Below the pieces are notes generated by a model. The model ran no database searches. It saw only the letters and a list, made by a program, of their open reading frames with translations, and had not been told where the DNA came from. The position numbers were made by a program, and so were the translations under genes. From the IMG/VR virus record IMGVR_UViG_3300044608_001664: a DNA stretch of 64,000 nt. One strand, given 5' to 3'. The DNA comes from an uncultured virus (IMG/VR IMGVR_UViG_3300044608_001664). Lineage: Duplodnaviria > Heunggongvirae > Uroviricota > Caudoviricetes > Schitoviridae. Below, one piece after another: positions 1 through 64,000 of the stretch (positions within the stretch are counted from its first letter, which is position 1; the number at the start of each line of letters is the position of its first letter).

Positions 1-293
1 CCCAAATCGAACTGTTCTTTCCCAAATCTCTGGAAGCCAAGAAAGATGCACTCAAGATGGCCCGAGTTGTGGAGGAATACCACATTGTTGGGGAAATCGA
101 AAATCAATGGGTAGACCTACGGGCAGCATATGCCCAAACCGTCAACAAATCCCAAGGGAGCACGTATGATCGTGTGTTTGTCGATCTGGACGATATTGCC
201 AAATGCAATAGCGGTGACCAGATTGCTCGCATGTTATATGTGGGTGTATCTCGTGCTCGTGAACAGGTATATCTCACAGGAGATTTAGTGTGA
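1..293 (+). CDS. C-terminal part of SF1 (Dda/RecD-like) DNA helicase, truncated by the window start
   Basis: Motifs AYAQTVNKSQGSTYDRVFVD and LYVGVSRA (SF1 motifs V/VI); lies upstream of the polymerase as in N4-like phages. Confidence 0.9.
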   Translation, partial: QIELFFPKSLEAKKDALKMARVVEEYHIVGEIENQWVDLRAAYAQTVNKSQGSTYDRVFVDLDDIAKCNSGDQIARMLYVGVSRAREQVYLTGDLV

Positions 294-490
294 AAACAGT
301 CTATGTCTGTACCGCTTGTGGTAGTGCCAATGTGCTGACCGACGCATTTGTTCATGCAAATGATCCGGATGATGTCCGGACTTACGACGATCAGTATTGC
401 GAGCACTGCGAATGCTCTTGCAAAACTCAATCCGTTGAAGTCTCTGATGACTTCGATATTTACAACGATATCTACCAAGAAAGTACCTAG
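290..490 (+). CDS. small putative zinc-ribbon protein
   Basis: CxxC...CxxC pairs; GTG start overlapping the helicase stop. Confidence 0.6.
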   Translation: MKTVYVCTACGSANVLTDAFVHANDPDDVRTYDDQYCEHCECSCKTQSVEVSDDFDIYNDIYQEST

Positions 491-493
491 CCC

Positions 494-1012
494 ATGAGTG
501 AAGTGCTACAGCACGATCCTCGCACCAAAAAGCAGATCAAGGACATGCTGTTTGCCTTCCTCTACGAGCCGGTCGAGAAGCAGTTTAAACAACGGTTGGA
601 TGCCCTGATCATACGTAACACCTTGATCACCGGGGTATCCCACCAATCTTTCACCTACAAGGGGAACCTGTACAACATGGACATTTCCCCTGTTCCTCGC
701 AAGTTGACTCGGTTGGTTCCTCAACTTGTTCCTGATATGGAGGCATATCTGGCTGACCTGAAACAACTCAATGATAAGGAAATTCCCTATGTCGTTGGTT
801 TCATCAATCAAGTCTTGAATGCCTCCAACGATCTGCATGATTACCTTCGGGTATTCCCTCAATCGCTTCATCAGCCTATTCAAAAGCTGATTGATTCATA
901 CCCTTGCCGAACCAAAAGGCTGACTGATGAAGAGGTACGAGAAATGCAGACACGAAACCAACAATATATTGACCTTGTAAAACAACGCATGGTCACCAAC
1001 CTGCTTATTTAA
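494..1012 (+). CDS. conserved N4-like hypothetical protein between helicase and polymerase
   Basis: 172-aa ORF in tight operon; synteny. Confidence 0.7.
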   Translation: MSEVLQHDPRTKKQIKDMLFAFLYEPVEKQFKQRLDALIIRNTLITGVSHQSFTYKGNLYNMDISPVPRKLTRLVPQLVPDMEAYLADLKQLNDKEIPYVVGFINQVLNASNDLHDYLRVFPQSLHQPIQKLIDSYPCRTKRLTDEEVREMQTRNQQYIDLVKQRMVTNLLI

Positions 1013-1023
1013 GGAAATCCGGT

Positions 1024-3759
1024 ATGCGCCACATTTTGTTTCAGGCATCAGATCGTCACCCGTTGGCGCTATTGGTCAAAAGCACTGCCTTCAAGCAACA
1101 GGAGTTGGAATCCAACTACGTGGCTCACCTAATGAGCCTCGGCATTTCGAGGGCAGACATCATTGCCTTCACCCTGGATTACGACGAGAACGGCAAGGCT
1201 TCGGTCAAGTACATGAAAGAGTACCTGGCCAAGCTATTGCCTGCCCTTCAGTCGTTGGGCACCACTACCCTGTATGTCACCGATGGTGCCTACTTCAAGG
1301 TGCTCACCAAGGAAGGCAAAGCCGAACCCCATTTTGGCTATGTCCTTCCCTGCAAGATCGAGGGTTTCGAGCACATGAATATCGTGCTTGGGTTGAATTA
1401 CCAGCAGTTGATTTACAACCCGGATCTGCAAACCAAGCTGACCCTGAGTATCAATACCCTGGCTTCACACCTGCAAGGGAGCTACCAGGCACTCGGGGCC
1501 AACATCATCCACTCGTCAAGCTACCCAGAAACGCCACAATCCACCGCTGCTGCGCTCAGGGGCATCCTGGAATATCCAAGCCTCACCTGTGACATTGAAG
1601 CCTTCTCGCTGCGTTTTGAGGAGGCTGGCATTGGCACCATTGCCTTTGCCTGGGATGAACACAACGGGATTGCTTTTACGTGTGACTACCAGCGCATCTG
1701 GAATATCGATGGCACCCTCACCGATACCACGGGGGTAATGGATATCGACATTGCTGCATACCATGGCTTCTATGCCAGCAATCCTGAAATCCGTGGCTTG
1801 CTCAAGGAGTTCTTCACCCACTATCAAGGAAAGTTGATCTGGCACAACGCTGCCTATGATGTGAAAGTAATCATCTACACCCTCTGGATGAAGGATGCCC
1901 TGGATACCCAAGGATTGCTGGAAGGACTAGAAATCATGTCCCGGCATATCGATGACACCAAGATCATCGCTTACCTGGCTACCAACTCCACGGCAGGTAA
2001 TGTGCTGGGCTTGAAACCCCTGGCTCATGAGTTCGCTGGCAACTGGGCAGTCGAGGAAATCACCGATATCCGGAAGATCCCGCTCAAGGAGCTGCTCCAG
2101 TACAACTTGGTGGATACCCTTTCCACTTGGTACGTGCACAAAAAGTACTACCCGGTCATGGTTCAGGACAACCAGGAGGGGCTGTATCACTCCCTGATGC
2201 TACCTAGCCTGAAGCTGATCATCCAGATCGAGCTGACCGGGATGCCAATGAATCGGGAGCGTATTCAGTTTGCCAAGCAGAAGTTGGAGTCCCTTTCCAA
2301 CGGGTATTTGAACAAGCTGAAGAACAGCCCAGTCATCAAGATGTTCAATCTGCTACTCCGTAAATCGGAATGGGAAAAGGACTTCGAAGGACGCAAGGCG
2401 AAAGCCAAGAATCCCGACAAGATCATGCCCAAGCAGATCGAAGCCTTCGATATCAAGGAGTTCAACCCGAACAGTGGGCCACAGCTTCAACGACTGCTCT
2501 ACGAGATGATGGGCTTGCCTGTCATTGACCTGACCGACACCAAGCAACCTGCCACCGGGAAAGACACACTGGAGAAGCTACGAAACCATACCCAGGAAGC
2601 TACCTATCTGGAAATCATTGATTGCCTGATTGGCTTCACCGGGGTGGACAAGATCCTGACTGCCTTCATCCCCAACTTTGAGAAAGCGTTGGATAAGGGT
2701 GATGGCTGTGTTTGGCTTCACGGTAGTTTCAACCTGGGTGGCACGGTATCCGGACGCCTCAGTTCCAGTAAGCCCAACCTGCAACAGATTCCTGCCAACT
2801 CCGAATTCGGCAAGCTAATCAAAGAGTGCTTCATGGCTCCGGAAGGCTGGCTATTCAGTGGTGCTGACTTCAATTCTCTGGAGGATTACATCAGTGCACT
2901 TACGACAAAAGATCCGAACAAGCTGGATGTTTATATCAAGGGCTTTGATGGTCATTGCCTTCGGGCTGCTTACTACTTCCGGGATCTTTTACCTGATATT
3001 GATGTTAGCGATCCCAAGTCGGTAAACAGCATCAAGAAGGTAGCTCCGGAACTGCGACAGGAATCGAAGACTCCGACCTTTGCACTAACCTACCAAGGCA
3101 CCTACCACACGTTGATGGCCAACCTGGGATGGGAAGAAGCCAAGGCCAAGGCGATTGAGACTGCGTATCACGAACTGTACAAAGTATCGGACCAGTACGT
3201 GCAATCCCGGCTGATGCAAGCCAGCAAGGATGGATACGTGGAGGTAGCCTTCGGGCTACGTGTGCGAACTCCCCTGCTGAAGCAAGTCATCTTCAATGGG
3301 GCCAAGATGCCCTATGAGGCTGCTGCTGAAGGACGTACTGCAGGAAACGCACTGGGCCAGTCCTATGGCTTGCTGAACAACCGGGCAGCAGTGGAGTTCA
3401 TGCAGAAGGTCTGGAATTCCCCCTACCGCTATGACATCAAGCCAGTAGCTCTGATTCACGATGCCATCTACCTACTGATCCGGGACCGGATTGATGTGGT
3501 GGAGTGGGCCAACCGTGAATTAATCAAGTCAATGCAATGGCAAGAGCTTCCTGAAATCCAGCATGACACCGTGAAACTTGGTGCTGCACTGGATATCTTC
3601 TGGCCAGATTGGGCACACCCCATCACGTTGCCGAATAACGCCGATCAAAACACGATCAAGAAAATCTGCAATGAAGCCAAGGAAGCCCATGAAAGTAGCC
3701 AAACTAAGCACAGGGAAAGTTGTGCAGATGTTGAAAGGTCCACAATGTGTGCTGTTTGA
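1024..3759 (+). CDS. family A DNA polymerase with 3'-5' exonuclease (N4 gp39-like)
   Basis: Exo motifs DIE and HNAAYD; pol motifs TVSGRLSS..PNLQQ, DFNSLE, RQESKTPTFALTY, IHDA. Confidence 0.95.
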   Translation: MRHILFQASDRHPLALLVKSTAFKQQELESNYVAHLMSLGISRADIIAFTLDYDENGKASVKYMKEYLAKLLPALQSLGTTTLYVTDGAYFKVLTKEGKAEPHFGYVLPCKIEGFEHMNIVLGLNYQQLIYNPDLQTKLTLSINTLASHLQGSYQALGANIIHSSSYPETPQSTAAALRGILEYPSLTCDIEAFSLRFEEAGIGTIAFAWDEHNGIAFTCDYQRIWNIDGTLTDTTGVMDIDIAAYHGFYASNPEIRGLLKEFFTHYQGKLIWHNAAYDVKVIIYTLWMKDALDTQGLLEGLEIMSRHIDDTKIIAYLATNSTAGNVLGLKPLAHEFAGNWAVEEITDIRKIPLKELLQYNLVDTLSTWYVHKKYYPVMVQDNQEGLYHSLMLPSLKLIIQIELTGMPMNRERIQFAKQKLESLSNGYLNKLKNSPVIKMFNLLLRKSEWEKDFEGRKAKAKNPDKIMPKQIEAFDIKEFNPNSGPQLQRLLYEMMGLPVIDLTDTKQPATGKDTLEKLRNHTQEATYLEIIDCLIGFTGVDKILTAFIPNFEKALDKGDGCVWLHGSFNLGGTVSGRLSSSKPNLQQIPANSEFGKLIKECFMAPEGWLFSGADFNSLEDYISALTTKDPNKLDVYIKGFDGHCLRAAYYFRDLLPDIDVSDPKSVNSIKKVAPELRQESKTPTFALTYQGTYHTLMANLGWEEAKAKAIETAYHELYKVSDQYVQSRLMQASKDGYVEVAFGLRVRTPLLKQVIFNGAKMPYEAAAEGRTAGNALGQSYGLLNNRAAVEFMQKVWNSPYRYDIKPVALIHDAIYLLIRDRIDVVEWANRELIKSMQWQELPEIQHDTVKLGAALDIFWPDWAHPITLPNNADQNTIKKICNEAKEAHESSQTKHRESCADVERSTMCAV

Positions 3760-3868
3760 CTCTGGGGAACATTTTCTGGTGTGTGATCAACTCACTTCCA
3801 GGATTCAAAAATGTATTCCCTACTGGGTCAGCAGCACCCTTATAGTCTGGTCACTGGAATTTAAGTAG
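3689..3868 (+). CDS. small hypothetical protein (59 aa) overlapping the polymerase 3' end
   Basis: ATG at 3689 preceded by AAGGA; MKVAKLSTGK... Confidence 0.5.
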   Translation: MKVAKLSTGKVVQMLKGPQCVLFDSGEHFLVCDQLTSRIQKCIPYWVSSTLIVWSLEFK

Positions 3869-3875
3869 CTACCAA

Positions 3876-3977
3876 TGAGTTCCCATTACCAGGGGTTCCT
3901 GGAGGCAAACCAAATGTCACAAACCGTGCCTCGGGAGTAAGACGGGAGGGCCAGGAATCCCGCGTAATGGGAACTCA
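3876..3977 (+). ncRNA. candidate structured RNA (long interrupted hairpin)
   Basis: 14-bp perfect stem TGAGTTCCCATTAC/GTAATGGGAACTCA plus 11-bp stem GGGGTTCCTGG/CCAGGAATCCC with one G-U; followed by a terminator. Confidence 0.5.
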
Positions 3978-3985
3978 CTAATTAC

Positions 3986-4009
3986 AAGCCACCTTCGGGT
4001 GGCTTTTTT
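3986..4009 (+). terminator. intrinsic terminator
   Basis: AAGCCACC-TTCG-GGTGGCTT then T run. Confidence 0.9.
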
Positions 4010-4027
4010 CTTTTCTGGAAGCCCTTT

Positions 4028-4432
4028 ATGGAACAGGAACTTCCCCTAGGAACCTCTCGGCGTAACGAGATCATCGAGCGTCTGCAAAGTCGCTGCGAGA
4101 TTGTTGATACCGGGTTCCTACTTAATGACTCCCCTTCTCCCTGTCATCTGTGGACCGGACCTACTTCCGGTAATGGTCGGGGAGGCAACTATGGCCGCAT
4201 GAGCCTAAACGGGCAGACCGTGGCTACCCATATCGTTGCCTACACCCACTACTACGGTTACGTGCCGAGCAAGAAGCAAATCGACCACCTCTGCAATCAG
4301 CGGCTTTGCTGCAATCCAGCTCACCTGGAATTGACCTCCCATCTGACAAATCAACGGCGTCGTGCGCAACGAGCCAAAGAAACCTCTTCTTCAATGAAGC
4401 CTTCCCTGTGGGGGCTTTCCTCACATTCATAG
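4028..4432 (+). CDS. HNH (His-Me finger) endonuclease
   Basis: CHLWTG...YGRM...THIVAY...IDHLCNQRLCCNPAHL. Confidence 0.85.
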   Translation: MEQELPLGTSRRNEIIERLQSRCEIVDTGFLLNDSPSPCHLWTGPTSGNGRGGNYGRMSLNGQTVATHIVAYTHYYGYVPSKKQIDHLCNQRLCCNPAHLELTSHLTNQRRRAQRAKETSSSMKPSLWGLSSHS

Positions 4433-4441
4433 GACACTCCC

Positions 4442-6886
4442 ATGCAAGTCACTCATCAGAACGAACACGTTACCCATGCCGTCATCGGGGGCAAACAGAC
4501 CATCGATTTCGGGATCTCCAGTAGTGCTGAATTCTTCAACATTCTCTCCAGCACGCTGTATTCGGATCAGATCCTGGCCGTGGTCCGTGAAGTGCTCTGC
4601 AATGCGTGGGATGCCCACATCGAGGCAGGCTGTACGGATAAGCCGGTCGAAGTCACCCTGACTAACGACAAGTTCGTGATCAAGGACTTCGGCAAGGGCA
4701 TCCACCATGACGACATGGGCCTGATTTATGGCACCTATGGCAATTCCACCAAGAAGAACGATGGCAAGCAGACAGGTGGCTTCGGCCTGGGGTGCAAAGC
4801 TCCCTTTGCCTACACCGACCACTTCGAAGTGATCTCTTGCCACGATGGTATCAAGACCATCTACACCCTGTCCAAATCCTCGGCACAGGCACAAGGCAAG
4901 CCAGGGATTACTCCTATCGCATCCTTCCCTACTGAAGATACGGGCCTGCAAGTCAGTATCCGTGTCAAAAACCTACAGGATCACGGTCGTTTTCTTAATT
5001 TGATTCACCGAATCACCAGTCAAGGAGACATGAATGTTTCCCTGAATGGGGAGTTGGTAGAAAAAATAGGTTTTGATGCAAGTCAGCAAAACTACACCAT
5101 CAGATTGGCAAGCACATTTGGCCATGATGGTAACGCAATCAAAATTCGCTATGGCAATGTGGTGTACCCGGTCACCCTCTGTCAGGAGATTGGGCCTGAG
5201 TACAACGCTGTCCTACGATTCCTGAATAGCCTGGGGAATGGGAATTACGCCATTCTTTTCCAGGCTGCTCCTCATAGCATTTCCGTTACGCCCAGTCGTG
5301 AATCCCTGTCCATGCAGGAACACACCATTAATTCATTGAAAACCTTGTTTAATGGTTTCCTGGATATGGTGAATCGGGAATTTCATCCTGCCTGTCTGAG
5401 AGTTGCGAAGGAAACAGTTGAAAAAGCAGTCACTGAGAAAAGAATAGGTGATTTGCTCAATCGACAAAAAGCCCTTCCCATCAAATCCTCCGTAATGCAC
5501 CAATCTATCCTTTCCACCGTGGATGAGATGGCACAGCAGCACATGGCACTGGTTTATCCGGGGGATTTGAAATTCCATAAGGAAGACATCAAACACCGTC
5601 TGGAAATGATGGTAAAGGCCAATCTGCTTCAACGGGGATCGGTGCAGTCTTACCTGCGTGATCTGGAAAAGGTGGAGGTGAATTACACCGCCCGGCACTG
5701 CCACCAGGAACAAAATTCCTGGCTGCATCGGAAAGTTTTCGCCCCTCTGGTATCCAAGCTGATGAAGGCAGGACTGGACACCTCTCGGCTATACGTCTGT
5801 GACAACAGGGATGTGAATTGCCGTGATGCCTACGGGAGAGACTATCGTAATTCCTATCTGGTTCCAGTGAAGCAAGCGTGTCCTGCTCACCATATTGCAA
5901 CGCTGCCTTACCTTCGCAATATCGTGGTACTCGCTACAGCCAAATCCGGACTAATTGATCGGGTATTTCGTCATGAGGTGTTCAAGCAGCTCGGTAGGGA
6001 GTTCGGATTCCTGTTCTACCACGTAGGGATGAAAGCTGCAGATAAAGAAGCTGCAGTGGAATTCTTTAAAACCAGTGGAATGGAGGTAGTGGATCTCACT
6101 TTCCGTCAGGATTGGGAAGAAGCTCCTGAGCCACGTACTACAGTCAAACGGAACCCAACCAAGAAAGGGGTTGTACTCCTAAGTGCACTGAAAGATCCTC
6201 ATAGTCCTTATCGGATTGACACCCGGCGATATCAAGCAGAAGACGCTGCACGGACAGAAGACCCAAAGTTCATTGTTCAAGTGTCCTTCCGGAGCAATGT
6301 TTCTAATTATGAATTGGAGACTTTCAACAGCCAAATCTCTGCTTTGATTGTCAATATGTTCGGGGATCAAGGAGGTATATGTAATTCCACTTCTGTTAAA
6401 GATGGATGGAAAGCCAAAGGGTGTAAAGCCCTGAAAACATTCCTGGAAGAGAAAGTATGCGAATACATCAACGCCAGTACTGCCATTAAGGAGTACTGGG
6501 AATTTCATCCTGAGCGGGTAGCTCCCACTTTGGATCGGCATGATGAAATGAGTCTGATCCGGGGTATCTATCGTAGTGAGCAACTTCGAAAGAAGTTCTC
6601 CCTTATTAACAACCTGACTCAGGAGGATTTAAATTACCTGGCTCTGTGGAATGCCTTGTTATCAACCGGGCGATATTATGCTCGGGCAGATAACGTGCAA
6701 GCCACCTCGGATACGCTAAACAGTATCCCGCTTCATCAAGCCAACACTGATCTGGTGAAAAAGATTTCTGGTAATCCGTTGTTGGGAATCTTGGATATTG
6801 CTGAAGTTGTCCTTGTCTTAAATTCCTCGTCTGATCAGGCTTTAATTGACAAAACCATCGCGGTTATTGATACCGTGATTTCATAA
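4442..6886 (+). CDS. rIIA: RIIA-like protein with N-terminal GHKL ATPase domain
   Basis: LYSD..AVVREVLCNAWDAH, IKDFGKGI, STK, GGFGLGCKAPFAY. Confidence 0.9.
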   Translation: MQVTHQNEHVTHAVIGGKQTIDFGISSSAEFFNILSSTLYSDQILAVVREVLCNAWDAHIEAGCTDKPVEVTLTNDKFVIKDFGKGIHHDDMGLIYGTYGNSTKKNDGKQTGGFGLGCKAPFAYTDHFEVISCHDGIKTIYTLSKSSAQAQGKPGITPIASFPTEDTGLQVSIRVKNLQDHGRFLNLIHRITSQGDMNVSLNGELVEKIGFDASQQNYTIRLASTFGHDGNAIKIRYGNVVYPVTLCQEIGPEYNAVLRFLNSLGNGNYAILFQAAPHSISVTPSRESLSMQEHTINSLKTLFNGFLDMVNREFHPACLRVAKETVEKAVTEKRIGDLLNRQKALPIKSSVMHQSILSTVDEMAQQHMALVYPGDLKFHKEDIKHRLEMMVKANLLQRGSVQSYLRDLEKVEVNYTARHCHQEQNSWLHRKVFAPLVSKLMKAGLDTSRLYVCDNRDVNCRDAYGRDYRNSYLVPVKQACPAHHIATLPYLRNIVVLATAKSGLIDRVFRHEVFKQLGREFGFLFYHVGMKAADKEAAVEFFKTSGMEVVDLTFRQDWEEAPEPRTTVKRNPTKKGVVLLSALKDPHSPYRIDTRRYQAEDAARTEDPKFIVQVSFRSNVSNYELETFNSQISALIVNMFGDQGGICNSTSVKDGWKAKGCKALKTFLEEKVCEYINASTAIKEYWEFHPERVAPTLDRHDEMSLIRGIYRSEQLRKKFSLINNLTQEDLNYLALWNALLSTGRYYARADNVQATSDTLNSIPLHQANTDLVKKISGNPLLGILDIAEVVLVLNSSSDQALIDKTIAVIDTVIS

Positions 6887-6895
6887 GGAACCAAA

Positions 6896-8647
6896 ATGAA
6901 GTCGAATACTATTCGTGTGGTGGCTGCTGTAGTCGATACTGCACAGCTCACTCTTTATAAAGAAAACGGGGAAACCCTTGTACTTCCCCAAGGTGATCCA
7001 CGCATTCGCAAAATCGTGGATGAAGTAGCCCCAGGACTACTCAAAGATGGGTATGCTGATGTAGACCTGTCTCAGGAAAATACCTACAGTGAATTTGAGA
7101 ATCAAACCAGTGGAGGTATCAAACTGTTCCGTGTTGCCAAGGCAAAGCTGAAAAGCATGTTTGGTTTTGGCAAACAGGAAAAGGCACAAGTGGATGATCT
7201 GAGCATAGGTGTGATCCCGAACCAGCTCAAACAGACACAGGCTGCAGTTGCAGAGATCCTGGAACATGCAGTTCCTGTAACCTCCGGTGAATTCCACGAA
7301 ACCACGGTTGCCCAGCAGGGAAATATCGTGGAAGAAAACGGTAAGACTCCCAAGGTTGAATCGGAAATCACTGCTCCTGAAACCATCGTGGCAGTTGTAG
7401 AGGGCAAGATCATTCCAGGGATGGAAAAGATCAAATCCCAATTCAGCCGAGCTGTCAGCAATGGTTCTACCATCGGTATGGAAAACTTCCTGAAACGGTT
7501 GAGCACCGTGATCGAGCAACGCAGTCATTCAGTGGAAGACCTCCTCAAGTTCCTGGAACGTGGGGATCTTCCGATTGCTGATGACGGTAGTATCCTGATC
7601 TACAAGGTGCTCAACCGTAAAGGTGATCGGACTAACGGCAAGTACGTGGACTGCCATACCCGCAAGGTGGAGCAGTGGACGGGTGCTTACGTCTGTATGG
7701 ACCCTTCCCTGGTCGATCCGAACCGCCGCAATGAGTGCTCCAATGGCCTGCACGTTGCCCGTCGAGGCTACGTAGGTGAGTTCAATGGTGATGTCTGTGT
7801 GCTGGCCAAGCTGGCTCCAGAGGATGTCATTGCAGTGCCTTCCTACGATGCCAACAAGATGCGTGTGTGTGGGTATCACATCCTCATGGAACTCACCCCT
7901 GCTCAATTCACTTTGCTGAAACGGAATCGCCCTCTGACTGAAGATGAAGAGGGTAAAAAGTTGCTGGCAAATGCCCTCCGTGGCCAACATATCCATAAAA
8001 CTCATGAAGTCCGGATTACCGGCCAAATGGGTGAAGGGGTACAAGTCAAGGCACTAGGGAAACAGGTTCCTGCACCGAAAGTAGAGATCCAACAGGTAGA
8101 GGCAGTTGCTCTAGCTAACCCTGCTGCAGAGGCGTTGGATCAACCTGTTGACCCCAAGGAAGTGGTAACCAAGGTAGAGCAAATGTCCCGTAAGGAGCAG
8201 GCCCAGAAGCTTTATGCTGATGGGGATGTCACAGCTCTCAAGGCACTCAAAAAAGCTGCCAAGGTAAGCTGGGACAAACTGGGTGTTCCTGATCCGGATA
8301 TCAAACCTCCGGTGAAGAAAGCCAAGGTTACAGGCAAGAACCCATCAAAAGTCATTACTGATGAACTTATCAGTGCGGCAGCTGAAGCTGTTGAACAATT
8401 TGGTGAAGATGAACTGGAACGTTATCGAGACGAACAGGAAGCCAAACCAAAAGTATCTGAACTAGTTCAGGTTACTCATGGTGAAGGCTCTCCCCGTGAG
8501 CGTATACAGAAGCTGCTTGCTATTGGTTTGACTTCAGTAGGTGTAGCTCAAGCCATCTTGGATCTGAAGAAGAAAGCCAAGAAGAGTTGGGACACACTCG
8601 GGGTAACCCCCGATCAAGTGGATCAGATCGCCAAACTGGTCAAATAA
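6896..8647 (+). CDS. rIIB: RIIB-like protein
   Basis: LPIADDGSILIYK, ECSNGLHV, PEDVIAVP.YD.NKMRVCGY; follows rIIA. Confidence 0.9.
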   Translation: MKSNTIRVVAAVVDTAQLTLYKENGETLVLPQGDPRIRKIVDEVAPGLLKDGYADVDLSQENTYSEFENQTSGGIKLFRVAKAKLKSMFGFGKQEKAQVDDLSIGVIPNQLKQTQAAVAEILEHAVPVTSGEFHETTVAQQGNIVEENGKTPKVESEITAPETIVAVVEGKIIPGMEKIKSQFSRAVSNGSTIGMENFLKRLSTVIEQRSHSVEDLLKFLERGDLPIADDGSILIYKVLNRKGDRTNGKYVDCHTRKVEQWTGAYVCMDPSLVDPNRRNECSNGLHVARRGYVGEFNGDVCVLAKLAPEDVIAVPSYDANKMRVCGYHILMELTPAQFTLLKRNRPLTEDEEGKKLLANALRGQHIHKTHEVRITGQMGEGVQVKALGKQVPAPKVEIQQVEAVALANPAAEALDQPVDPKEVVTKVEQMSRKEQAQKLYADGDVTALKALKKAAKVSWDKLGVPDPDIKPPVKKAKVTGKNPSKVITDELISAAAEAVEQFGEDELERYRDEQEAKPKVSELVQVTHGEGSPRERIQKLLAIGLTSVGVAQAILDLKKKAKKSWDTLGVTPDQVDQIAKLVK

Positions 8648-8648
8648 C

Positions 8649-8675
8649 AAAGCCCCTTCGGGGGCTTTTTCTTTT
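8649..8675 (+). terminator. intrinsic terminator
   Basis: AAAGCCCC-TTCG-GGGGCTTT plus T run. Confidence 0.9.
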
Positions 8676-8684
8676 GGAGGGTAT

Positions 8685-9005
8685 ATGCCTTACGTTGCTC
8701 AAATGCTCCATAGTTTTTCCACCAAGTTAGAAACCCCTCCTATTCCTACCAAGCGTAATACTGAGAAAGCCCGTGCTGCCAGGCAGGAAAAAGTACGAAA
8801 GTGGTTCTTGGATAACATGAAGGCAGAGTCTTGGGATACCACCACTATTGCTTCAAAAAGAGGACAAGAGAACTCTTCTTGTCTTCCTTTGTTATACGAC
8901 TTGGAAAAAGAGGGGTTTCTAACAAGAGCAGGTTTTGGTCCTCGTAAAGGTAGAGGCCGATGCCCTGTTATTTGGAAACTCACTAATCCACCTCCCTCTT
9001 CGTAG
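8685..9005 (+). CDS. putative winged-helix DNA-binding protein
   Basis: GGAGG RBS; pattern TTTIASKRG...LYDLEKEGFLTR...GRGR.PVIWKLT resembles wHTH. Confidence 0.6.
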   Translation: MPYVAQMLHSFSTKLETPPIPTKRNTEKARAARQEKVRKWFLDNMKAESWDTTTIASKRGQENSSCLPLLYDLEKEGFLTRAGFGPRKGRGRCPVIWKLTNPPPSS

Positions 9006-9028
9006 GGAGTTTTATTTTGGAGGGTGAA

Positions 9029-9244
9029 ATGATCTTCCCTACTCAAGTCAACGGAATTCCTTGTAAGTGTCATGTTGATTTTTACTCTCCTACTGAACCA
9101 GAAAAGTTCCACTTCACGGTGTTGGGTATTAATGGACATGAAGCCAAGTGGCTCCAGGCAAAAGTAACCAGAGATGATCGAGATCGTCTTATCGAAGAAT
9201 TCAAGCTAGAGGCTTTAGCGATCAAATATGGAAAGGAAGTTTAA
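9029..9244 (+). CDS. hypothetical phage protein
   Basis: GGAGG RBS, ATG at 9029. Confidence 0.6.
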   Translation: MIFPTQVNGIPCKCHVDFYSPTEPEKFHFTVLGINGHEAKWLQAKVTRDDRDRLIEEFKLEALAIKYGKEV

Positions 9245-9246
9245 AC

Positions 9247-9678
9247 ATGACCATCAACGAAATTGCACAGCGGATTTCCAAAGACTACTGGAAGCGTGAT
9301 CAATGGAACATTGAGTACTTCGATGTAGTCGGGTATTCCAATGCTCTAGTCGCAGAACTGGCGAAGCAGGGGCCGGTTGCCGAAGTGCATGCGGCACACC
9401 TGAGAAAAGCCGAGAATGGCGAGGCATGGTGCCGTGAAGTGCTGTTGTACTCAGGGAATAATCCGGGTGATTTTCTCGATGGGAAAAATTACCGCGTAAA
9501 GCTCTACACAGCACCCATCCCGCCAGTAGTACCGGAAGGCTGGAAGCTGGTGCCGATTGAACCGACAACGGAAATGATTAACGCTGGAATGCGAGTAGGA
9601 GCCTATGGGGGCTACTCGGAACGTGATTGCTATACAACCATGCTCGCTGCAGCACCCACCCCGAAGGAGGAATCATGA
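9247..9678 (+). CDS. modular accessory protein of temperate-phage type (Ea/DUF551-like)
   Basis: LYTAP...VPEGWKLVPIEPTTEMINAG...MLAAAP module. Confidence 0.7.
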   Translation: MTINEIAQRISKDYWKRDQWNIEYFDVVGYSNALVAELAKQGPVAEVHAAHLRKAENGEAWCREVLLYSGNNPGDFLDGKNYRVKLYTAPIPPVVPEGWKLVPIEPTTEMINAGMRVGAYGGYSERDCYTTMLAAAPTPKEES

Positions 9679-10250
9679 GCGACCGTTTCGGAATGCCGTT
9701 GGTTGATGTTCGTACCAACAAGGAATTGATTGCGGAAATCACCGCCCTCAAGCAGCAACTTGAGGAAGAACGTTTGCGTCTAGCGGCTTGTGGTGTAGCT
9801 GCGCTCGGCTATTTCGACGGATGTAAAGATGAGTACCGTTCGGCCAGCCTTGAAGACACGCTGAAGCTGTATGCCGAGAACCAACAACTCAAGCAGCAAC
9901 TATCCAAGTACGAGGCGGCAGGGGTGAATCTGAATGCTCGGGTTGCTGAGATTGCTGTACTCAAGCAGCAACTTGAGGAAGTGCGTAACTGGTCAGCCAC
10001 TTTAGCCTGCGCAAATATCCCCGCAGTAATGGAATATTGTCAGCAGTTAGAGCAGCAGAACGCCGAATTGCGGAAGGATGCGGAGCGGTATCGCTGGCTT
10101 AAACAAGAACACTTCGTTATCAACCCCGTTGGACAAGTTGTATGGAAACGGAACTCAGAACGCAAGTCATCTGACTGGGTAAATCTAGTCGACGGGAATG
10201 ATCTTGATAACCACATCGACGCGGCAATCGCCAGCGCGGAGGGGAAGTAA
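9675..10250 (+). CDS. Ead/Ea22-like coiled-coil accessory protein
   Basis: GGAGG RBS, ATGA overlap; LKQQL repeats; LRKDAERYRWL and LDNHIDAAI modules. Confidence 0.7.
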   Translation: MSDRFGMPLVDVRTNKELIAEITALKQQLEEERLRLAACGVAALGYFDGCKDEYRSASLEDTLKLYAENQQLKQQLSKYEAAGVNLNARVAEIAVLKQQLEEVRNWSATLACANIPAVMEYCQQLEQQNAELRKDAERYRWLKQEHFVINPVGQVVWKRNSERKSSDWVNLVDGNDLDNHIDAAIASAEGK

Positions 10251-10445
10251 ATGAGTAAGGATCACGGCTATAAAAATGTAGCTGGACAGCAGGCATTCAC
10301 TTTTGACGAATCACTGGCTATGGCTCGCCAAGTATTCGATGCCTACGGGGCAACTGGAGCAAGCATCAGCGGAATGAGCGGAAACATGATATGCGATCTA
10401 GTAAACCTAGCAGCAATCCGAGCCGAGGAGTCACGAAATGAATGA
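10251..10445 (+). CDS. hypothetical protein
   Basis: Abuts neighbours in an operon. Confidence 0.55.
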   Translation: MSKDHGYKNVAGQQAFTFDESLAMARQVFDAYGATGASISGMSGNMICDLVNLAAIRAEESRNE

Positions 10446-10857
10446 CCTAGTAGCACAACTGCGCGAAGCTGCCAGTGAGTCCGAAACCCCATTCATGTCG
10501 CTTGAGGCAAAAGCCGCCGACGCTATCGAAGCATTGCAAGCGGAGGTTGAGAATGTTCGGAGAGCCAACCTAGATTGCATGGATCACTTCAATGCGGCAA
10601 TGCAAGACCTTGCAGCACGCGATCTGGTGATTAAGCAGATGCAGTCTGCAATCGAAGGAATGTTCGGCCCTACTAGCCAGTTGAGCGATGATCGTTTTGA
10701 CAAACTCAGCGCAGTCAATGGGCTACAACCATCCACCGAAGCCCTCGACGCTTATGTGGTTAAGGAAATAGATGAAAGGGTTAATTCTCTCCCACTTGAT
10801 CCCGCGATCAAGAACCGCATTACTACAATGATCCGGCATACACAGGAAGGAAAATGA
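10438..10857 (+). CDS. hypothetical protein, temperate-phage accessory type
   Basis: MNDLVAQLRE...KAADAIEALQAE module; GAGGAG RBS. Confidence 0.65.
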   Translation: MNDLVAQLREAASESETPFMSLEAKAADAIEALQAEVENVRRANLDCMDHFNAAMQDLAARDLVIKQMQSAIEGMFGPTSQLSDDRFDKLSAVNGLQPSTEALDAYVVKEIDERVNSLPLDPAIKNRITTMIRHTQEGK

Positions 10858-11096
10858 AACAAGAAACTCCCCCCATCGAACGAACTAAGATGTTCTGGGC
10901 CAGTAATGATGATTCTTGGCACACCACCGAAACTGTTTGTGCGGTTACCGAGTTATCCTTAAGCACGCTGATGAATTGGCGTGCTCAAGGCACTGGACCT
11001 GTGTTCTTCAAATCCGGTAAGCTCGTCTTCTACCGAAAGAAGGACATCCTCACTTGGTTGAATTCGTTCCAACCATCTCAGTCTCTAGCCGCGTGA
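10854..11096 (+). CDS. xis: excisionase / AlpA-like HTH protein
   Basis: SLSTLMNWRAQGTGPVFFKSGKLVFYRKKDILTWL (MerR-like Xis HTH); convergent with the integrase. Confidence 0.85.
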   Translation: MKQETPPIERTKMFWASNDDSWHTTETVCAVTELSLSTLMNWRAQGTGPVFFKSGKLVFYRKKDILTWLNSFQPSQSLAA

Positions 11097-12189
11097 TGAC
11101 TGCACGTAACGTAGGGATCTCGATCTGGATGTAATCATCAGTCACATCTTCCCGTGCTCGATGATTCATCAGTCGTTTGATCGTATACTTGGAAGGGGCT
11201 GGCTCAAGAGCATTCAAGTGTGACACGAAGGTTCGCCTCAAGTCATGCACCGTAATATCCTCACCAAGTTTGGCTAAGGATTTACGCACATCAACGATGT
11301 GTCCTACTTCCGATCTTCTGGATTGGAAAACATACTCTGAGCCGTCCAGGAGAGGTTTAATCCGCTCCCAAAGGTATGGTCCCATCGGGACAATATGCTC
11401 ATCAGAATTCTTGGTTTCGCCTTCCATTAAGACAACACATCGATCCTTGATCTGTGTTTGTTTGAGGGTAAGAACTTCGTTCTTACGCAAACCAAGAAAG
11501 AGGAGCATCAAGACCGCCCCCTTCATCCATCCATCCAACAACTCGGCTTGTTCAATCCAGGCAGCTACACCGAACTTCTTGATGAAGCCTTTACGCTTCT
11601 TCTCAGGGTTCCATAGATGCTTGCGAGAGAGTACATGCACTGGATTGGGGATGACATCTCCAAAGTTCAGTGCAGCTCGAACAAAGCGTAGTGCATTGTT
11701 GGCGCACACCGGACCACGATCCTTGGTGATCTTGCCATGCAAGGACACCACAAACTCCTCAGTGACCTGTTTGATAGGCTTGGTATGCCAAGACTCCAAG
11801 ACAGTATCCCGAAGCCATTCGTAGCCTTCAGAGGTCTTCTGCTTGATCTGCTTACCTTGTCCTGATGTACGGGTGATCAAGTAGATATCCAGAACGTCTT
11901 TCAGCGTCTTGGATAGCTTCCTGGTAGGAAGCTCTCCCTTGGACATTCCCAAGAGAATCTGGCGTGCATCCTCTCGTGCAGCATCAGGGAAAATCACGCC
12001 ATGTCTGCCTAGCTTACGACGAATCTTGCCGGTATCCGTTCGGCCTTCCACGAAGTAGGTCTTGACTCCCTTGGGAGTGACATAAAGACCAAAGCCAGGA
12101 AGCACTGTATCGTAGTGCAATTCCTGGCTTTTCTCGGGAGGTGGAAGGGGCAACCCTTCGACCGCTGCTTTGGTCAGTTTGAGCTTCAT
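11050..12189 (-). CDS. int: tyrosine integrase with N-terminal arm-binding domain
   Basis: N-term KLTKAAVE...YDTVLPGFGLYVTPKGVKTY; catalytic R (GLRKNE), K (TKN), HDLRR, H (MNH), Y (DDY) all present. Confidence 0.95.
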   Translation of the reverse strand: MKLKLTKAAVEGLPLPPPEKSQELHYDTVLPGFGLYVTPKGVKTYFVEGRTDTGKIRRKLGRHGVIFPDAAREDARQILLGMSKGELPTRKLSKTLKDVLDIYLITRTSGQGKQIKQKTSEGYEWLRDTVLESWHTKPIKQVTEEFVVSLHGKITKDRGPVCANNALRFVRAALNFGDVIPNPVHVLSRKHLWNPEKKRKGFIKKFGVAAWIEQAELLDGWMKGAVLMLLFLGLRKNEVLTLKQTQIKDRCVVLMEGETKNSDEHIVPMGPYLWERIKPLLDGSEYVFQSRRSEVGHIVDVRKSLAKLGEDITVHDLRRTFVSHLNALEPAPSKYTIKRLMNHRAREDVTDDYIQIEIPTLRAVITRLETEMVGTNSTK

Positions 12190-12199
12190 GATTTTCTCC

Positions 12200-12480
12200 T
12201 GGCTATAAATTGGCTATATGTTGCTTAACCAGACCTGGAGAGAGTCATGTAAGTCATTGAATAATTGGTCGGGGCGGTGGGATTCGAACTCACGACCCTC
12301 TGCTCCCAAATCTGATAGGCGTGCGTACACTACGTTACCGCACGCTACTTGGCAAGGAATTGGTATCCTGATGAGTACCTCAGAATACCTTTCGTTACCG
12401 CAGAGTTGGCTATAAATTGGCTATATTTTCTATGCCCTGAGCATTTATAGCCAAAGCCAGAATAACTCACTGACTATAAA
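12200..12480. repeat. integrase arm-type sites: TGGCTATAAA-like repeats flanking the attP core
   Basis: TGGCTATAAATTGGCTATAT at 12200-12219 and 12407-12426; inverted copy TTTATAGCCA at 12444-12453; TGACTATAAA at 12471-12480. Confidence 0.8.
12266..12310 (-). other. attP: attP core: 3' half of a tRNA-Pro(TGG), anticodon loop to CCA
   Basis: Minus strand reads TTTGGGAGCAGAGGGTCGTGAGTTCGAATCCCACCGCCCCGACCA; no 5' half present; adjacent to int. Confidence 0.88.
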
Positions 12481-12515
12481 AGGAAAAAGGGAACGGTTGC
12501 CCAGACCGTTCCCTT
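12478..12515 (-). terminator. intrinsic terminator on minus strand, before attP
   Basis: AAGGGAACGGT-7nt-ACCGTTCCCTT followed by T-rich run on minus strand. Confidence 0.8.
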
Positions 12516-12593
12516 CCCCAATATCCTTTCCTAAACAAGCCAAGAGGAGTGGCAAGGATTGCTTAGGAAAGGGTACTACACCACAACACCACG
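12480..12593 (-). ncRNA. candidate small RNA (about 115 nt)
   Basis: Own promoter-like sequence, 14-bp stem with G-U only on minus strand, terminator, no ATG-started ORF. Confidence 0.5.
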
Positions 12594-12599
12594 GAACAA

Positions 12600-12628
12600 A
12601 GTGTACACCCTCTGAATTGGGTATACAA
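12600..12628 (-). promoter_or_regulatory. sigma70-type promoter
   Basis: TTGTAT-N17-TACACT on minus strand. Confidence 0.6.
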
Positions 12629-12637
12629 GTCCTCAGA

Positions 12638-13078
12638 TCACTTCAGTAGAGATACTTCTACCTGCCTACGCAGAACCAATCCAGGGAGCTTCTTACCCCC
12701 TCCCCAGACCCATTTCTGGAGTTCATCTGCAGCCTCTTCCCAGTCACCAGCATTCACCTTACGTCGTAAGGTAGAAATCTTGTATCGACTGATTCCTAGG
12801 TTGTAACAGAAGTCTCCAATTGCAGCCTGCTTGCTCTCATCCATGTACAAAATAGGAGAGAGATTACAGGCTGCTTGGAGAAACACAGCAGCATCCTGCT
12901 GTGCCATGGATTCTGCTACTGGCTTACTGATCTGATCCCCTGGTTTGATCTTACGACCATCAGGATAAGCAGTAGATCCGTATCCGATTGTCCAAACACC
13001 AGCAGGGCACAGGTATGCCTTTAAACGTAGTCCTTCGAAACGCCTGATCAGACGCATCAGGATCTCAGAGAACATCAA
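12638..13078 (-). CDS. endolysin, GH24 lysozyme
   Basis: FEGLRLKAYLCPAGVWTIGYG, FCYNLG, LPGLVLRR. Confidence 0.92.
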   Translation of the reverse strand: MMFSEILMRLIRRFEGLRLKAYLCPAGVWTIGYGSTAYPDGRKIKPGDQISKPVAESMAQQDAAVFLQAACNLSPILYMDESKQAAIGDFCYNLGISRYKISTLRRKVNAGDWEEAADELQKWVWGGGKKLPGLVLRRQVEVSLLK

Positions 13079-13094
13079 CCATCTCCGTTGGGGA

Positions 13095-13577
13095 TCACTT
13101 TCCGAATCCTTTTTTCAGGCTTCGATCCACAAACCAGAAAGTAATGATGGATGCAGCAATTGCCTTTTCATCTGGTCCCCAGAGTTTGAGAATCGCAGTA
13201 GTAGTAGAAGCGCCCCCATCAAGCAAGACTACAAACTGAGAAACCAAGGCTGCTGTGTAGAGGACGATGACCCACCAAAAGGTGATCAATGGACGCATGA
13301 GGCTATTGATCGCATCAACGAACTTGATCCCTGTCTGTACTGCTTGAGCTTTGGTAGCCTCAATGAGTGCAGAAATCTCTGCCAAACCAATCTCAGCAGT
13401 GGATTTTGCGTTGATCTGATCAATAGCCGATTTGCTTCGTAGCTCGTCAGCCTGGAGTTGTTTATCGAACATCCGAGCTTCGTGGTCACGCTCGTTCTTT
13501 CGGTCAACCCATTTCAGGATTTCGGGGGCTAGACGAAATAGCCCCCCAAATAACGTTCCAACTAGTGTTTCAATCAT
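13095..13577 (-). CDS. holin-like membrane protein (3TM/GTA type)
   Basis: Hydrophobic segments; NSLMRPLITF and IITFWFVDRS; in lysis cassette. Confidence 0.65.
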   Translation of the reverse strand: MIETLVGTLFGGLFRLAPEILKWVDRKNERDHEARMFDKQLQADELRSKSAIDQINAKSTAEIGLAEISALIEATKAQAVQTGIKFVDAINSLMRPLITFWWVIVLYTAALVSQFVVLLDGGASTTTAILKLWGPDEKAIAASIITFWFVDRSLKKGFGK

Positions 13578-13591
13578 AAAAGCCTCTCGGT

Positions 13592-13714
13592 TTAATAATC
13601 AGTTCGCCTGCGTTTATGAATGCTGGCTTGATGGTGTCTGGTATGCACGGTGTCCCGTGCACCCCATATAGCAATCCCAACGCATAGAGCGATGATCAGC
13701 AGGTCTGCAAACAT
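13592..13714 (-). CDS. 40-aa single-TM peptide in lysis cassette (not in ORF track)
   Basis: Manual translation MFADLLIIALCVGIAIWGARDTVHTRHHQASIHKRRRTDY; fills the gap between the two holin-like genes. Confidence 0.5.
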   Translation of the reverse strand: MFADLLIIALCVGIAIWGARDTVHTRHHQASIHKRRRTDY

Positions 13715-13716
13715 GA

Positions 13717-14025
13717 TTATCCCTTTCCTTCCATGGCTCGCTGGAAGATCCGTTCTAACCCAGATGTACCCAGACTAGCCAATCCTGCAGCAACGCCGAT
13801 TTGTCCAACCATGGATAAATTAGGTTCCCAGATGAGCGCAATACCTGCAGCCATCGCTAGACCACCAGTGCTCAAAGCACGCCCTAGCAAAAGACGGAAA
13901 GTAATCCGCTCGTTACTAACCATGAGTTGACCAAGACCAATCGCAATGCCAACGATTGAAAAAATGAGCGACCCTGCTAGTTGATCCTGCCAGTGTCGCG
14001 CAATATCACTGAGTTTATCGATCAT
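13717..14025 (-). CDS. putative holin
   Basis: Three hydrophobic segments; AAAGGA RBS; heads lysis cassette. Confidence 0.7.
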   Translation of the reverse strand: MIDKLSDIARHWQDQLAGSLIFSIVGIAIGLGQLMVSNERITFRLLLGRALSTGGLAMAAGIALIWEPNLSMVGQIGVAAGLASLGTSGLERIFQRAMEGKG

Positions 14026-14146
14026 GTAATGGTTCCTTTTCACTGGGCATTTTGTTGATGTGATTCAAGTTACCAATCAGCTCAGTGGTAGGTTCTCGAT
14101 GATTGAGAAACCAAACATGAAGTGCTCGGAATACTCCTCCCATTGC

Positions 14147-14785
14147 TTATGCAATTCGTTTGAATGTTGCGGTATTGGAAACTACCGTACTACCTACAGT
14201 AGTAGGCCATGCAGGTGCATCACCTGCAGAGGTGCCAGCAACCGATACGATGTACTCTTCTGTCGAACCTGCTGTGGGTTTAACGACATCCCCAAGGGCA
14301 TATACCGTATTGATAGCAAAAGTGCTTGGGGTATAGAACTTGGGAATCGTGGTAAAGGTGATTCCACCATCCACCGTATTACCTGCTAAGGTCTGGTTCC
14401 AGACAGGCTCATTGGTTGCAGCAGCAGTCTTACCTTCATTGGTGCCTGGGGTAATCACAGTCACCACGTAGATTTTCCCATTGGCTCCAGCTACTGAAGC
14501 ATCTAGGGCAGCTACGCGATCCCCTAGAGCAAGAGGAGCATTAGGGGTACGTGCCCCATAGTTATAGATATCTGCGGAAGTACCTGAGACAGCCCAAGCA
14601 CCATTATTCACACTCCCGTTATGAGATAACGTAGCCTTGGCAAGAAGCTCACCAAGATTCAAAGGAGTATTGGTATCGGCAAGAATGGTGGCATCTGCCA
14701 CCCCTGCTTTACCTGGGAAATCACAGGTGAATGTCTGGGTAACAGTCCGAGTAAACGTAACTCTACGTGTGCCTTTGGTTGCCAT
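14147..14785 (-). CDS. putative virion protein with CBM5/12-like repeats
   Basis: Thr/Ala-rich; two repeats LALGDRV..IYVV..GKT..EPVW and YALGDVV..YIV..GTS..PAW. Confidence 0.6.
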   Translation of the reverse strand: MATKGTRRVTFTRTVTQTFTCDFPGKAGVADATILADTNTPLNLGELLAKATLSHNGSVNNGAWAVSGTSADIYNYGARTPNAPLALGDRVAALDASVAGANGKIYVVTVITPGTNEGKTAAATNEPVWNQTLAGNTVDGGITFTTIPKFYTPSTFAINTVYALGDVVKPTAGSTEEYIVSVAGTSAGDAPAWPTTVGSTVVSNTATFKRIA

Positions 14786-14850
14786 TATTTAATCAATCAG
14801 CGAAATAGTTGAGCCAGCCTGAATTATATAGAGGTTGAGCCATACAAATA

Positions 14851-14878
14851 AAAATAGCCCAGAAATCTGGGCTATTTT
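14851..14878 (-). terminator. intrinsic terminator, possibly bidirectional
   Basis: AAAATAGCCCAGA-AA-TCTGGGCTATTTT. Confidence 0.8.
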
Positions 14879-14893
14879 AAATCTGAGTCTGGA

Positions 14894-15181
14894 TTAATGT
14901 AACAAGTGGTGCACCAGGATAAACCCGACAGAACCTAATACAGGGAACATAAAGTCCATGGAACCATCCAGACTCTTGTAGACAAACTGGAATCCTTTAA
15001 ATGGATTCAGCCCACCTACATGCCCTCCATGAACAAGTTTCTTTTCATACTGGGCGTGCTCCCTTCCCAGGAAAAAGAAAGGACCACATAAAGCTGCTGC
15101 CCATTCATTCCCTGAAATTAGGAAAATAACCAGAGTAATCAACAGAGAGAACCCAAGATGTTCGAAATTGGTGCGATTCAT
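14894..15181 (-). CDS. small membrane protein
   Basis: Hydrophobic; FFLGREHAQYE motif. Confidence 0.65.
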   Translation of the reverse strand: MNRTNFEHLGFSLLITLVIFLISGNEWAAALCGPFFFLGREHAQYEKKLVHGGHVGGLNPFKGFQFVYKSLDGSMDFMFPVLGSVGFILVHHLLH

Positions 15182-15201
15182 ACATTCCTTTCAAGAAAAA
15201 G

Positions 15202-15765
15202 TTACCACTGAACTGCTTCGATTTCTTCCAGAGAAACTGCAGTATCAATCTGAGATTTCAATGTTCTGGCTTTGACATGCAAAGCATTACCAGCTTGAGC
15301 CATAAATGCAGGGAGTGCCTGCATCATTGTGTAATCCAAAGTGATCGTACTGTTGTCCTGGCAAGTCCATTCAATACTGAAAGATTCACCAATTGCTTGG
15401 GCTGCTTGAACAGCTAAAGAAATTCGTTGAATAGACGCTGCATCTGAATCAATAGTTTTCCCAAATGCAGTGAACCCAGCAGATTCCTCTACATCCCTGG
15501 CTTTTGTAATTCTGGCTTTTGCTATCAGTTTTGCTGCTGATAATTCAGCTTCCCCTAGTTGCCACGTAAAAAAAACCTCATCCCACTGATGGTAAGGGCT
15601 GGGTGCGTCAGGTTTAGAGAAGAATATCCCATCAAAATAATGAGTAGCACCATCTGGGATACCATCAACTAAAATGTATTGATTGTCTATTTCCACTAAA
15701 TCAACGGTGGTTGCTACCTTTTCAGTAATACTTCCGTACTGATTAACTTTAATATACAAATTCAT
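15202..15765 (-). CDS. tail fibre-associated protein (DUF4376-like)
   Basis: PSPYHQWD, IDSDAASIQRI, WTCQDNS, LEEIEAVQW; directly downstream of fibre. Confidence 0.75.
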   Translation of the reverse strand: MNLYIKVNQYGSITEKVATTVDLVEIDNQYILVDGIPDGATHYFDGIFFSKPDAPSPYHQWDEVFFTWQLGEAELSAAKLIAKARITKARDVEESAGFTAFGKTIDSDAASIQRISLAVQAAQAIGESFSIEWTCQDNSTITLDYTMMQALPAFMAQAGNALHVKARTLKSQIDTAVSLEEIEAVQW

Positions 15766-18700
15766 TTCATGACCCCCTGTGCAAAAAGAAAGCCCCCATA
15801 ATCCGCAATATGAAAACCGCGTAAACGTCCTTTAATCTCATGCGTACCTACAGAAAGTTGAACAGCGTAGTCAATCTGAATCATTCCCGAAGCACCTCCA
15901 CCGTAAAACGTACTACTAAGCTGTTCAAAGACAGGTCGCGTCCTAACGACGCTGCCGTTGATGTATATATCAATATAAGTAGCGCCCGCCCCCTCCGAGT
16001 TGTCAGCGCGATAATTAAATTGCACCGTGATTACTACTATCGCAGGGGCTACTAGCGTAAGGTAGCTAGTTGGAGAATAGTAACTGCTGACATAGCTTCC
16101 GGAATTCGACCATGAGTTAATCGTGGTCGCATTAACTGCTGCATCGGCAATCTTGTTGGTGCCCACTGTCAAGTTATCAATATGCGCCGATGTGACTGAC
16201 AGGTTCCCAATGTGTGCACTTCCGATAGCCGCCGTTTCTATCTGAGCAGACCCAATAGCAGCTAATCCAATCTTGGCTCTAGTAATCGCAGCATCTGCGA
16301 TATGCGCCGATCCAATCGCCGCCGACGCAATGTAAGTCGAGGCGTTGGCAGGTGTAATCTGGTTAATCGACGACATCGCACCGCTGGCCGGACCTGGCGT
16401 GTAAGGTGACGGGCCACTGGCATTGGCATTGACTACCTCGAACTGAGGTCCAGCAAACCACAGCCAAGAATCCGTATTGCCGTAGATGGTGTTGTTCTTA
16501 CGGATAAACAGGCAGGCGTAGGCGGCATTCGATGGCATCGTTGCCATGATAGAAAGGCGAACAAAACCATTAAACGAGTCAGTATTCATATTCCGCAGTA
16601 CGCTGGTTTGTGCGCCTAATTCCGTACCGGAAATGATCGAATTATTAACATCGAACCACTGAAGTCCAATATCTCCGTAGCAACGGTGTGCCGACATATA
16701 AACTGAGAAACAGTATTTTTGTCCTGGAACTACAGCAATGGAGTGATTAGCATCAAATCCACCTAACGGATAAACGTCGCACGCAGCTGCAGTGTCATTG
16801 GCACTACTGACCCCATAGATACCAGCCTGATGGATACAAACGCTATTGGTAACACCTTTCAGGTAATACTGTGGCGACCCTGAAAATTGTTCGTAAGCGA
16901 GCTTCAATGTATCAATGTTAGTGCTGTTAGGATTCCACCCAAGCGTCGTAGTCAGCGTGCGCTGGTCGGAGTTGGGGATCAGGTTTTGCCCAATGACTGT
17001 GCGCGAGTTATCGACCTGTGTGCCAGCCCCCGAAGCCACGCCCTGAATGGCTCCGTTGCCATCAACACTTGTCGTATTGGCGTCAAGGGTGCCGGTATAG
17101 CCCAGCGTGCGCGTCGAAGTCGGCGAACCAGGATGCCATGGCGTTGGATCAATCTGGTAGGTATTGGCATAGCCCAGGTAAGGCATAGCCACGTAGAGGT
17201 GCGTATCTGCTGCTGTCGAAGTACGCTGGGTGCGTACCTCAATGTAGCACTTGACTGCGCCAGCAGGTGCCGTCGCAAAACCCCATAGCTTGACGAAATC
17301 CGCAGCTGTCTTGCCCCAAGATGTATCTCCAACTACCAGCCCAACGCCGCCAGTGACTTGATTAAAACCACCGACATTATTGCCGTTGATGTCTTGAAAG
17401 TTGATTTCCAGTCGAGCGTTGCCCAGGAAGATTTCGACCATCGCCTGCGCTTCGATGCGCTGACCAGCGACCACAGGAATGGATTGCAGGCCAGCCGTGT
17501 GCACCGAACTAGCGGCATTGGAATCGAGCGGACCACTGTACCCGAACTTTATGGCGTAATACGGAGTTGGCGCCCCATTGCTACCGGGCGCCACAATAGC
17601 GAAGGTATCTAGCGTTTTGTCAACGTGTACATAATTATTCCAGCCAGTCAAATCACTGGTAATCAGCGAATTGGACAGTTGATTGCCACCTGTACTAATG
17701 GTCTTGCTATCCGCGCTACTATCTGCAAAGTTAAAAGTCAGGCCATCGAAAATAACCGTGCCGTTGAAGGTCGAACCCGACCCTCCATAACAACCCATAA
17801 CGTAAATCTGGATGCCATAAATCCGTTCGCCGGGATTGACCCGCGCCGAGAACGGAATGCGTTGCCAAGAACCTGTAGTGGCATCAGGTTTAACCATCGT
17901 ATCCACGTAAGTTGTGCAGGCTGAGTTATTGAACAACCGAACCAGCACCAAAGGCAATCCTGATGTTCGGCTGACCAAATACATATCGACCGTGCCGGTG
18001 ACAACGGTGCCAACAGCCATTGGTGCATTCGCCCAAGTTACCACCCTTGCAAATCCACCATCAATTCCTGCCGTTGTGATTCGTGCCGCATTGCTGCCGA
18101 AACGCACAGTCGAGGTTTCTTTGCTAATACCGGATGTTGCGCCCCACGCCCCCCAGTTATCCGGAAGTGCGCCTGTCCATAACTCAAATGAAGGATTGAA
18201 GCCGAGCGTTGAAGCTGCGTCATTCGACATAATTTTGTCGAGCGGAATGCTAGTCAGGTTGTTGTTCCAGTTGGCCCCATAGGTAGCATTCAGGTCGCCC
18301 GTGTAGCCCAGGCCGCCAATCGTTACCTGTCCTCCCCCGGCTCCGTAAATCTGCCCGTTACTGCCTATCGTGATCTGGTTGTTACTGATCGTAGTGCCAC
18401 TACCTGCCCCAACCCCATAAAGCTGGCCGGAGGCATTGATCCCGATCTGGTTATTGCTAACCGTAGTGCCAGCCCCCGAAGATACTCCCTGGATATTTCC
18501 ACTGCCATCCACGTAAGTTGTATTGGCATCCAGCGCACCCGTATAACCCAGTCCTCCGATAGTCACTTGACCACCACCAGCGCCAGAGAGCGCGCCGTTT
18601 GCCGCCAGCGTAATACTGTCATTTGCAACATCAAGGCTGTTCGCCACCCACGCCGATTTTGTGCTACCGACCTCCAGCTTTATATCGCAGATGCCGATGT

Positions 18701-20651
18701 CGCCTGCCTGTGCTTCGGCGAAGAAACGTAGGATGCAATTCGCCATGTCGGCATGAGCACTTGTCCAGGTAAAGGTATACACCGTGGCGGTGGTCGTCAA
18801 AGCAACCGAGCTTTCCGGCAGCGTATCCGGATACAAGTCAACACGTAGCACGCGACCCGCTGTTGAGGACCACGCCTTGAACGACACGGTGAACGTCGTG
18901 CCGTGAGCTTGTAGGTTAATGTATGGGCTAAGTGCAGCAACAAAATTCTGCCCATTCGGGATGCTCAGATAGGTGCCATCAGTAGCGATTGACGTATTTA
19001 CCAGGGACAGCGTTCCAAGTGACCATGCCTTCAACCCACGAACCAGATTGGCATTGGCCTGTGGTGCAAGGTCAGAACGCAATGCCGAGCCAGCAGACAG
19101 GATGACATTGCCATTCGTATCCCGAATCGACAGCCCACGGGTATCAATCTGATCTGCATCCAATTGGGTGATGAACGCCTTGTTCATATACACCCCTGCC
19201 GGGACGGTTTTACCACTGGGGAGTACTTGAGGAGTGGTTACAACAATAAAAGGTTTTTCAGCCTCAGTCCCTTTACCTACCCAGAAATAGTCCACATCAA
19301 AACCAGCATCAATAGTGGTGCCGTCGTTATAGACTCCAAATCCGCCAACCAAGCCATTCACATCAACCTTGGCAGTGTAGAGGGCACCGATGCCGTCCAC
19401 ATCATTAATCACTGCCTGCATGTTGGTTTCCACCGAAGCGATATCATTGCCCAGAGTGGTCTGCACGGTTGTCGTTTGACTGGCCAATGCTGATGTAGCG
19501 TCAGCCCGAGCTTGTTGTTCAGCCACTACTGCAGCCGCTGTATTAACGGCCTGTGCTACCAGTGAAGTGATGTAAGACGCATTGGCACTATCCTGCTCGG
19601 CCCGAGTAATGACTTCCCCTTCTAGGGCAGCAGAGGTATTTACCGTCTGAGCAGCCACACCATTCAGCGTGGAAGCCAGTGCACTGGTATCCGTCGAACG
19701 TGTGGTGGCCTCCTCCAAAATAGCCGCCCTATTGGTTGCCGTTTCGGCATAGATGGCATTGGTAGAAGCCGCCAGTGTTTCTGTCTCAGAAGACCTCGCT
19801 AGTTGCTCAGACAGGACCGCTGCCTTATTCGTTAAGGCTTCGGCATATAGAGTGTTCGTGGCAGATGCCAGGGCGCTGGTTTCAGTGGATCGAGCTATTT
19901 GCTCGGACACAATAGACGCAGTGTTATTACTGGTCTGCACCCCAACTGCATTTACTGAAGAGGCTATTACAGAATCATCAGTTGCCCTAACATTCTGTTC
20001 TTCAATAATCGCAGCAGTGTTATCGTTGAATCGACTGCCAATTGCATTGACTGTATTTACTACAGCCTCATCTGCAGTAGTTCTTGCCTGGGTTTCATTC
20101 ACAATAGCAGTACTTACTGCATCTGTAGAAAACTCCAGTTGAGCTAGTAAAGATGCAAATGTGTCATTTGCGTCAACACGATCAATAATTTCTTGAGCAA
20201 GATTACCTTGAAGTACCTCCAAGAGATCAATTCGAGTACGCAATTCCTGCGCTAGAAAACTCTCATCAATCCGTGCAGATAGCGCAGCAATTAGTTCTTC
20301 TACAGAACTGAATGGAATAGCAGAAGCTGGCCCAATAAGGGAACCTTCGGTTCCATTTATGGAAATAATCTTTATCCAATAAAAGTATTGGCGCATCTCC
20401 TCTTCTGGAATCCTATCAAAATAGGAATTACCAGAAAACGGAGGAAGTTCAATTGCCAGCCCAATATCATTCGAATGTGCTCGCCACAACCGAATATAGC
20501 TAACAGCGTGCGGATTTGTCCCAGGCAAGGTTAGCGTCAATAACACCCCGCCAGCAGTGCCTTGAGCAGTCAATACACTGCTGTTATCTGGATCACCTGG
20601 GAGAGGACCAGCCCAGCCACCAGTCCCACAAACAGTATCATTGCACGCCAT
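15762..20651 (-). CDS. tail fibre / host-specificity protein
   Basis: Fn3-like N-term (YFYWIKII), heptad repeats, YTAKVDVNGLVGGFG, several beta-rich modules, C-term AAIGSAHI repeats. Confidence 0.88.
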   Translation of the reverse strand: MACNDTVCGTGGWAGPLPGDPDNSSVLTAQGTAGGVLLTLTLPGTNPHAVSYIRLWRAHSNDIGLAIELPPFSGNSYFDRIPEEEMRQYFYWIKIISINGTEGSLIGPASAIPFSSVEELIAALSARIDESFLAQELRTRIDLLEVLQGNLAQEIIDRVDANDTFASLLAQLEFSTDAVSTAIVNETQARTTADEAVVNTVNAIGSRFNDNTAAIIEEQNVRATDDSVIASSVNAVGVQTSNNTASIVSEQIARSTETSALASATNTLYAEALTNKAAVLSEQLARSSETETLAASTNAIYAETATNRAAILEEATTRSTDTSALASTLNGVAAQTVNTSAALEGEVITRAEQDSANASYITSLVAQAVNTAAAVVAEQQARADATSALASQTTTVQTTLGNDIASVETNMQAVINDVDGIGALYTAKVDVNGLVGGFGVYNDGTTIDAGFDVDYFWVGKGTEAEKPFIVVTTPQVLPSGKTVPAGVYMNKAFITQLDADQIDTRGLSIRDTNGNVILSAGSALRSDLAPQANANLVRGLKAWSLGTLSLVNTSIATDGTYLSIPNGQNFVAALSPYINLQAHGTTFTVSFKAWSSTAGRVLRVDLYPDTLPESSVALTTTATVYTFTWTSAHADMANCILRFFAEAQAGDIGICDIKLEVGSTKSAWVANSLDVANDSITLAANGALSGAGGGQVTIGGLGYTGALDANTTYVDGSGNIQGVSSGAGTTVSNNQIGINASGQLYGVGAGSGTTISNNQITIGSNGQIYGAGGGQVTIGGLGYTGDLNATYGANWNNNLTSIPLDKIMSNDAASTLGFNPSFELWTGALPDNWGAWGATSGISKETSTVRFGSNAARITTAGIDGGFARVVTWANAPMAVGTVVTGTVDMYLVSRTSGLPLVLVRLFNNSACTTYVDTMVKPDATTGSWQRIPFSARVNPGERIYGIQIYVMGCYGGSGSTFNGTVIFDGLTFNFADSSADSKTISTGGNQLSNSLITSDLTGWNNYVHVDKTLDTFAIVAPGSNGAPTPYYAIKFGYSGPLDSNAASSVHTAGLQSIPVVAGQRIEAQAMVEIFLGNARLEINFQDINGNNVGGFNQVTGGVGLVVGDTSWGKTAADFVKLWGFATAPAGAVKCYIEVRTQRTSTAADTHLYVAMPYLGYANTYQIDPTPWHPGSPTSTRTLGYTGTLDANTTSVDGNGAIQGVASGAGTQVDNSRTVIGQNLIPNSDQRTLTTTLGWNPNSTNIDTLKLAYEQFSGSPQYYLKGVTNSVCIHQAGIYGVSSANDTAAACDVYPLGGFDANHSIAVVPGQKYCFSVYMSAHRCYGDIGLQWFDVNNSIISGTELGAQTSVLRNMNTDSFNGFVRLSIMATMPSNAAYACLFIRKNNTIYGNTDSWLWFAGPQFEVVNANASGPSPYTPGPASGAMSSINQITPANASTYIASAAIGSAHIADAAITRAKIGLAAIGSAQIETAAIGSAHIGNLSVTSAHIDNLTVGTNKIADAAVNATTINSWSNSGSYVSSYYSPTSYLTLVAPAIVVITVQFNYRADNSEGAGATYIDIYINGSVVRTRPVFEQLSSTFYGGGASGMIQIDYAVQLSVGTHEIKGRLRGFHIADYGGFLFAQGVMK

Positions 20652-20727
20652 TTAAACACCCTTAGTAATTCAATAAGGGTGAAGTTTACACGTAGTTTTA
20701 ACCCTCATCTTATTCAAAAGGATATTC

Positions 20728-21564
20728 ATGACTATTCAAGCCAAGATTATTGAAGACAGTATCAGCCATGCTGGTAAGCGAATCACAACTTTTCAGTTGC
20801 TTTACCCGAGATTCATCCATGCTGAATTACTCACCCACAGGGTATTCAGTCGAAATGCGAGTTCCTCTCGCGCTATCCCTGTATCGAAAATGCTCGCCAT
20901 GGTGAGGGATGATCCTGCCATGCCAATTCACTGGGGCAAGAATCAACCGGGAATGCAAGCCAAGGAAGAACTACTGCTAGGCGACAAGATGCACGCCGAG
21001 AGGCTGTGGAAAATGGCTGCTATTAAGGCATCTCAGATGGCTGAAGACATGATGAAGCTGGGCCTACACAAGCAGGTTGCGAACCGCATCCTGGAGCCGT
21101 TCCAGCACATCTCCGTAGTACTTACAGCCACCGATTTCTCCAACTGGTTTGAGTTGCGTGCTCACCCGGATGCACAGCCTGAGATCCAGGCACTGGCTGT
21201 TGCCATGCGAGAAGTAATGGAAAAGTCTTCACCCGTTCTTTTAAATCGTGGTGAATGGCACCTTCCTTATGTTACTCAGGAAGAACGTAATGACGGATTC
21301 TTCAAAGCCAATGAAGATAATGCCGAGTTACTCCGTAAAGTCAGTGCTGCCCGGTGCTGTCGAGTTTCTTATTTAACCCATCAGGGTAGAATACCGTCTA
21401 TTAATGATGATTTAAATCTTTGTGAAAAGCTCGTAGGAGCGCGTCCATTACACGCGTCGCCTTTCGAGCACGTTGCTACTCCACTGGAAAATCCAAATCA
21501 ATGGAGTGGGAATTTTCAAGGGTGGTTTCAATACCGTAAGGAAATAGAAGCAAAATTCAAATGA
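20728..21564 (+). CDS. thyX: FAD-dependent thymidylate synthase
   Basis: ELLTHRVFSRNASSSRAIP, HKQVANRILEPF, HASPFEH. Confidence 0.9.
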   Translation: MTIQAKIIEDSISHAGKRITTFQLLYPRFIHAELLTHRVFSRNASSSRAIPVSKMLAMVRDDPAMPIHWGKNQPGMQAKEELLLGDKMHAERLWKMAAIKASQMAEDMMKLGLHKQVANRILEPFQHISVVLTATDFSNWFELRAHPDAQPEIQALAVAMREVMEKSSPVLLNRGEWHLPYVTQEERNDGFFKANEDNAELLRKVSAARCCRVSYLTHQGRIPSINDDLNLCEKLVGARPLHASPFEHVATPLENPNQWSGNFQGWFQYRKEIEAKFK

Positions 21565-22274
21565 GAAAAGCATTCATCTATAAAGTCACACACATCGATT
21601 CTGGTCGGGTATATATCGGGCAGACGCGAGACAAAAAGGGCATCAACAACCGCTGGAGTGTGCATACATCATGTGCACGCCGAAATGTCTATGACACGTA
21701 TTTCCATAATGCAATTCGAAAATACGGGGAGTCTGCTTTTGCTGTGGAGCTTTTAGATGAATGCACGGTTGATACGGTTAATACTTTGGAAAAGAAATAC
21801 ATAGCTGAGTATCAGTCCAACGATAAGCAGCATGGTTTCAATATGAGCGAAGGAGGGGATGGTGGCCAGAACACCCTTTCTCCTGAAGTCAGAAAAAAGA
21901 TTTCCGACGCGAAAAAGGGAAAGCCTACAGGGGTTGTGTACACCCCAGAAGTACGCGAAAAAATTGCAGCATCTAAGCGGGGAAAACCGAGAAGCGAAGA
22001 AACCATTAAGAAGATGAAAGAGAATCGTAAAGTAGCTGCCCTTTCTGATTCATGGAAAACATCCATCTCAGTAGGACTCAAGATGTCTACAAAATTCAGC
22101 CTCTCAAAACAACAAGCTAACGAAATCGTAGCCAAACTACCCAGTCACTCTGATTCCAGTTTATCTGTGGAATACAAGGTCAGTCGTGCAACGATATGGA
22201 AAATCCGAAAAGGACTATTTCCTCTGGCAGCAAACTACACTGGAAATGATGCACACCTTTACCAGTTCAAATAA
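21561..22274 (+). mobile_element. free-standing GIY-YIG homing endonuclease with NUMOD3-like repeats
   Basis: FIYKVT...VYIGQT, R, E, GFN; repeated SPEVRKKIS-type motifs. Confidence 0.88.
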
Positions 22275-22426
22275 TCATTATTTGAAATTGCTGGTTTAAT
22301 CAATTAAGCTGGATACTCCTTCAGCCCAAATTACTGATTTAAATCCGCATACTTATAGAGCCATTATTCCCATTCCTGGGGAATTTTGGCTCTTTTTCGT
22401 CAACAGGAAGCAGCCAAAGAGTCATC

Positions 22427-24427
22427 ATGGACAAACAAGCACTCTCTGATATCACCGTATTTAATAAATACGCGAAGTTTCTTCACGCCAAATCTCGACG
22501 TGAAAACTATGTCGAGATTTCCCATCGCAACCGGGATATGCAAATCCGCAAGTATCCCGAATTAGCCAACAGTATCAGTCTGATTTACCAGGAATTCGTG
22601 GATAAGAAGCGTGTTCTTCCTTCCATGCGTTCCATGCAATTCGGTGGCCGTCCTATTGAGCTGGCTGAGAATCGTATTTTCAACTGTGCCTATTTCCCTA
22701 TTGAGCATACCCGTGCTTATGCGGAACTGATGTTCCTTCTGCTGGGTGGAACGGGTGCTGGCTATTCGGTACAACGTCGCCACACCAACCAGATGCCGAA
22801 GGTAAAAGCTCCGGAATCTGATGGTGAATACAAGTTCCAGATTCAGGATTCGATCATCGGTTGGGCTGATGCAATCAAGGTTGTTGCCAAGGCATTCCTG
22901 AAAGCAGGCACCCTCCCCATCTTCGATTATCGGGACATTCGTGAGAAAGGCACGGATCTGATCACCACGGGGGGTAAGGCTCCTGGTCCTGAGCCACTCC
23001 GGCGCTGCATCGAACTGATCACGGCAATCTTCCGCAATGCGGTAGGTCGGCGTCTGCGTCCGATTGAAGTGCACGATATCTGCTGCCTGATTGCCGATTC
23101 CGTGCGAGCTGGAGGTATCCGTCGAGCTGCCATGATTGCCCTGTTTGATCGGGATGATCAGGAGATGCTGAAGTGCAAATCCCCCATCACTCTCCAGGAC
23201 TGGAATGTGTTGGATGCCACTACTCAGCTCGTCCGCTTTGTGGATGACTACAAAGTAGAGCACATCAAGCAACTTCAAGACTGGGAATTCAGTTTCCTGA
23301 TGGAAACCAAGACGTTCCCATGGGGTGTGGTTTACCCGGCACGGGCACGAGCCAATAACTCGGCAGTCCTCCCCCGAGGTGAAGTCACGGAGGACGAGTT
23401 CCGTGAACTGATGAAGGTCATCGAAGCCAGTGGATGTGGTGAGCCAGGTGTTTACTGGACTAACAATCCGGATTGGGGCACCAATCCTTGCTGTGAGATC
23501 GCACTTCGTCCGTATCAGATGTGCAACCTCACGACGCTGAATGTCTCAGCCATCCATTCTCAGGAAGACTTCAACGCATCAGCGGCTGCAGCCTCATTTA
23601 TCGGCACCCTGCAAGCAGGCTACACCGATTTCCACTATCTGAACCCGAAGTGGCGAATCACCTGTGAAGAAGACGCCCTCTTGGGCGTTTCGATGACTGG
23701 AATCGCTTCCGGAAATATCGACCATCTGGATAAACGAGAAGCAGCCTTGGCTGCTATCGAAATGAACCGGAATGTGGCTGGAGCCATCGGGATTAAACCG
23801 GCAGCACGGATTACTACCGTTAAGCCAGAAGGCACCTCTTCTCTGGTTCTCGGTACTTCCTCCGGTATTCATGCTTGGCATGGTGAGTACTACATCCGTC
23901 GAATGCGTGCAGGTAAGGATGAAGCACTGGCTCAGTACATGATGCGTGCCGTTCCTCAACTGGTTGAAGAAGATATTTACGACTCCAATCAAGTCGTTCT
24001 CAGCTTCCCCCAGAAGGCACCGGAAGGGGCCAAGACTCGCCATGAAACCATGGATGAGTTCCTGGAGCGTGTGAAGGACATCTCCCTGACCTGGGTGCAT
24101 TCCGGCCACATCAAGGGAGACAACCGCCATAACGTCAGTTGCACTGTATCGGTCAAGGCCGATGAATGGGACAGTTTGGCCAAGTGGATGTGGGAACACC
24201 GAGATAGCTACAACGGCATCTCAGTCCTTCCGTTCTTTGGTTCTGCGGATTACCCGCAGGCTCCTTTCGAGGACATCACCAAAGAGCAGTACGAGGCAAT
24301 GCTGCCCCTACTGGAAGGCATCAACATCAGCCACATCATCGAGATGGACGGTAGCGAAATCGACCTTGCAGGCGAAGCAGCCTGTGCGGGTGGAGTTTGT
24401 GAAGCCGTCAGCTTTACCAAGGGGTAA
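22427..24427 (+). CDS. nrdJ: class II (B12-dependent) ribonucleotide reductase
   Basis: FNCAY, GTNPCCEI, MCNL, TTVKPEGT, C-terminal ACAGGVCE. Confidence 0.92.
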   Translation: MDKQALSDITVFNKYAKFLHAKSRRENYVEISHRNRDMQIRKYPELANSISLIYQEFVDKKRVLPSMRSMQFGGRPIELAENRIFNCAYFPIEHTRAYAELMFLLLGGTGAGYSVQRRHTNQMPKVKAPESDGEYKFQIQDSIIGWADAIKVVAKAFLKAGTLPIFDYRDIREKGTDLITTGGKAPGPEPLRRCIELITAIFRNAVGRRLRPIEVHDICCLIADSVRAGGIRRAAMIALFDRDDQEMLKCKSPITLQDWNVLDATTQLVRFVDDYKVEHIKQLQDWEFSFLMETKTFPWGVVYPARARANNSAVLPRGEVTEDEFRELMKVIEASGCGEPGVYWTNNPDWGTNPCCEIALRPYQMCNLTTLNVSAIHSQEDFNASAAAASFIGTLQAGYTDFHYLNPKWRITCEEDALLGVSMTGIASGNIDHLDKREAALAAIEMNRNVAGAIGIKPAARITTVKPEGTSSLVLGTSSGIHAWHGEYYIRRMRAGKDEALAQYMMRAVPQLVEEDIYDSNQVVLSFPQKAPEGAKTRHETMDEFLERVKDISLTWVHSGHIKGDNRHNVSCTVSVKADEWDSLAKWMWEHRDSYNGISVLPFFGSADYPQAPFEDITKEQYEAMLPLLEGINISHIIEMDGSEIDLAGEAACAGGVCEAVSFTKG

Positions 24428-24495
24428 AGCAGGAAAGGAAGCTCCCTCCGGGGAGCTTCTTCGAATCATCTAGTAACCACGCATCAAGGACCACC

Positions 24496-24894
24496 ATGCT
24501 CGGCCTCTGCTGTTCTATCAATTGTTCCAATCCTGTTTCAAAGAATGAAGACTTTTGTGATGAGTGTAAAAACCAAGGCACATCTACGTATTCAGTTACG
24601 CGAGATGTCGCACAGGAACTCACCATTGAAAGGATGAATTCTGATCCCCAAAGTGAATCCATGTCGGCCAAGTACCCCAAGTACTACAAGCCAGTGGGGA
24701 ATCTCACTGAAATCGATGTGTACGCAGTACACAAGTTATTTCAAATCCAAGACTGTTCTGGGGCTATCCAGCACGCCAGTAAAAAGCTGTTGCTTTCGGG
24801 TGCTCGGACTGGAGGCAAATCTGCCTTCAACGATATCAAAGAAGCCCGTGACACCTTGACTCGTTGGCTTCAACTGCACGACGACACCCAGTAA
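24496..24894 (+). CDS. conserved phage hypothetical protein
   Basis: AAGGA RBS; DVYAV...HASKKLLLSGARTGGK...DIKEA. Confidence 0.65.
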   Translation: MLGLCCSINCSNPVSKNEDFCDECKNQGTSTYSVTRDVAQELTIERMNSDPQSESMSAKYPKYYKPVGNLTEIDVYAVHKLFQIQDCSGAIQHASKKLLLSGARTGGKSAFNDIKEARDTLTRWLQLHDDTQ

Positions 24895-24924
24895 TTCCTT
24901 TTTCTAAATATCCCAAGGTGCCCC

Positions 24925-25905
24925 ATGAGCAAATTTGCGAATACCTCTGCAGTCCCCTTGTCCCTTGCTGTCTTTCTGGCAACGGACAATTACGATCACA
25001 ACGAAGATCCGAATACCATTTCGGCTACAGCACTGATCAAGCCATTGCGCCAAATCATTCTGGCAGCTCGTGTTCCGGAAGATGTTAGCCCGGTTGATCT
25101 GGTACAGCTCGTACCTTCTCGCATGGGCACCGCCATTCACGATGCTATCGAACGTGCGTGGAAAAACAATGCTCCTTCTGCTTTGGAAGCCTTGGGTTAT
25201 CCGAAACGAGTGATCGAAAAGATCCGTATCAACCCGAAGCCAGAAGAACTGCATGATGGGCTGATCCCCATCTACATGGAGCAGCGTGCCCACAAGCAAG
25301 TGGGTAAGTACGTTATCTCCGGGAAATATGACTTCATTGGTGATGGTCGAGTTGAGGATTTCAAGTCCACTTCAACCTACACCGCAATGAACAATACCAA
25401 TGATGAAAAGCATACCTGGCAAGGCAGCATTTATCGTTGGCTTAACCCGAAGATCATCACTCGGGATGAGATGGCTATCCAGTACATCTTTACCGACTGG
25501 TCGAAAGCCAAGGCCATGGCTGATCCGAAGTACCCCCAACAGCGTATTCAGCAACGCATTCTGCCCCTGAAATCCATTCAGGAAACAGATGCCTTCGTGA
25601 ATCGTAAGCTGGCTCAAATCGAACAGTATTGGGATGCTCCGGAAGATCAGATTCCTCTGTGTACCGATGCCGATCTGTGGCGTAGCGAGCCGGTGTTCAA
25701 GTACTACAAGAACCCTGACAAGCGTACCCGCAGCACCAAGAACTTCGACAATTTCCATGATGCCCAGCTTCGTTGTATCGAGGATGGCAACGTTGGTGTG
25801 GTTGTCGAGCAACCAGGGCAAGTCACTGCTTGTAAGTACTGTGCTGCCTTTGCTGTCTGTAGCCAGAAGGACAAGCTGATTGCTTCAGGGGATCTTGTTC
25901 TCTAA
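24925..25905 (+). CDS. PD-(D/E)XK / Cas4-like nuclease (N4 gp42-like)
   Basis: GTAIHDAIE, ISGKYD, DFKSTS, CKYC...C; synteny. Confidence 0.85.
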   Translation: MSKFANTSAVPLSLAVFLATDNYDHNEDPNTISATALIKPLRQIILAARVPEDVSPVDLVQLVPSRMGTAIHDAIERAWKNNAPSALEALGYPKRVIEKIRINPKPEELHDGLIPIYMEQRAHKQVGKYVISGKYDFIGDGRVEDFKSTSTYTAMNNTNDEKHTWQGSIYRWLNPKIITRDEMAIQYIFTDWSKAKAMADPKYPQQRIQQRILPLKSIQETDAFVNRKLAQIEQYWDAPEDQIPLCTDADLWRSEPVFKYYKNPDKRTRSTKNFDNFHDAQLRCIEDGNVGVVVEQPGQVTACKYCAAFAVCSQKDKLIASGDLVL

Positions 25906-25914
25906 GGAAATCCA

Positions 25915-28056
25915 ATGATTCCATTTGAAGAAATGCAATACCACCCTACTTCTGAGAAGTTGGTGGAAACCATTTGTAATCGCACCCAGAGCCTTGAACC
26001 GTTGTTCTTCCGAGTTCTGGTGGCGTATTACTTCGCCAACACGGCATCGCACATGCGGTGCACCATCGCCACTCCCGATATGGGGGATATCCCGGTCAAC
26101 CTGTACGCACTGAACCTGGCTCCATCTGGTTTCGGTAAAGGACGGTCGATCAACATCCTGGAAGAGGAAGTGTTCAACCAGTTCCGGCAACGGTTCCTGG
26201 AGGAAACCTTCCCCCTGCTGGCTGAAGTCAATCTGCCCAAGCTGAGTCTGGGGCGTGCCAATCGCAAAGGCACCGATCCGGACGAAGAACTAGTCCGTGT
26301 CCAGAAGGAGTTCGACAACACCGGCCCGATGCTGTTCAGCTTCGCTGAAGCTACGGCCCCTGCTGTGAAGCAGATGCGCCACCACCTTCTGATGGCCAAT
26401 GCCGGAGCACTGTCCCTGGAAGTGGATGAGATCGGCACCAACCTGTCGGCCAGTGCAGAAGTACTGGGTCCGTACCTGGAGCTGTTCGACAAGGGTAAGA
26501 TCAAAACCAAGCTGGTCAAATCCACCTCGGATGCGAAACGCTTGGAAGAGATCCGTGGATCGACACCCACCAACCTGATGATGTTCGGTACGCCATCCAA
26601 GCTGTTCGATGGTGCAGCCACCGAGCAGATGCTGTACAGCTTCCTGGATACTGGCTATGCCCGTCGATGCTTCTTTGGCTACATCAAAGGTGTGATTCGG
26701 CAGACCGATCTGACTCCCCAGGAAATCTTTGCTCGCAGTACAAGCCAAGGAAATAATCAGTTCCTGGAGAAGCTGTCTGATCAACTGGAGAACCTAGCTG
26801 ACATCATCAACGTCAACAAACGGCTGATCATTCAAGAAGCAACAAGCCTGTTGCTGATTGAGTACAGAATCCACTGTGAGAAGGTTGCAGCCAAGTTGCC
26901 TGATCACGAAGACATGAAGAAAGCGGAACTGTCCCATCGGTACTTCAAAGTACTGAAGTTGGCTGGTGCCTATGCCTTCATTGATGATTCTCCAGAAGTC
27001 ACGGAAAGCCACATCTACAGTGCCATCAAGTTGGCTGAAGAATCTGGTGCAGCATTCCAATCCATGCTGAATCGGGATCGTCCGTACATGAAGCTGGCCA
27101 AGTACCTGGCTGGTGTGAAGCGGGACGTTACTCAAGCCGAACTGGTGGAAGACCTACCCTTCTACAAGGGTGGATCTGCTCAGAAGAGTGAGCTGCTCAC
27201 GTTGGCGACTGCCTACGGATACAAGAACAATATCGTCATCAAGAAGTCTTTCGCTGACGGTATTGAGTTCATCCGGGGTGAAACCCTTCAGGTAACTGAC
27301 CTCAACCAAATGGTTGTCAGCTACAGCGCCGACATCACCACGGATTACCGGAACGAGCACGCTCCGTTCGATCAACTCCACAAGCTGACTCAAGCACCCA
27401 ATCTGCACTGGGTTGCTCACCATCTCAGTGGGGGATATCGAAACGAGGAGAACTGTATTCCTGGTTTCAATCTGGTAGTGATTGATGTGGATGGCACAGT
27501 GGGACTAAGCACGGCAAAGTTGCTACTCAAGAACTACAAGTACCTGATCTACACGACCAAGCGACACACGGAAACAGAGAATCGTTTCCGAATCATCCTC
27601 CCGATCAACTACACCCTCGAACTGGATGCCAAGGACTACAAGGAATTCATGTCCAACATCTACGAGTGGTTGCCTTTTGAAGTGGACACTGCAACCGGGC
27701 AACGTGCTCGGAAGTGGATGACCCATGACGGGCACTACGAGTACAACGATGGGGATGTATTGGATGCCCTGCCCTTCATTCCGAAGACTTCGAAGAATGA
27801 GGAACGTAAGGCTGTGCTCCAGTCCCAGCAATCCATGGACAACCTGGAACGCTGGGTGATCAACAACATCGGGGATGGCAACCGCAACAACATGCTGCTG
27901 CGCTACGCCATGATCTTTGTGGATGCTGGCTTCGACTTTGAAACGATCCGTCAGAAGGTGGTCAGCCTGAACGACAAGATTGCCGACAAGCTCGATGAAG
28001 TGGAGATCATGAGCACCATCATGATTTCGGTAGGCAAAGCAATTTCCAAACGATAG
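25915..28056 (+). CDS. DNA primase/helicase-like protein (N4 gp43-like)
   Basis: Walker A APSGFGKG, VDE; C-term IDVD, YTTKRH, RFRIILP, GNRNNML. Confidence 0.88.
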   Translation: MIPFEEMQYHPTSEKLVETICNRTQSLEPLFFRVLVAYYFANTASHMRCTIATPDMGDIPVNLYALNLAPSGFGKGRSINILEEEVFNQFRQRFLEETFPLLAEVNLPKLSLGRANRKGTDPDEELVRVQKEFDNTGPMLFSFAEATAPAVKQMRHHLLMANAGALSLEVDEIGTNLSASAEVLGPYLELFDKGKIKTKLVKSTSDAKRLEEIRGSTPTNLMMFGTPSKLFDGAATEQMLYSFLDTGYARRCFFGYIKGVIRQTDLTPQEIFARSTSQGNNQFLEKLSDQLENLADIINVNKRLIIQEATSLLLIEYRIHCEKVAAKLPDHEDMKKAELSHRYFKVLKLAGAYAFIDDSPEVTESHIYSAIKLAEESGAAFQSMLNRDRPYMKLAKYLAGVKRDVTQAELVEDLPFYKGGSAQKSELLTLATAYGYKNNIVIKKSFADGIEFIRGETLQVTDLNQMVVSYSADITTDYRNEHAPFDQLHKLTQAPNLHWVAHHLSGGYRNEENCIPGFNLVVIDVDGTVGLSTAKLLLKNYKYLIYTTKRHTETENRFRIILPINYTLELDAKDYKEFMSNIYEWLPFEVDTATGQRARKWMTHDGHYEYNDGDVLDALPFIPKTSKNEERKAVLQSQQSMDNLERWVINNIGDGNRNNMLLRYAMIFVDAGFDFETIRQKVVSLNDKIADKLDEVEIMSTIMISVGKAISKR

Positions 28057-28134
28057 CAGAAGCCCTCCGGGCTTATCTACGATCAATCCATAAGACGGTC
28101 TTCGGGCCGTCTTCCTCGTTTACAAGGAATACCC

Positions 28135-28863
28135 ATGACCCAACCCGTCAATGACAATCTGGTGCTCATCGCAGGTAAATCCGCTACCGGAAAATCAGCC
28201 TGCTTGGCTGGCCTCAAGAATCCGGAAGGTGTGATGTACCTCAACTGTGAGGCTGGTAAGAAGCTCCCCTTCCGATCCAAGTTCAAGCAGTTCACTATCG
28301 TTGATCCGCTTCAGGTTTATGAAGCCTTCGATGCTGCCGAGAACATGCCGGATGTGCACACCATCGTGGTCGATACCCTGACCTACCTGTTGGATATGTA
28401 CGAGTCGATCTACGTCTACAACGCTGCCAATGGTCAGAAAGCCTGGGGAGACTTCTTCCAGTATTTCAAGACGCTGATGCAGACCTACGTGGCTCGCAGT
28501 ACCAAGAACGTCATCTTCCTGGCCCATACCGCTGATGTGCTGAACGAAAGCGAAATGGTCATGGAAACCAAGGTGCCGGTCAAAGGTGCAACCAAGAACA
28601 ACGGCATCGAATCCTACTTCTCTCTGGTGGTTGCCACCAAGAAGGTACAGCTCAAAGCACTGAAGGATTACCAATCCGCATTGCTGACCATCACCCCGGA
28701 AGAACAGGCACTTGGTTTCAAGTACGTCTTCCAAACCAAACTCACCAAGGAAACGGTGGGTGAACGTCTACGTGGGCCTATGGGTATGTTTGATACCCAG
28801 GAAACCTACACGGACAACAACGCGCAGTTGATCATGGATCGCCTGCACGAGTACTACAGCTAA
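28135..28863 (+). CDS. AAA ATPase, Sak4-like (N4 gp44-like)
   Basis: GKSATGKS, IVVDT, IFLAH; between primase and SSB. Confidence 0.85.
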   Translation: MTQPVNDNLVLIAGKSATGKSACLAGLKNPEGVMYLNCEAGKKLPFRSKFKQFTIVDPLQVYEAFDAAENMPDVHTIVVDTLTYLLDMYESIYVYNAANGQKAWGDFFQYFKTLMQTYVARSTKNVIFLAHTADVLNESEMVMETKVPVKGATKNNGIESYFSLVVATKKVQLKALKDYQSALLTITPEEQALGFKYVFQTKLTKETVGERLRGPMGMFDTQETYTDNNAQLIMDRLHEYYS

Positions 28864-28925
28864 CAGCAGTACCCACCTTTCCCAAACACTCGAAATACCC
28901 CTCCATTTTATAAAGGAAAACTCAA

Positions 28926-29660
28926 ATGAGCCTCCTCGCAAACCTCGCTTCCGATTCCTCCATTGCCGATGAGAAAGATTCTCTGGGTGGTAATTCCGTC
29001 CTCAACTCTGCAGCCTATCTGCTGAACATCTCGCTGGCTTACCTGTCCAAAGCAGCCAGTGGTGCTCTGGCACTGAACGTCGTCACCAAGACGGAAGATG
29101 GCCGTGAACTGCGTCAACAATTCTGGATGACCTCTGGCACGGCCAAGGGCTGCAAGAACTACTACGAGAAGGACGGTGAAAAGCATTACCTGCCGGGCTT
29201 CACACATGCCAATGCTCTGTGCCTCCTGACCGTTGGCAAGGAAATCTCCCAACTGGAAACCGAATCCAAGGTCATCAACCTGTGGTCGTCTGAAGCCAAG
29301 GCTGAAGTACCGACCAAGGTGGACATGCTGACCGATCTGCTGAACCAGCAAATCTACGCTGGCGTGATCAAGCAGACCGTGGACAAGACCAAGAAGAACG
29401 ATGCCGGTGAATACGTTGCCACGGGTGAAACCCGTGAAGAAAACGAGATCGACAAGTTCTTCCGTGCCAAGGACAAGATGACCACTGCCGAGATCCGTGC
29501 ACAAGCTGCAGAAGCTGCCTTCTTCGCCTCCTGGGAACAGAAGTGGACCGGCAAGGTCAAGGATCGTGCCAAGGGCGCTGCAGCCGGTCTGCCGGGTGTT
29601 CCGAAGCTGGGTGAAGCCCCGAAGGGTACTGCCAAGCCGACCACCAGCCTGTTCGGCTAA
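28926..29660 (+). CDS. ssb: single-stranded DNA-binding protein (N4 gp45-like)
   Basis: Synteny; YLPGF, ETREENEIDKFF, C-terminal SLFG tail. Confidence 0.85.
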   Translation: MSLLANLASDSSIADEKDSLGGNSVLNSAAYLLNISLAYLSKAASGALALNVVTKTEDGRELRQQFWMTSGTAKGCKNYYEKDGEKHYLPGFTHANALCLLTVGKEISQLETESKVINLWSSEAKAEVPTKVDMLTDLLNQQIYAGVIKQTVDKTKKNDAGEYVATGETREENEIDKFFRAKDKMTTAEIRAQAAEAAFFASWEQKWTGKVKDRAKGAAAGLPGVPKLGEAPKGTAKPTTSLFG

Positions 29661-29669
29661 TCGTTGTTT

Positions 29670-29806
29670 AGTCCTGGCAGCTATCGTCTGCTCTGCTCGT
29701 CAGGACTTTTCGCAGCCTGTAGTACCTACTGGATCAGACGATGAATGTAGGTGAGCGCAGGAAGATCGGAGCGGAGAGTTCCGACAAGTGGGTGAAAGCC
29801 CCACAA
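29670..29806 (+). ncRNA. candidate structured RNA with loop-loop pairing
   Basis: Four consecutive hairpins; loop ATCGTCTG (29683-90) complementary to loop CAGACGAT (29735-42). Confidence 0.5.
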
Positions 29807-29812
29807 GAATAC

Positions 29813-29886
29813 GCGGGATTGGCTCATTGGTTGAGTTCCAGCCTTCCAAGCTGGCTAAAGGAGTTCGATTCTCCTATTCCGCTCCA
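29813..29886 (+). tRNA. tRNA-Gly(TCC)
   Basis: Acceptor GCGGGAT/ATTCCGC, D arm GCTC/GAGT, anticodon arm CCAGC-CTTCCAA-GCTGG, T arm AGGAG-TTCGATT-CTCCT, T-CCA end. Confidence 0.93.
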
Positions 29887-29967
29887 ATACATGCCAAGCC
29901 ACTGTTGATGCCGTCCTAACGGATAGATACTAGGAGCAAGGCACGTAGCCCTGTAGTACCTCCCTTC

Positions 29968-29998
29968 GGCCAGTCCCAGCAATGGGCTGGCCTTTTTT
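29968..29998 (+). terminator. intrinsic terminator
   Basis: GGCCAGTCCCA-GCAA-TGGGCTGGCC then TTTTTT. Confidence 0.85.
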
Positions 29999-30013
29999 AT
30001 TTGAAAGCATTTC

Positions 30014-30337
30014 ATGAACGATCAAAAAGTCGAGCAGGAAATTCAAGACAAAGGGCTGAATGCTCCACGAGTCACCAAGGATCGAATTGATGCTCTGATG
30101 TCTTGTGTGACCTTCTACACCGTCGTCCCGGAAGGCACGACATCCACGTTCGCCCATGCGTATCTGGATGGTCGTTTCCTTCTGGCCACCGGACACAGTG
30201 CTTGCGTTTCCCTGGAGAACTTCAATGCCGAACTTGGTGAGAAGATCGCCCTGGAAAAAGCTGAAGCTGCTGCCAGGGACAAGCTCTGGGAACTGGAAGG
30301 TTACCGCCTGTACTGGCAACTTCAGGAGGCAGCATGA
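30014..30337 (+). CDS. N4 gp49/Sf6 gp66-family protein (probable Acb4-like nucleotide sponge)
   Basis: APRVT..RID, GHSACVSLENFNAELGEKIA, KLWELEGYRL. Confidence 0.8.
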   Translation: MNDQKVEQEIQDKGLNAPRVTKDRIDALMSCVTFYTVVPEGTTSTFAHAYLDGRFLLATGHSACVSLENFNAELGEKIALEKAEAAARDKLWELEGYRLYWQLQEAA

Positions 30338-30636
30338 GCGAGCAGTCTACCCCCACTCCGGAAGTACCCAGCGATCTGTTGGCTGTCAACGATCTGGATC
30401 ACTTCATTGTTTTGTTGACCGGCTGGCACAACCGACAAGTGGCTACTGTTGAGCATCTTCGGGATGCACCGACAGGAATCACCGTGATTGTTGGTGAGGG
30501 TGAAGAAGCCAAGGAACAGAAGCTGGAAGGGGAATTCCTGGCAGGCTTCCAACTGGGTATTGGCCTGGCATTGAATTATCTTGGCAAGATGCCTTTCATG
30601 GCCGAGTACGCCGATGTCCCTCCAGCAGTCCACTAA
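30334..30636 (+). CDS. conserved N4-like hypothetical protein
   Basis: GGAGG RBS, ATGA overlap. Confidence 0.7.
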   Translation: MSEQSTPTPEVPSDLLAVNDLDHFIVLLTGWHNRQVATVEHLRDAPTGITVIVGEGEEAKEQKLEGEFLAGFQLGIGLALNYLGKMPFMAEYADVPPAVH

Positions 30637-31177
30637 ACCGGGCATTCAAGAGGAATGGATGCCCATACCTGATTTTGTTGGGTACGAGGCATCCACTCTT
30701 GGAAGGGTGCGTTCCTATCGAAGCATTAATGGTAAAGGTGGATTACGCCTGATACCACGGCTTCTCAAGCTAATGGACAGCCCCAAGAAGGAATACTTGC
30801 GGGTAGGATTGGTAGATGGATTAGGGAAAGTAAGGCATATCCCGGTTCACACCCTGGTTCTGCTAACTTTTGTTGGGCCACGCCCTTCAAAAGACCATGA
30901 TTGCTGCCATCAAGATGGCAATGCACGGAATAACGTCGTATGGAATCTGCGATGGGATACCAGGCAAGCCAATGCAGATGATCGCGTCAATCATGGTACG
31001 CAGGTTAGAGGAAAAGATGCTCCTCTAGCGGTACTCACCGAAACCCAAGTTCGAGAGATCAAAGACGCGCTCCCTACCTGGAAAAAGGGGATGGGGCGTT
31101 TCTTTGCTCAAAAATTTGGCGTAGGGGATTCCGCAATTTCAGCCGTTAAACTTGGACTCACCTGGAGCCACATATGA
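30614..31177 (+). mobile_element. NUMOD4-HNH homing endonuclease
   Basis: EEWMPIPDFVGYEASTLGRVRS; VHTLVLLTFVG; HQDGNARNNVVWNLRW; start approximate. Confidence 0.88.
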
Positions 31178-31746
31178 AGCTCAAAGTATGTGGACAAGAT
31201 CCGAGTCTAAGAAACTGGGGATTGTCCATTGGAACATACGACACGGATACCAAGGAATTGGTAATTGAAGAAGTCGATGTGATCAATCCAGAACTCCCGA
31301 CAGGGAAACAGGTTCGGCAGAACAGCCTAGACTTGGAATCAGCCAAGCAACTATGTGCTGCTGCCTTAGCTGCCGCCAAAGGGGCACAAGCCATCTTTGT
31401 CGAAGTACCTGTCGGCAGTCAATCTGCCCGAGCCATGGCCTCCTACGGCATCTGTGTCGGCGTCTTGGGCGCATTGCGTGCCACCGGAATTCCGTTCTTC
31501 GAAGTTACCCCTACTGAAGTCAAGCTGGCTTCAGCTGGGAAGAAAACTGCCACCAAACTGGAAATGATCCAGTGGGCCATGAAGCAACATCCAGAAGCCA
31601 ATTGGCCTGTCTACAAGCAGAAGGGCGAACTCAAGGTCAGTGAGGCGAAAGCCGAGCACATGGCCGACGCCACTGCTGCCATCTACGCAGGACTGTCCTG
31701 CAACTCTTTTCAACAACTGCTGCCCTTCATGCAGCCTTCTCATTGA
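31174..31746 (+). CDS. RuvC-like Holliday junction resolvase
   Basis: GQDPSLRNWG, FVEVP, PTEVK, EHMADA. Confidence 0.85.
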   Translation: MKLKVCGQDPSLRNWGLSIGTYDTDTKELVIEEVDVINPELPTGKQVRQNSLDLESAKQLCAAALAAAKGAQAIFVEVPVGSQSARAMASYGICVGVLGALRATGIPFFEVTPTEVKLASAGKKTATKLEMIQWAMKQHPEANWPVYKQKGELKVSEAKAEHMADATAAIYAGLSCNSFQQLLPFMQPSH

Positions 31747-31755
31747 AAGCAAACC

Positions 31756-32124
31756 ATGCAAATCAATCTCAAGCAACCCGAAATCGAACAGGCATTGCGT
31801 GCCTACGTGAACGCCCAAGGCATCAGCCTGTACCAGAAGGATGTCTCCATCTCCTTCACGGCTGGTCGTCGTGAAAGCGGTATCTCGGCAGAGATCTCCA
31901 TCGAAGATGTGGAAATCCCGGGCTACACCAACGACACGCCGACCCCGGCACCGACCAAAGCAGCTCCGGTACTGACCCTGGCCCCGGCTGCTGTGGAAGC
32001 AGTGGAAGCCGAAGAAGCTCCGGTTCCGCAAGAACCTGTTGGCGCTGAACCGGGTGAAGTCCCGGCAGCCGCTGAAGAAGCTCCTGCTGCTGAACCCAAG
32101 GCAACCGTCAGTCTGTTCGGTTAA
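31756..32124 (+). CDS. conserved N4-like hypothetical protein
   Basis: FTAGR motif; Pro/Ala/Glu-rich tail ending SLFG. Confidence 0.75.
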   Translation: MQINLKQPEIEQALRAYVNAQGISLYQKDVSISFTAGRRESGISAEISIEDVEIPGYTNDTPTPAPTKAAPVLTLAPAAVEAVEAEEAPVPQEPVGAEPGEVPAAAEEAPAAEPKATVSLFG

Positions 32125-32138
32125 TCCGAGTTCCGGCC

Positions 32139-32330
32139 ATGTGGACGATTGTGAAAGGGGTGTTCTACACCCTGATTGCAGTACTCGTTGTCTACGCGGC
32201 CATTGGGATCGGAACCATTCTGGCGATCATCGGTGCAGCCCTCGGTAGCCTAGCTATCGGGGGCGCTGTCTTGCTGTTCGTGATCCTGATGGTCAAGGAA
32301 CTATTCGAGGGGCCATCCCCACCCGAGTAG
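32139..32330 (+). CDS. small membrane protein
   Basis: Two hydrophobic helices. Confidence 0.6.
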   Translation: MWTIVKGVFYTLIAVLVVYAAIGIGTILAIIGAALGSLAIGGAVLLFVILMVKELFEGPSPPE

Positions 32331-32338
32331 CATTAACG

Positions 32339-32361
32339 GAGGACTCCATAAGAGTCCTCCC
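32339..32361. terminator. hairpin between convergent transcription units
   Basis: GGAGGACTC-CATAA-GAGTCCTCC. Confidence 0.65.
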
Positions 32362-32371
32362 TTCATGCCAC

Positions 32372-32668
32372 TTATTTGACGCAAATGCTTTCTAGCGTAC
32401 CGCCTCCTGCCAGGAAGTCATCAACCCATTTGGGTTGACGGCCTCGACCTGTCCAGGTCTGGTCATTCCAACGATATTTGACAGGGACAGGAACCCCTAC
32501 TCTGGTTGAATCCTTTTCTGTAATCCCTAAGTCTTTCAACGTAAGCCCATTGGCTTTAATCAAAGCACGGATGGTTTCAATGGCCTCTGCTTTACGTTTA
32601 GCCATAAGGTGCTCGGCTTGCTTTTGTAACTGTGCAATTTCAGTCTGAATTTTCTGCAGATCGTCCAT
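32372..32668 (-). CDS. hns: H-NS family nucleoid-associated protein
   Basis: N-terminal coiled coil; VPVKYR...TWTGRGRQPKW DNA-binding motif; AGGAG RBS. Confidence 0.92.
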   Translation of the reverse strand: MDDLQKIQTEIAQLQKQAEHLMAKRKAEAIETIRALIKANGLTLKDLGITEKDSTRVGVPVPVKYRWNDQTWTGRGRQPKWVDDFLAGGGTLESICVK

Positions 32669-32739
32669 GCAATACTCCTAAAATGAAATGGGCAACATAG
32701 TTTCCTACGTTGCCCACAGAATTACCAGTTAACTTTGCA

Positions 32740-35700
32740 CTAGAACATCGCCATACCTGCCTTGATAGTTGCCAGTTCATCCAAGGAGCCAGGGAACTTC
32801 AATGCTCCAGCCTGTAATGGATTGTTCATTCGATGGATGAATTGAGAGTCAGTTAGAACAGGAGAATTGAAGTACTCACCCAAAGCCAAGATGGCTAGTG
32901 CACGCCCTGGCTGATCTCGATACAGATGAGCAATCACCTTCTGAATCCGTAAGTAATACTTGGTGAAGTACAACGCCCCCATATCATTCAGATACTGAAT
33001 AGTACGATGGGATGGGATGTCGTAGTTCACGAAAGCATCCGAAACCAATTGAATAGTTGCATCCTTATCCATTGGATTCTTCTTACGATTAGTTAGATGC
33101 TGATACAAGGTGTATCGAGCCACAAAGTCACTGACTTGAGTTCCATAACTCAGTGCCTGATATGCCTTGGTATCCTTAGCCATGTACACCATGCGACCTA
33201 CTGCCAATACATTTGGATTGAGTCCTTTGGTGAACTTCTCTGTATTCCGTACAAAGCGAGACTTGTAGGAGTACAGATCATCATCAGCAGCTACGTCTTC
33301 TACGATGCTAGGCATCAATCCAGCTTCGATCAGTTCTTTCACTGGATTACGCGCAAGTGCATCCTCCAAGCGAATTACTTCACGTTCAAGCTCTGCTTGA
33401 TTTCCGTGGGTATATCCGGAAGAGAGCTTTAGCTTGATATCCGCAAGCAAGGCACTATCTTTCCGATAGTCAGACACGCCTTTCAATGCTACTCGATGAT
33501 GGTGCAGGATATCCTTCGGATTGACGCCAAACCAGAGCAGTTGAGACAGGTTACTCATCACGTTACCCATTAGGGTAACTCCTGTCTTGACTACCAGAAT
33601 ATCCTTGGTTTCTTTCACCACTTCCTGCCAAATGTCTTCGAATTGACGGACACGCAGAGCTGCCTTTTCACCAAGGATATGGGTGAGGAAGTCCGCAAAG
33701 AATTTCTCAGCAATATTTCGTTGAGCAGCCTCTTTCGTGAACACATCCGACAGGCTGGATTTGCGATATCCGAAGTTGATGTCCAGCAGATCAATCCGGA
33801 CCAGCATACCTTCGCTACCCCAGATTTCCCGGACTGCCTGTTTGGTGGATTCTGGTAGCAGTTGCCAGATTTCCCGGTGTTCAGCATCCGTGCTGTCCGG
33901 ACCAATACGGACATACGATTCAGAACGGTGTGCGAATTCTTCATGGTATTGCTGATACAGGGCTTCCACTACCTTGCGATTTTGCTCGGTAGAGGTTTCC
34001 TTGTCATAGATGCTCCCTGCCAATGCTCCAAGGATTTTCTCGAACCTGTTGTCCCGTTCCAGCAATACGTCCTTGGTGCCTGCTTGCATGAGGTATCGAT
34101 AATCCATAGCCCGCCCCTGTGCATCAAGCACAGGCACCGCATAATTTTCTTTTACCTTGCGAGGGTCAAAGTTAGGGTCAGCAGCGAACATACGGTTAAT
34201 CGCATTTGCCTTGCTACGATGGATAGCAGTCAGATCATCCTGATTGGCACGCCAATCGTTGATGTCCTTGGCCCCATCAGTACGTGCACGAGAACCCTTG
34301 GCACGCATCCCGGTGTAAGACATAGTGCCTGTGGTATGGGCACGCAATCCACCGTCACGAAGCAGGTACAAATGTTGAATTTCACCCTGGTTCTTTTCGG
34401 AAGGATCTAGGGACACTGCAGCTCCACGAACATACCCCATCTTCTTCAGCTTTTCCCCTTCAACCAGATTGGCTACCTTAACCTCACGGTACGGGTTGTA
34501 GATTTCCGGGGTGTATCCCTTGCTGTACAAGGCATCAGCATCCTCAAACAACCGTTCCTTGGATTGCTTTTGCAACTCACGGTGGAGCTTCAGCACCATC
34601 TCGACACCGTTGCCATCCGGACGATTCATCTCCCGATAGAGCACATTCTTGGCTACCGATTTTTGATCTTGATCCGCGTACTCAATTGCACGCAGGGTGA
34701 TCAGTTGTTCCAGGATATGCTCGACCTGAGTAGCCTGCTGTTCCGACAGGCTCCCCGCATGAGGGGTGCCACTCAGACGAGCGATGTTCCCTGCATTGAG
34801 CATCAGGTGTGCCCCACGCGACTCACTACTGGTCAGATAGTACCCAGTCACCTTGGCTTGTTTGGTGAAGTAGTGTTGGAACTGAGGATAGGTAGCCAAC
34901 TGGGCTTCCAGATTCCGGATCTCCTGAGCCAAGGAAGAAGGACTATTCAGCAGTTGGGCAATCCCAGACATCTTGTGCTGATCAAGCAAGGAAACCATGT
35001 CCGTGCGAAGGAAAATATAGCTAATTGCTTCCTTCTCTTTTTCGGTAAGGTCTTGGCCCTTGTTGGCGAAACTCTCCAACACGATCCGCGAAGCAGCCGT
35101 GATTTCGTTCTTCCGTTCGCCTTCCTGATGCTTGGTTTCTCGCAACAGTGCGTGGAACACCTTGTTACTGTCATTGGCCCCACGGATCTCATTGATGAGG
35201 CCAGCCAGCACACCATGACGCTTACGGAATTGCTGATCACGTAGACGATTGAAACCTTCCATGAGGAAGTCCACTCGATCCTGAGCAATCGTACTCAGTA
35301 CGGCACCTGCTGCATTGACAAAGCCATTCTTGGATTGCTTGAAGATGGCAGACCGACCGAATTCACCCACCTTCTTACGCACGAATTCAACTGCTTCCTG
35401 TCCCTTGGCTTCCAAGGGTTCCAGAAGAGTGGATTCACGATGCAACAACTGAGCACGCTTCTTGGCTTCGATACCAATCAACTGATCTACCAAATGCTCC
35501 AGCTTCACATTGGCAGCTTGGCCTTCATATGTGTGGGTGACCTTACCAACAATCCATCCCATCACCTTTTGGAAATATGCCTCCAGACGCTCCACAAAGC
35601 CCTTGGCTTGATCGATCTGGGTGCGCCGGGAGGTTGCCATGTCCAACACCTTGTTGAAGCCTTCATGGGCCAGGCCGACAGCAGCAAAGCGAGCCAGGTA

Positions 35701-38700
35701 ATCCGAGCGGTTACCCTGGTGCTTTTCCATCTTGAAGATGAAATCGTACAGTGACTGAGCTGCCTGAAGATTAGGAGCAATCCCGGCAGTCACAAAGTCT
35801 TGTGCACGTACCGCAGCACGGACTTCCTGATACAACTTTGCCAGCTCAGAGTAGGCAAAAGTAGACTGGTTTTCATTGTCATCTACTGCAGCCCGTACCG
35901 TGGCTTCTACTTGCTCCAGAACAAAGGCTTCCTGGTCATTGAACCGGAATCCAGAAGCCAGAGCTTCCGAGGCAAAAGGCGCTTCACCTGCCACCAGAGA
36001 CTGAAGCCAGAGATCAGTAGGAGAGAGCACTGTATTGGACATACGGCTCTCCTTCAGGGAGCCGAAAGGTCCATGCAGCTTGGAGACAATACCTTCCAGC
36101 AATCCACGCATCTGATTGGTGAATTTCGACGAATTCCCAGACAGGGATTCGAAGATATCCAATGTGGTCATGTTGCGTACTTGAGCAGCCATGGACAGAT
36201 TGATATCTGGAACACTCGGCTTGTTGGCTTTGGAGGCTTGATGGAAAAGTCCGGAGACATTGCTGATCAGCACACCCATACCGTTCCTGGCTTGTTCCTC
36301 TGCAGTCTTGTTCGAAGTACGGAACAACAAGCCAGTCAAGATATCGATGAATGCTTTCATACCCTTGATCAACACGTTCTTCTGAGTCTTCGAAGTCATA
36401 GTGATCTGGTTGAGTACTTGCTTCTGGAAGTCCAGATTGGACATACCCCAAGCTACCAGTTCATGCACATTGGTCACGGCTGCCTTGAACTGACTCAGGT
36501 TGTTCTCGGTGATGAACTGGATCGCCTTACCACGCAAGGACTCCAGCTCGTTGATCAAGCGGAGAGCTGGACTGGTGTACTTCGGGTTGGCTTTCTTGGC
36601 TTCCAGTTCTTGTTCGATAGTCCGAGCCAGAGCACCATGGGTTAGCTCATGCAAAAGTGTTTCATCCGTCAAACCAGAAAACTTGAATTCCGGAGACAGA
36701 GCATAAATAACTTCTTGCCCATTCTTGGACACGTACCACCCACGAGAAGCATCAGATGGGCCTTCCAATACCTGATCATTAGCAGTACTGGGGGTCACGT
36801 AGCGAATCGTTAGTTCCGGATTCACTGTCTTCTCGATTAGCTTCAACAGTCGCAGGTTGAACTCTTGAATATTGTTGGATTTACCCGCCGACAGTTTCTT
36901 CGCCAGTACACGGATGGCTTGGGGTGCAGTAAGTACTGAGCGCTTTTCGAACAGGGCAACTAATTCGGGATCGCTTTCGATGGCGGGTTTTCCTTCACCT
37001 CCCCAACGAGTATCCAGAACCGCTTCTGCCTTGACCGCTGGTTTAACTGTGTTGGTAGACGAAGCCCCAAGACCCAGTGAATCCTCAATCTTCTTTACCG
37101 CATTCATCAATGCTTCGGAAGTACCAGAGGGTACTTGAGCCAACTTGGTTTGAGCCGCTGCACGGTCTTCGTTGGTCACTTCGTAGTTGCCCCCTTCCAA
37201 GGCATACTGGTCAATGAAACCCATCTGAGCCAGTGCTTCCAGCTTGATCTTGTCAGCTTGGTTAGCCACAGACGAAGCATTAACTGCCAGATCGGAAAGG
37301 AACACTTTCGGGTCGATCTTGGCATCGGTTGCCAGTTTGTTGATGGCAGAAGCTACCTTGTCTTTGACAACATCAGGTACGCCTTCAGACATCAAAGAAT
37401 CAAGTCCCTGTGCAGTTCGCTCAAACATCCCCAGCATCTCGGAAGCTGGGGAATAGTTCAGCATCGCATTCCAGGTTGCCTTGTTCAGATTGCGTGCGGT
37501 CTGGTCGAACTGACCCAAGCCAGAGCCATGAGCATCATGGACGTTCAGGACTTCATTTCCTTCTGCTGCATAGTGGGAAATGGCACTGTCCGTCGAATGG
37601 ATCAGCATGACCATCATGGCAACACCAGGATCGATTTCCACACGGTTGTAGGCATGAGCACCTACAGAGAAAGCCCCGTTGTCACCAAATGCCTGGCCGA
37701 ACTGGATAGAGCTTTCGTACATCGATTCGTCCGAAAGTTTACGATCCGTTTTAGCGGACAGAAGCCCTGCCTTCTGGTTGTTGCTATCCTTGGACATCAA
37801 GGTATGAATAACCGGGAACAGCGCATCCACTTTCTTGCGGAGATCCCGTTCCTCGGCTTGGGTTAGATCACGGATTGGTTTGCCCACTCCATCGATAGCG
37901 ATCCCATCTGTACGCCCATCCTTGGTTCGTTGAACCATCTCATCCAGGAATTCCTGACGATACCCTTGGTAGGCCGCATCGTAGAGAGCAAACGCTGCCT
38001 GAGCCACCTTGTTCAGGGTCTTACGGTTTTCCATGAACACAGCGAAATCCTGCTTCATGGTGGCTTCGACTGCCTTACCCAAGGTGCCTCGGAAAACATT
38101 CTTCAGACGGCTGATTTCATCCTCAGTGAACTCACGTTCCAGTAGGGAATCCTTAGTCGTGATCGAAATACCCAACTGACGTAGATTGGTGATCAAGTCT
38201 GCCTGAGACAGAGCATCCTTCTTGTTCGTAGCCGTGGCTTCCATTGCATCGTAAACGGACTCAACGAACTTGTTTGCCATGCTATTCAGGGCTGAATCTA
38301 CAGAGGAACCAAAGACCATCGCAGTCAGGGGAGTCTTGATGATATTTCGTCCTGCCTTCTCGATTGCCTGGGTCTTCTCGTTCTCCAATTGACCAGTGAA
38401 AGCATACACAGCGGTCAACATACGTTGATCCACTGCATCCTTGCCCTTGGCTTGAACCATACGACGAACATTGTTCATCACATGACGAGTCGTGGTTTCG
38501 TAAAGGTCAGTTTGACCTGGCTTTCCACGCCAGATGTTGTATTGCGAATCGGCGTTACCTTCTTCGAAGAAGCCACCACGGTTCAACAAACCAAACAATT
38601 CCTTGGCAGAGGAAGCCGCCCCCAACAACAGATGACTGAGCATCGGGCCGTTGGTCACACCGTCGATCTCGCCCATCATCTGTACAGTGAAGTTGCCCTT

Positions 38701-41700
38701 CCCCAGTACTTTGGCTTGTTCAAAATGAGCCAGTGCCACCAAGGCATCAAGGGAATGGAACTTCTCGCCCCCTGCTTTAACACCCTTCAAGAGGGTTTCC
38801 TGCTCGGCAGCGGTCAGGGATTCTGCACCTTCGTATATCTGCTTTTGCAGCACAGCCACAGCAGCCTTGATTTCCGGCGTACCCACCTTGGCATCAAACC
38901 CATCCAGGGACTTGGTATTGCCCTGCTTGTCCGTCTTGACTCCCAAGCCTTCCAATACTCGCAGCTTGAAGCTGTCCAGAGCATTCATACTGACCTTGGT
39001 TTCCCAAGCCTTACGGAACAGCATGAAGCGATGAATCTTGCTGGACTGCGGGTTGATCATGTTGGTAGCGATACCCACACGCTGCTGCTTCCAGACCGAA
39101 TGTTCGAAGTACAGGGGCTGTTCCAGTCCATTTTCAGACGGGAAAACAGTACCACCCACGTAATCCATGAAGTTACGGAATTCACGGATCAGCCCATCGT
39201 TCTTGGCCTGAATACTGGTGCGCTTCGATTTGTGCGTGGTCGAGGGGGAAATTGACTCTACCCCTACCATATCCAAGGCGATGGTTTCATCAAGCTGACC
39301 TATCAGATGCCACATATCCTGCCGAACATAGTTCGCTTCGGCATTCTTTTCAGTCACGATCTTGGCAAGACGTTCCGGTACTTGCTGGTTCGTGTTGCGA
39401 GTCATCTTCTGGCTGAACGGGATCGGCTCAAAACTCGGTTCCTTGGCTGCTGCTTCTACAGAGAACAGCTTATCCAGAAAGCCTTGAGAACCCTTGTTGG
39501 CCTTGTAGATGGATTCAGCCTTATCCAACAGGTTTCGCTGATTATCCCGAGCCAGGGAAATGAACTTGAATTGGGCCGTAACTTTGGTGTTTTCGTTGCC
39601 GGTCATGCGTTTCATGTCCGAGCCAGAAACAATTTCACGGACAAGGATCTTGTCATCCAACAACAGCTTCAAGGCATGTGCACCTAGTGCACTTTCAAGA
39701 CGAGGCATCAAGTCTTTCGGTGCATCCTTCGTGGCTTTCAAACCAAGCACCTGAACAGCACGCTGTCCCAGGCTATTGATTACTACGTTCTCACGAGTAC
39801 CTGCATAAGCCAAGGAATTCCGTTCTTGGTCAGTTACCAAATGGCCTTCATCACGCCCGAGGATCAGGTTGATTTCTTCATCCGAATTAGCTGCCGACCG
39901 GGTAGCGTTTTCAGCGATCCAACTGAAAGCTGCAATGGCGATAGCTGTCTTGGTGTTCTCTTCCAGGTCGAGTTGCTTGCCCTCCTTCTGGATCAGGAAC
40001 TGCACCATATCCTTGAAGTAAAACTTCGGGTCATCCTTGCGCCTGTTACCTGCAATCAGGTTGGCCTGGATCATCGGGAACCAACGAGCAGCTTCTTCCT
40101 TGAACTTGGTGAAAGCTGTGATCTGGGCATCCCCGTTGGCTGATTCCGGATTAAGCAAAAAGTCCTTCAGTGAGACAGAGCCTTCAGCCAGTTGGGAAAG
40201 GAAATTCTTGACCTTAACCAGCGGACGTTGAGCACCATTTTCCGTACCAGCAGATTGAATGAAGTAGTCACGGATCAGATCCTGTTCGTGATACGACTTA
40301 CCTACTGTGGGTTCCTTGCTGAAGTTTGCGAGCTTCCCATCTTCAACCGCTGCTGAATTGTCTGCAGTGGATTCAGTAGACTGTTGATCACCAGTTCTTT
40401 CATCTCCATTGAACTCATCTCCTTCATTGGAGGAGGTGTCAACTTCTTTCTGAATGGGGGAAGATTGTTCATCATTGACTTGATCCTGAACAGACGGCTT
40501 CTCTGCCGTCGTTGACGATGCAGAAGAGTCCACGCTACTGTCCACTGTAGAATGGTTGGAGTCCACTGTATCTACTGCAGTAGATTGAGTTGACTGAGTA
40601 GAACTGGAGTCAGCTACAGTCTCCTGATTCTTCCCAGTAGACTGCGCTTGCTGATTGTCAGGCGCGAACCGGAGGGTATAGGCATGGCGCAGCTCGGCCT
40701 GAGCATGATGAAGCGCCTTGAACCCTTCTTGGATTTTGCCGATCAGTTTCCCCGATCCTTTGTGGATGGTTAGTCCTTGCGCTTTACGGAGATCCTCATC
40801 CGTGAAAGGTGCAGCAGCCACTTCCCACCCCTGCTTGGTCGGCACGATCTGGATTGCCTTACCCGTCTTGGTGGCTTCTTGCATGGCTCGAATAGCAATG
40901 CGCGACTTGTCGGCATGGTTCTTCACGAACTTCGCCAGCATTGCCAGATTGCGATCTGCCTCTTTCTGATTGCCTGCCTGCAAAGCCTCAGCAACACGGG
41001 TACGATATTGGGCAATTCCCAATTGATTCTTGGCCGGATCTCCTTGCAGGATTTCCTTACCAACATCCCCCATCGTCTTCAAACGATTCTCTGCTTGGCG
41101 TGCTTCAGAAAAGCTACGCAGATAGGAGCGTTGGCCCTCGGAAAGGCCGTTGCTCATGTTGTTGGCCAACTTGGATGCTGCCTCGTGGGAGAGAGCATTC
41201 GGGTGGGCCATCGAAAGATTGATCACGGTATTGGCTGACTGCTTGACTTGGGCCAAGGCAGCTTGATCCTGGGGATCAACAGACAGGTCGGCTGCTGTCA
41301 CATGGCTATCCATGTCTTCCGGCTTGGGTTGAACCAGTTGAGTCAATCCATCCTTGACCGAACGAACGTCTTCAATCTGGCGATCCAGACGCGACAGCTC
41401 AGTGTTGAGCTGCTCAATCTCAGCAGGCTTGAGGGAAGCAACGTTCTCAGCTTCCTGAGCAACCATGTCCACGTATGCCTGGTTCTGGGCCTTCTGTTCC
41501 GGCGTCCATCCATCAATATGGGCTTGTGCTTCGGCAATACCTTCCGGCGTCATGTCGTAGGTTTCCTGCCGTTGAGCTTCCAGATCAGAAACGATCTTGC
41601 TGGCTTGTTCCAGATTAGCCTGCTTGGTTTCTTCGCTGGTCGTTTCTAGCTGGGCATGCCCAAACAGTACCTGAGCAGCTTTGACTGGATCATGTGAACT

Positions 41701-43089
41701 GCTCTTTGGATCGAGATAGCCAGAAACATCATTGGTTTCGATGGCCTTGGTATGGTCCAGCTTGGCTTGTGCCTTGTCGGCCTTCTTCTCGGTGATTCCT
41801 GCTGCTGCCTTGCCTACTTCCTGAAGGGCATGGACACCACCGGACATAGGAGCACCAGTGAGCAAGCCAAGAGAGGCACCAAGATTCACATCTTCCAGAG
41901 TTGCATCTTGGCCCTTGGCGGCTGCTTCCGTAGCAGTCTGAGCACCTTCAGTGAGGTACTCACCTGCACCACCCTTGGCAGTGGCTTTAGTCACTCGTCC
42001 AATAGGCGAATCATTGACTGCGGCCGGAAGACCCAACAGACGTTCCTTGAGCGTCTTGCGAGCCACCTCTTCCACAGCATCTTCACCAGCCTTGGCAGCA
42101 CCCTTACCTGCGCCCTTGAGGACGCCAGTAATATCCATCAGCTTGTCACCAACGATCTCAGCAGCAGCCGAAGCGGCGGCCCATCCTGCCGTCTTGGCCA
42201 GTTCAGTATCGGAGGGCATGGCCCCATTGCCCTTCTTGACCTTGGCTTGTACACCTTCCCCGAAGGTATCCAATCCGTAGAGCAGGTTGTAGGCAGTGCC
42301 TGGGACATTCCCTGCGGCTGCCGACAGGAGATTCGGTGCCTGGTCGATCAGGGATTCCACCACAGCCTTGGGATTCTTCGAACCAGCTTTGACCGCATTG
42401 CTGATAGAGCCAGCGACCCCAGAGGCGACATTACCAACCCCGTCGATATAGCTGCCGTCCTTGAGCTGCTGCACACCATCACGGACCTTGGATACATCTT
42501 CCCGGCTGGCATCGGTGATATCAGCCTGCAGTTGTTGGGTATCCCCTTGATATACCCGATTGGACAGGTCAAAGAATTCCCGGACACCCTGAGCATTCTT
42601 GAAGGATTCCTCCATCTGCTGCACACGTTCACGATTGGTGATATGTCCAGCTTTGGGTTTGTAACCTTCAGTGAGCTTGCCTACCGGACGAGCCAGAAGA
42701 TCCAGATCAGCTTGAGTAGCTTTCCCAGCCAGTTCATTGGCACGGGCTTGCTTCACATCATCCGGGACATTGGTATTCTCAGCAGCGCCAATCAGATCCC
42801 AAACACCCGAGCCAACCATACCAGAGGCTTTGGAGAAAGCAGATCCCAAACGGACAGCCGTATTTACAGCAGTGCCAGCAACCCCATCAGGATCTAAGCC
42901 AGCCATACCAACCACAGATTCTTTTAACGAAGCATCAGCCACCACCTTTTGGGCCTGACGTTCGGCGCTATATTGAGAAAGTGCTTTGATTTTCGATTGC
43001 GTGGCTTCTTCCAGAGCCTGCAATTTATCGGTGCCATTTGGATTGAAGGGGCGACGACGCAAATATGCGTCCATATCAAACTCGGCCAT
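32740..43089 (-). CDS. virion-encapsidated RNA polymerase (N4 gp50-like)
   Basis: 3449 aa, no Cys seen; EIDGVTNGP, RNIIKTPLT, NVHDA motifs. Confidence 0.95.
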   Translation of the reverse strand: MAEFDMDAYLRRRPFNPNGTDKLQALEEATQSKIKALSQYSAERQAQKVVADASLKESVVGMAGLDPDGVAGTAVNTAVRLGSAFSKASGMVGSGVWDLIGAAENTNVPDDVKQARANELAGKATQADLDLLARPVGKLTEGYKPKAGHITNRERVQQMEESFKNAQGVREFFDLSNRVYQGDTQQLQADITDASREDVSKVRDGVQQLKDGSYIDGVGNVASGVAGSISNAVKAGSKNPKAVVESLIDQAPNLLSAAAGNVPGTAYNLLYGLDTFGEGVQAKVKKGNGAMPSDTELAKTAGWAAASAAAEIVGDKLMDITGVLKGAGKGAAKAGEDAVEEVARKTLKERLLGLPAAVNDSPIGRVTKATAKGGAGEYLTEGAQTATEAAAKGQDATLEDVNLGASLGLLTGAPMSGGVHALQEVGKAAAGITEKKADKAQAKLDHTKAIETNDVSGYLDPKSSSHDPVKAAQVLFGHAQLETTSEETKQANLEQASKIVSDLEAQRQETYDMTPEGIAEAQAHIDGWTPEQKAQNQAYVDMVAQEAENVASLKPAEIEQLNTELSRLDRQIEDVRSVKDGLTQLVQPKPEDMDSHVTAADLSVDPQDQAALAQVKQSANTVINLSMAHPNALSHEAASKLANNMSNGLSEGQRSYLRSFSEARQAENRLKTMGDVGKEILQGDPAKNQLGIAQYRTRVAEALQAGNQKEADRNLAMLAKFVKNHADKSRIAIRAMQEATKTGKAIQIVPTKQGWEVAAAPFTDEDLRKAQGLTIHKGSGKLIGKIQEGFKALHHAQAELRHAYTLRFAPDNQQAQSTGKNQETVADSSSTQSTQSTAVDTVDSNHSTVDSSVDSSASSTTAEKPSVQDQVNDEQSSPIQKEVDTSSNEGDEFNGDERTGDQQSTESTADNSAAVEDGKLANFSKEPTVGKSYHEQDLIRDYFIQSAGTENGAQRPLVKVKNFLSQLAEGSVSLKDFLLNPESANGDAQITAFTKFKEEAARWFPMIQANLIAGNRRKDDPKFYFKDMVQFLIQKEGKQLDLEENTKTAIAIAAFSWIAENATRSAANSDEEINLILGRDEGHLVTDQERNSLAYAGTRENVVINSLGQRAVQVLGLKATKDAPKDLMPRLESALGAHALKLLLDDKILVREIVSGSDMKRMTGNENTKVTAQFKFISLARDNQRNLLDKAESIYKANKGSQGFLDKLFSVEAAAKEPSFEPIPFSQKMTRNTNQQVPERLAKIVTEKNAEANYVRQDMWHLIGQLDETIALDMVGVESISPSTTHKSKRTSIQAKNDGLIREFRNFMDYVGGTVFPSENGLEQPLYFEHSVWKQQRVGIATNMINPQSSKIHRFMLFRKAWETKVSMNALDSFKLRVLEGLGVKTDKQGNTKSLDGFDAKVGTPEIKAAVAVLQKQIYEGAESLTAAEQETLLKGVKAGGEKFHSLDALVALAHFEQAKVLGKGNFTVQMMGEIDGVTNGPMLSHLLLGAASSAKELFGLLNRGGFFEEGNADSQYNIWRGKPGQTDLYETTTRHVMNNVRRMVQAKGKDAVDQRMLTAVYAFTGQLENEKTQAIEKAGRNIIKTPLTAMVFGSSVDSALNSMANKFVESVYDAMEATATNKKDALSQADLITNLRQLGISITTKDSLLEREFTEDEISRLKNVFRGTLGKAVEATMKQDFAVFMENRKTLNKVAQAAFALYDAAYQGYRQEFLDEMVQRTKDGRTDGIAIDGVGKPIRDLTQAEERDLRKKVDALFPVIHTLMSKDSNNQKAGLLSAKTDRKLSDESMYESSIQFGQAFGDNGAFSVGAHAYNRVEIDPGVAMMVMLIHSTDSAISHYAAEGNEVLNVHDAHGSGLGQFDQTARNLNKATWNAMLNYSPASEMLGMFERTAQGLDSLMSEGVPDVVKDKVASAINKLATDAKIDPKVFLSDLAVNASSVANQADKIKLEALAQMGFIDQYALEGGNYEVTNEDRAAAQTKLAQVPSGTSEALMNAVKKIEDSLGLGASSTNTVKPAVKAEAVLDTRWGGEGKPAIESDPELVALFEKRSVLTAPQAIRVLAKKLSAGKSNNIQEFNLRLLKLIEKTVNPELTIRYVTPSTANDQVLEGPSDASRGWYVSKNGQEVIYALSPEFKFSGLTDETLLHELTHGALARTIEQELEAKKANPKYTSPALRLINELESLRGKAIQFITENNLSQFKAAVTNVHELVAWGMSNLDFQKQVLNQITMTSKTQKNVLIKGMKAFIDILTGLLFRTSNKTAEEQARNGMGVLISNVSGLFHQASKANKPSVPDINLSMAAQVRNMTTLDIFESLSGNSSKFTNQMRGLLEGIVSKLHGPFGSLKESRMSNTVLSPTDLWLQSLVAGEAPFASEALASGFRFNDQEAFVLEQVEATVRAAVDDNENQSTFAYSELAKLYQEVRAAVRAQDFVTAGIAPNLQAAQSLYDFIFKMEKHQGNRSDYLARFAAVGLAHEGFNKVLDMATSRRTQIDQAKGFVERLEAYFQKVMGWIVGKVTHTYEGQAANVKLEHLVDQLIGIEAKKRAQLLHRESTLLEPLEAKGQEAVEFVRKKVGEFGRSAIFKQSKNGFVNAAGAVLSTIAQDRVDFLMEGFNRLRDQQFRKRHGVLAGLINEIRGANDSNKVFHALLRETKHQEGERKNEITAASRIVLESFANKGQDLTEKEKEAISYIFLRTDMVSLLDQHKMSGIAQLLNSPSSLAQEIRNLEAQLATYPQFQHYFTKQAKVTGYYLTSSESRGAHLMLNAGNIARLSGTPHAGSLSEQQATQVEHILEQLITLRAIEYADQDQKSVAKNVLYREMNRPDGNGVEMVLKLHRELQKQSKERLFEDADALYSKGYTPEIYNPYREVKVANLVEGEKLKKMGYVRGAAVSLDPSEKNQGEIQHLYLLRDGGLRAHTTGTMSYTGMRAKGSRARTDGAKDINDWRANQDDLTAIHRSKANAINRMFAADPNFDPRKVKENYAVPVLDAQGRAMDYRYLMQAGTKDVLLERDNRFEKILGALAGSIYDKETSTEQNRKVVEALYQQYHEEFAHRSESYVRIGPDSTDAEHREIWQLLPESTKQAVREIWGSEGMLVRIDLLDINFGYRKSSLSDVFTKEAAQRNIAEKFFADFLTHILGEKAALRVRQFEDIWQEVVKETKDILVVKTGVTLMGNVMSNLSQLLWFGVNPKDILHHHRVALKGVSDYRKDSALLADIKLKLSSGYTHGNQAELEREVIRLEDALARNPVKELIEAGLMPSIVEDVAADDDLYSYKSRFVRNTEKFTKGLNPNVLAVGRMVYMAKDTKAYQALSYGTQVSDFVARYTLYQHLTNRKKNPMDKDATIQLVSDAFVNYDIPSHRTIQYLNDMGALYFTKYYLRIQKVIAHLYRDQPGRALAILALGEYFNSPVLTDSQFIHRMNNPLQAGALKFPGSLDELATIKAGMAMF

Positions 43090-43131
43090 ATTCAGTTTCT
43101 CACTATCTTGTGGGGATGGCCGATATTCTAA

Positions 43132-43160
43132 ATAAAAAGGCGGGGAATTACCCCGCCTTA
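43132..43160 (-). terminator. intrinsic terminator upstream of the vRNAP gene
   Basis: AAGGCGGGG-TAATT-CCCCGCCTT then T run on minus strand. Confidence 0.8.
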
Positions 43161-43181
43161 TTTAAATTGATTCCAGTTTAT

Positions 43182-44537
43182 TTACTCACCAGTTTCCAAT
43201 AGTCGTTTAACACGGAAAGGAACCTTTCCAGTCTTTTGAGCAATCGACAGTTCTTCAGGGGTCAACATGCTCATAGCTTTTGCTTTTCGAGCTTCCATAA
43301 CTGAAGAAATCACCGCACTTCCAGAATCGTCCATTGAATCGGATGGCTTTGGGATAACTGAACGTGCCGAAGTACGGGAATTGGATTTAATAGAAACCGC
43401 TGGGTTTTCCTCTGCGTTACGCAGTGCACGATACTGAATCCCTTGTGCCTGCAACGCTTGTTGAAGAGACTCCACATAAGTGGGTTCGCGCATCAAACTT
43501 TCTACCTTTTTGATGGTGCGATCCCCACGCCCAGACCCAACAAGCCAATTAGGGCGTAAGGCAGAATCCATACCTGCTGCTTCTACTGCAGATAGTGCAG
43601 TTGAAACGGGAAGACCGATACGAATGTCTTCTCCCTTATCGTTGACACCTACCCGTACCCCATTTCCGTAGGTATCTGCCAAAGTACGGTATGCGCTTTC
43701 AGCTTCATCAGCCGGAATACCTAACTTCTTCAATCCTTCCATGAACTTTGTCTTACCTTCGTAAGTGTTCATGGTGCCAGCGTCCATGGGGCTGTTCTTG
43801 ATCAGAAGCTCTGCAGCAGCCTTCTCTGCCTTTGATGCTGCCAAAGCGGCTTTGAGGGATGCTGTAGAGGAGGAGCTTTCAGCCCTATAGTGTTCTGCCG
43901 CTGCATTGGCTTGGTTGATATGAGCGTTGTCAACCCGGCGCTTGGAGGCAGTGGTCAGCATGTCATCAGCGAACTTCTTCTCTGCACGATCCCATTCGAC
44001 ATTCTGATGGTCGGTATCCCTCATCTTGCCTGCAATCTCTGATGCTTTCGGAAGCATGCCATTGCCTGCATAAATCCCAAGAGCTTCCTTGGCACTCTTA
44101 CGCAGATCCTTGTCCTCAGACAAAGCCATGACATTAAGCCGATCAACAATAGGTCGTGCATCACGTTCCTGCTGCTGATCAGCAAACTGATTGGCCTTGA
44201 CCGTGCGATCCTGTAGAACAGAAAGACGCCCATCCATAGCTGCTCGTGCGGCAGCTCGGTCAATCTGTGCACCATACTTCCCAGCATCCAATTCCCCTGA
44301 AGCCAAGGCAGCTTGGTACTCTTCCGGGGTACGGTACTTGTTGATGGAATCCAGAAAAGCCTGGGTGTTGTTGTCACGAATCTGCCTCTGATTAGCGTCA
44401 GCAGTATTCTCGTATTGCTTGAGGGTATCCCCCAAACCAGCGAAAACACTCTTGAAGCTACTCTGAGCAAGCGCCAACGCCTGAAGGGGATCAGATGTAG
44501 GTGCATTCACGTTTTGCCAAGTAATCGGTCGGCTCAT
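43182..44537 (-). CDS. internal virion (ejection) protein, N4 gp51 position
   Basis: ITWQNV N-terminus; helical; synteny. Confidence 0.75.
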   Translation of the reverse strand: MSRPITWQNVNAPTSDPLQALALAQSSFKSVFAGLGDTLKQYENTADANQRQIRDNNTQAFLDSINKYRTPEEYQAALASGELDAGKYGAQIDRAAARAAMDGRLSVLQDRTVKANQFADQQQERDARPIVDRLNVMALSEDKDLRKSAKEALGIYAGNGMLPKASEIAGKMRDTDHQNVEWDRAEKKFADDMLTTASKRRVDNAHINQANAAAEHYRAESSSSTASLKAALAASKAEKAAAELLIKNSPMDAGTMNTYEGKTKFMEGLKKLGIPADEAESAYRTLADTYGNGVRVGVNDKGEDIRIGLPVSTALSAVEAAGMDSALRPNWLVGSGRGDRTIKKVESLMREPTYVESLQQALQAQGIQYRALRNAEENPAVSIKSNSRTSARSVIPKPSDSMDDSGSAVISSVMEARKAKAMSMLTPEELSIAQKTGKVPFRVKRLLETGE

Positions 44538-44539
44538 GG

Positions 44540-45028
44540 TTAGACCACCTTATTCTTGGCCATGTAGGCATCCAAGGATTCATACGCCCCACTGTTACTC
44601 GCTACCCGAGCACGTTGGCGATCCTCCATTGCTGTGTTTGCCAGAGTACGCTGGGCACCATAGTTGAGGTCGAATTGCTTCTTCTGTTGGGCAAGACTCT
44701 TCTTGGCAAAATCCAGTTGTTGCATACCCATCCAGCCATTCATCAAACTGGATAGGCCGCCCATGATAGGGCCAGCAGCTCCCATGTGTTTGATGCCTGA
44801 AGTGGTATCAGTCCATCCAAATGCCTTGTCAAACCAACCAGGCTCATACGCGGAAGCAGCTCCGCCTCCTCCCATTGATACAGGTGCAGCATAAGAAAAC
44901 CCTGCAGCTTCAGGGGCACCCATAGAAGTAACCCCCGAAGTGTTCTGAGGGAAATCTAAGGAGTTCCCCCCATACCCAACAATGTTTTTAAATTGTGGGA
45001 TCGTGCCCCAGTCATCCAAATACGCCAT
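44540..45028 (-). CDS. virion structural protein, N4 gp52-like
   Basis: Gly-rich; NYGAQRTLANTAMEDRQRARVAS. Confidence 0.78.
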   Translation of the reverse strand: MAYLDDWGTIPQFKNIVGYGGNSLDFPQNTSGVTSMGAPEAAGFSYAAPVSMGGGGAASAYEPGWFDKAFGWTDTTSGIKHMGAAGPIMGGLSSLMNGWMGMQQLDFAKKSLAQQKKQFDLNYGAQRTLANTAMEDRQRARVASNSGAYESLDAYMAKNKVV

Positions 45029-45051
45029 ATTAGTTACCCATTCAAGTTTAG

Positions 45052-45495
45052 TTAATAGGTGTTACAAAACATCTGATTACCTATTTTATTACAATAGGTA
45101 GTTCGCGGTTGATTGTTGAACGACTGGTTCATATCATCTCTATCAATCTGGGCAGCCTGGATGTTTCTGTTTCTTTGCTGATCCACCTCATGAATTTGAA
45201 TAGCTGCCGAATTACATTCACTCTTTGAAATATTGAATACTCTAGTTTTTTGATAGGCAACTTCCGCCTCAAGACGCTCAGTGGAATAACTCCAAGTATT
45301 GAATTTACTCTTTTCCTGTGCGATCCCTAGAGCCGCTACATCCTGGGAAATGTGCCCCCTCATACTACAGTCCTGAAGTCCCATCACTCGGGTGACAAAT
45401 TTTGCGTAGTTATCATCGGGCATCAAAGGACGTTGAGTTGCACAGCCAACCAAACCAGTTGCAATCATCAGGGCTACGATCACTTGCTTGTTCAT
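45052..45495 (-). CDS. lipoprotein inserted in the structural operon
   Basis: Signal MNKQVIVALMIATG-LVGC lipobox; C-term TTYCNKIGNQMFCNTY. Confidence 0.8.
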   Translation of the reverse strand: MNKQVIVALMIATGLVGCATQRPLMPDDNYAKFVTRVMGLQDCSMRGHISQDVAALGIAQEKSKFNTWSYSTERLEAEVAYQKTRVFNISKSECNSAAIQIHEVDQQRNRNIQAAQIDRDDMNQSFNNQPRTTYCNKIGNQMFCNTY

Positions 45496-45526
45496 GGGAC
45501 TCTCCTGTAAAGATGGTGTAAGTATC

Positions 45527-47836
45527 TCACACTGCTTGAGGTTGGAAGAGGGTCAACGTATCCCTTGGTTTAGGAAGCTCCAAGTTCAGATCGACATAGT
45601 GAGAGATCGCATCTATGGAGAGTGTCCCTACATTCCCAGAGTGGATCGTTCGATTGAAGTAATCTTCAGGAGCTTCCCCAAAGATGATGAAAGGGGATAC
45701 GTTGCTCTGGGTATCCAGGAGTTTGTAGGCTTCCTCCAACAACTCCATCTTTTTTTCTACCATCAGCCCAAATGCTTCTCCTTCTTCCTTCAATCCAAGA
45801 AGTGCCTCGTTGATTACATCAACAGCTCCATTAGCTAACCCAGAAGCAGTTTTTAGTAATTCTTCTGCCCATGGGGCACCTGGAACGTTACCCCCTGCCA
45901 ATTTTAAGAAAGACCCATAAATTGCCATTGCAGCCGCTAACAAAATAGCGAATTTAGGCCCAAGGATTTTGGCTATAAAACTGAATCCAATTTTTACTGC
46001 TACAGCAACAATAATCGCTTTTAAGATAATTGTTGCTGCTAATTGGTAATTAGATGCCTGTAATGCTCCAGCAAGTTGCATCGCAGTACCCCCATCACTT
46101 CCAAGAGAAATGACGGTCCAAACAAAAGCCACCATGGTAACAAACGTGGCAAACCAGTCTTGCTCATACCAAGCCAAGGTAATCACCATCATGGAATTGA
46201 ATACATAATGAAATGACCGGGAGTACAGAATTTCATTATCCAGACTTGAATAATGCTGAGTGATCGAATAATCCAAAGGGATTATGCGAATATTATTGTT
46301 ATTCTTATCACTGGTTGCGTTGTAGTTTTGGAAAATGTAATAAGCCATCTCAAGTCCATAAACCTGAACATCCTCATACACATTTTCAGAAATTTGTTTC
46401 TTATAGTGATGACACACCAGTGGTTTAATGTAGGAGGTTGTTACTCCAGGTAGGAATCCCCCGTGTATTTCTTCTTGAGTAAAGCTGGTGGTATCAGTTT
46501 CATATTCAGCGGATAACTTTCCAATCTTTCTGACGATTCGCATTGTTTTGTACCGGAGATTCATTTTCAAGCGTTTATCTTGAATCAGAATTCCGGAGCT
46601 GGCTTTCTTATCCCGAAGCAGCTTAGGGACTGGATCGTGCAAACCATAAAGGCCACTCGCCCCAGTCTCACTATCTACCTTCTTAAAGAAGTCGTATAGA
46701 TACCGGATCTCCAAAGGATCTGTGGTATCCGCAGGCACACCCATCATCAAGAAGGCTTGCTGTACATCGTCAATATCCGGGTTTTCGTCAATGGCATCAG
46801 CAACATCTTGAAATGGCAGGCCCAGATATTTACACAGTTTTTTGGTATCCCGATAATCCTCCCCTGTAGGATTTACAGCGGTACTTTCTGCTTCATACCG
46901 GAAATATATCCAGGGAAAGAAACTACCCAGCCCATTCATATCCGTGGTGTAAATAGCGTCTAATTGGGAATATGTCCCTTGACCTAATTCATAGGTGAAA
47001 TATTTATAGGTGTAGGAGTACTCTCCTTCAAATCCTATGAAATCAAGGGGTGGCTTAATTACAGTCACATAATGGTATTTACCCTGAACATACATTTTTC
47101 CATAATCTGCTTCATTACGGACATATGGAATATCAAGATACTCTTCAAAATACTGTTTTGATTTTCCCGATCCTGTTTGCCAGCAATACGTTACCCGGAA
47201 ATAATCCGAAGTCGCTTCAGTATCCACCCTGACAGGGGTATATCCCGCAGAAGGGGTTGAATGTTCTGCCAGGTACTGCATGGTAGGACGTACAGGAGTC
47301 ATCCCTGAATCAGGAGAAATGCCCCAATTCATTACCGAGTTAATGTGGGTGGCTTCCATGGATTCAGGGGAAACTACCAGTTCCATATTAACCAAGTACA
47401 CAGGCACACCCTTCTGAGCAGACAACACGCTCAGGGTGTTGGGCTGTTGGGAAAACCCATAGGTATCCTGAAGGACTGTAAACGCATAGTGGAATGCGTT
47501 GAAGGAGTCAGCATAGGTGTAATCAACAGTGACTTCCCTACCCTCAATGGTTTCATAAAGGGCTGCAGCTACAGCCCCTGCATCAGCAGATGAAAGCACC
47601 TTCATCTCGGGCAAGCCGTGGATGTAATTGTCCTTTGCCCAGCGATACATTCGTTCAGCGCGAACGCCCACGTTATTGGTGGACGCATCCATCAGGTACT
47701 CTGGTAACTGGGGATCATTATTGAAGATCATCTGGAGTACGCTGGATTTCAGGGAATCCGGGAGCATCTTGTCCTCGATAGCCCGAGATACCTGCGTACC
47801 CACTACAATTACTTTTTCGTCGCTGAAGATTCCCAT
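45527..47836 (-). CDS. virion/tail protein, N4 gp53-like
   Basis: Synteny; C-terminal hydrophobic segments. Confidence 0.75.
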   Translation of the reverse strand: MGIFSDEKVIVVGTQVSRAIEDKMLPDSLKSSVLQMIFNNDPQLPEYLMDASTNNVGVRAERMYRWAKDNYIHGLPEMKVLSSADAGAVAAALYETIEGREVTVDYTYADSFNAFHYAFTVLQDTYGFSQQPNTLSVLSAQKGVPVYLVNMELVVSPESMEATHINSVMNWGISPDSGMTPVRPTMQYLAEHSTPSAGYTPVRVDTEATSDYFRVTYCWQTGSGKSKQYFEEYLDIPYVRNEADYGKMYVQGKYHYVTVIKPPLDFIGFEGEYSYTYKYFTYELGQGTYSQLDAIYTTDMNGLGSFFPWIYFRYEAESTAVNPTGEDYRDTKKLCKYLGLPFQDVADAIDENPDIDDVQQAFLMMGVPADTTDPLEIRYLYDFFKKVDSETGASGLYGLHDPVPKLLRDKKASSGILIQDKRLKMNLRYKTMRIVRKIGKLSAEYETDTTSFTQEEIHGGFLPGVTTSYIKPLVCHHYKKQISENVYEDVQVYGLEMAYYIFQNYNATSDKNNNNIRIIPLDYSITQHYSSLDNEILYSRSFHYVFNSMMVITLAWYEQDWFATFVTMVAFVWTVISLGSDGGTAMQLAGALQASNYQLAATIILKAIIVAVAVKIGFSFIAKILGPKFAILLAAAMAIYGSFLKLAGGNVPGAPWAEELLKTASGLANGAVDVINEALLGLKEEGEAFGLMVEKKMELLEEAYKLLDTQSNVSPFIIFGEAPEDYFNRTIHSGNVGTLSIDAISHYVDLNLELPKPRDTLTLFQPQAV

Positions 47837-47896
47837 CTTGAATCCCTAAATAAAAAAGGAGGCGAATGCCCCCTTTCTTGAGTTGCACTGGTTTGG

Positions 47897-48856
47897 TTAT
47901 GCCCCGACACCTTCAAGCAGCTTGGTCACTGCTCGCCCAATCGTGGCATCGTTCAGCAGGTTGGTGCCGTCAGCCACCGTGGCTTCATCAGTCGTGCGAC
48001 GAACGTTCCAGGTATCGATCAGAGTCTTGGCTGCTTTCTGCTCGGCATCTCGGGAGAATCCGTTGGTTTGGGCTGCATAGAGTGCCTTCTGCTTGCCCAC
48101 CACACTGTCAGCATCCACACCGATGGCAGAGACTTGAGCACGCTCGGTAACTACCTTCTGCGACAGCAGGGAAGTCTCCTGTGCCGTCTTGAGTGTCTGA
48201 CCTAGCAGCAGATCGTACTCAGCATCCAGCTTGCACTTCTGACCCGTCAGGACAGTACCCTCAATAACCGCATTGGTAGTCTGTTGGGCTACCAGTTCGG
48301 TACGGCCTTCGATACTCAGCTTCTCGGAAGCCAGGTTAGCTGCCTGCTGGGTTTGCACTGCCTTCTGAGCATCAATCAGCAGCCCCTGCTTCGGCACGTT
48401 CAGGGTTTCTGCCTCAACATGGGCAGCCTGCTTGGATTGCATGTTTGCCTGAGCATCCAACAATGCCCCTTCCTTGGGAAGATTGACCAACTTGGCCGTA
48501 GCCAGATCCACTTCCTTGGTCATTAGCTCCAGCTTCTTGTCAGCTTGCAGGAGTTCCTTTTCGGCCAGAGCGATCTGGGCGTTTGCCTTTGCTACTTCAG
48601 CCTGAGCTAGCAGGATTTGCTGTTCCAACAGATCCGCTTCCAGGGAAATCTTCCGACTTTGGACAAGGAAAGCCAGAGCAGTCTGCATCGTCTGCTCAAG
48701 CGAACCCAAATAAACCGTCGAGTACTCTGTGCCCTTGATTCGGCCCTTGGTGAACTCACTCTCCAAATGGGCCTTGGTGGCTTTCATCAATACATCGAAC
48801 ACTCCAGTACCATCGATGGTGCTTTGAGTAAGTTCGGTAACAGCAATAGCAGTCAT
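47897..48856 (-). CDS. structural protein, N4 gp54-like
   Basis: GTGVFDVLM...GRIKGTEY; coiled coil; synteny. Confidence 0.82.
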   Translation of the reverse strand: MTAIAVTELTQSTIDGTGVFDVLMKATKAHLESEFTKGRIKGTEYSTVYLGSLEQTMQTALAFLVQSRKISLEADLLEQQILLAQAEVAKANAQIALAEKELLQADKKLELMTKEVDLATAKLVNLPKEGALLDAQANMQSKQAAHVEAETLNVPKQGLLIDAQKAVQTQQAANLASEKLSIEGRTELVAQQTTNAVIEGTVLTGQKCKLDAEYDLLLGQTLKTAQETSLLSQKVVTERAQVSAIGVDADSVVGKQKALYAAQTNGFSRDAEQKAAKTLIDTWNVRRTTDEATVADGTNLLNDATIGRAVTKLLEGVGA

Positions 48857-48881
48857 GGTTTATCTGGGTTCCTGTCGCTGA

Positions 48882-49451
48882 TTAATCGATTGCTTTGGAC
48901 ATGGCTTGTTGACGCGCCAGATCATCCAACTCTTCTTGAGTCAGTTGAGGGAGCACCTCAATGGCGAATTCCCGGATCATCTTGCCCTTGCGGATCTTGT
49001 TGCCGCGTGCATCCTTCACCGTCACAAAGATTTGGCATTCACGGTGCAGGAGCTGTTGATAGATGATGTGCGGAACGTGCCAGCCTTCTTCAGCATTGAA
49101 GGGGATGAACTTCTTGTAGGTACCAACACCAGCATTACCTGCCGTGATGATTTCACCATCCCATTCCTTCTTGTTCGGGTTCATGCAAGTCAGCCGGATA
49201 CGTACCAGCTTGGCTGCTTCATTGCGAAGGCGCAGACGTTTGGCTGCTTCAGTCTCTTGGACTACAACAGCCGCTTCTGCCTTCTCTTCTTCTTTCAGGT
49301 TTTCACCAGTGACAGCAGCGTTGACCTTTTCACGCAGCTTATCCACACCGATGGACGGATGATAGGAAACACCCAGAAGGTCAGCACGTTGTTTGAGTGC
49401 AGTCAGTTCATCCGGCAGGTTGGTGGAATCTTCAGTTTGGTTTTCAGACAC
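48882..49451 (-). CDS. N4 gp55-like protein
   Basis: LVRIRLTCMNPNKKEWDGEI; GTG start with GGAG RBS. Confidence 0.82.
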   Translation of the reverse strand: MSENQTEDSTNLPDELTALKQRADLLGVSYHPSIGVDKLREKVNAAVTGENLKEEEKAEAAVVVQETEAAKRLRLRNEAAKLVRIRLTCMNPNKKEWDGEIITAGNAGVGTYKKFIPFNAEEGWHVPHIIYQQLLHRECQIFVTVKDARGNKIRKGKMIREFAIEVLPQLTQEELDDLARQQAMSKAID

Positions 49452-49516
49452 TTTTATCTCCAGGGGAAACAAAGGGAAAGGGAGTTACCTCCCTTTCCTT
49501 GGGTTACATCACAGGG

Positions 49517-50941
49517 TTACAGCTTAGCGACGGTCTTGATCAGGCCGATACGTTCAGGGCGCAGGGCCATGAAGCCGTAGTACCACTTGATCGACATGAA
49601 GCCAGTTTCACCAAACGGGTCATTACGATCCGCCGTTTCCTTACCCGGAGCCTTGTGGGTGATTTGGAACTTGACCGACTTGCCATCCGTCAGGAAGCCA
49701 ATGGTCGTGAACGATTCGTCACCGATAGCCAACATCGGGAACACATCGAACCGGCCACCAGTTTCGTAACAGGTAGCATCGCCGGTAGCGTCAGCGCCTG
49801 CACCAGCCCACTTCATCATTTCCGGAACCACAACCAGGCGCCATTGATCGATAGCACCAACTTCACCAGTCACGGTGTTACCACCCGCTGCATACTTCTC
49901 GACCGAAACGAAGGCCGGGTTGTTGTGCAGATCCTTCATCGCCTTGACGGTCGGCAGCAGCTCGGAACCCATGTACATGATGCGAGCCGAAGGGATCGTC
50001 TTGGTATCGATCATGCGGGTGCCGGTGATAGCGGTGATGCCCTTCGGACAACGATTGTTGTCGAGATCGATGGACAGACGCATCAGGTCACCGTAGGTCA
50101 CCAGATCGTCCACACCAACTTCGGCATTGGTGGTGGCGTTGCCTGCATACTTGATCACACCAGCAGCATTCAGCAGGTCGATCTGCAGAGCGTCTTCGGT
50201 CATCTCGCCAGCACCCCCCAGCATCTCACGATGGATGTGGGTCTGGAGTTCAGCGTCCGAGTCGAAGTCCATGGATTCTTGGGTGTACTCATCGAAGAAG
50301 CCGAACTTCTCGAAGGAACCTTCGATTTCCTTACGCTTGAAACCAACACGGTTCACGCGACCACCAGTTTCCGACAGAGCCGGGAGCTTGCCAGAGATCG
50401 TGCCGATGTCCTTGGACGAACCGTACAGGTTACCGGAACCCTGTGCACTGGAAGCACCGACGTTCAGCGCGACAACTGCAGCAGCCTTAGCTGCGGTGGA
50501 TACCTTGAAGGTCAGCGGACCAGTCACGGTGATATTGGCGAAACCAACACCAGCCGAGCTATCTGCGCCTGCAACAGCAACCGTACCCGACAGGTTATCG
50601 GAGATGGCTGCGGCAGCAGCGGCCTTGCTCGCATTGGCCACAACAACCACAGAACGCGGAATGGTGACGAAGTACTGAGTGTTGGTGATGGTGACACCAG
50701 CAGCGTCGATACCCTGATCGTTCAGGTTGGCATCGTCCAGCAGCGGCAGGTAGTGGTAACGCTTGATCTTCTTACCGAAGTTCTTCGGCATGGAAGTCAC
50801 ATCAGCCAGTTGGCTGAAAAATTGGGTCTTCTTCAGTTCGACCAGAGCTTGCTTCTGGTAGTACTGAGTGTTCATCTGGGAACCCATCGAAGACGGGGAA
50901 CCGCCTGCGGGATCTTTGTACTGTTGACCGTCAAAAGACAT
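49517..50941 (-). CDS. major capsid protein (N4 gp56-like) with internal insertion
   Basis: MPKNFGKKIK, NDQGIDA, GNLYGSSKDIG, ETGGRVNRVGF, GFMSIKWYYG. Confidence 0.95.
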   Translation of the reverse strand: MSFDGQQYKDPAGGSPSSMGSQMNTQYYQKQALVELKKTQFFSQLADVTSMPKNFGKKIKRYHYLPLLDDANLNDQGIDAAGVTITNTQYFVTIPRSVVVVANASKAAAAAAISDNLSGTVAVAGADSSAGVGFANITVTGPLTFKVSTAAKAAAVVALNVGASSAQGSGNLYGSSKDIGTISGKLPALSETGGRVNRVGFKRKEIEGSFEKFGFFDEYTQESMDFDSDAELQTHIHREMLGGAGEMTEDALQIDLLNAAGVIKYAGNATTNAEVGVDDLVTYGDLMRLSIDLDNNRCPKGITAITGTRMIDTKTIPSARIMYMGSELLPTVKAMKDLHNNPAFVSVEKYAAGGNTVTGEVGAIDQWRLVVVPEMMKWAGAGADATGDATCYETGGRFDVFPMLAIGDESFTTIGFLTDGKSVKFQITHKAPGKETADRNDPFGETGFMSIKWYYGFMALRPERIGLIKTVAKL

Positions 50942-50962
50942 TTTATTTACCTCAAAGGGAGA

Positions 50963-52141
50963 TTAAAGGAGTCGTTGGTTCACAACTTTGTTGAACTCCT
51001 CGTCCGACAAAGCGAGCGGGTTGAACGCCGCTTCGTCTTTGGCAGGAGCAACGGATTGGGAGGGACTGGCGGCCAGTCTTTTTTCCCGACGCTTGCCTTC
51101 ATCACCCATCTTCGGTTTCGGCTGTACAACTACAGGCTTGGGCTGGATTCGTTGTCCTTGGGGAGCCAAGTGATCAAATCCACCACGAGCCTGAATCGCA
51201 TCGCCAACTTGCCGGTAGGCTTCGATATCAGACAAACCAGAAAGGCGACCGAACATCTGTTCGCGTTCGACCTCCCTGACAATCAAATCAAACACGCCAG
51301 ATTGAACATGGCCGTTGATGACTTTCAGGATTTGAGGCGAATTGGCGATGATGTTCTTACTTGCCGCATCCCACTTATTGCTGATCACATCGAGGGTGCG
51401 TGGGTAGCTGTCGGTATCCTGGATTTCGTCCAGTACCGCATCTAGTTCCAGTTCTCGATCATCAACCTTGTGTTGGGTCGGCTTGTAGTCACCTGCCTTC
51501 GTAGCGTCAAGATCCAAAGGATCGACGCCACTATCTTTGATCAGCTTGCTAATTGCATCCGGATTCTTCTTTTCCAGATCAATCAGGAAACTGAGCTTTT
51601 CTTCATTGAGCAGCCCGTTGTTTTCGAGCAGCTTCATCAACTTCAGATTCGGCTTCAGAGCCGCCATCTTCTTGTTGTAGTTCGCCCCCATCTGCATCAG
51701 GGAAACGGCATCGTTGACATCTTTGATCTGGATTTCACGACCGTTAGCCTTGAAGGGAGCAGTCAGCTTTTCATACGCTGCCTTGTAATCGATAGCAGGT
51801 TCTTCCACCTTGGTCGGTTCGGCGGCTTGCTCCTTTGGGTTACTTTCTTCATTACCCTTGGCTTCAATAGCCGCCGAACCTTCGGTGGAAGCATCAGCAG
51901 CGGGAGTTTGCTCCTCACTCTGATTCTCTTCGTTCTGTGCACTTTCGCCTGAGCTGCCAGCTCCATTCTGCTGACCTTCCGGTGCAGCTTCACCTTCCCA
52001 GGCTTGCGGGTTATCCGATTCCGATGCCTCTTGTTCCTGCTCTTGTTCAGGAGGGGTTTCAGCTTCCTGAGTGAACGTGCTCGGATCAAGAGCCAAAAGC
52101 TCCTCATCCGACATATCCAGGATATTGCGTTCTTCAGCCAT
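50963..52141 (-). CDS. N4 gp57-like protein
   Basis: Acidic N-term; PFKANG, LMQMGANY; synteny. Confidence 0.85.
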   Translation of the reverse strand: MAEERNILDMSDEELLALDPSTFTQEAETPPEQEQEQEASESDNPQAWEGEAAPEGQQNGAGSSGESAQNEENQSEEQTPAADASTEGSAAIEAKGNEESNPKEQAAEPTKVEEPAIDYKAAYEKLTAPFKANGREIQIKDVNDAVSLMQMGANYNKKMAALKPNLKLMKLLENNGLLNEEKLSFLIDLEKKNPDAISKLIKDSGVDPLDLDATKAGDYKPTQHKVDDRELELDAVLDEIQDTDSYPRTLDVISNKWDAASKNIIANSPQILKVINGHVQSGVFDLIVREVEREQMFGRLSGLSDIEAYRQVGDAIQARGGFDHLAPQGQRIQPKPVVVQPKPKMGDEGKRREKRLAASPSQSVAPAKDEAAFNPLALSDEEFNKVVNQRLL

Positions 52142-52143
52142 GA

Positions 52144-52485
52144 TTACTTGACCTCTTCAGCCAGAATCTCATCACGGGTAGCTTCATCAGCTTCCACCGA
52201 ACGACGGGCCATACCAACACGAGTTTCGAGGGTATCCAGATAATCACGGAAACCACCCACAGCAATCATTTGCTTGTGAATGGAAGTTTGGATTTCCGGT
52301 GCCTGCATATTCGAATCGGAAAGCAGATGCACAAGACGAATGGCTTCTTGTTCGAAATACCCTTCTTGAATGACTTTCTTGAAGTCACGGTTATTCTTCA
52401 GACGTTCCAAAGCAGAACCAAGATCCACAATCTTTTGGGCTTGTTTGATGTTGTTTTCCAGTTGGTGTAGTTCGTTAGTATTCAT
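52144..52485 (-). CDS. N4 gp58-like protein
   Basis: LERL..NRDFKKVI.EGY; synteny. Confidence 0.8.
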   Translation of the reverse strand: MNTNELHQLENNIKQAQKIVDLGSALERLKNNRDFKKVIQEGYFEQEAIRLVHLLSDSNMQAPEIQTSIHKQMIAVGGFRDYLDTLETRVGMARRSVEADEATRDEILAEEVK

Positions 52486-52549
52486 TTTCTATCAGTGCTC
52501 TCAAAGTTAATAGAACGGGGGTTGTGAAAACCCCCGCAATATAAATCAA

Positions 52550-54715
52550 TTATTCCCTTCTGTTCAATAGAAACTCTTTAATAATGTCTTTATTTTTTTC
52601 CTCTGATTTAAATTGATGATCAATCTTTTTCAATTTAGCCTGACTTTCAGCTTGCTGACTGATGCGCTGAAGCTCACGCTCTTGATGTACCCCAGATTCT
52701 TGTTCAACAAAATCTAGGTTCTTCAAGTCAGTATCAGATTGCATCTGTGCTTGTTTGGCTTGCTCAGTAGATACCTTAGCAGTATCGAGATTCGCATTAG
52801 CTCGGTAATACGTTGCTTGAGCAATTTCAGTATCCAGCTTGGCTTCAAGCAACCGTACTTCCAATTCTCGTTGCTTTTGTACCAAGGGATCGGGTTGAGG
52901 TTGATACGCCTCAATCCGTTTAGCCAGGTCAGGCATTTTACGAAGGCGTGCAATATCAGCCAGGATCATTTGAGACATACCTTGATCCATGTTATTACCC
53001 ATGGTCTGCAGCATGAAAGAAAGCTCGCTGGCTTTGTTGTGGTCCTCTTCCGCTGTGGAGATGGATAGCTTCAAATCAAAGTTACCCGGAAGATCATCAC
53101 GACGAATCTGCACGAATTCATCATTGGTGATTCGAACCACTTCTACATCACTCAGGAACTCTGCATTCATTGCAATGATCTTGCGACCGATCTCAATGAT
53201 GCCTGCCGAGAGGCGACGGAGAATGCCAAGCTCCCGCTTAGACGAGGCATCAAGGGCACCACGCACACCGGCTGCAACATCTCCGAGTGCTTGGCCCGAA
53301 ATACCTTGGCTAAACGACTTGACGCCAGAAAGGGACTCCGCTTCCATGTTCTGCAGTTGCAGCATGAATTGAGCAGAGGCAGGGATTTCCGGATACGTGT
53401 GCATGTGGATACCTACACGGGGGTCCACATTCATATTGAATTCGTAATCCTGCCCTCTTTCAAACTTGCGTCGATTGGTGGCATCGAGCATGTCTTTTCT
53501 CATGCCGGTCTGCCCGTTGGCAGACTTACCCATGATGTCAATCATGCCTCGGGTTACTGCACCGACAACTTTCTGGTTATCTTCCAGTAGTGCCCCATCA
53601 GGCTCACCGTAGGTAGACTTCCGTACCGGGAGGTATTGAGCCACGACAAAAGGAAGTTGCTTATCCGGGAAGGGGTTCTCTTCCATACGGATTAGCGTAT
53701 CCCCTACCCAAGCTGCAACAATTGGGTGCAGGGTGCCATCACCATGGATATCCCAAAATCCCCAGTATTCCCGTACTACAAACTTCTTACGTGGTTTGTC
53801 GTTGAACTTGAAATTGTGCAGATTATCTGCCGGGGTATGGTCAGGAGAAGCCAAAGGCGAGTTGCCTTCAATATTGATTCGCTCAATATTTTTGTACCGC
53901 TTATCCTTACGCAGATCGGCAGAACAGGACTCGAAACTATAGATGGCAAATCGAGCCTTCTTGATATCTCCCATACAGCTAGGATCAATGAGCACATTCC
54001 GATAATCACATATTTCCAGAGTGGGTCGGTTGTGCACTACCTGCACAACATCCTGCATCTCATACCTAACGATGACCGGCTCAATAGGTTCCCCATGTTC
54101 CAGGGTCATCTCATGTGCCGTCTTCAGTTCATCTGGGATATCTGAAGCGTACTGGCTAGGAGACTCATTTTGGAGCTGATCCAGTTGCGCGTGTAATGGC
54201 CCTAGCGTTGGGTTGATTCGGTATTCCACAACCGGCATACGCTTCTGGATTGTGGTTTCTTTGTAGTCCCACCCTACCCGAACAATGACCGTCCCTTCAT
54301 CTACTGCAGTACGCACGTACTCATCAATGAAAGCGGTCTTGTTCAGTTGGGTATTGAACTGATGATTCAAAACCAGTTGATTCTGGATTGCAGCTTCCCG
54401 GTCTTCCCAGGTTACTGGGGTAACATTGAACACATCATCTGTGCTCAGAAATGGCTCACTCAAAGCAGGGTATCGCCATTCAGCTTGTTTACGAATTAGC
54501 TTAGGGACAATCTTGGAGTTTCCTGCCGGAACATCCACTTGTGCCTTGTTTCGAATAAACAGATTGTCCAGCCACAAACCGATTTTGGTTTTTTGAGAAT
54601 CAAATGAGGGGCGTGCCTCATCGAAATCCCCTTTCAACGCTTCCAGTTTAGGGGCGTTTTTCCAGTTGGTTAGTGGCTTAACCTCTACTACTTCAACTTC
54701 ATCAATTGATTCCAT
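52550..54715 (-). CDS. portal protein (N4 gp59-like)
   Basis: PKLIRKQAEWRY, EYWG, LDASSKRE; 721 aa. Confidence 0.92.
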   Translation of the reverse strand: MESIDEVEVVEVKPLTNWKNAPKLEALKGDFDEARPSFDSQKTKIGLWLDNLFIRNKAQVDVPAGNSKIVPKLIRKQAEWRYPALSEPFLSTDDVFNVTPVTWEDREAAIQNQLVLNHQFNTQLNKTAFIDEYVRTAVDEGTVIVRVGWDYKETTIQKRMPVVEYRINPTLGPLHAQLDQLQNESPSQYASDIPDELKTAHEMTLEHGEPIEPVIVRYEMQDVVQVVHNRPTLEICDYRNVLIDPSCMGDIKKARFAIYSFESCSADLRKDKRYKNIERINIEGNSPLASPDHTPADNLHNFKFNDKPRKKFVVREYWGFWDIHGDGTLHPIVAAWVGDTLIRMEENPFPDKQLPFVVAQYLPVRKSTYGEPDGALLEDNQKVVGAVTRGMIDIMGKSANGQTGMRKDMLDATNRRKFERGQDYEFNMNVDPRVGIHMHTYPEIPASAQFMLQLQNMEAESLSGVKSFSQGISGQALGDVAAGVRGALDASSKRELGILRRLSAGIIEIGRKIIAMNAEFLSDVEVVRITNDEFVQIRRDDLPGNFDLKLSISTAEEDHNKASELSFMLQTMGNNMDQGMSQMILADIARLRKMPDLAKRIEAYQPQPDPLVQKQRELEVRLLEAKLDTEIAQATYYRANANLDTAKVSTEQAKQAQMQSDTDLKNLDFVEQESGVHQERELQRISQQAESQAKLKKIDHQFKSEEKNKDIIKEFLLNRRE

Positions 54716-54776
54716 TCAAAATCCTTTGTGTGGATACAATACTACTTTCTTACTTCAACTTAATCAGGAGTTACCT

Positions 54777-55199
54777 ATGCGTATTAAATCTCTTCACCCG
54801 AATTTCAAGATGCCTGCCAAATCAACCAAGGGTGCCGGTGCTTTCGACATTTACATGCCGACATCCGGTATTGCCTTTGGTGACAGCCCCACTGTAGTAC
54901 CTCTCGGCTTTGCTGCTGAAGTCCCTGAAAATCATGTTGCCTTGATTTTCCCTCGCTCTGGTGTAGGTGCTAATCAAGGTGTTGAGTTGAATAATACCTG
55001 TGGTGTTATCGATTCAGATTTCCGTGGTGAATGGAAAGCGTTTATTCGAACTAAAAGTGGCAATCATTTTAGCTGGAATTCTGGCGATCGAGTTCTTCAG
55101 TTTTTAATTGTCCCGGTAGCTGATGTTGAATTGGAGTTGGTAGATTATTTAAATGAGACTGAGCGCGACTCTAGAGGCTTCGGTTCTTCCGGTAAATAA
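54777..55199 (+). CDS. dut: dUTPase (trimeric)
   Basis: AGAFD, PRSG, GVIDSDFRGE, RGFGSSG. Confidence 0.93.
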   Translation: MRIKSLHPNFKMPAKSTKGAGAFDIYMPTSGIAFGDSPTVVPLGFAAEVPENHVALIFPRSGVGANQGVELNNTCGVIDSDFRGEWKAFIRTKSGNHFSWNSGDRVLQFLIVPVADVELELVDYLNETERDSRGFGSSGK

Positions 55200-55211
55200 C
55201 AAGGACAAAAG

Positions 55212-55238
55212 AAAAGCCCCCAGTTACGGGGGCTTTTA
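55212..55238. terminator. bidirectional intrinsic terminator
   Basis: AAAAGCCCCC-AGTTAC-GGGGGCTTTT between convergent genes. Confidence 0.85.
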
Positions 55239-55255
55239 ATTGGGGATGATTTTCG

Positions 55256-55927
55256 TTACACCCACCCATTTGCGTGCAACCGGGTGTGCTCGTGATTCTC
55301 GGGATCTAGTTCCATCCCGGATTCTTTCAATCGCAGACACTCAGCCTCGTACTTCGCTGCCCAGTTATTACCAGCGTTGAATTCATTGACCATCCCAATA
55401 GGGGTATGTGCACGTGACGCAACGAAGTACAGCAAGGCTTCCAGATGACTATAGGGAAGCTCCAGCTCCACAGCATCAGGATCAAATGGTTCGGTGTACA
55501 CCAACTGAGGGTGGTTAGCTCGGTACACCGCGACAATCCCATTAGTCTTCAGGCTCTCAGGGAGTTCCTGGCTTTTAGCCGCAATAGCCTGTGGTACACG
55601 AAGAGTATCCATGCTGACCATGAAGCAACTGTAAGGGTCAGAGTAATCATTCAAGCCCAGATCAGCATCTTCTGCCGTGGTTACTCGTTCAACCTTGTGG
55701 AGGTCAGTGACTTGTAGCTTGTACAACGTACTCCCCTCAACAAGAGGAATAGTTGCTCGTCCTTCCTTGAGATTGAATCGCTTGTACAACGCAGTCAATC
55801 CTAACGAAACATGGGAAACAAGCGCAGGGTAATTGGCTGCGTCTAATTCCCCATTCGTATGTGCACCAAGCGCCAACTGGGAGAATTCTCCATAAGCCAG
55901 TTGAGTAAATACTTCTGATAATTTCAT
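55256..55927 (-). CDS. head-tail adaptor, N4 gp67-like
   Basis: ELP..HLEALLYFVASR; synteny. Confidence 0.8.
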   Translation of the reverse strand: MKLSEVFTQLAYGEFSQLALGAHTNGELDAANYPALVSHVSLGLTALYKRFNLKEGRATIPLVEGSTLYKLQVTDLHKVERVTTAEDADLGLNDYSDPYSCFMVSMDTLRVPQAIAAKSQELPESLKTNGIVAVYRANHPQLVYTEPFDPDAVELELPYSHLEALLYFVASRAHTPIGMVNEFNAGNNWAAKYEAECLRLKESGMELDPENHEHTRLHANGWV

Positions 55928-55936
55928 ACTGTTTCC

Positions 55937-57547
55937 TTAAACGATATAAGAAGCCATACGGTCAACTGCTTCATTAGGAGAGTCGATATCCCACATCCCA
56001 TCTTGGGATGACGATTCACGTAGGGGCGATTCCTCCGATGGTTTCCATGGGGTTAAGGATGACAACATAGAGATTGTATCTGCAAAGTCATCATGCTTAC
56101 TCTTGAATCCCCCCGGTGTAACCAAGCTCAATTCAGTGACAGCTTCAGCCAATTCAGGGGAGGTCTTCTTTTCAATCGGGAAAAAGACCTTCCGTGCTTT
56201 GAACAAAGGAACCACGGTATTGAAGCGAACCAGCTTGTTGGTATTTGGACGGATACCTGGCTTGGACTCATTACCATCTGAAGCCAAGGGGAAATAGATA
56301 TTGCGATTCATCATCTCCCCCATGATCCAAGGAATGAATCCACCCTGCTGTCCAGATACCTCGATACCTACTTGCTGGGGGCGGTACATCTGAGCCAGCC
56401 TAAACAGGTCATCCACAGTTTTATCCATGAGCTGCCGCTTACAGATTCCGTCCACCCACAACCAATCACCCACATTGTTATAGGCCCAGACGCTGATTAC
56501 TGAGAAGTCAGACTTCTGTTTCTCCGAGGTTGCAAAGTCGGTGGTGATATAAAAGTTGAATCGTCCCTTGTTACGGATCACCGCATCAATCTTGTACCAC
56601 GCGATATCGTGATCTTGGATCATCCGATCTTCATCGGACATAATCCGGAGCATCAATTCCTGGTTGAAGGTGTCCACCTTCCCCAGCTTCACAGCGTTGT
56701 CGTACTGCTCCTTCACATAGTCATAGGTGAATCGATCTGGCCAGCTACCCCGGAACTCCTCACGAGTACAGGGAAACTGCTCACACACCGGGAATACGTT
56801 GACACTCCAAGCTCCAGATTCCACTGCCTTGTACAGAGGATCTTTCGCATTGAAAGGCGTACCCGACCAAATGATCATGTTCTTGGTGGGGTGCAGTGCG
56901 TAGTTCACTGCCTTGTACACCGTGTCCTCTACCGCAGCAATCACGGTAGCCGAGCGTGCATCCTCGTCGCTAATCAGGTCATCGAGCACCGCCAATTGAG
57001 GGCGCTTACCCATTTCCTTGGCACCACGAACACCTGTCTTGGCACCATACCCTTTGACGATGAACACCTTTCCATCGGCGTTCTCAAACTCCCATCTGAT
57101 ATCCGTGAAGTGAATCCGGGGGATGTACTGCTTCAGGAAATCAGAGTTCTCCCATCGAAACTCCAGGTTCTTCCGCATGTTCTTGACGCCATTCTCGATG
57201 GAGTCTGAAACATACAAAGCCAGGTCAACCCGACCGAAGCCAGGAAGCTCACCATACGTAGCGATGTAAAGGAACAGGTATTCCCCCATCACAGTGGTTT
57301 TAGCGATACCCCGGTGGCACAGATTGAGAATGCGTCGGCCACCATCAGTGATGGTATCCAACATGAAATAGTGAACCAGGGGAGTCTTATGCTCCTCGCC
57401 CGAGGAACCATTCACCAACTTGATGAAGGTCACAAACTCCAGAGCAAAGTCGCTTGGAACATAGTTCACCGGGATTCGGTAGTCTGCGTGGTTAAGGTAA
57501 TCCTCTACCTTCCATGGCATCCCGTCAGGATGTAACTTACGGGACAT
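55937..57547 (-). CDS. terL: terminase large subunit
   Basis: CHRGIAKTT, AVLDD, GTPFN, TTDFA, HDDFAD. Confidence 0.95.
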   Translation of the reverse strand: MSRKLHPDGMPWKVEDYLNHADYRIPVNYVPSDFALEFVTFIKLVNGSSGEEHKTPLVHYFMLDTITDGGRRILNLCHRGIAKTTVMGEYLFLYIATYGELPGFGRVDLALYVSDSIENGVKNMRKNLEFRWENSDFLKQYIPRIHFTDIRWEFENADGKVFIVKGYGAKTGVRGAKEMGKRPQLAVLDDLISDEDARSATVIAAVEDTVYKAVNYALHPTKNMIIWSGTPFNAKDPLYKAVESGAWSVNVFPVCEQFPCTREEFRGSWPDRFTYDYVKEQYDNAVKLGKVDTFNQELMLRIMSDEDRMIQDHDIAWYKIDAVIRNKGRFNFYITTDFATSEKQKSDFSVISVWAYNNVGDWLWVDGICKRQLMDKTVDDLFRLAQMYRPQQVGIEVSGQQGGFIPWIMGEMMNRNIYFPLASDGNESKPGIRPNTNKLVRFNTVVPLFKARKVFFPIEKKTSPELAEAVTELSLVTPGGFKSKHDDFADTISMLSSLTPWKPSEESPLRESSSQDGMWDIDSPNEAVDRMASYIV

Positions 57548-57705
57548 CAGTTCACCGAAGCCAGGATTACACGGACATCCGGAATCTCATCCCGAACCAA
57601 GGCCATCACCTGCTCATAGTTCTGCACCGATTCATGTTGAATGCGGAACAGCTTGGCCACGCCTTCCTTGTCCCGGACTGCTACTACGAAACGGGGCGTA
57701 CTCAT
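57547..57705 (-). CDS. 52-aa hypothetical protein (not in ORF track)
   Basis: Manual translation MSTPRFVVAVRDKEG...ILASVN; overlaps both neighbours (ATGA, TGATG). Confidence 0.65.
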   Translation of the reverse strand: MSTPRFVVAVRDKEGVAKLFRIQHESVQNYEQVMALVRDEIPDVRVILASVN

Positions 57706-58052
57706 TGCGCCCCCTCAATCACGAACCAGTCTTCAGCCAGCATATCGGCTTGCGAAGCCAGCCAACCCATCTGGATATCCCCTGCTGCCGTCTTCATCGT
57801 GATGCACGGGAGTACGTTGGCCGAACCATCAATGGTTTGGGCAGCATACTCAGCATTCCTCTTGCTCCAGAAGGCAGACGATGGGATTCGCTTACCACCC
57901 ATGGGTCCAGACAAAGCCAGCCACATACCCTGGCCATACCATCCTTCCCGAGCAACTCGGTGACCATCCTTCAAGGCATGGAGTGCCTCACCAAAATCCA
58001 AGCCAACAGAATTACATCCCGCTACCTGCACAGCATCATTCACTTGGTTCAT
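57702..58052 (-). CDS. DUF2829 / Tad2-like nucleotide-sponge protein
   Basis: FGEALHALKDGHRVAREGW...GWLASQADMLAEDW. Confidence 0.85.
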   Translation of the reverse strand: MNQVNDAVQVAGCNSVGLDFGEALHALKDGHRVAREGWYGQGMWLALSGPMGGKRIPSSAFWSKRNAEYAAQTIDGSANVLPCITMKTAAGDIQMGWLASQADMLAEDWFVIEGAQ

Positions 58053-58744
58053 TCAACAACCTCCGCAGTACCTTCAATAATCAATTTCCCATGGGCAACT
58101 TCCTGAGCGTTCATTGCCCCACTTTCCAACATCAACCGTTGCTGACGAGCCAGTTCCATCGTCGTAGTCCTCAACGCGGCGATAGATGAATCCTCCTTCA
58201 CCCCGATATCAAGCTCGACCTTCTTCACCTCGGGAGCCTTCAACTGGGTCAACAGGGAATTGGCAGCGTCACACCGCACCTTCTCGCTCTTGGCATTCAC
58301 CATCAGATCGGCCTGCACATTCAGCGCCCTCTGATAGAGATCCTGGTTCAACACATGGCTGGGGATCAGCGTCTGTTCGAAGATCAGATTGACCAGCTTG
58401 GATTTGTTGTACGCAGTGACGTAGGAAGCAATGTCCTTGGCTTGAATACCCTGTTGAACAAACCGCTGATACTTATCGGGGAATGTCTTGGTATATGCCT
58501 CGATATTGGTACAGCCCATCAGTTTGAAACTGACATAACGTACCGCATCAATATAACTAGATACCTTGAACTTCCCATCAGCCATTACCTTTGTATAGCT
58601 GATCAGGTTATCCCGGTAATTCTCAAACATCTCTGGATCAGAGAGCGTGTTGTTAATCTGGTCAATCAACTCCTGGTTGATAGACTTCTTTACCTTATCG
58701 GGTAAAGCCAACTTGAATTGTTCAAGTGTCAGCATATAAATCAC
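58049..58744 (-). CDS. N4 gp69-like protein (putative small terminase)
   Basis: SEKVRCDAANSLLTQL; upstream of terL. Confidence 0.8.
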   Translation of the reverse strand: MIYMLTLEQFKLALPDKVKKSINQELIDQINNTLSDPEMFENYRDNLISYTKVMADGKFKVSSYIDAVRYVSFKLMGCTNIEAYTKTFPDKYQRFVQQGIQAKDIASYVTAYNKSKLVNLIFEQTLIPSHVLNQDLYQRALNVQADLMVNAKSEKVRCDAANSLLTQLKAPEVKKVELDIGVKEDSSIAALRTTTMELARQQRLMLESGAMNAQEVAHGKLIIEGTAEVVE

Positions 58745-59043
58745 TAATCATGGTTACTGTATCGGATGTATATAGTATCCAATTACTAATTTAAAGGGAA
58801 ATTAGTATTGATTAGTAAATCAAACCCGAAGGGTATTAGAAAAATATTGCCTAAAAAATAGGCGAAGGGTTATGGGGAAATTTATAAAATGGGTACGGTA
58901 GTAGCGAGATATTGACCCTCGCCTTTTGGCAATTTTTTCAAAATGGGTACGGTGTCAGGGTACTGACAGACCACGTTCAAAAACAAAACACCCCCCCCCC
59001 TCCTTAATAAAAAATATTTCTGGGGCACCCTACCCCTTATATG

Positions 59044-59058
59044 GCGCTCCGCGCATGG
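59044..59058 (+). promoter_or_regulatory. vRNAP hairpin promoter 1
   Basis: GCGC-TCC-GCGC-ATGG; template-strand GC-GGA-GC triloop hairpin. Confidence 0.85.
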
Positions 59059-59099
59059 TCTGGATATCCATCCCTTATTCAACCTATAGGAGTAACACC

Positions 59100-59315
59100 A
59101 TGTTCGCAATGTTCAAGCAACTGTTCATCGCTATCACCACCTACTTCACTGCACTGGAGAAGACGGCCAAGGCTGTCAACCATCTCGCTGATTGGGCAGA
59201 AGAAACCTCAGCAGCATTCGCAGATGAAGCACGCATCGAACGCCAAAAGAAACTGGCCCTACTCAAGGCCGATCTGAAAGCAGTCGAAGCAAAGCAGCCC
59301 AAAGCAGTAGCGTAA
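59100..59315 (+). CDS. first early protein, hypothetical
   Basis: AGGAG RBS; followed by TTCG hairpin terminator. Confidence 0.8.
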   Translation: MFAMFKQLFIAITTYFTALEKTAKAVNHLADWAEETSAAFADEARIERQKKLALLKADLKAVEAKQPKAVA

Positions 59316-59458
59316 CAAGGAGGGACTCTTCGGAGTCCTTCCTATTCTTTTACACACAACAACTACACACATACACACTCCAGAGATAGTCCATCCAATA
59401 GGGATATCTCCATCTACTGAATCTCCTCCATTACTCCACAGTATTAACCTCAGTTGAA

Positions 59459-59473
59459 TCGCTCCGCGAATGG
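59459..59473 (+). promoter_or_regulatory. vRNAP hairpin promoter 2
   Basis: TCGC-TCC-GCGA-ATGG. Confidence 0.8.
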
Positions 59474-59644
59474 TGTGGATAACCAATCAATTGATCTTAA
59501 TTAATTGAAGGGTTATGGGAGAGATAGTTTAAATAGGAGTCAACTCAGAATTACTTGAGGTTACTTGATATCTCAATCATCCCTTTCCCTATCATTTCCT
59601 CATTCCGATACTCACCCGATAACCTATTCAATCAGGAGCATTCA

Positions 59645-59791
59645 ATGGATGATCTATTCAAGTTTGTCAGTGCAATAGTTGTAGGTATCTGGTTAGGACT
59701 TCTCCTATTCACCTTCGATTACAACCTACCTGATTGGTGTGCTCATCCTGCACGCCCAGGTAACAACCTCATTCAACCATTCTGTCGTTAA
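59645..59791 (+). CDS. small early membrane protein
   Basis: AGGAG RBS; one TM helix. Confidence 0.6.
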   Translation: MDDLFKFVSAIVVGIWLGLLLFTFDYNLPDWCAHPARPGNNLIQPFCR

Positions 59792-59801
59792 GGAGTTTCA
59801 A

Positions 59802-59960
59802 ATGCCTATCACTCTGCTCAACCTGTACGTTGAATTCATCGAAGGTTCTACGCTTCGTCATCAAGACTTGGTTGAACCTATTCGTGCCCATGCTGCTACC
59901 TTGGGTGTCTCTGCATCTGTGGTGCTGACTAACCTCCAGTCCATGTATTTCTATCTCTAG
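59802..59960 (+). CDS. small early protein
   Basis: AAGGAG RBS. Confidence 0.6.
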   Translation: MPITLLNLYVEFIEGSTLRHQDLVEPIRAHAATLGVSASVVLTNLQSMYFYL

Positions 59961-59968
59961 GAATCATC

Positions 59969-60109
59969 ATGAAAGTCATCTCTTTCTGTTTCTGCAAGGA
60001 CTGTGATGGCCATGTTGGTCTGGTCAAGTCCTTTGCCAAGGGATACCTCACTGTCCTCTTCGATGATGGACAGCGGGATGTCCGTCCTACTGATGTCACC
60101 TTCCTCTAA
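59969..60109 (+). CDS. small early protein (46 aa)
   Basis: AGGA RBS; MKVISFCFCKDCDGHVG...DVTFL. Confidence 0.55.
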   Translation: MKVISFCFCKDCDGHVGLVKSFAKGYLTVLFDDGQRDVRPTDVTFL

Positions 60110-60113
60110 CCCC

Positions 60114-60263
60114 ATGTTCTCCCCCAATCGGAACTGGCATCGCCTGATCCCATCTGCTCAAGGATTGGAACGTGAGTACATCGAAGCCTCTGCTGAGAAT
60201 CACTTCTCTAGCAGGGCTTCATGGAATTCACTCACCTCCGAACTCTGGCAGTTCACTCACTAA
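60114..60263 (+). CDS. small early protein
   Basis: Tandem packing; weak RBS. Confidence 0.4.
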   Translation: MFSPNRNWHRLIPSAQGLEREYIEASAENHFSSRASWNSLTSELWQFTH

Positions 60264-60273
60264 AGGAATACTC

Positions 60274-60408
60274 ATGCCCTACGTCATCCCCGCAGATCAG
60301 CTTAATCGTGCTTACCGTATTGCGTGTGGTCGTGCTCGCTTGGATAGCCTTGGAGATATTACCCCGTGTGATTTCTCCAATATGTACGATGGCTGTGCCT
60401 TCGAGTAA
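60274..60408 (+). CDS. small early protein
   Basis: AAAGGA RBS. Confidence 0.55.
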   Translation: MPYVIPADQLNRAYRIACGRARLDSLGDITPCDFSNMYDGCAFE

Positions 60409-60681
60409 TCAATGAATGCCTGCGTTAGTAGGTACTTTGTTGACCTATATCAAGTAAATGTGCCGACCTATTACCTTGGTCATTCATAGGGTATTTCCTA
60501 ATCAAATCAATGGGGTTTACTCCCATTCGGTATATTAGAAAATGACCTCTTCCTGCCCTGAAAAAGCGTGAAATATTTCACACTTTTTACTTGGTGTTCT
60601 TAGGTAACATGCGCCCCGAAATTCGGGTGTGGTTACCAAAGATAGCGTCCTTGAACCAACAAAAATAAGGACTTAACCCCT

Positions 60682-60697
60682 TGCGCTCCGCGCATGG
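60682..60697 (+). promoter_or_regulatory. vRNAP hairpin promoter 3
   Basis: TGCGC-TCC-GCGCA-TGG. Confidence 0.85.
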
Positions 60698-60747
60698 AAT
60701 GGCAAATTCTGCCCCTATCCCTCACCTCTTATTACTGGAGAAATATC

Positions 60748-61023
60748 ATGGCTTTCAATTCCTCTTCTGCTGCCGCTGCCACACCAGCTACCCAATCCGA
60801 AAACTGGAAGGCTCAAGGCTTCCTGAACCTGTATCTGCCGTCCAAGGGTGGCCAACGCCGTAAGCTGGGTGCTATCCCGCTCAAGGATGCCAAGGTCAAC
60901 GAGAAACAACTTCGTGCTTGGCTGGAAGAAGATCCGTCCCGTGTGACGCAGCTTCTCGCCAAGCTGGAAATCGAGTATCAATCCGCTGCTTCGAATGACG
61001 AAAACGCCTTCGCTCTCGATTGA
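60748..61023 (+). CDS. N4 gp1-like early protein
   Basis: WKAQGFLNL...RRKL...IEY...DENAFAL resembles N4 gp1 as I recall it; GGAG RBS. Confidence 0.7.
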   Translation: MAFNSSSAAAATPATQSENWKAQGFLNLYLPSKGGQRRKLGAIPLKDAKVNEKQLRAWLEEDPSRVTQLLAKLEIEYQSAASNDENAFALD

Positions 61024-61041
61024 CCCTGTGTTTCTCCCTGT

Positions 61042-61081
61042 AACCGTCTGTCCCTTAACTGGGACAGGCGGTTATTTTTTT
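61042..61081 (+). terminator. intrinsic terminator
   Basis: AACCGTCTGTCCC-TTAACT-GGGACAGGCGGTT then T run. Confidence 0.88.
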
Positions 61082-61176
61082 GTCTGTTGTCCCTTTACAC
61101 AAAACCAAGACAGTTGAATCAGCATAGCCCTTCGGGCATGTGTTGGAATGTCTAACTTTTATTTAAGGGGATACTC

Positions 61177-61281
61177 ATGATCCAGATTATTCAAACCATC
61201 CGAGATACTGCAATGCTCGGTGCTTTCTTGATAGTGCAGGGTATTGCCCTGCTTATCGGTCTTAACCCATTCAAGGAGTAA
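61177..61281 (+). CDS. 34-aa hydrophobic peptide
   Basis: AAGGGG RBS; MIQIIQTIRDTAMLGAFLIVQGIALLIGLNPFKE. Confidence 0.5.
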   Translation: MIQIIQTIRDTAMLGAFLIVQGIALLIGLNPFKE

Positions 61282-61340
61282 GCCATGTCTATCTTTGTAT
61301 TTGGGGGTACACTCTAGGTATTCATTCAAAGGAAAAGCAA

Positions 61341-61997
61341 ATGAAACCTATCGTATATACCCTTGGGCAGCACATGCCTAATACCCGTCTTATCTTTATT
61401 CAAGAGGTGCCACGAACCAATCCAAAAGTGCGTCGTGCTACTTTTCAGTGTGCATGTGGAAATGTGGTTGATTTAGATATTGCATGGGTGGTTCACCTAA
61501 ACACCACCTCCTGTGGGTGTTACCGCAGTGAGGTAGTCGCAGAGAAAAACACCAAACATTCTCACGCAGTAAGGGAAAACACCTCTGGGGCATACCGTTC
61601 ATGGCAAGCCATGCACCAAAGAGTAAAAGCAAATCCGTTATACGCCCACGTAAATGTGTGTGATCGGTGGTCCGGTGATGATGGCTTTGCCAATTTCATT
61701 GCTGACATGGGAGATCGTCCGGAGCAATTCAGTATTGAGCGACGAGACAACTCCAAAGGATATGAGCCATCCAACTGTGAATGGGCAGATAGAATTACCC
61801 AAGCCACCAACACCAGTAATACTGTTTTAGTAAGTATTGGGGATGAAACACACTCCATAAATGAATGGTGCCGTATCAAGGGAATTGTGTACCACATTAT
61901 TAAGCAACGTCGCAGGCGTGGGATGAGCATCGAAGATGCCATTACCACACCCCTTAATGAATCAAAGAGAGGACGTAAAAATGGACAAAAATCCTAA
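61341..61997 (+). mobile_element. HNH-type homing endonuclease
   Basis: CACG..TTSCGC; SIERRDNSKGYEPSNCEWA. Confidence 0.82.
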
Positions 61998-62337
61998 AAT
62001 ATTTTGCTTTGGATCGAATTTGGCAGGGATTCATGGTGCAGGTGCAGCACGCTTTGCTGTAGAGAATCATGGTGCTCGCTACCGCCAAGGTATCGGGCTT
62101 CAGGGTAATAGTTATGCCATTCCCACCAAGGATCGAAACATCAACACGCTGCCCTTGGATGATATTCAAGAGCATGTGGATGTGTTCATCATCTTTGCTC
62201 AAGAACACCCTGAACTGTCCTTCGAAGTAACCCGAATCGGGTGTGGTTTAGCTGGTTATACCGATTCAGACATCGCACCCATGTTCAAGGGTGCTCCCTC
62301 AAATTGCATTCTTCCTGAAGGATGGAGAAACCAATGA
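61981..62337 (+). CDS. macrodomain-like phage protein
   Basis: IFCFGSNLAGIHGAGAA, SYAIPTK, VTRIGCGLAG. Confidence 0.75.
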   Translation: MDKNPKIFCFGSNLAGIHGAGAARFAVENHGARYRQGIGLQGNSYAIPTKDRNINTLPLDDIQEHVDVFIIFAQEHPELSFEVTRIGCGLAGYTDSDIAPMFKGAPSNCILPEGWRNQ

Positions 62338-62558
62338 ACCGAGCAGACCGTAGAGCTATCGCCCGAGGTGAGGGGCGACATGAATCCATGATCGAGATCG
62401 TCGATCATGACTCTTTGGCTGAATACGCCTTTGCACTCTATGACTGGGATGTAGGCAGACGCATCCTTGATAACCAGTACTGCCTGTTTATCAGCCATCA
62501 ACTCAGTTACTTGGATATTCGTGATGAGTTCATGGAAGACCCATACCTACTTCACTAG
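62334..62558 (+). CDS. hypothetical protein
   Basis: GGAG RBS, ATGA overlap. Confidence 0.6.
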   Translation: MNRADRRAIARGEGRHESMIEIVDHDSLAEYAFALYDWDVGRRILDNQYCLFISHQLSYLDIRDEFMEDPYLLH

Positions 62559-62567
62559 GAGATCCTC

Positions 62568-63476
62568 ATGGACACGCTTGAACAGATTCAACGGCAGGAA
62601 AACATCGAGATGCAATACAACCGTAAGCACATCGATGATCGTATTCGTAGTGAGATTGAATCCAATCTGATCATGCAGGAGAAGATCGAGCAAGGTATTC
62701 AACTGATCACTGAGTACATGGGCAAGACCTACTATGACTCCAAGAACGCACGCATTGCCCAACTTCAAGGGATGTGCCTGCGTACCTTGGTAACTGAAAT
62801 CTTCGTAGGTGTGGCCTATTGTCAGATCGAAGAGTTGTTCACTTCGGTCACTGCCATGATGGCTGGACGCTTGAGGTTCTCCGATAAGCTGGATGCCATC
62901 AAGACTGTGGCTGAATTGATGGCTGTGCTCTGTCTGACTGATGCCTTCGATATCTTGAAGACTTCCAAGACATCCAGCCTGATGGTGGTATCTCGCATTC
63001 CCTTGAGTGCCAGTACCCTACGCTTCATCGAGAACAGCCAGTACCTGCCTCCGATGGTGTGTGAGCCTCTGGAATTGGTGAATAACTACTCCAGTGGTTA
63101 CCTCACCCACAACGACTCGCTTATTCTGGGGAAGGGAAACCATCACCAAGGGGATCTCTGTCTGGATGTACTCAACCTGATGAATCGGGTTCCCTTGGCA
63201 CTGGCTACAGACTTCCTCAGTAGTGTTGAGGAAGATCCTACCTTCGTCACTGATACCCCTGAGAAAGCCCAGCAATGGGACAACTTCAAGCGTCAGAGCT
63301 ATGAGTTTTACCTACTCATTGCTCAGTATGGCAATCGCTTTTGGTTAACACATAAAGTGGATAAACGTGGTAGAATATATTCCTGTGGATACCATATAAA
63401 CACTCAGGGAACCTCATTCAAAAAAGCCTGCGTTGAGTTAGCAACCCAGGAAATTGTTACGGGAGTACCTACTTAA
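62568..63476 (+). CDS. RNA polymerase II subunit 1 (N4 gp15-like)
   Basis: YLPPMVCEP, THKVDKRGRIYSCGYHINTQG (N-terminal half of T7-like RNAP). Confidence 0.92.
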   Translation: MDTLEQIQRQENIEMQYNRKHIDDRIRSEIESNLIMQEKIEQGIQLITEYMGKTYYDSKNARIAQLQGMCLRTLVTEIFVGVAYCQIEELFTSVTAMMAGRLRFSDKLDAIKTVAELMAVLCLTDAFDILKTSKTSSLMVVSRIPLSASTLRFIENSQYLPPMVCEPLELVNNYSSGYLTHNDSLILGKGNHHQGDLCLDVLNLMNRVPLALATDFLSSVEEDPTFVTDTPEKAQQWDNFKRQSYEFYLLIAQYGNRFWLTHKVDKRGRIYSCGYHINTQGTSFKKACVELATQEIVTGVPT

Positions 63477-63489
63477 TTAAGGAATACAA

Positions 63490-64000
63490 ATGGCGAAACC
63501 AAAGAAGGACGTTACCGGAGAAATCTATGGAAGACTTACCATTACAGGTGATGCACCCTATCGGTCGAAAGACCGTCGGGTGTTCGTTACCTGTGAGTGT
63601 GGAAATACAAAAGATGTTCTTCTCAATAGCCTGCGTAGGAGGGAAACCACCTCCTGCGGCTGTTACCTTCAGGAACAGATAACCAAACATGGGGATGCCC
63701 ACGCACGGTTGTACAAGATATTCAACTCTGTGCACAACCGGTGCTACTTAACTTCATCAGAACGGTATTCAGATTATGGAGGAAGGGGTATTACGGTGTG
63801 TGCCCAGTGGTTGAATAACTACGAAGCCTTTCGCGTATGGGCATTGAAGTCTGGATATTCCGAGGATCTCACCATAGATCGAATCGACAATAACAAGGGG
63901 TATTCCCCTGAAAACTGTCGATGGACTACCCGAAATATCCAGCAAAGGAACAAACGTGCTTTTGTTGGGGGAACCTCTGCATACCGTGGTGTAAGCCACT
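63490..64000 (+). mobile_element. HNH(/AP2)-type homing endonuclease, truncated by window end
   Basis: Manual translation MAKPKKDVTGEIYGRLT...CECG...TSCGC...YGGRGI...TIDRIDNNKGYSPENCRW...SAYRGV. Confidence 0.85.

Follow-up and report, generated by a model that had tools for sequence, protein, structure and literature searches.

An uncultured N4-like phage from lake water with an intact-looking integration module and an attP matching tRNA-Pro(TGG)

The stretch of DNA analysed here (hereafter the window) is 64 kb long, with about 8 kb of the phage genome lying outside it. It belongs to an N4-like phage from lake water, which in our judgement is quite likely temperate, or at least able to integrate, and is seen here in its free attP form. 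The phage is probably capable of dormancy in a betaproteobacterial host. In the mechanism that we propose, the N-terminal arm domain of a P4-type integrase would contact the TTGGCTATA arm sites, and the enzyme would recombine a 45-bp core with the same sequence in the 3' part of tRNA-Pro(TGG) in a betaproteobacterium. Integration would leave a complete tRNA on the int side, as a relative of the phage (i.e., L145) appears to show.

The N4-like backbone and the integration module

A giant virion RNA polymerase (vRNAP; ~3,500 aa) that is packaged in the virion is the hallmark of N4-like phages. The vRNAP gene of the window (32740..43089, − strand) encodes a protein of 3449 aa that matched phrog_2206 with an E value of 0 and 2084 bits over model positions 87-3403 of 3406. 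Together with an N4-type RNAPII subunit (62568..63476, + strand; phrog_2166, E 3.8e-103), which belongs to the middle-gene polymerase and is the only RNAPII subunit inside the window, and an N4-type SSB (28926..29660, + strand; phrog_743, E 2.3e-73), whose N4 counterpart is described as an activator of late transcription by host RNAP (PMC4496689), it identifies the uncultured lake-water phage as a true N4-like phage. The PHROG scan of the window also recognised an N4-like major head protein (phrog_1357), the portal and the large terminase (phrog_1216 and phrog_38), rIIA/rIIB and DNAP. Among the 25 listed of 481 matching records, the portal was 56-59% identical to those of N4-like isolates. In the nearest record (i.e., G001), the portal was 100% identical, but positions 9000-15000 of the window were unmatched there. 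The window also contains many mobile endonuclease genes (HNH, GIY-YIG) and one real tRNA gene, for tRNA-Gly.

The int/xis/attP module sits between the rIIA/rIIB block and the lysis genes. The initial annotation had described an integrase with all catalytic residues, a convergent xis, a 45-bp tRNA-Pro 3' half running from the anticodon loop to CCA, arm-type repeats on both sides of this core and phage genes on both flanks, and had concluded that the site was attP and not attL or attR. All of these elements were found at or near the places where it had put them, and each of these claims was borne out by the results given below.

The tyrosine integrase of the window (11050..12189, − strand; 379 aa) is of the P4/DUF4102 type and matched PF00589 (46.8 bits vs. 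a cut-off of 27.1) and phrog_1 "integrase" (E 5e-37). The match to the arm-binding domain PF13356 was borderline (25.6 bits vs. a cut-off of 27, E 1.4e-5), and in precomputed annotation PF13356 is listed for 36 of the 42 clusters of integrase homologues that are 49% or more identical. The catalytic residues of lambda Int align with R235, K260, H315, R318 and H343 of the integrase, the XerC-like structure 4a8e aligns with H315/R318, H343 and Y353, and all six residues are invariant in 13 integrase homologues. The nearest homologues from bacteria or isolate phages are at most 39% identical. When IMG/VR was searched with a profile of the 13 integrases, 60 loci were returned, of which only L001 (81%) was close; the others were at most 34% identical, save a 66-residue fragment at 39%. 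Five large contigs from this search were found to be other kinds of phages, with a vRNAP match in 0/5. A consensus scan, which cannot prove absence, predicted no sigma70-like leftward promoter for int.

The xis-like gene (10854..11096, + strand; 80 aa) is convergent with int, and the 3' ends of the two genes overlap by 47 nt. It is the final gene of the rightward rIIA-rIIB operon. Its product contains a predicted winged helix of the HTH_17/excisionase type (PF12728, 31.3 bits vs. a cut-off of 27), matched phrog_66 "excisionase and transcriptional regulator" (E 1.6e-6) and is a candidate directionality factor of the excisionase family.

The attP core (12266..12310; tRNA sense on the − strand) corresponds to tRNA-Pro(TGG) from U33 to the 3' CCA, and its 45 nt are identical (45/45) to those of full tRNA-Pro genes. 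Comparison of the core with bacterial tRNA-Pro genes, which the initial annotation had suggested, gave exact host matches that were mostly labelled betaproteobacterial: at least 121 genome stretches contain a complete tRNA-Pro gene that includes the core, a hand tally of their titles put 108 under betaproteobacterial labels, and complete tRNA-Pro(TGG) genes match it exactly in 7 of the 21 core-holding IMG/VR loci. The likely host group is the betaproteobacteria and, for one member, probably relatives of Azonexaceae. The window holds one copy of the core. ARAGORN found no tRNA-Pro gene in the window, which means that the tRNA lacks its 5' half here; Rfam returned nothing meaningful on positions 11900-12700, where the tRNA fragment appeared as a weak tmRNA-clan match of 8.3 bits. 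Given that the core extends to the CCA end, the tRNA would be made whole again on the int side when the phage integrates. Phage genes are found both left (DNAP, rIIA and rIIB) and right (lysozyme, holin and tail fibre) of attP.

Copies of TGGCTATAAATTGGCTATAT lie at 12200 and 12407, and one in inverted orientation is found at 12443. Repeat analysis and motif enrichment placed int-proximal arm-type sites, which consist of the tandem units TGGCTATAAAT and TGGCTATAT (repeat family D1/D2), in the stretch that separates the core from the start codon of int (12200..12222), and distal arm-type sites at 12406..12480, where a direct pair (12407-12429), an inverted copy (12443-12454) and a degenerate copy (12470-12480) were distinguished. 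Copies of the arm motif TTGGCTATA are overrepresented and gather around the attP core: the 64 kb contain 5 compared to an expected 0.33, 4 of these are within 12210-12454, and a count of 5 was reached by 0/100 shuffles. In L001, all three copies of the arm sites have switched from GCCA to CCGG in concert. A second repeat pair of the distal arm, TAC..T.CGTTACCGCA (12326..12402; repeat family D3), lies at 12326 and 12386, and its CGGTA.C..A is kept in relatives; these repeats may be sites for an accessory protein or Xis. Downstream of the lysozyme gene, a predicted terminator-like hairpin of 15 pairs followed by a T run (12483..12519, − strand) would insulate attP/int from the leftward lysis operon.

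Conservation of the module and the integrated form

The module is syntenic in three relatives (i.e., L001, L145, and L146), in which it lies between rIIB-side genes and lysis genes. Their integrases are 80-85% identical to that of the window, their xis-like proteins show identities of 79-88%, and their attP cores are 100% identical. Across the three relatives int is under strong purifying selection, with dN/dS of 0.07-0.13 at dS of 1.1-1.6 between the window and each of them, and xis gave dN/dS of 0.05-0.21 in the three pairs among the window, L001 and L145. Int and vRNAP are found on one contig in L001, and contigs of 70-75 kb from several sources carry identical or near-identical integrases. 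The attP form is real and recurrent. Among 22 loci with relatives of the lysis-cassette protein, int and the core are present on only two contigs, which come from the same metagenome, and are absent from the others; these other loci gave no rIIB match and are thus uninformative on the insertion site.

This conservation bears directly on the alternative that survives best, in which the module looks intact while lysogeny is absent in nature, L145 arose by chimeric assembly at the 45-nt repeat, and the integrase either was captured recently as a passenger or serves another role, such as multimer resolution. We consider this alternative quite unlikely. Int and xis have been kept under purifying selection while the synonymous sites of the relatives became saturated, the divergence of the integrases (80-85%) is in step with that of DNAP (84%), which argues against recent capture, and such selection, an invariant tRNA-identical core and co-varying arm sites would all be unexpected for a passenger or an Xer-like resolvase.

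The search for integrated relatives, also suggested in the initial annotation, yielded one candidate, L145, with a complete tRNA at the int-side junction. Its first 29 nt resemble the tRNA-Pro promoter flanks of bacterial contigs, and the order that follows this host flank is whole tRNA-Pro (30-106), int, xis, rIIB, rIIA and DNAP. The flank is matched over 101 nt at 98% by L067 and, also over 101 nt, at 96% by L138, which is from an Azonexaceae isolate. A second contig, 29,355 bp long, encodes an integrase identical to the one in L145. L145 is read as the integrated junction of a relative, and the likeness of its flank to real tRNA-Pro promoter regions speaks against the absence of lysogeny. 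It is, however, a single and short junction that could be chimeric: the non-phage sequence amounts to only 61 nt at the contig end, so that a chimeric join through the 45-nt repeat is possible, and this is in favour of the alternative without lysogeny. The same alternative draws support from the N4-like portal, for which a query whose positive control matched found 0/401 genomes in a sample of the likely host family and 0/401 in a sample of its order, all betaproteobacterial, and from the integrase homologues, as all 42 clusters with at least 49% identity are on phage-sized contigs of at most 78 kb and none is within a large bacterial contig. That no repressor was recognised in the window, as described below, points the same way.

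An attL-type pattern gave 0 matches in IMG/VR, a result that, like the lack of a predicted sigma70-like promoter for int, counts against an integration-competent phage, and a pattern of distal arm plus core matched only two attP contigs there, both already known. In Logan, the contigs of four lake-water runs that cover positions 10000-14500 break at the core, and their loose ends are a mixture of host tRNA-Pro genes. The word depth was 102-176 in the core bin and 0-24 in the neighbouring bins, and both attP edges are bridged by short Logan pieces. No attL or attR tied to the phage of the window was found in the Logan data of these four runs, which are contigs and not raw reads.

Less probable still is that int, xis and att make up a separate small integrative element, or a decayed phage-borne tRNA remnant, in a lytic phage and do not represent the phage's own attP. 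Although the HNH and GIY-YIG genes show that the genome tolerates insertions and the tRNA-Gly gene is a real one, the single core copy of the window leaves no flanking att duplication, the block is at the same position in three diverged relatives, and a decaying tRNA pseudogene would not have kept 45 nt 100% host-identical amid saturated synonymous sites. The proposal that the window shows the edge of an integrated prophage (i.e., attL or attR), for which nothing speaks beyond the presence of tRNA-derived sequence, retains next to no probability and is refuted by the phage genes that lie on either side (DNAP, rIIA and rIIB; lysis genes, tail fibre and vRNAP). The absent 5' half of the tRNA and the phage-like size of the longest contig with the integrase (71,823 bp) also speak against it.

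Transcription of the module and start-up of a prophage

With the window read as the free attP form of an integration-competent phage, the layout of the corresponding lysogen suggests how the module may be expressed. Int would lie 77 nt downstream of the tRNA and co-directional with it, with no predicted terminator-like site between them, so that the tRNA promoter could read int. Xis would be read with the rIIA-rIIB block, a gene class that is transcribed by the phage RNAPII in N4. As Xis production would then await the start of the lytic programme, excision would be coupled to induction. The 47-nt convergent overlap could add antisense interference with int.

A motif and fold scan of the early region found three (G)CGC-TCC-GCG(C)ATGG hairpin motifs, at 59045, 59460 and 60684 (59045..60709, + strand), while sigma70-like sites are scarce in this region. 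The template-strand loop of the motif, 5'-GGA-3', fits the rules described for the N4 early-promoter hairpin, i.e., a 3-nt loop with a 5' G, a 3' A and a middle purine (PMC4496689), and the folds themselves score weakly (z from -0.6 to -1.6). The three motifs are read as putative N4-type vRNAP early promoters. Judged from these predicted hairpins and the scarcity of sigma70-like sites, the premise of the initial annotation that early promoters need injected vRNAP appears to hold. Hairpin early promoters would also make real the question of how a prophage starts without injected vRNAP: it would need a route that is independent of the injected enzyme, a question that is testable in principle. 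Nothing in the sequence of the window shows such a start-up route, and a consensus scan, which cannot prove absence, found no sigma70-type promoter upstream of the vRNAP gene.

No CI/Cro/XRE-type repressor was recognised within the 64 kb in 101 ORF scans against Pfam and PHROGs, with many ORFs scanned against both. The sole repressor lead is a candidate, a small MarR/HTH_24-like winged-helix protein (8685..9005, + strand) that was picked out by structure comparison (Atlas feature score 0.94; TM 0.54-0.63 to MarR_2/HTH_24 clusters) and has no Pfam or PHROG match. It is found in L146 at 54% and is not in L145 or the available part of L001, and no homologues were found in 50,697 phage records. 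The window also encodes an H-NS-like protein (32372-32668).

A more far-reaching suggestion, which we offer tentatively and regard as rather doubtful, is that N4-like lysogeny needs no classical repressor and is "off by default", with polymerase dependency as the switch in place of an operator and its repressor. Early hairpin promoters would be readable only by vRNAP delivered with the virion, middle genes would require the early-encoded RNAPII, and late genes, including that of vRNAP, would require the middle-encoded SSB; with these dependencies, an integrated copy would be locked in a closed loop. A leak of host RNAP into the vRNAP gene or another entry gene would ignite a self-reinforcing cascade, and this would constitute induction. 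Int would be made constitutively from the rebuilt tRNA-Pro promoter and Xis solely from the RNAPII-read middle operon.

Comparison with known systems

Zheng et al. (mSystems 2023) reported 54 N4-like genomes with lysogeny hallmark genes together with 40 proviral regions, from which a lysogenic strategy was inferred (PMC10654107). In the text of that survey, some N4-like subfamilies are stated to carry an integrase gene consistently, the proviruses are placed mainly in Moraxella, with two in Enterococcus, and the N4-like lineage as a whole is described as strictly lytic (PMC10654107). The expectation of the initial annotation that integrase-bearing N4-like genomes may already be reported was thus correct, and the class has been known since the genomes and proviruses were published in 2023 (PMC10654107). 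The N4-like backbone and the integrase are common to those genomes and the window, while the main text of the survey makes no mention of attP, an attachment site, a repressor, induction or Betaproteobacteria (PMC10654107). Beyond that main text, the lineage of the window, which may itself be among the 54 genomes, adds an exactly defined attP/attB with its tRNA-Pro(TGG) target and arm sites, a likely host range in the betaproteobacteria, the selection on the module and a proposed int/xis expression layout. A working-looking integration module that has been kept over long divergence makes the strictly lytic assumption unsafe for the family as a whole. N4-like phages are favoured in phage therapy, partly on the assumption of strict lysis.

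Coliphage N4, the lytic archetype of Schitoviridae, is known as strictly lytic and, unlike the phage of the window, is without integrase, xis and attP. Both phages have the giant vRNAP, SSB and rIIA/rIIB, a two-subunit RNAPII and late genes arranged in a leftward block, and the putative early promoters of the window resemble those of N4 in being hairpins whose loop is 3 nt long (PMC4496689). Temperate T7-like phages, such as Pseudomonas phage LUZ100 and the integrase-bearing pelagiphages, are described as members of a podovirus lineage that has its own RNAP, was long thought strictly lytic and includes some phages with an integrase. T7-like early genes are transcribed by host RNAP, which gives a T7-like prophage an obvious entry point, whereas the early promoters of an N4-like prophage depend on an injected enzyme that it lacks.

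Integrases of the P4/CP4-57 type tend to target tRNA 3' ends. With these integrases and their AlpA/Xis-type HTH partners, the module of the window shares PF00589, a borderline match to PF13356, a tRNA 3'-end target and an adjoining small HTH protein as candidate directionality factor. Int and xis are co-oriented in lambda, in contrast to their convergent arrangement in the window. The Burkholderia phages phiE125, phi1026b and PhiBP82.1, which are by annotation ordinary temperate phages of ~53-57 kb, have an annotated attP at the tRNA-Pro(TGG) 3' end, as in the window, but do not share its integrase (0/14 integrase matches). Over 56 nt, the core region of the window shares 85.7% identity with the tRNA-Pro attP that is annotated in phiE125 and phi1026b.

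The phage and its int-xis-attP module

By its gene content, the window (G+C 49.3%) is the genome of an N4-like phage. PHROG matches identified a virion RNA polymerase (vRNAP) of 3449 aa (32740-43089, - strand; phrog_2206, E 0), an N4-type RNAPII subunit (62568-63476, + strand), an N4-type SSB (28926-29660, + strand) and an N4-like major head protein, as well as the portal, large terminase, DNA polymerase, rIIA and rIIB. The portal was 56-59% identical to those of N4-like isolates, such as Escherichia phage Pollock, among the best 25 of 481 matching records. The longest contig with this integrase measures 71,823 bp, which indicates a phage-sized source molecule that extends about 8 kb beyond the window. 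Every run matching the stretch was labeled as lake-water metagenome (18 among the matches listed). Six of these 18 runs contained half or more of the sampled words, and long error-free pieces from four lake-water runs, found by aligning contigs to the window, confirmed the presence of the phage.

Five homing-endonuclease-type genes (four HNH and one GIY-YIG/NUMOD) are scattered over the replication and early regions (4028-4432, 21561-22274, 30581-31177, 61341-61997, and 63490-63999), one of them directly trailing the RNAPII subunit gene. The replication block ends with a phage-borne tRNA-Gly(TCC) (29813-29886, + strand), and the late block begins with a protein that has a Tad2-like anti-Thoeris domain (57702-58052, - strand; PF11195, E 1.5e-22). 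A dUTPase gene (54666-55199, + strand; PF00692, E 5e-23) lies within the leftward structural block and shares about 50 nt with the start of the portal gene.

The initial annotation proposed a temperate N4-like phage with intact int and xis, an attP at tRNA-Pro(TGG) and phage genes on both flanks, and these observations were borne out. The module lies between the rightward rIIA-rIIB block and the leftward lysis block (lysozyme, holin). The 80-aa xis-like gene (10854-11096, + strand), of the HTH_17 excisionase type, has a start codon that overlaps the stop codon of the ORF before it in an ATGA; it converges on the gene for the 379-aa integrase (11050-12189, - strand; PF00589 and a borderline arm-binding PF13356), and the two overlap by 47 nt. 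The integrase was said to retain every catalytic residue. R235, K260, H315, R318, and H343 align with catalytic residues of lambda Int, which we take to be R212, K235, H308, R311, and H333, respectively. MAFFT misplaced the catalytic tyrosine in this alignment; in an alignment to the XerC-like structure 4a8e, Y353 sits on the catalytic Tyr. All six residues are invariant across 13 homologues with identities down to 51%.

Next to int are a tandem pair of arm sites (12200-12222) and the 45-nt core (12266-12310, tRNA sense on the - strand), beyond which more repeats reach to 12480; a strong terminator-like hairpin (12483-12519) closes the lysis operon. As claimed, arm-type repeats flank the core: four of the five copies of TTGGCTATA in the 64 kb fall inside 12210-12454 (0.33 expected), on both sides of the core and with one inverted. 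In L001, a related IMG/VR contig, all three arm copies carry the identical change from ATTTATAGCCAA to ATTTATACCGGA, and its integrase is most divergent in the N-terminal part. Such concerted change at separated arm sites is the behavior expected of protein-binding sites, unlike that of neutral sequence.

The tRNA-Pro target and the relatives of the phage

The exact 45-mer occurs once in the window, where ARAGORN found no tRNA-Pro gene, and in 21 IMG/VR stretches, 7 of which contain a complete tRNA-Pro(TGG) with the core match as its 3' end (ARAGORN). In alignment, identity begins at U33 of the anticodon loop and extends to CCA, as had been described, while the 5' half is unrelated. With one genome per species, the 45-mer matched at least 121 genome stretches exactly. 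Tallied by hand from titles, the matches listed were mostly betaproteobacterial, including 34 Rhodocyclales-type (Accumulibacter, Dechloromonas, Azonexus, Azospira, Propionivibrio, and others), 24 Alcaligenaceae, 22 Neisseriales-type, 13 Comamonadaceae or Sphaerotilaceae-type, and 15 unclassified Burkholderiales or betaproteobacteria, along with 6 unspecific titles and 7 MAGs labeled as other phyla. The core predicts a betaproteobacterial host, at no finer resolution. The seven MAG loci, i.e., L067 (JBLNAI010000016.1) and six others, bear the betaproteobacterial-type tRNA-Pro under the labels Acidobacteriota, Bacteroidota, Bryobacteraceae, Peribacteria, Silvanigrella, and Rickettsiales, which points to probable mis-binning of these contigs.

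The core region of the window shares 85.7% identity over 56 nt with the tRNA-Pro attP annotated in Burkholderia phages phiE125 and phi1026b. Two contigs of about 38 kb (L013/L017, IMGVR_UViG_3300017650_000161; L019/L010, IMGVR_UViG_3300001199_000021) hold the core near both ends, one of which includes a full tRNA-Pro. Both appear to be unrelated prophages that occupy this tRNA-Pro(TGG) site, with attL and attR at their borders, which would make the site a shared integration hot spot.

The same module is found in the same genomic place in L001 (30.6 kb, also bearing vRNAP), L146 (a metagenome contig of 72,210 bp) and L145. Integrase identity is 80-85%, similar to that of the DNA polymerase (84%), and rIIA and rIIB share only 49-60% identity; the integrase has therefore diverged together with the backbone, which speaks against a recent capture. 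The dN/dS was 0.07-0.13 for int and 0.05-0.21 for xis (three pairs among the window, L001 and L145). The core is identical in all four sequences despite a dS above 1 in every int pair. In a large protein collection, the integrase belongs to a tight clade comprising 42 clusters at ≥49% identity, all metagenome-derived, with members on contigs of 70,183 to 75,231 bp from several sources; the next matches are at most 39% identical. Among isolated phages, no close homologue was found (the 14 matching records are all at most 30% identical, and none bears an N4-like name).

A probable integrated relative was found in the form of one int-side junction contig, L145. Its first 29 nt precede a complete tRNA-Pro(TGG) at 30-106; after CCA come the int-side arm, int, xis, the rIIB homologue, rIIA, an HNH gene and DNAP. 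The flank and tRNA 5' half are non-phage sequence. Both match the surroundings of tRNA-Pro in the bacterial contig L067 at 98% over 101 nt and in L138, an Azonexaceae isolate, at 96%, and L145 and these host contigs part ways after CCA. The exact tRNA variant of L145 (T in the D loop) is that of Dechloromonas and Azonexus. The start of L145 thus has the form expected of an int-side junction. An assembler could have made this join through the 45-nt repeat, and the evidence is a single contig end, of which 61 nt are host-derived; we nevertheless consider a genuine junction likely.

Proposed working and frequency of lysogeny

The components of the module, their conservation and the identity of the core to the tRNA are established. 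On the proposed scheme, Int would bind the arm and core sites and recombine attP with the 3' end of tRNA-Pro, rebuilding the tRNA. In the arrangement of L145, int follows the tRNA after 77 nt in the same orientation, and no terminator-like site is predicted between core and int, so read-through from the tRNA promoter could keep Int present in a lysogen. The xis gene is the last of the rightward operon, and the corresponding N4 operon belongs to the RNAPII-read middle class, according to a review (PMC4496689); excision would therefore follow activation of the lytic program. The convergent int/xis overlap may add antisense control.

Several searches argue against frequent lysogeny. Two samples of 401 genomes each, one drawn from the family of L138 and the other from its order, yielded no N4-like portal; as a positive control, the query recovered G001, the record nearest to the window, at 100% identity. 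None of the close integrase homologues (42 clusters, ≥49% identity) lies on a contig above 78 kb, and a pattern search of IMG/VR returned no attL form. Pfam and PHROG scans recognized no CI/Cro-type repressor in the 64-kb window. A small MarR/HTH_24-like winged-helix protein (8685-9005, + strand) is a lead only as a candidate regulator; it has no Pfam or PHROG match and no homologue in isolated phages, and it occurs in L146 and was not found in L145.

Zheng et al. (2023; PMC10654107) reported lysogeny hallmark genes in 54 N4-like genomes and 40 integrated N4-like proviral regions, mostly in Moraxella, and argued for a lysogenic strategy; the terms attP, attachment site, repressor, induction and Betaproteobacteria are absent from their main text. 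The phage described here is a well-defined addition to the N4-like phages already reported with an integrase. Within limited coverage of the literature, no paper was found that defines an N4-like attP in tRNA-Pro or treats prophage start-up.

Start-up without injected vRNAP

The initial annotation took early transcription to need vRNAP, and this premise probably holds. Three copies of the hairpin motif GCGC-TCC-GCGC(ATGG) in the early region (59045-59070, 59460-59485, and 60684-60709) look like N4-type vRNAP early promoters. Their template-strand loop, 5'-GGA-3', agrees with the N4 promoter rules, i.e., 5' G, 3' A and a purine at -11, given in the review (PMC4496689). Only 1 sigma70-like site was found in 58600-64000, vs. 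8.9 ± 3.7 expected. Together, the hairpins and scarce sigma70-like sites suggest that early transcription is probably vRNAP-dependent, as in N4.

No substitute for injected vRNAP was evident anywhere in the sequence. A strong bidirectional terminator-like hairpin (43137-43159; 9 pairs, 7 of them G-C) precedes the vRNAP start codon by 48 nt, with no recognizable promoter in between. Given this hairpin, the vRNAP gene may have its own, unrecognized promoter. Directly downstream of the vRNAP gene is encoded an H-NS-like protein of 98 aa (32372-32668, - strand; PF00816 C-terminal domain, E 1e-10), which could serve in silencing or in host takeover. By name, no N4-like isolate is among the best 15 of its 16 matching records, and the homologues known from phages belong to phages of betaproteobacteria (EBPR podovirus 1 and Ralstonia records).

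Follow-up and report, generated by a model that had tools for sequence, protein, structure and literature searches.

A conserved three-hairpin element at the 3′ end of the lysis cassette, beside attP, in an integrase-bearing N4-like phage

We analyzed a 64,000-nt stretch of DNA (hereafter the window) from an uncultured virus (IMG/VR IMGVR_UViG_3300044608_001664) and found that its minus-strand lysis cassette ends in a conserved, structured element that adjoins the phage attachment site. The element consists of a small hairpin (HP1), a GU-rich linker, a long hairpin (HP2), and an intrinsic terminator (HP3). We read it as an operon-end terminator with a structured 3′ UTR, confined to a small clade. 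Under the explanation that we place first, and to which we give about an even chance, the element is the structured 3′ UTR of the late lysis transcript, terminating that transcript and shielding attP and the integrase gene. It is not a proven separate regulatory RNA. An earlier note on this DNA had described it as a candidate lysogeny small RNA (sRNA) beside attP. The conserved minus-sense RNA structure and its terminator were borne out, but the lysogeny sRNA reading is weak.

By its gene content, the window is from an N4-like phage. In addition to the two RNA polymerase genes in Table 1, it encodes rIIA and rIIB, DNA polymerase, primase, SSB, portal, major head protein, and terminase. Set among plus-strand genes is a minus-strand block that runs, in order, tail fiber, tail protein, holin, phrog_6637, endolysin, the element, attP, and a tyrosine integrase, such that the integrase gene lies downstream of the element on the same strand. 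N4-like genomes with an integrase have been reported from metagenomes, including freshwater ones, and that report's account of integrase-bearing N4-like phages has them known solely from metagenomes (PMC10654107). Thus, the lysogeny module itself is not new. Near this module, positions 8649-9009 (+) form a stand-alone unit: a bidirectional terminator (8649-8668), then a 106-codon ORF without a family match (8685-9005) that is served by a GGAGGG ribosome-binding site, and a terminator-like hairpin belonging to the unit (8992-9009). The phage also encodes a tRNA-Gly (anticodon TCC; 29813-29886, +) and, in the replication and early regions, five homing-endonuclease-like genes of the HNH and GIY-YIG types (4028-4432, 21561-22274, 30581-31177, 61341-61997, and 63490-63999).

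Table 1. Positions of the element and of the genes and sites discussed in the text
Feature	Position	Strand	Basis or description
HTH_17 Xis-like gene, convergent	10854-11096	+	family scan
Tyrosine integrase with arm-DNA-binding domain	11050-12189	-	phrog_1, E 5e-37; Pfam Phage_integrase, Arm-DNA-bind_3
attP	12199-12480	.	arm-type repeats flanking tRNA-Pro-like core
HP3, intrinsic terminator, tail CUUUUAUAG	12474-12519	-	terminator scan
HP2, long hairpin	12520-12577	-	fold; lower stem sequence-conserved, upper stem differs by lineage
GU-rich linker GUGGUGUUGUGGUGUAG	12576-12592	-	unpaired in MFE fold
HP1, 9-bp hairpin, 8-nt loop, then CUUUGUUC	12602-12627	-	fold; weakly terminator-like
Endolysin (phage lysozyme), last lysis-cassette gene	12638-13078	-	phrog_7, E 1.7e-46; Pfam Phage_lysozyme, E 2.7e-35
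Holin	13717-14043	-	member of minus-strand lysis block
Upstream boundary of lysis unit	14823-14878	-	terminator hairpin 14878-14851; perfect TATAAT 14828-14823
Virion RNA polymerase, 3449 aa	32740-43089	-	phrog_2206
N4-like RNAP subunit	62568-63476	+	N4-type

On the minus strand, the order 3′ of the endolysin stop codon (TGA, 12640-12638) is HP1, linker, HP2, HP3, and an attP arm, with HP1 beginning 10 nt downstream of the stop. The arms of HP1 are UGUAUACCC and GGGUGUACA (12627-12602). HP2 folds into a 4-bp outer stem, a 14-bp lower stem, and a 4-bp upper stem (GCCA/UGGC); it contains a 5-nt bulge, UCCUU (12558-12554), and a 7-nt unpaired apical loop, CUCCUCU (12549-12543), which carries a conserved CACUCCUC. 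In HP3, a hairpin of 15 pairs, seven of them G-C, with a 7-nt loop (12519-12483) is followed by CUUUU. HP3 is the top-ranked terminator-like site within positions 1-20000, and on the plus strand no T run follows its hairpin. The G/U-rich leader at 12592-12576, the 14-bp stem with its bulge and loop, the terminator that follows, and the lack of an ATG in this stretch, all described in the earlier note, were confirmed.

The 171-nt stretch folds at -63.6 kcal/mol, compared to a shuffle mean of -47.6 (z -3.9), and the 116-nt stretch that corresponds to the RNA proposed earlier gives z -3.6; in both cases, 0 of 200 shuffles were as good. The plus strand of the stretch folds nearly as well (z -4.4). 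As the energy is similar on both strands, the strand is set by the U tail and by conserved G.U pairs. An Rfam scan of the window at gathering thresholds returned tRNA-Gly only, and an E-value scan of 12150-12700 gave best hits with E of at least 0.3, all far below gathering scores. We rejected a 36-codon TTG frame (12555-12445) as coding, as it lacks a Shine-Dalgarno sequence and, by reading, most of its changes relative to a related contig (L002, below) are non-synonymous. Pairing of the linker or the HP3 loop with the HP2 loop in a pseudoknot or kissing interaction was also rejected, since by eye the only options are 4 bp long and vary between lineages.

The element was seen in three lineages only. 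One is the window itself (a second record, L001, comes from the same phage), and another is the viral contig L002, with an endolysin protein that is 66% identical. The third, the metagenome contig L024, is closely related to L002. Scans with the endolysin protein located it at 2 of 11 loci in viral contigs (L001 and L002) and at 0 of 4 loci in genome contigs, and the integrase scan of viral contigs returned L001 and L002 alone. Pattern scans yielded a true copy at one of seven metagenome loci (L024). Among viral sequences, these scans gave L001 and L002 only, and none of nine further loci matched model R1 at E <=1. Run over 23 sources, R1 found full copies solely in the window, L001, L002, and L024. 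The nearest record, G001, had no match. Three others (L019, L021, and L022) score 16-37 bits with R1, yet they were chosen by the search pattern itself. The 37-bit score belongs to L021, a 1.8-kb metagenome contig. Its positions 1014-1259 hold a tandem array of short palindromes, CCCTTTCCTAA..TAGGAAAGG, each similar to the lower stem of HP2, but this pattern-picked array differs from the element in architecture. In all three lineages that carry it, the element begins 10-13 nt past the endolysin stop codon.

We compared substitution in the element with that in its neighbors. Between L002 and L024, the element differs at 6 of 153 positions and endolysin four-fold sites at 16 of 72 (binomial P = 2e-10). 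For other markers, the differences are 24/59 at phrog_6637 four-fold sites, 11/286 at endolysin codon positions 1 and 2, and 19/166 in the arm-to-core part of attP. None of the six differences falls in a stem: two are in the HP1 loop, one is an indel at the HP1-linker junction, one is in the HP3 loop, and two are in the tail. Between the window and L002, 39 of 155 positions of the element are changed, compared to 34 of 49 endolysin and 81 of 141 integrase four-fold sites. By these comparisons, which like the covariation below rest on three independent sequences, the element is clearly under purifying selection. Identity between L002 and L024 shows a gradual increase toward the element (73, 86, 82, 91, and 96%); thus, part of the conservation may reflect a recent recombination tract.

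The structure is maintained along with the sequence. Pairing holds in 97.3% of the 147 cells of the consensus; slid controls reach 47-60%. The earlier note had proposed covariation in integrase-positive relatives as a check, and across the three sequences four pairs are compensatory, with both sides changed: two in HP2 and two in HP3. Of 500 shuffles, only 5 performed as well as the real alignment. HP2 helix 3 contains 22 pairs, of which two are compensatory and 17 invariant (97% of cells paired). In HP1, nine of nine pairs are kept in all three sequences, including a U.G pair and one change from A-U to G.U. In a low-depth variant contig from a metagenome, each HP3 arm is shorter by a single base (12509 and 12493 are missing).

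The linker and HP2 stand out in the closer comparison. About 16 of 27 linker positions are identical between the window and L002. L002 and L024 share the linker unchanged except for one T indel at the HP1-linker junction, and over the ~80 nt of linker plus HP2 they have this one indel and no substitutions, where four-fold sites lead us to expect ~18 differences (P = 4e-8). The HP2 loop, CCACUCCUC, is identical across all three lineages, and its CUCCU is unpaired in each, although the upper stem beneath it is GCCA/UGGC in the window and UGGUG/CACCG in L002 and L024. Retention of a loop over a rebuilt stem is what one would see if something reads the loop, for example as a seed or protein site. 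The UCCUU bulge is present in one of the three lineages only. Since the HP2 loop and lower stem are conserved beyond the needs of termination, a further RNA function is likely.

How the element might act in cis can be outlined from its position. We infer an upstream origin of transcription, termination at HP3, and action of HP1 and HP2 in cis. Host RNA polymerase would initiate close to the TATAAT (14828-14823) that follows the 14878-14851 terminator, and the lysis transcript, from ~14820 to 12480 (-), would carry holin, phrog_6637, and endolysin, then HP1 and HP2. The TATAAT was read by eye and is a putative promoter. At HP3, a strong predicted Rho-independent terminator, the polymerase would be released. 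This would keep late transcription from attP and from the integrase gene on the same strand, and the hairpins would provide the lysis mRNA with an exonuclease-protected 3′ end. Read this way, the element is ordinary phage transcription architecture, a terminator plus accessory hairpins that shield attP and int. For LUZ7, an N4-like phage, late transcription of every Crick-strand gene, lysis genes included, is ascribed to host RNA polymerase (PMC9163698).

The tail of HP3 is of a style, TTTTTATTT/TTTTATAG, that is common to other late-strand terminators. We noted such terminators at 14851-14878, 43100-43160, 47840-47890, 49475-49498, and 55212-55237 (-), each a single G+C-rich hairpin with the tail TTTTTATTT(A/G), and several are closely followed by -10-like boxes, the TATAAT at 14828-14823 being one. 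Whereas these other late terminators are single hairpins, the element has three hairpins and a conserved linker, which exceeds what termination needs. An antitermination role like that of HK022 put was rejected, since any RNA extended as far as HP3 would contain the element, making the terminator pointless.

The main rival to a structured 3′ UTR acting in cis is an unlikely one: that a stable ~115-150-nt fragment (linker, HP2, and HP3, with or without HP1), either cut from the lysis mRNA late in infection or remaining from it, serves as a 3′ UTR-derived riboregulator and acts in trans. Its CACUCCUC loop would work on Shine-Dalgarno-like sequences of the host or phage or would titrate an RNA-binding protein. 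The unpaired CUCCU, retained in 3/3 lineages despite differing upper-stem pairing, and the near identity of linker and HP2 between L002 and L024 favor this reading. A terminator common to the element and the upstream mRNA is likewise a feature of 3′ UTR-derived sRNAs as a class, and late intergenic small RNAs, one of them apparently processed, have been described in LUZ7 (PMC9163698).

The search for targets argues against this rival. It was noted earlier that both unpaired parts of HP2 are complementary to the AAGGA and AGGAG ribosome-binding sites of the phage. They are, but the match is generic, as any CU-rich loop would have it, and the UCCUU bulge is not conserved. In our gene list, an upstream AGGA is found at 22 of 54 starts, AAGGA at 13, and AGGAG at 6. 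The extended loop complement, GAGGAGTG, occurs twice in the window, once as the opposite strand of the element itself, compared to 2.58 occurrences expected, and none of the 54 starts has a GRGGRGTG-type site. Predicted duplexes with the starts of int, endolysin, holin, phrog_6637, and xis are unremarkable (-12.7 to -18.4 kcal/mol) and not conserved in L002. Thus, beyond generic Shine-Dalgarno sequences, we found no phage target in the window. The C that interrupts the U tail also counts against a riboregulator.

In its most specific form, the proposal is that the invariant CACUCCUC loop serves as the anti-Shine-Dalgarno seed or protein decoy of a translational riboregulator tied to lysis or lysogeny, in a small clade of N4-like phages that are temperate and live in lakes; we regard this as doubtful. 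If it were true, integration would place this conserved, structured RNA, which closes the lysis cassette, at the edge of the prophage. Should the HP2 loop act in trans, a selected non-coding RNA beside attP would offer a handle on lysogeny control in N4-like phages.

Less probable still is the model of the earlier note, in which a sigma-70 promoter of the element's own is used by host RNA polymerase in the lysogen to make a 116-nt RNA that blocks ribosome-binding sites and confers immunity. The hexamers of the proposed promoter, TTGTAT-N17-TACACT, are present at 12628-12623 and 12605-12600, and TTG plus TAnnnT, the six most informative promoter positions, are kept in L002 and L024. The strict pattern TTGnnn-N16-18-TAnnnT is moderately rare, with 20 (+) and 41 (-) sites in the 64 kb. 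However, the hexamers match at 7 of 12 positions, the scan tool does not call a promoter there, and sites of equal grade number 358 (+) and 388 (-), or about one per 170 nt. The hexamers are also essentially the two arms of HP1, which explains them without a promoter. Within the 17-nt spacer, five of five variable positions fall in the 8-nt HP1 loop and none in the nine stem positions (P = 0.009), and the sole hexamer change, A to G (TTGTGT-N17-TACACT in L002 and L024), turns an A-U pair into G.U. HP1 lies outside the proposed RNA, yet it is conserved as a minus-sense RNA hairpin with G.U pairs. Transcripts that contain it must therefore start upstream of the proposed +1, as part of the endolysin mRNA. 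A sigma-70 promoter of the element's own thus appears improbable.

The immunity part of this model fared no better. Pairing between the leader and a CA-rich tract in the early region (59351-59385), which the earlier note had described as partly complementary, is at chance level: the duplex energy is -17.4 kcal/mol, compared to a 5th percentile of -17.6 for all 80-nt windows of the real sequence (both strands, coarse steps), which served as the control, and the best unrelated sites for the leader reach -24 kcal/mol. A blastn-short search of the 171-nt element against the window gave no second match longer than 12 nt (E at least 0.5), and model R1 found no second copy there, leaving RNA-based immunity through target repeats in the window unsupported. 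Two arguments for a lysogeny RNA come from context. Judging from the attP layout, the integrated element would face out of the prophage from its end, an arrangement typical of morons. The other is that the ORFs scanned near int, which took in part of the small ORFs, include none with a CI- or Cro-type domain. Against the second argument, an N4-like prophage may need no repressor of early genes, which may stay silent because their polymerase is delivered by the virion.

The attachment site itself bears on one further alternative. Arm-type repeats, TGGCTATAAATTGGCTATA, occupy 12200-12222 and 12407-12429; inverted copies are found at 12443-12454 and 12470-12480, and the outermost copy overlaps the HP3 tail. 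In L024, an insertion of ~250 bp separates HP3 from the attP arm and includes a 71-codon reverse ORF (2617-2832, -) with no Pfam family. The element thus keeps its place after the endolysin gene and is not tied to attP. A DNA-level site, whose inverted repeats would bind a regulator or a recombination accessory factor extending the attP P arm, is very improbable. In its favor, both arms of the HP2 lower stem keep their sequence and hardly covary, and the outermost arm-type repeat adjoins the element. However, the L024 insertion parts the element from attP, a DNA palindrome would be mismatched wherever HP1, HP2, and HP3 have conserved G.U pairs, the HP2 half-sites are ~28 bp apart, and the U tail fits RNA termination.

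The tRNA-Pro-like core of attP (~12257-12312) shows an 85.7% match to annotated attP sites and tRNA-Pro 3′ ends of Burkholderia phages. In metagenome contigs, depth at the core is raised 10-50 times, and the contigs of four DNA runs break off there, a pattern that fits the presence and the absence of an integrated form alike. Identity to bacterial genomes is as high as 96% over 53 nt. Within one GTDB order, 346 of 401 genomes match the core, with top identities of 95-96% across 53-56 nt; an identical copy occurs in none of the 401. In L024, the core stops after GGGTCGTGAGTTC and runs into unrelated sequence near the contig end (3030-3155), which could reflect a deletion, a recombinant, or a chimeric assembly.

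Comparison with known systems places the element closest to transcript ends. Like the operon-end and tandem intrinsic terminators of phages, it has a G+C-rich stem-loop and U tract right after the last gene of an operon and maintains pairing through compensatory changes, with HP1 as a weaker form of the signature; unlike them, it adds two conserved hairpins and a linker, and HP2 is conserved beyond what termination requires. The 3′ UTR-derived sRNAs of proteobacteria include CpxQ, SroC, and DapZ. The element resembles these in lying in the 3′ UTR of a protein gene, sharing its terminator, and being conserved above neutral sites, but the class is further defined by a stable small species, arising through processing or an internal start, and by chaperone binding (Hfq or ProQ), whereas the element is described here at the level of sequence. 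The c4 RNA of P1 and P7 and the CI RNA of P4 are short structured phage immunity RNAs whose loops pair with targets, in the case of c4 including a ribosome-binding site. Unlike the element, which has none in the window, they have target repeats in the operon that they control. The sib element of lambda, located downstream of int and beyond attP, regulates int mRNA by way of RNase III. Both sib and the element are hairpin elements that are parted from int by attP on integration, such that linkage to int differs between phage and prophage; in contrast to sib, the element precedes attP and the int gene, with which it shares a strand, behind a terminator.

Two sets of phage small RNAs offer parallels in setting. 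StxS, a small RNA of a Shiga-toxin phage, is described as arising from early termination at the late terminator and as present in lysogens (PMC7547250). As with the element, a late-region terminator in a temperate phage defines the RNA, but the account of StxS has it made from a constitutive late promoter upstream of the late genes and not from the 3′ end of the lysis genes (PMC7547250). The late sRNA candidates of LUZ7 are likewise small, non-coding, and intergenic in an N4-like genome; alternative terminators are described for them, and one species seems to be processed (PMC9163698). As described, the LUZ7 gap is at another locus, between orf69 and orf70 on the Watson strand, with ssb (orf65) upstream of it and the vRNAP gene downstream (PMC9163698). 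LUZ7 is lytic, whereas the phage in the window bears an integrase, and the likeness drawn here is one of description.

In the early region, we also observed a repeated motif, CGCTCCGCGNATGG, which occurs three times on the plus strand (59045-59058, 59460-59473, and 60684-60697; 0.04 expected). Each copy holds a short hairpin of the GCGC-TCC-GCGC type. The copies may resemble the hairpin promoters of N4, and they may be early promoters of the virion RNA polymerase. The CA-rich tract considered above lies directly behind an early-region terminator (59318-59343) and ahead of the next CGCTCCGCGNATGG copy. The third copy overlaps the start of an ORF (60694-61023, +) that matches phrog_6271, labeled "toxin" (E 8e-12).
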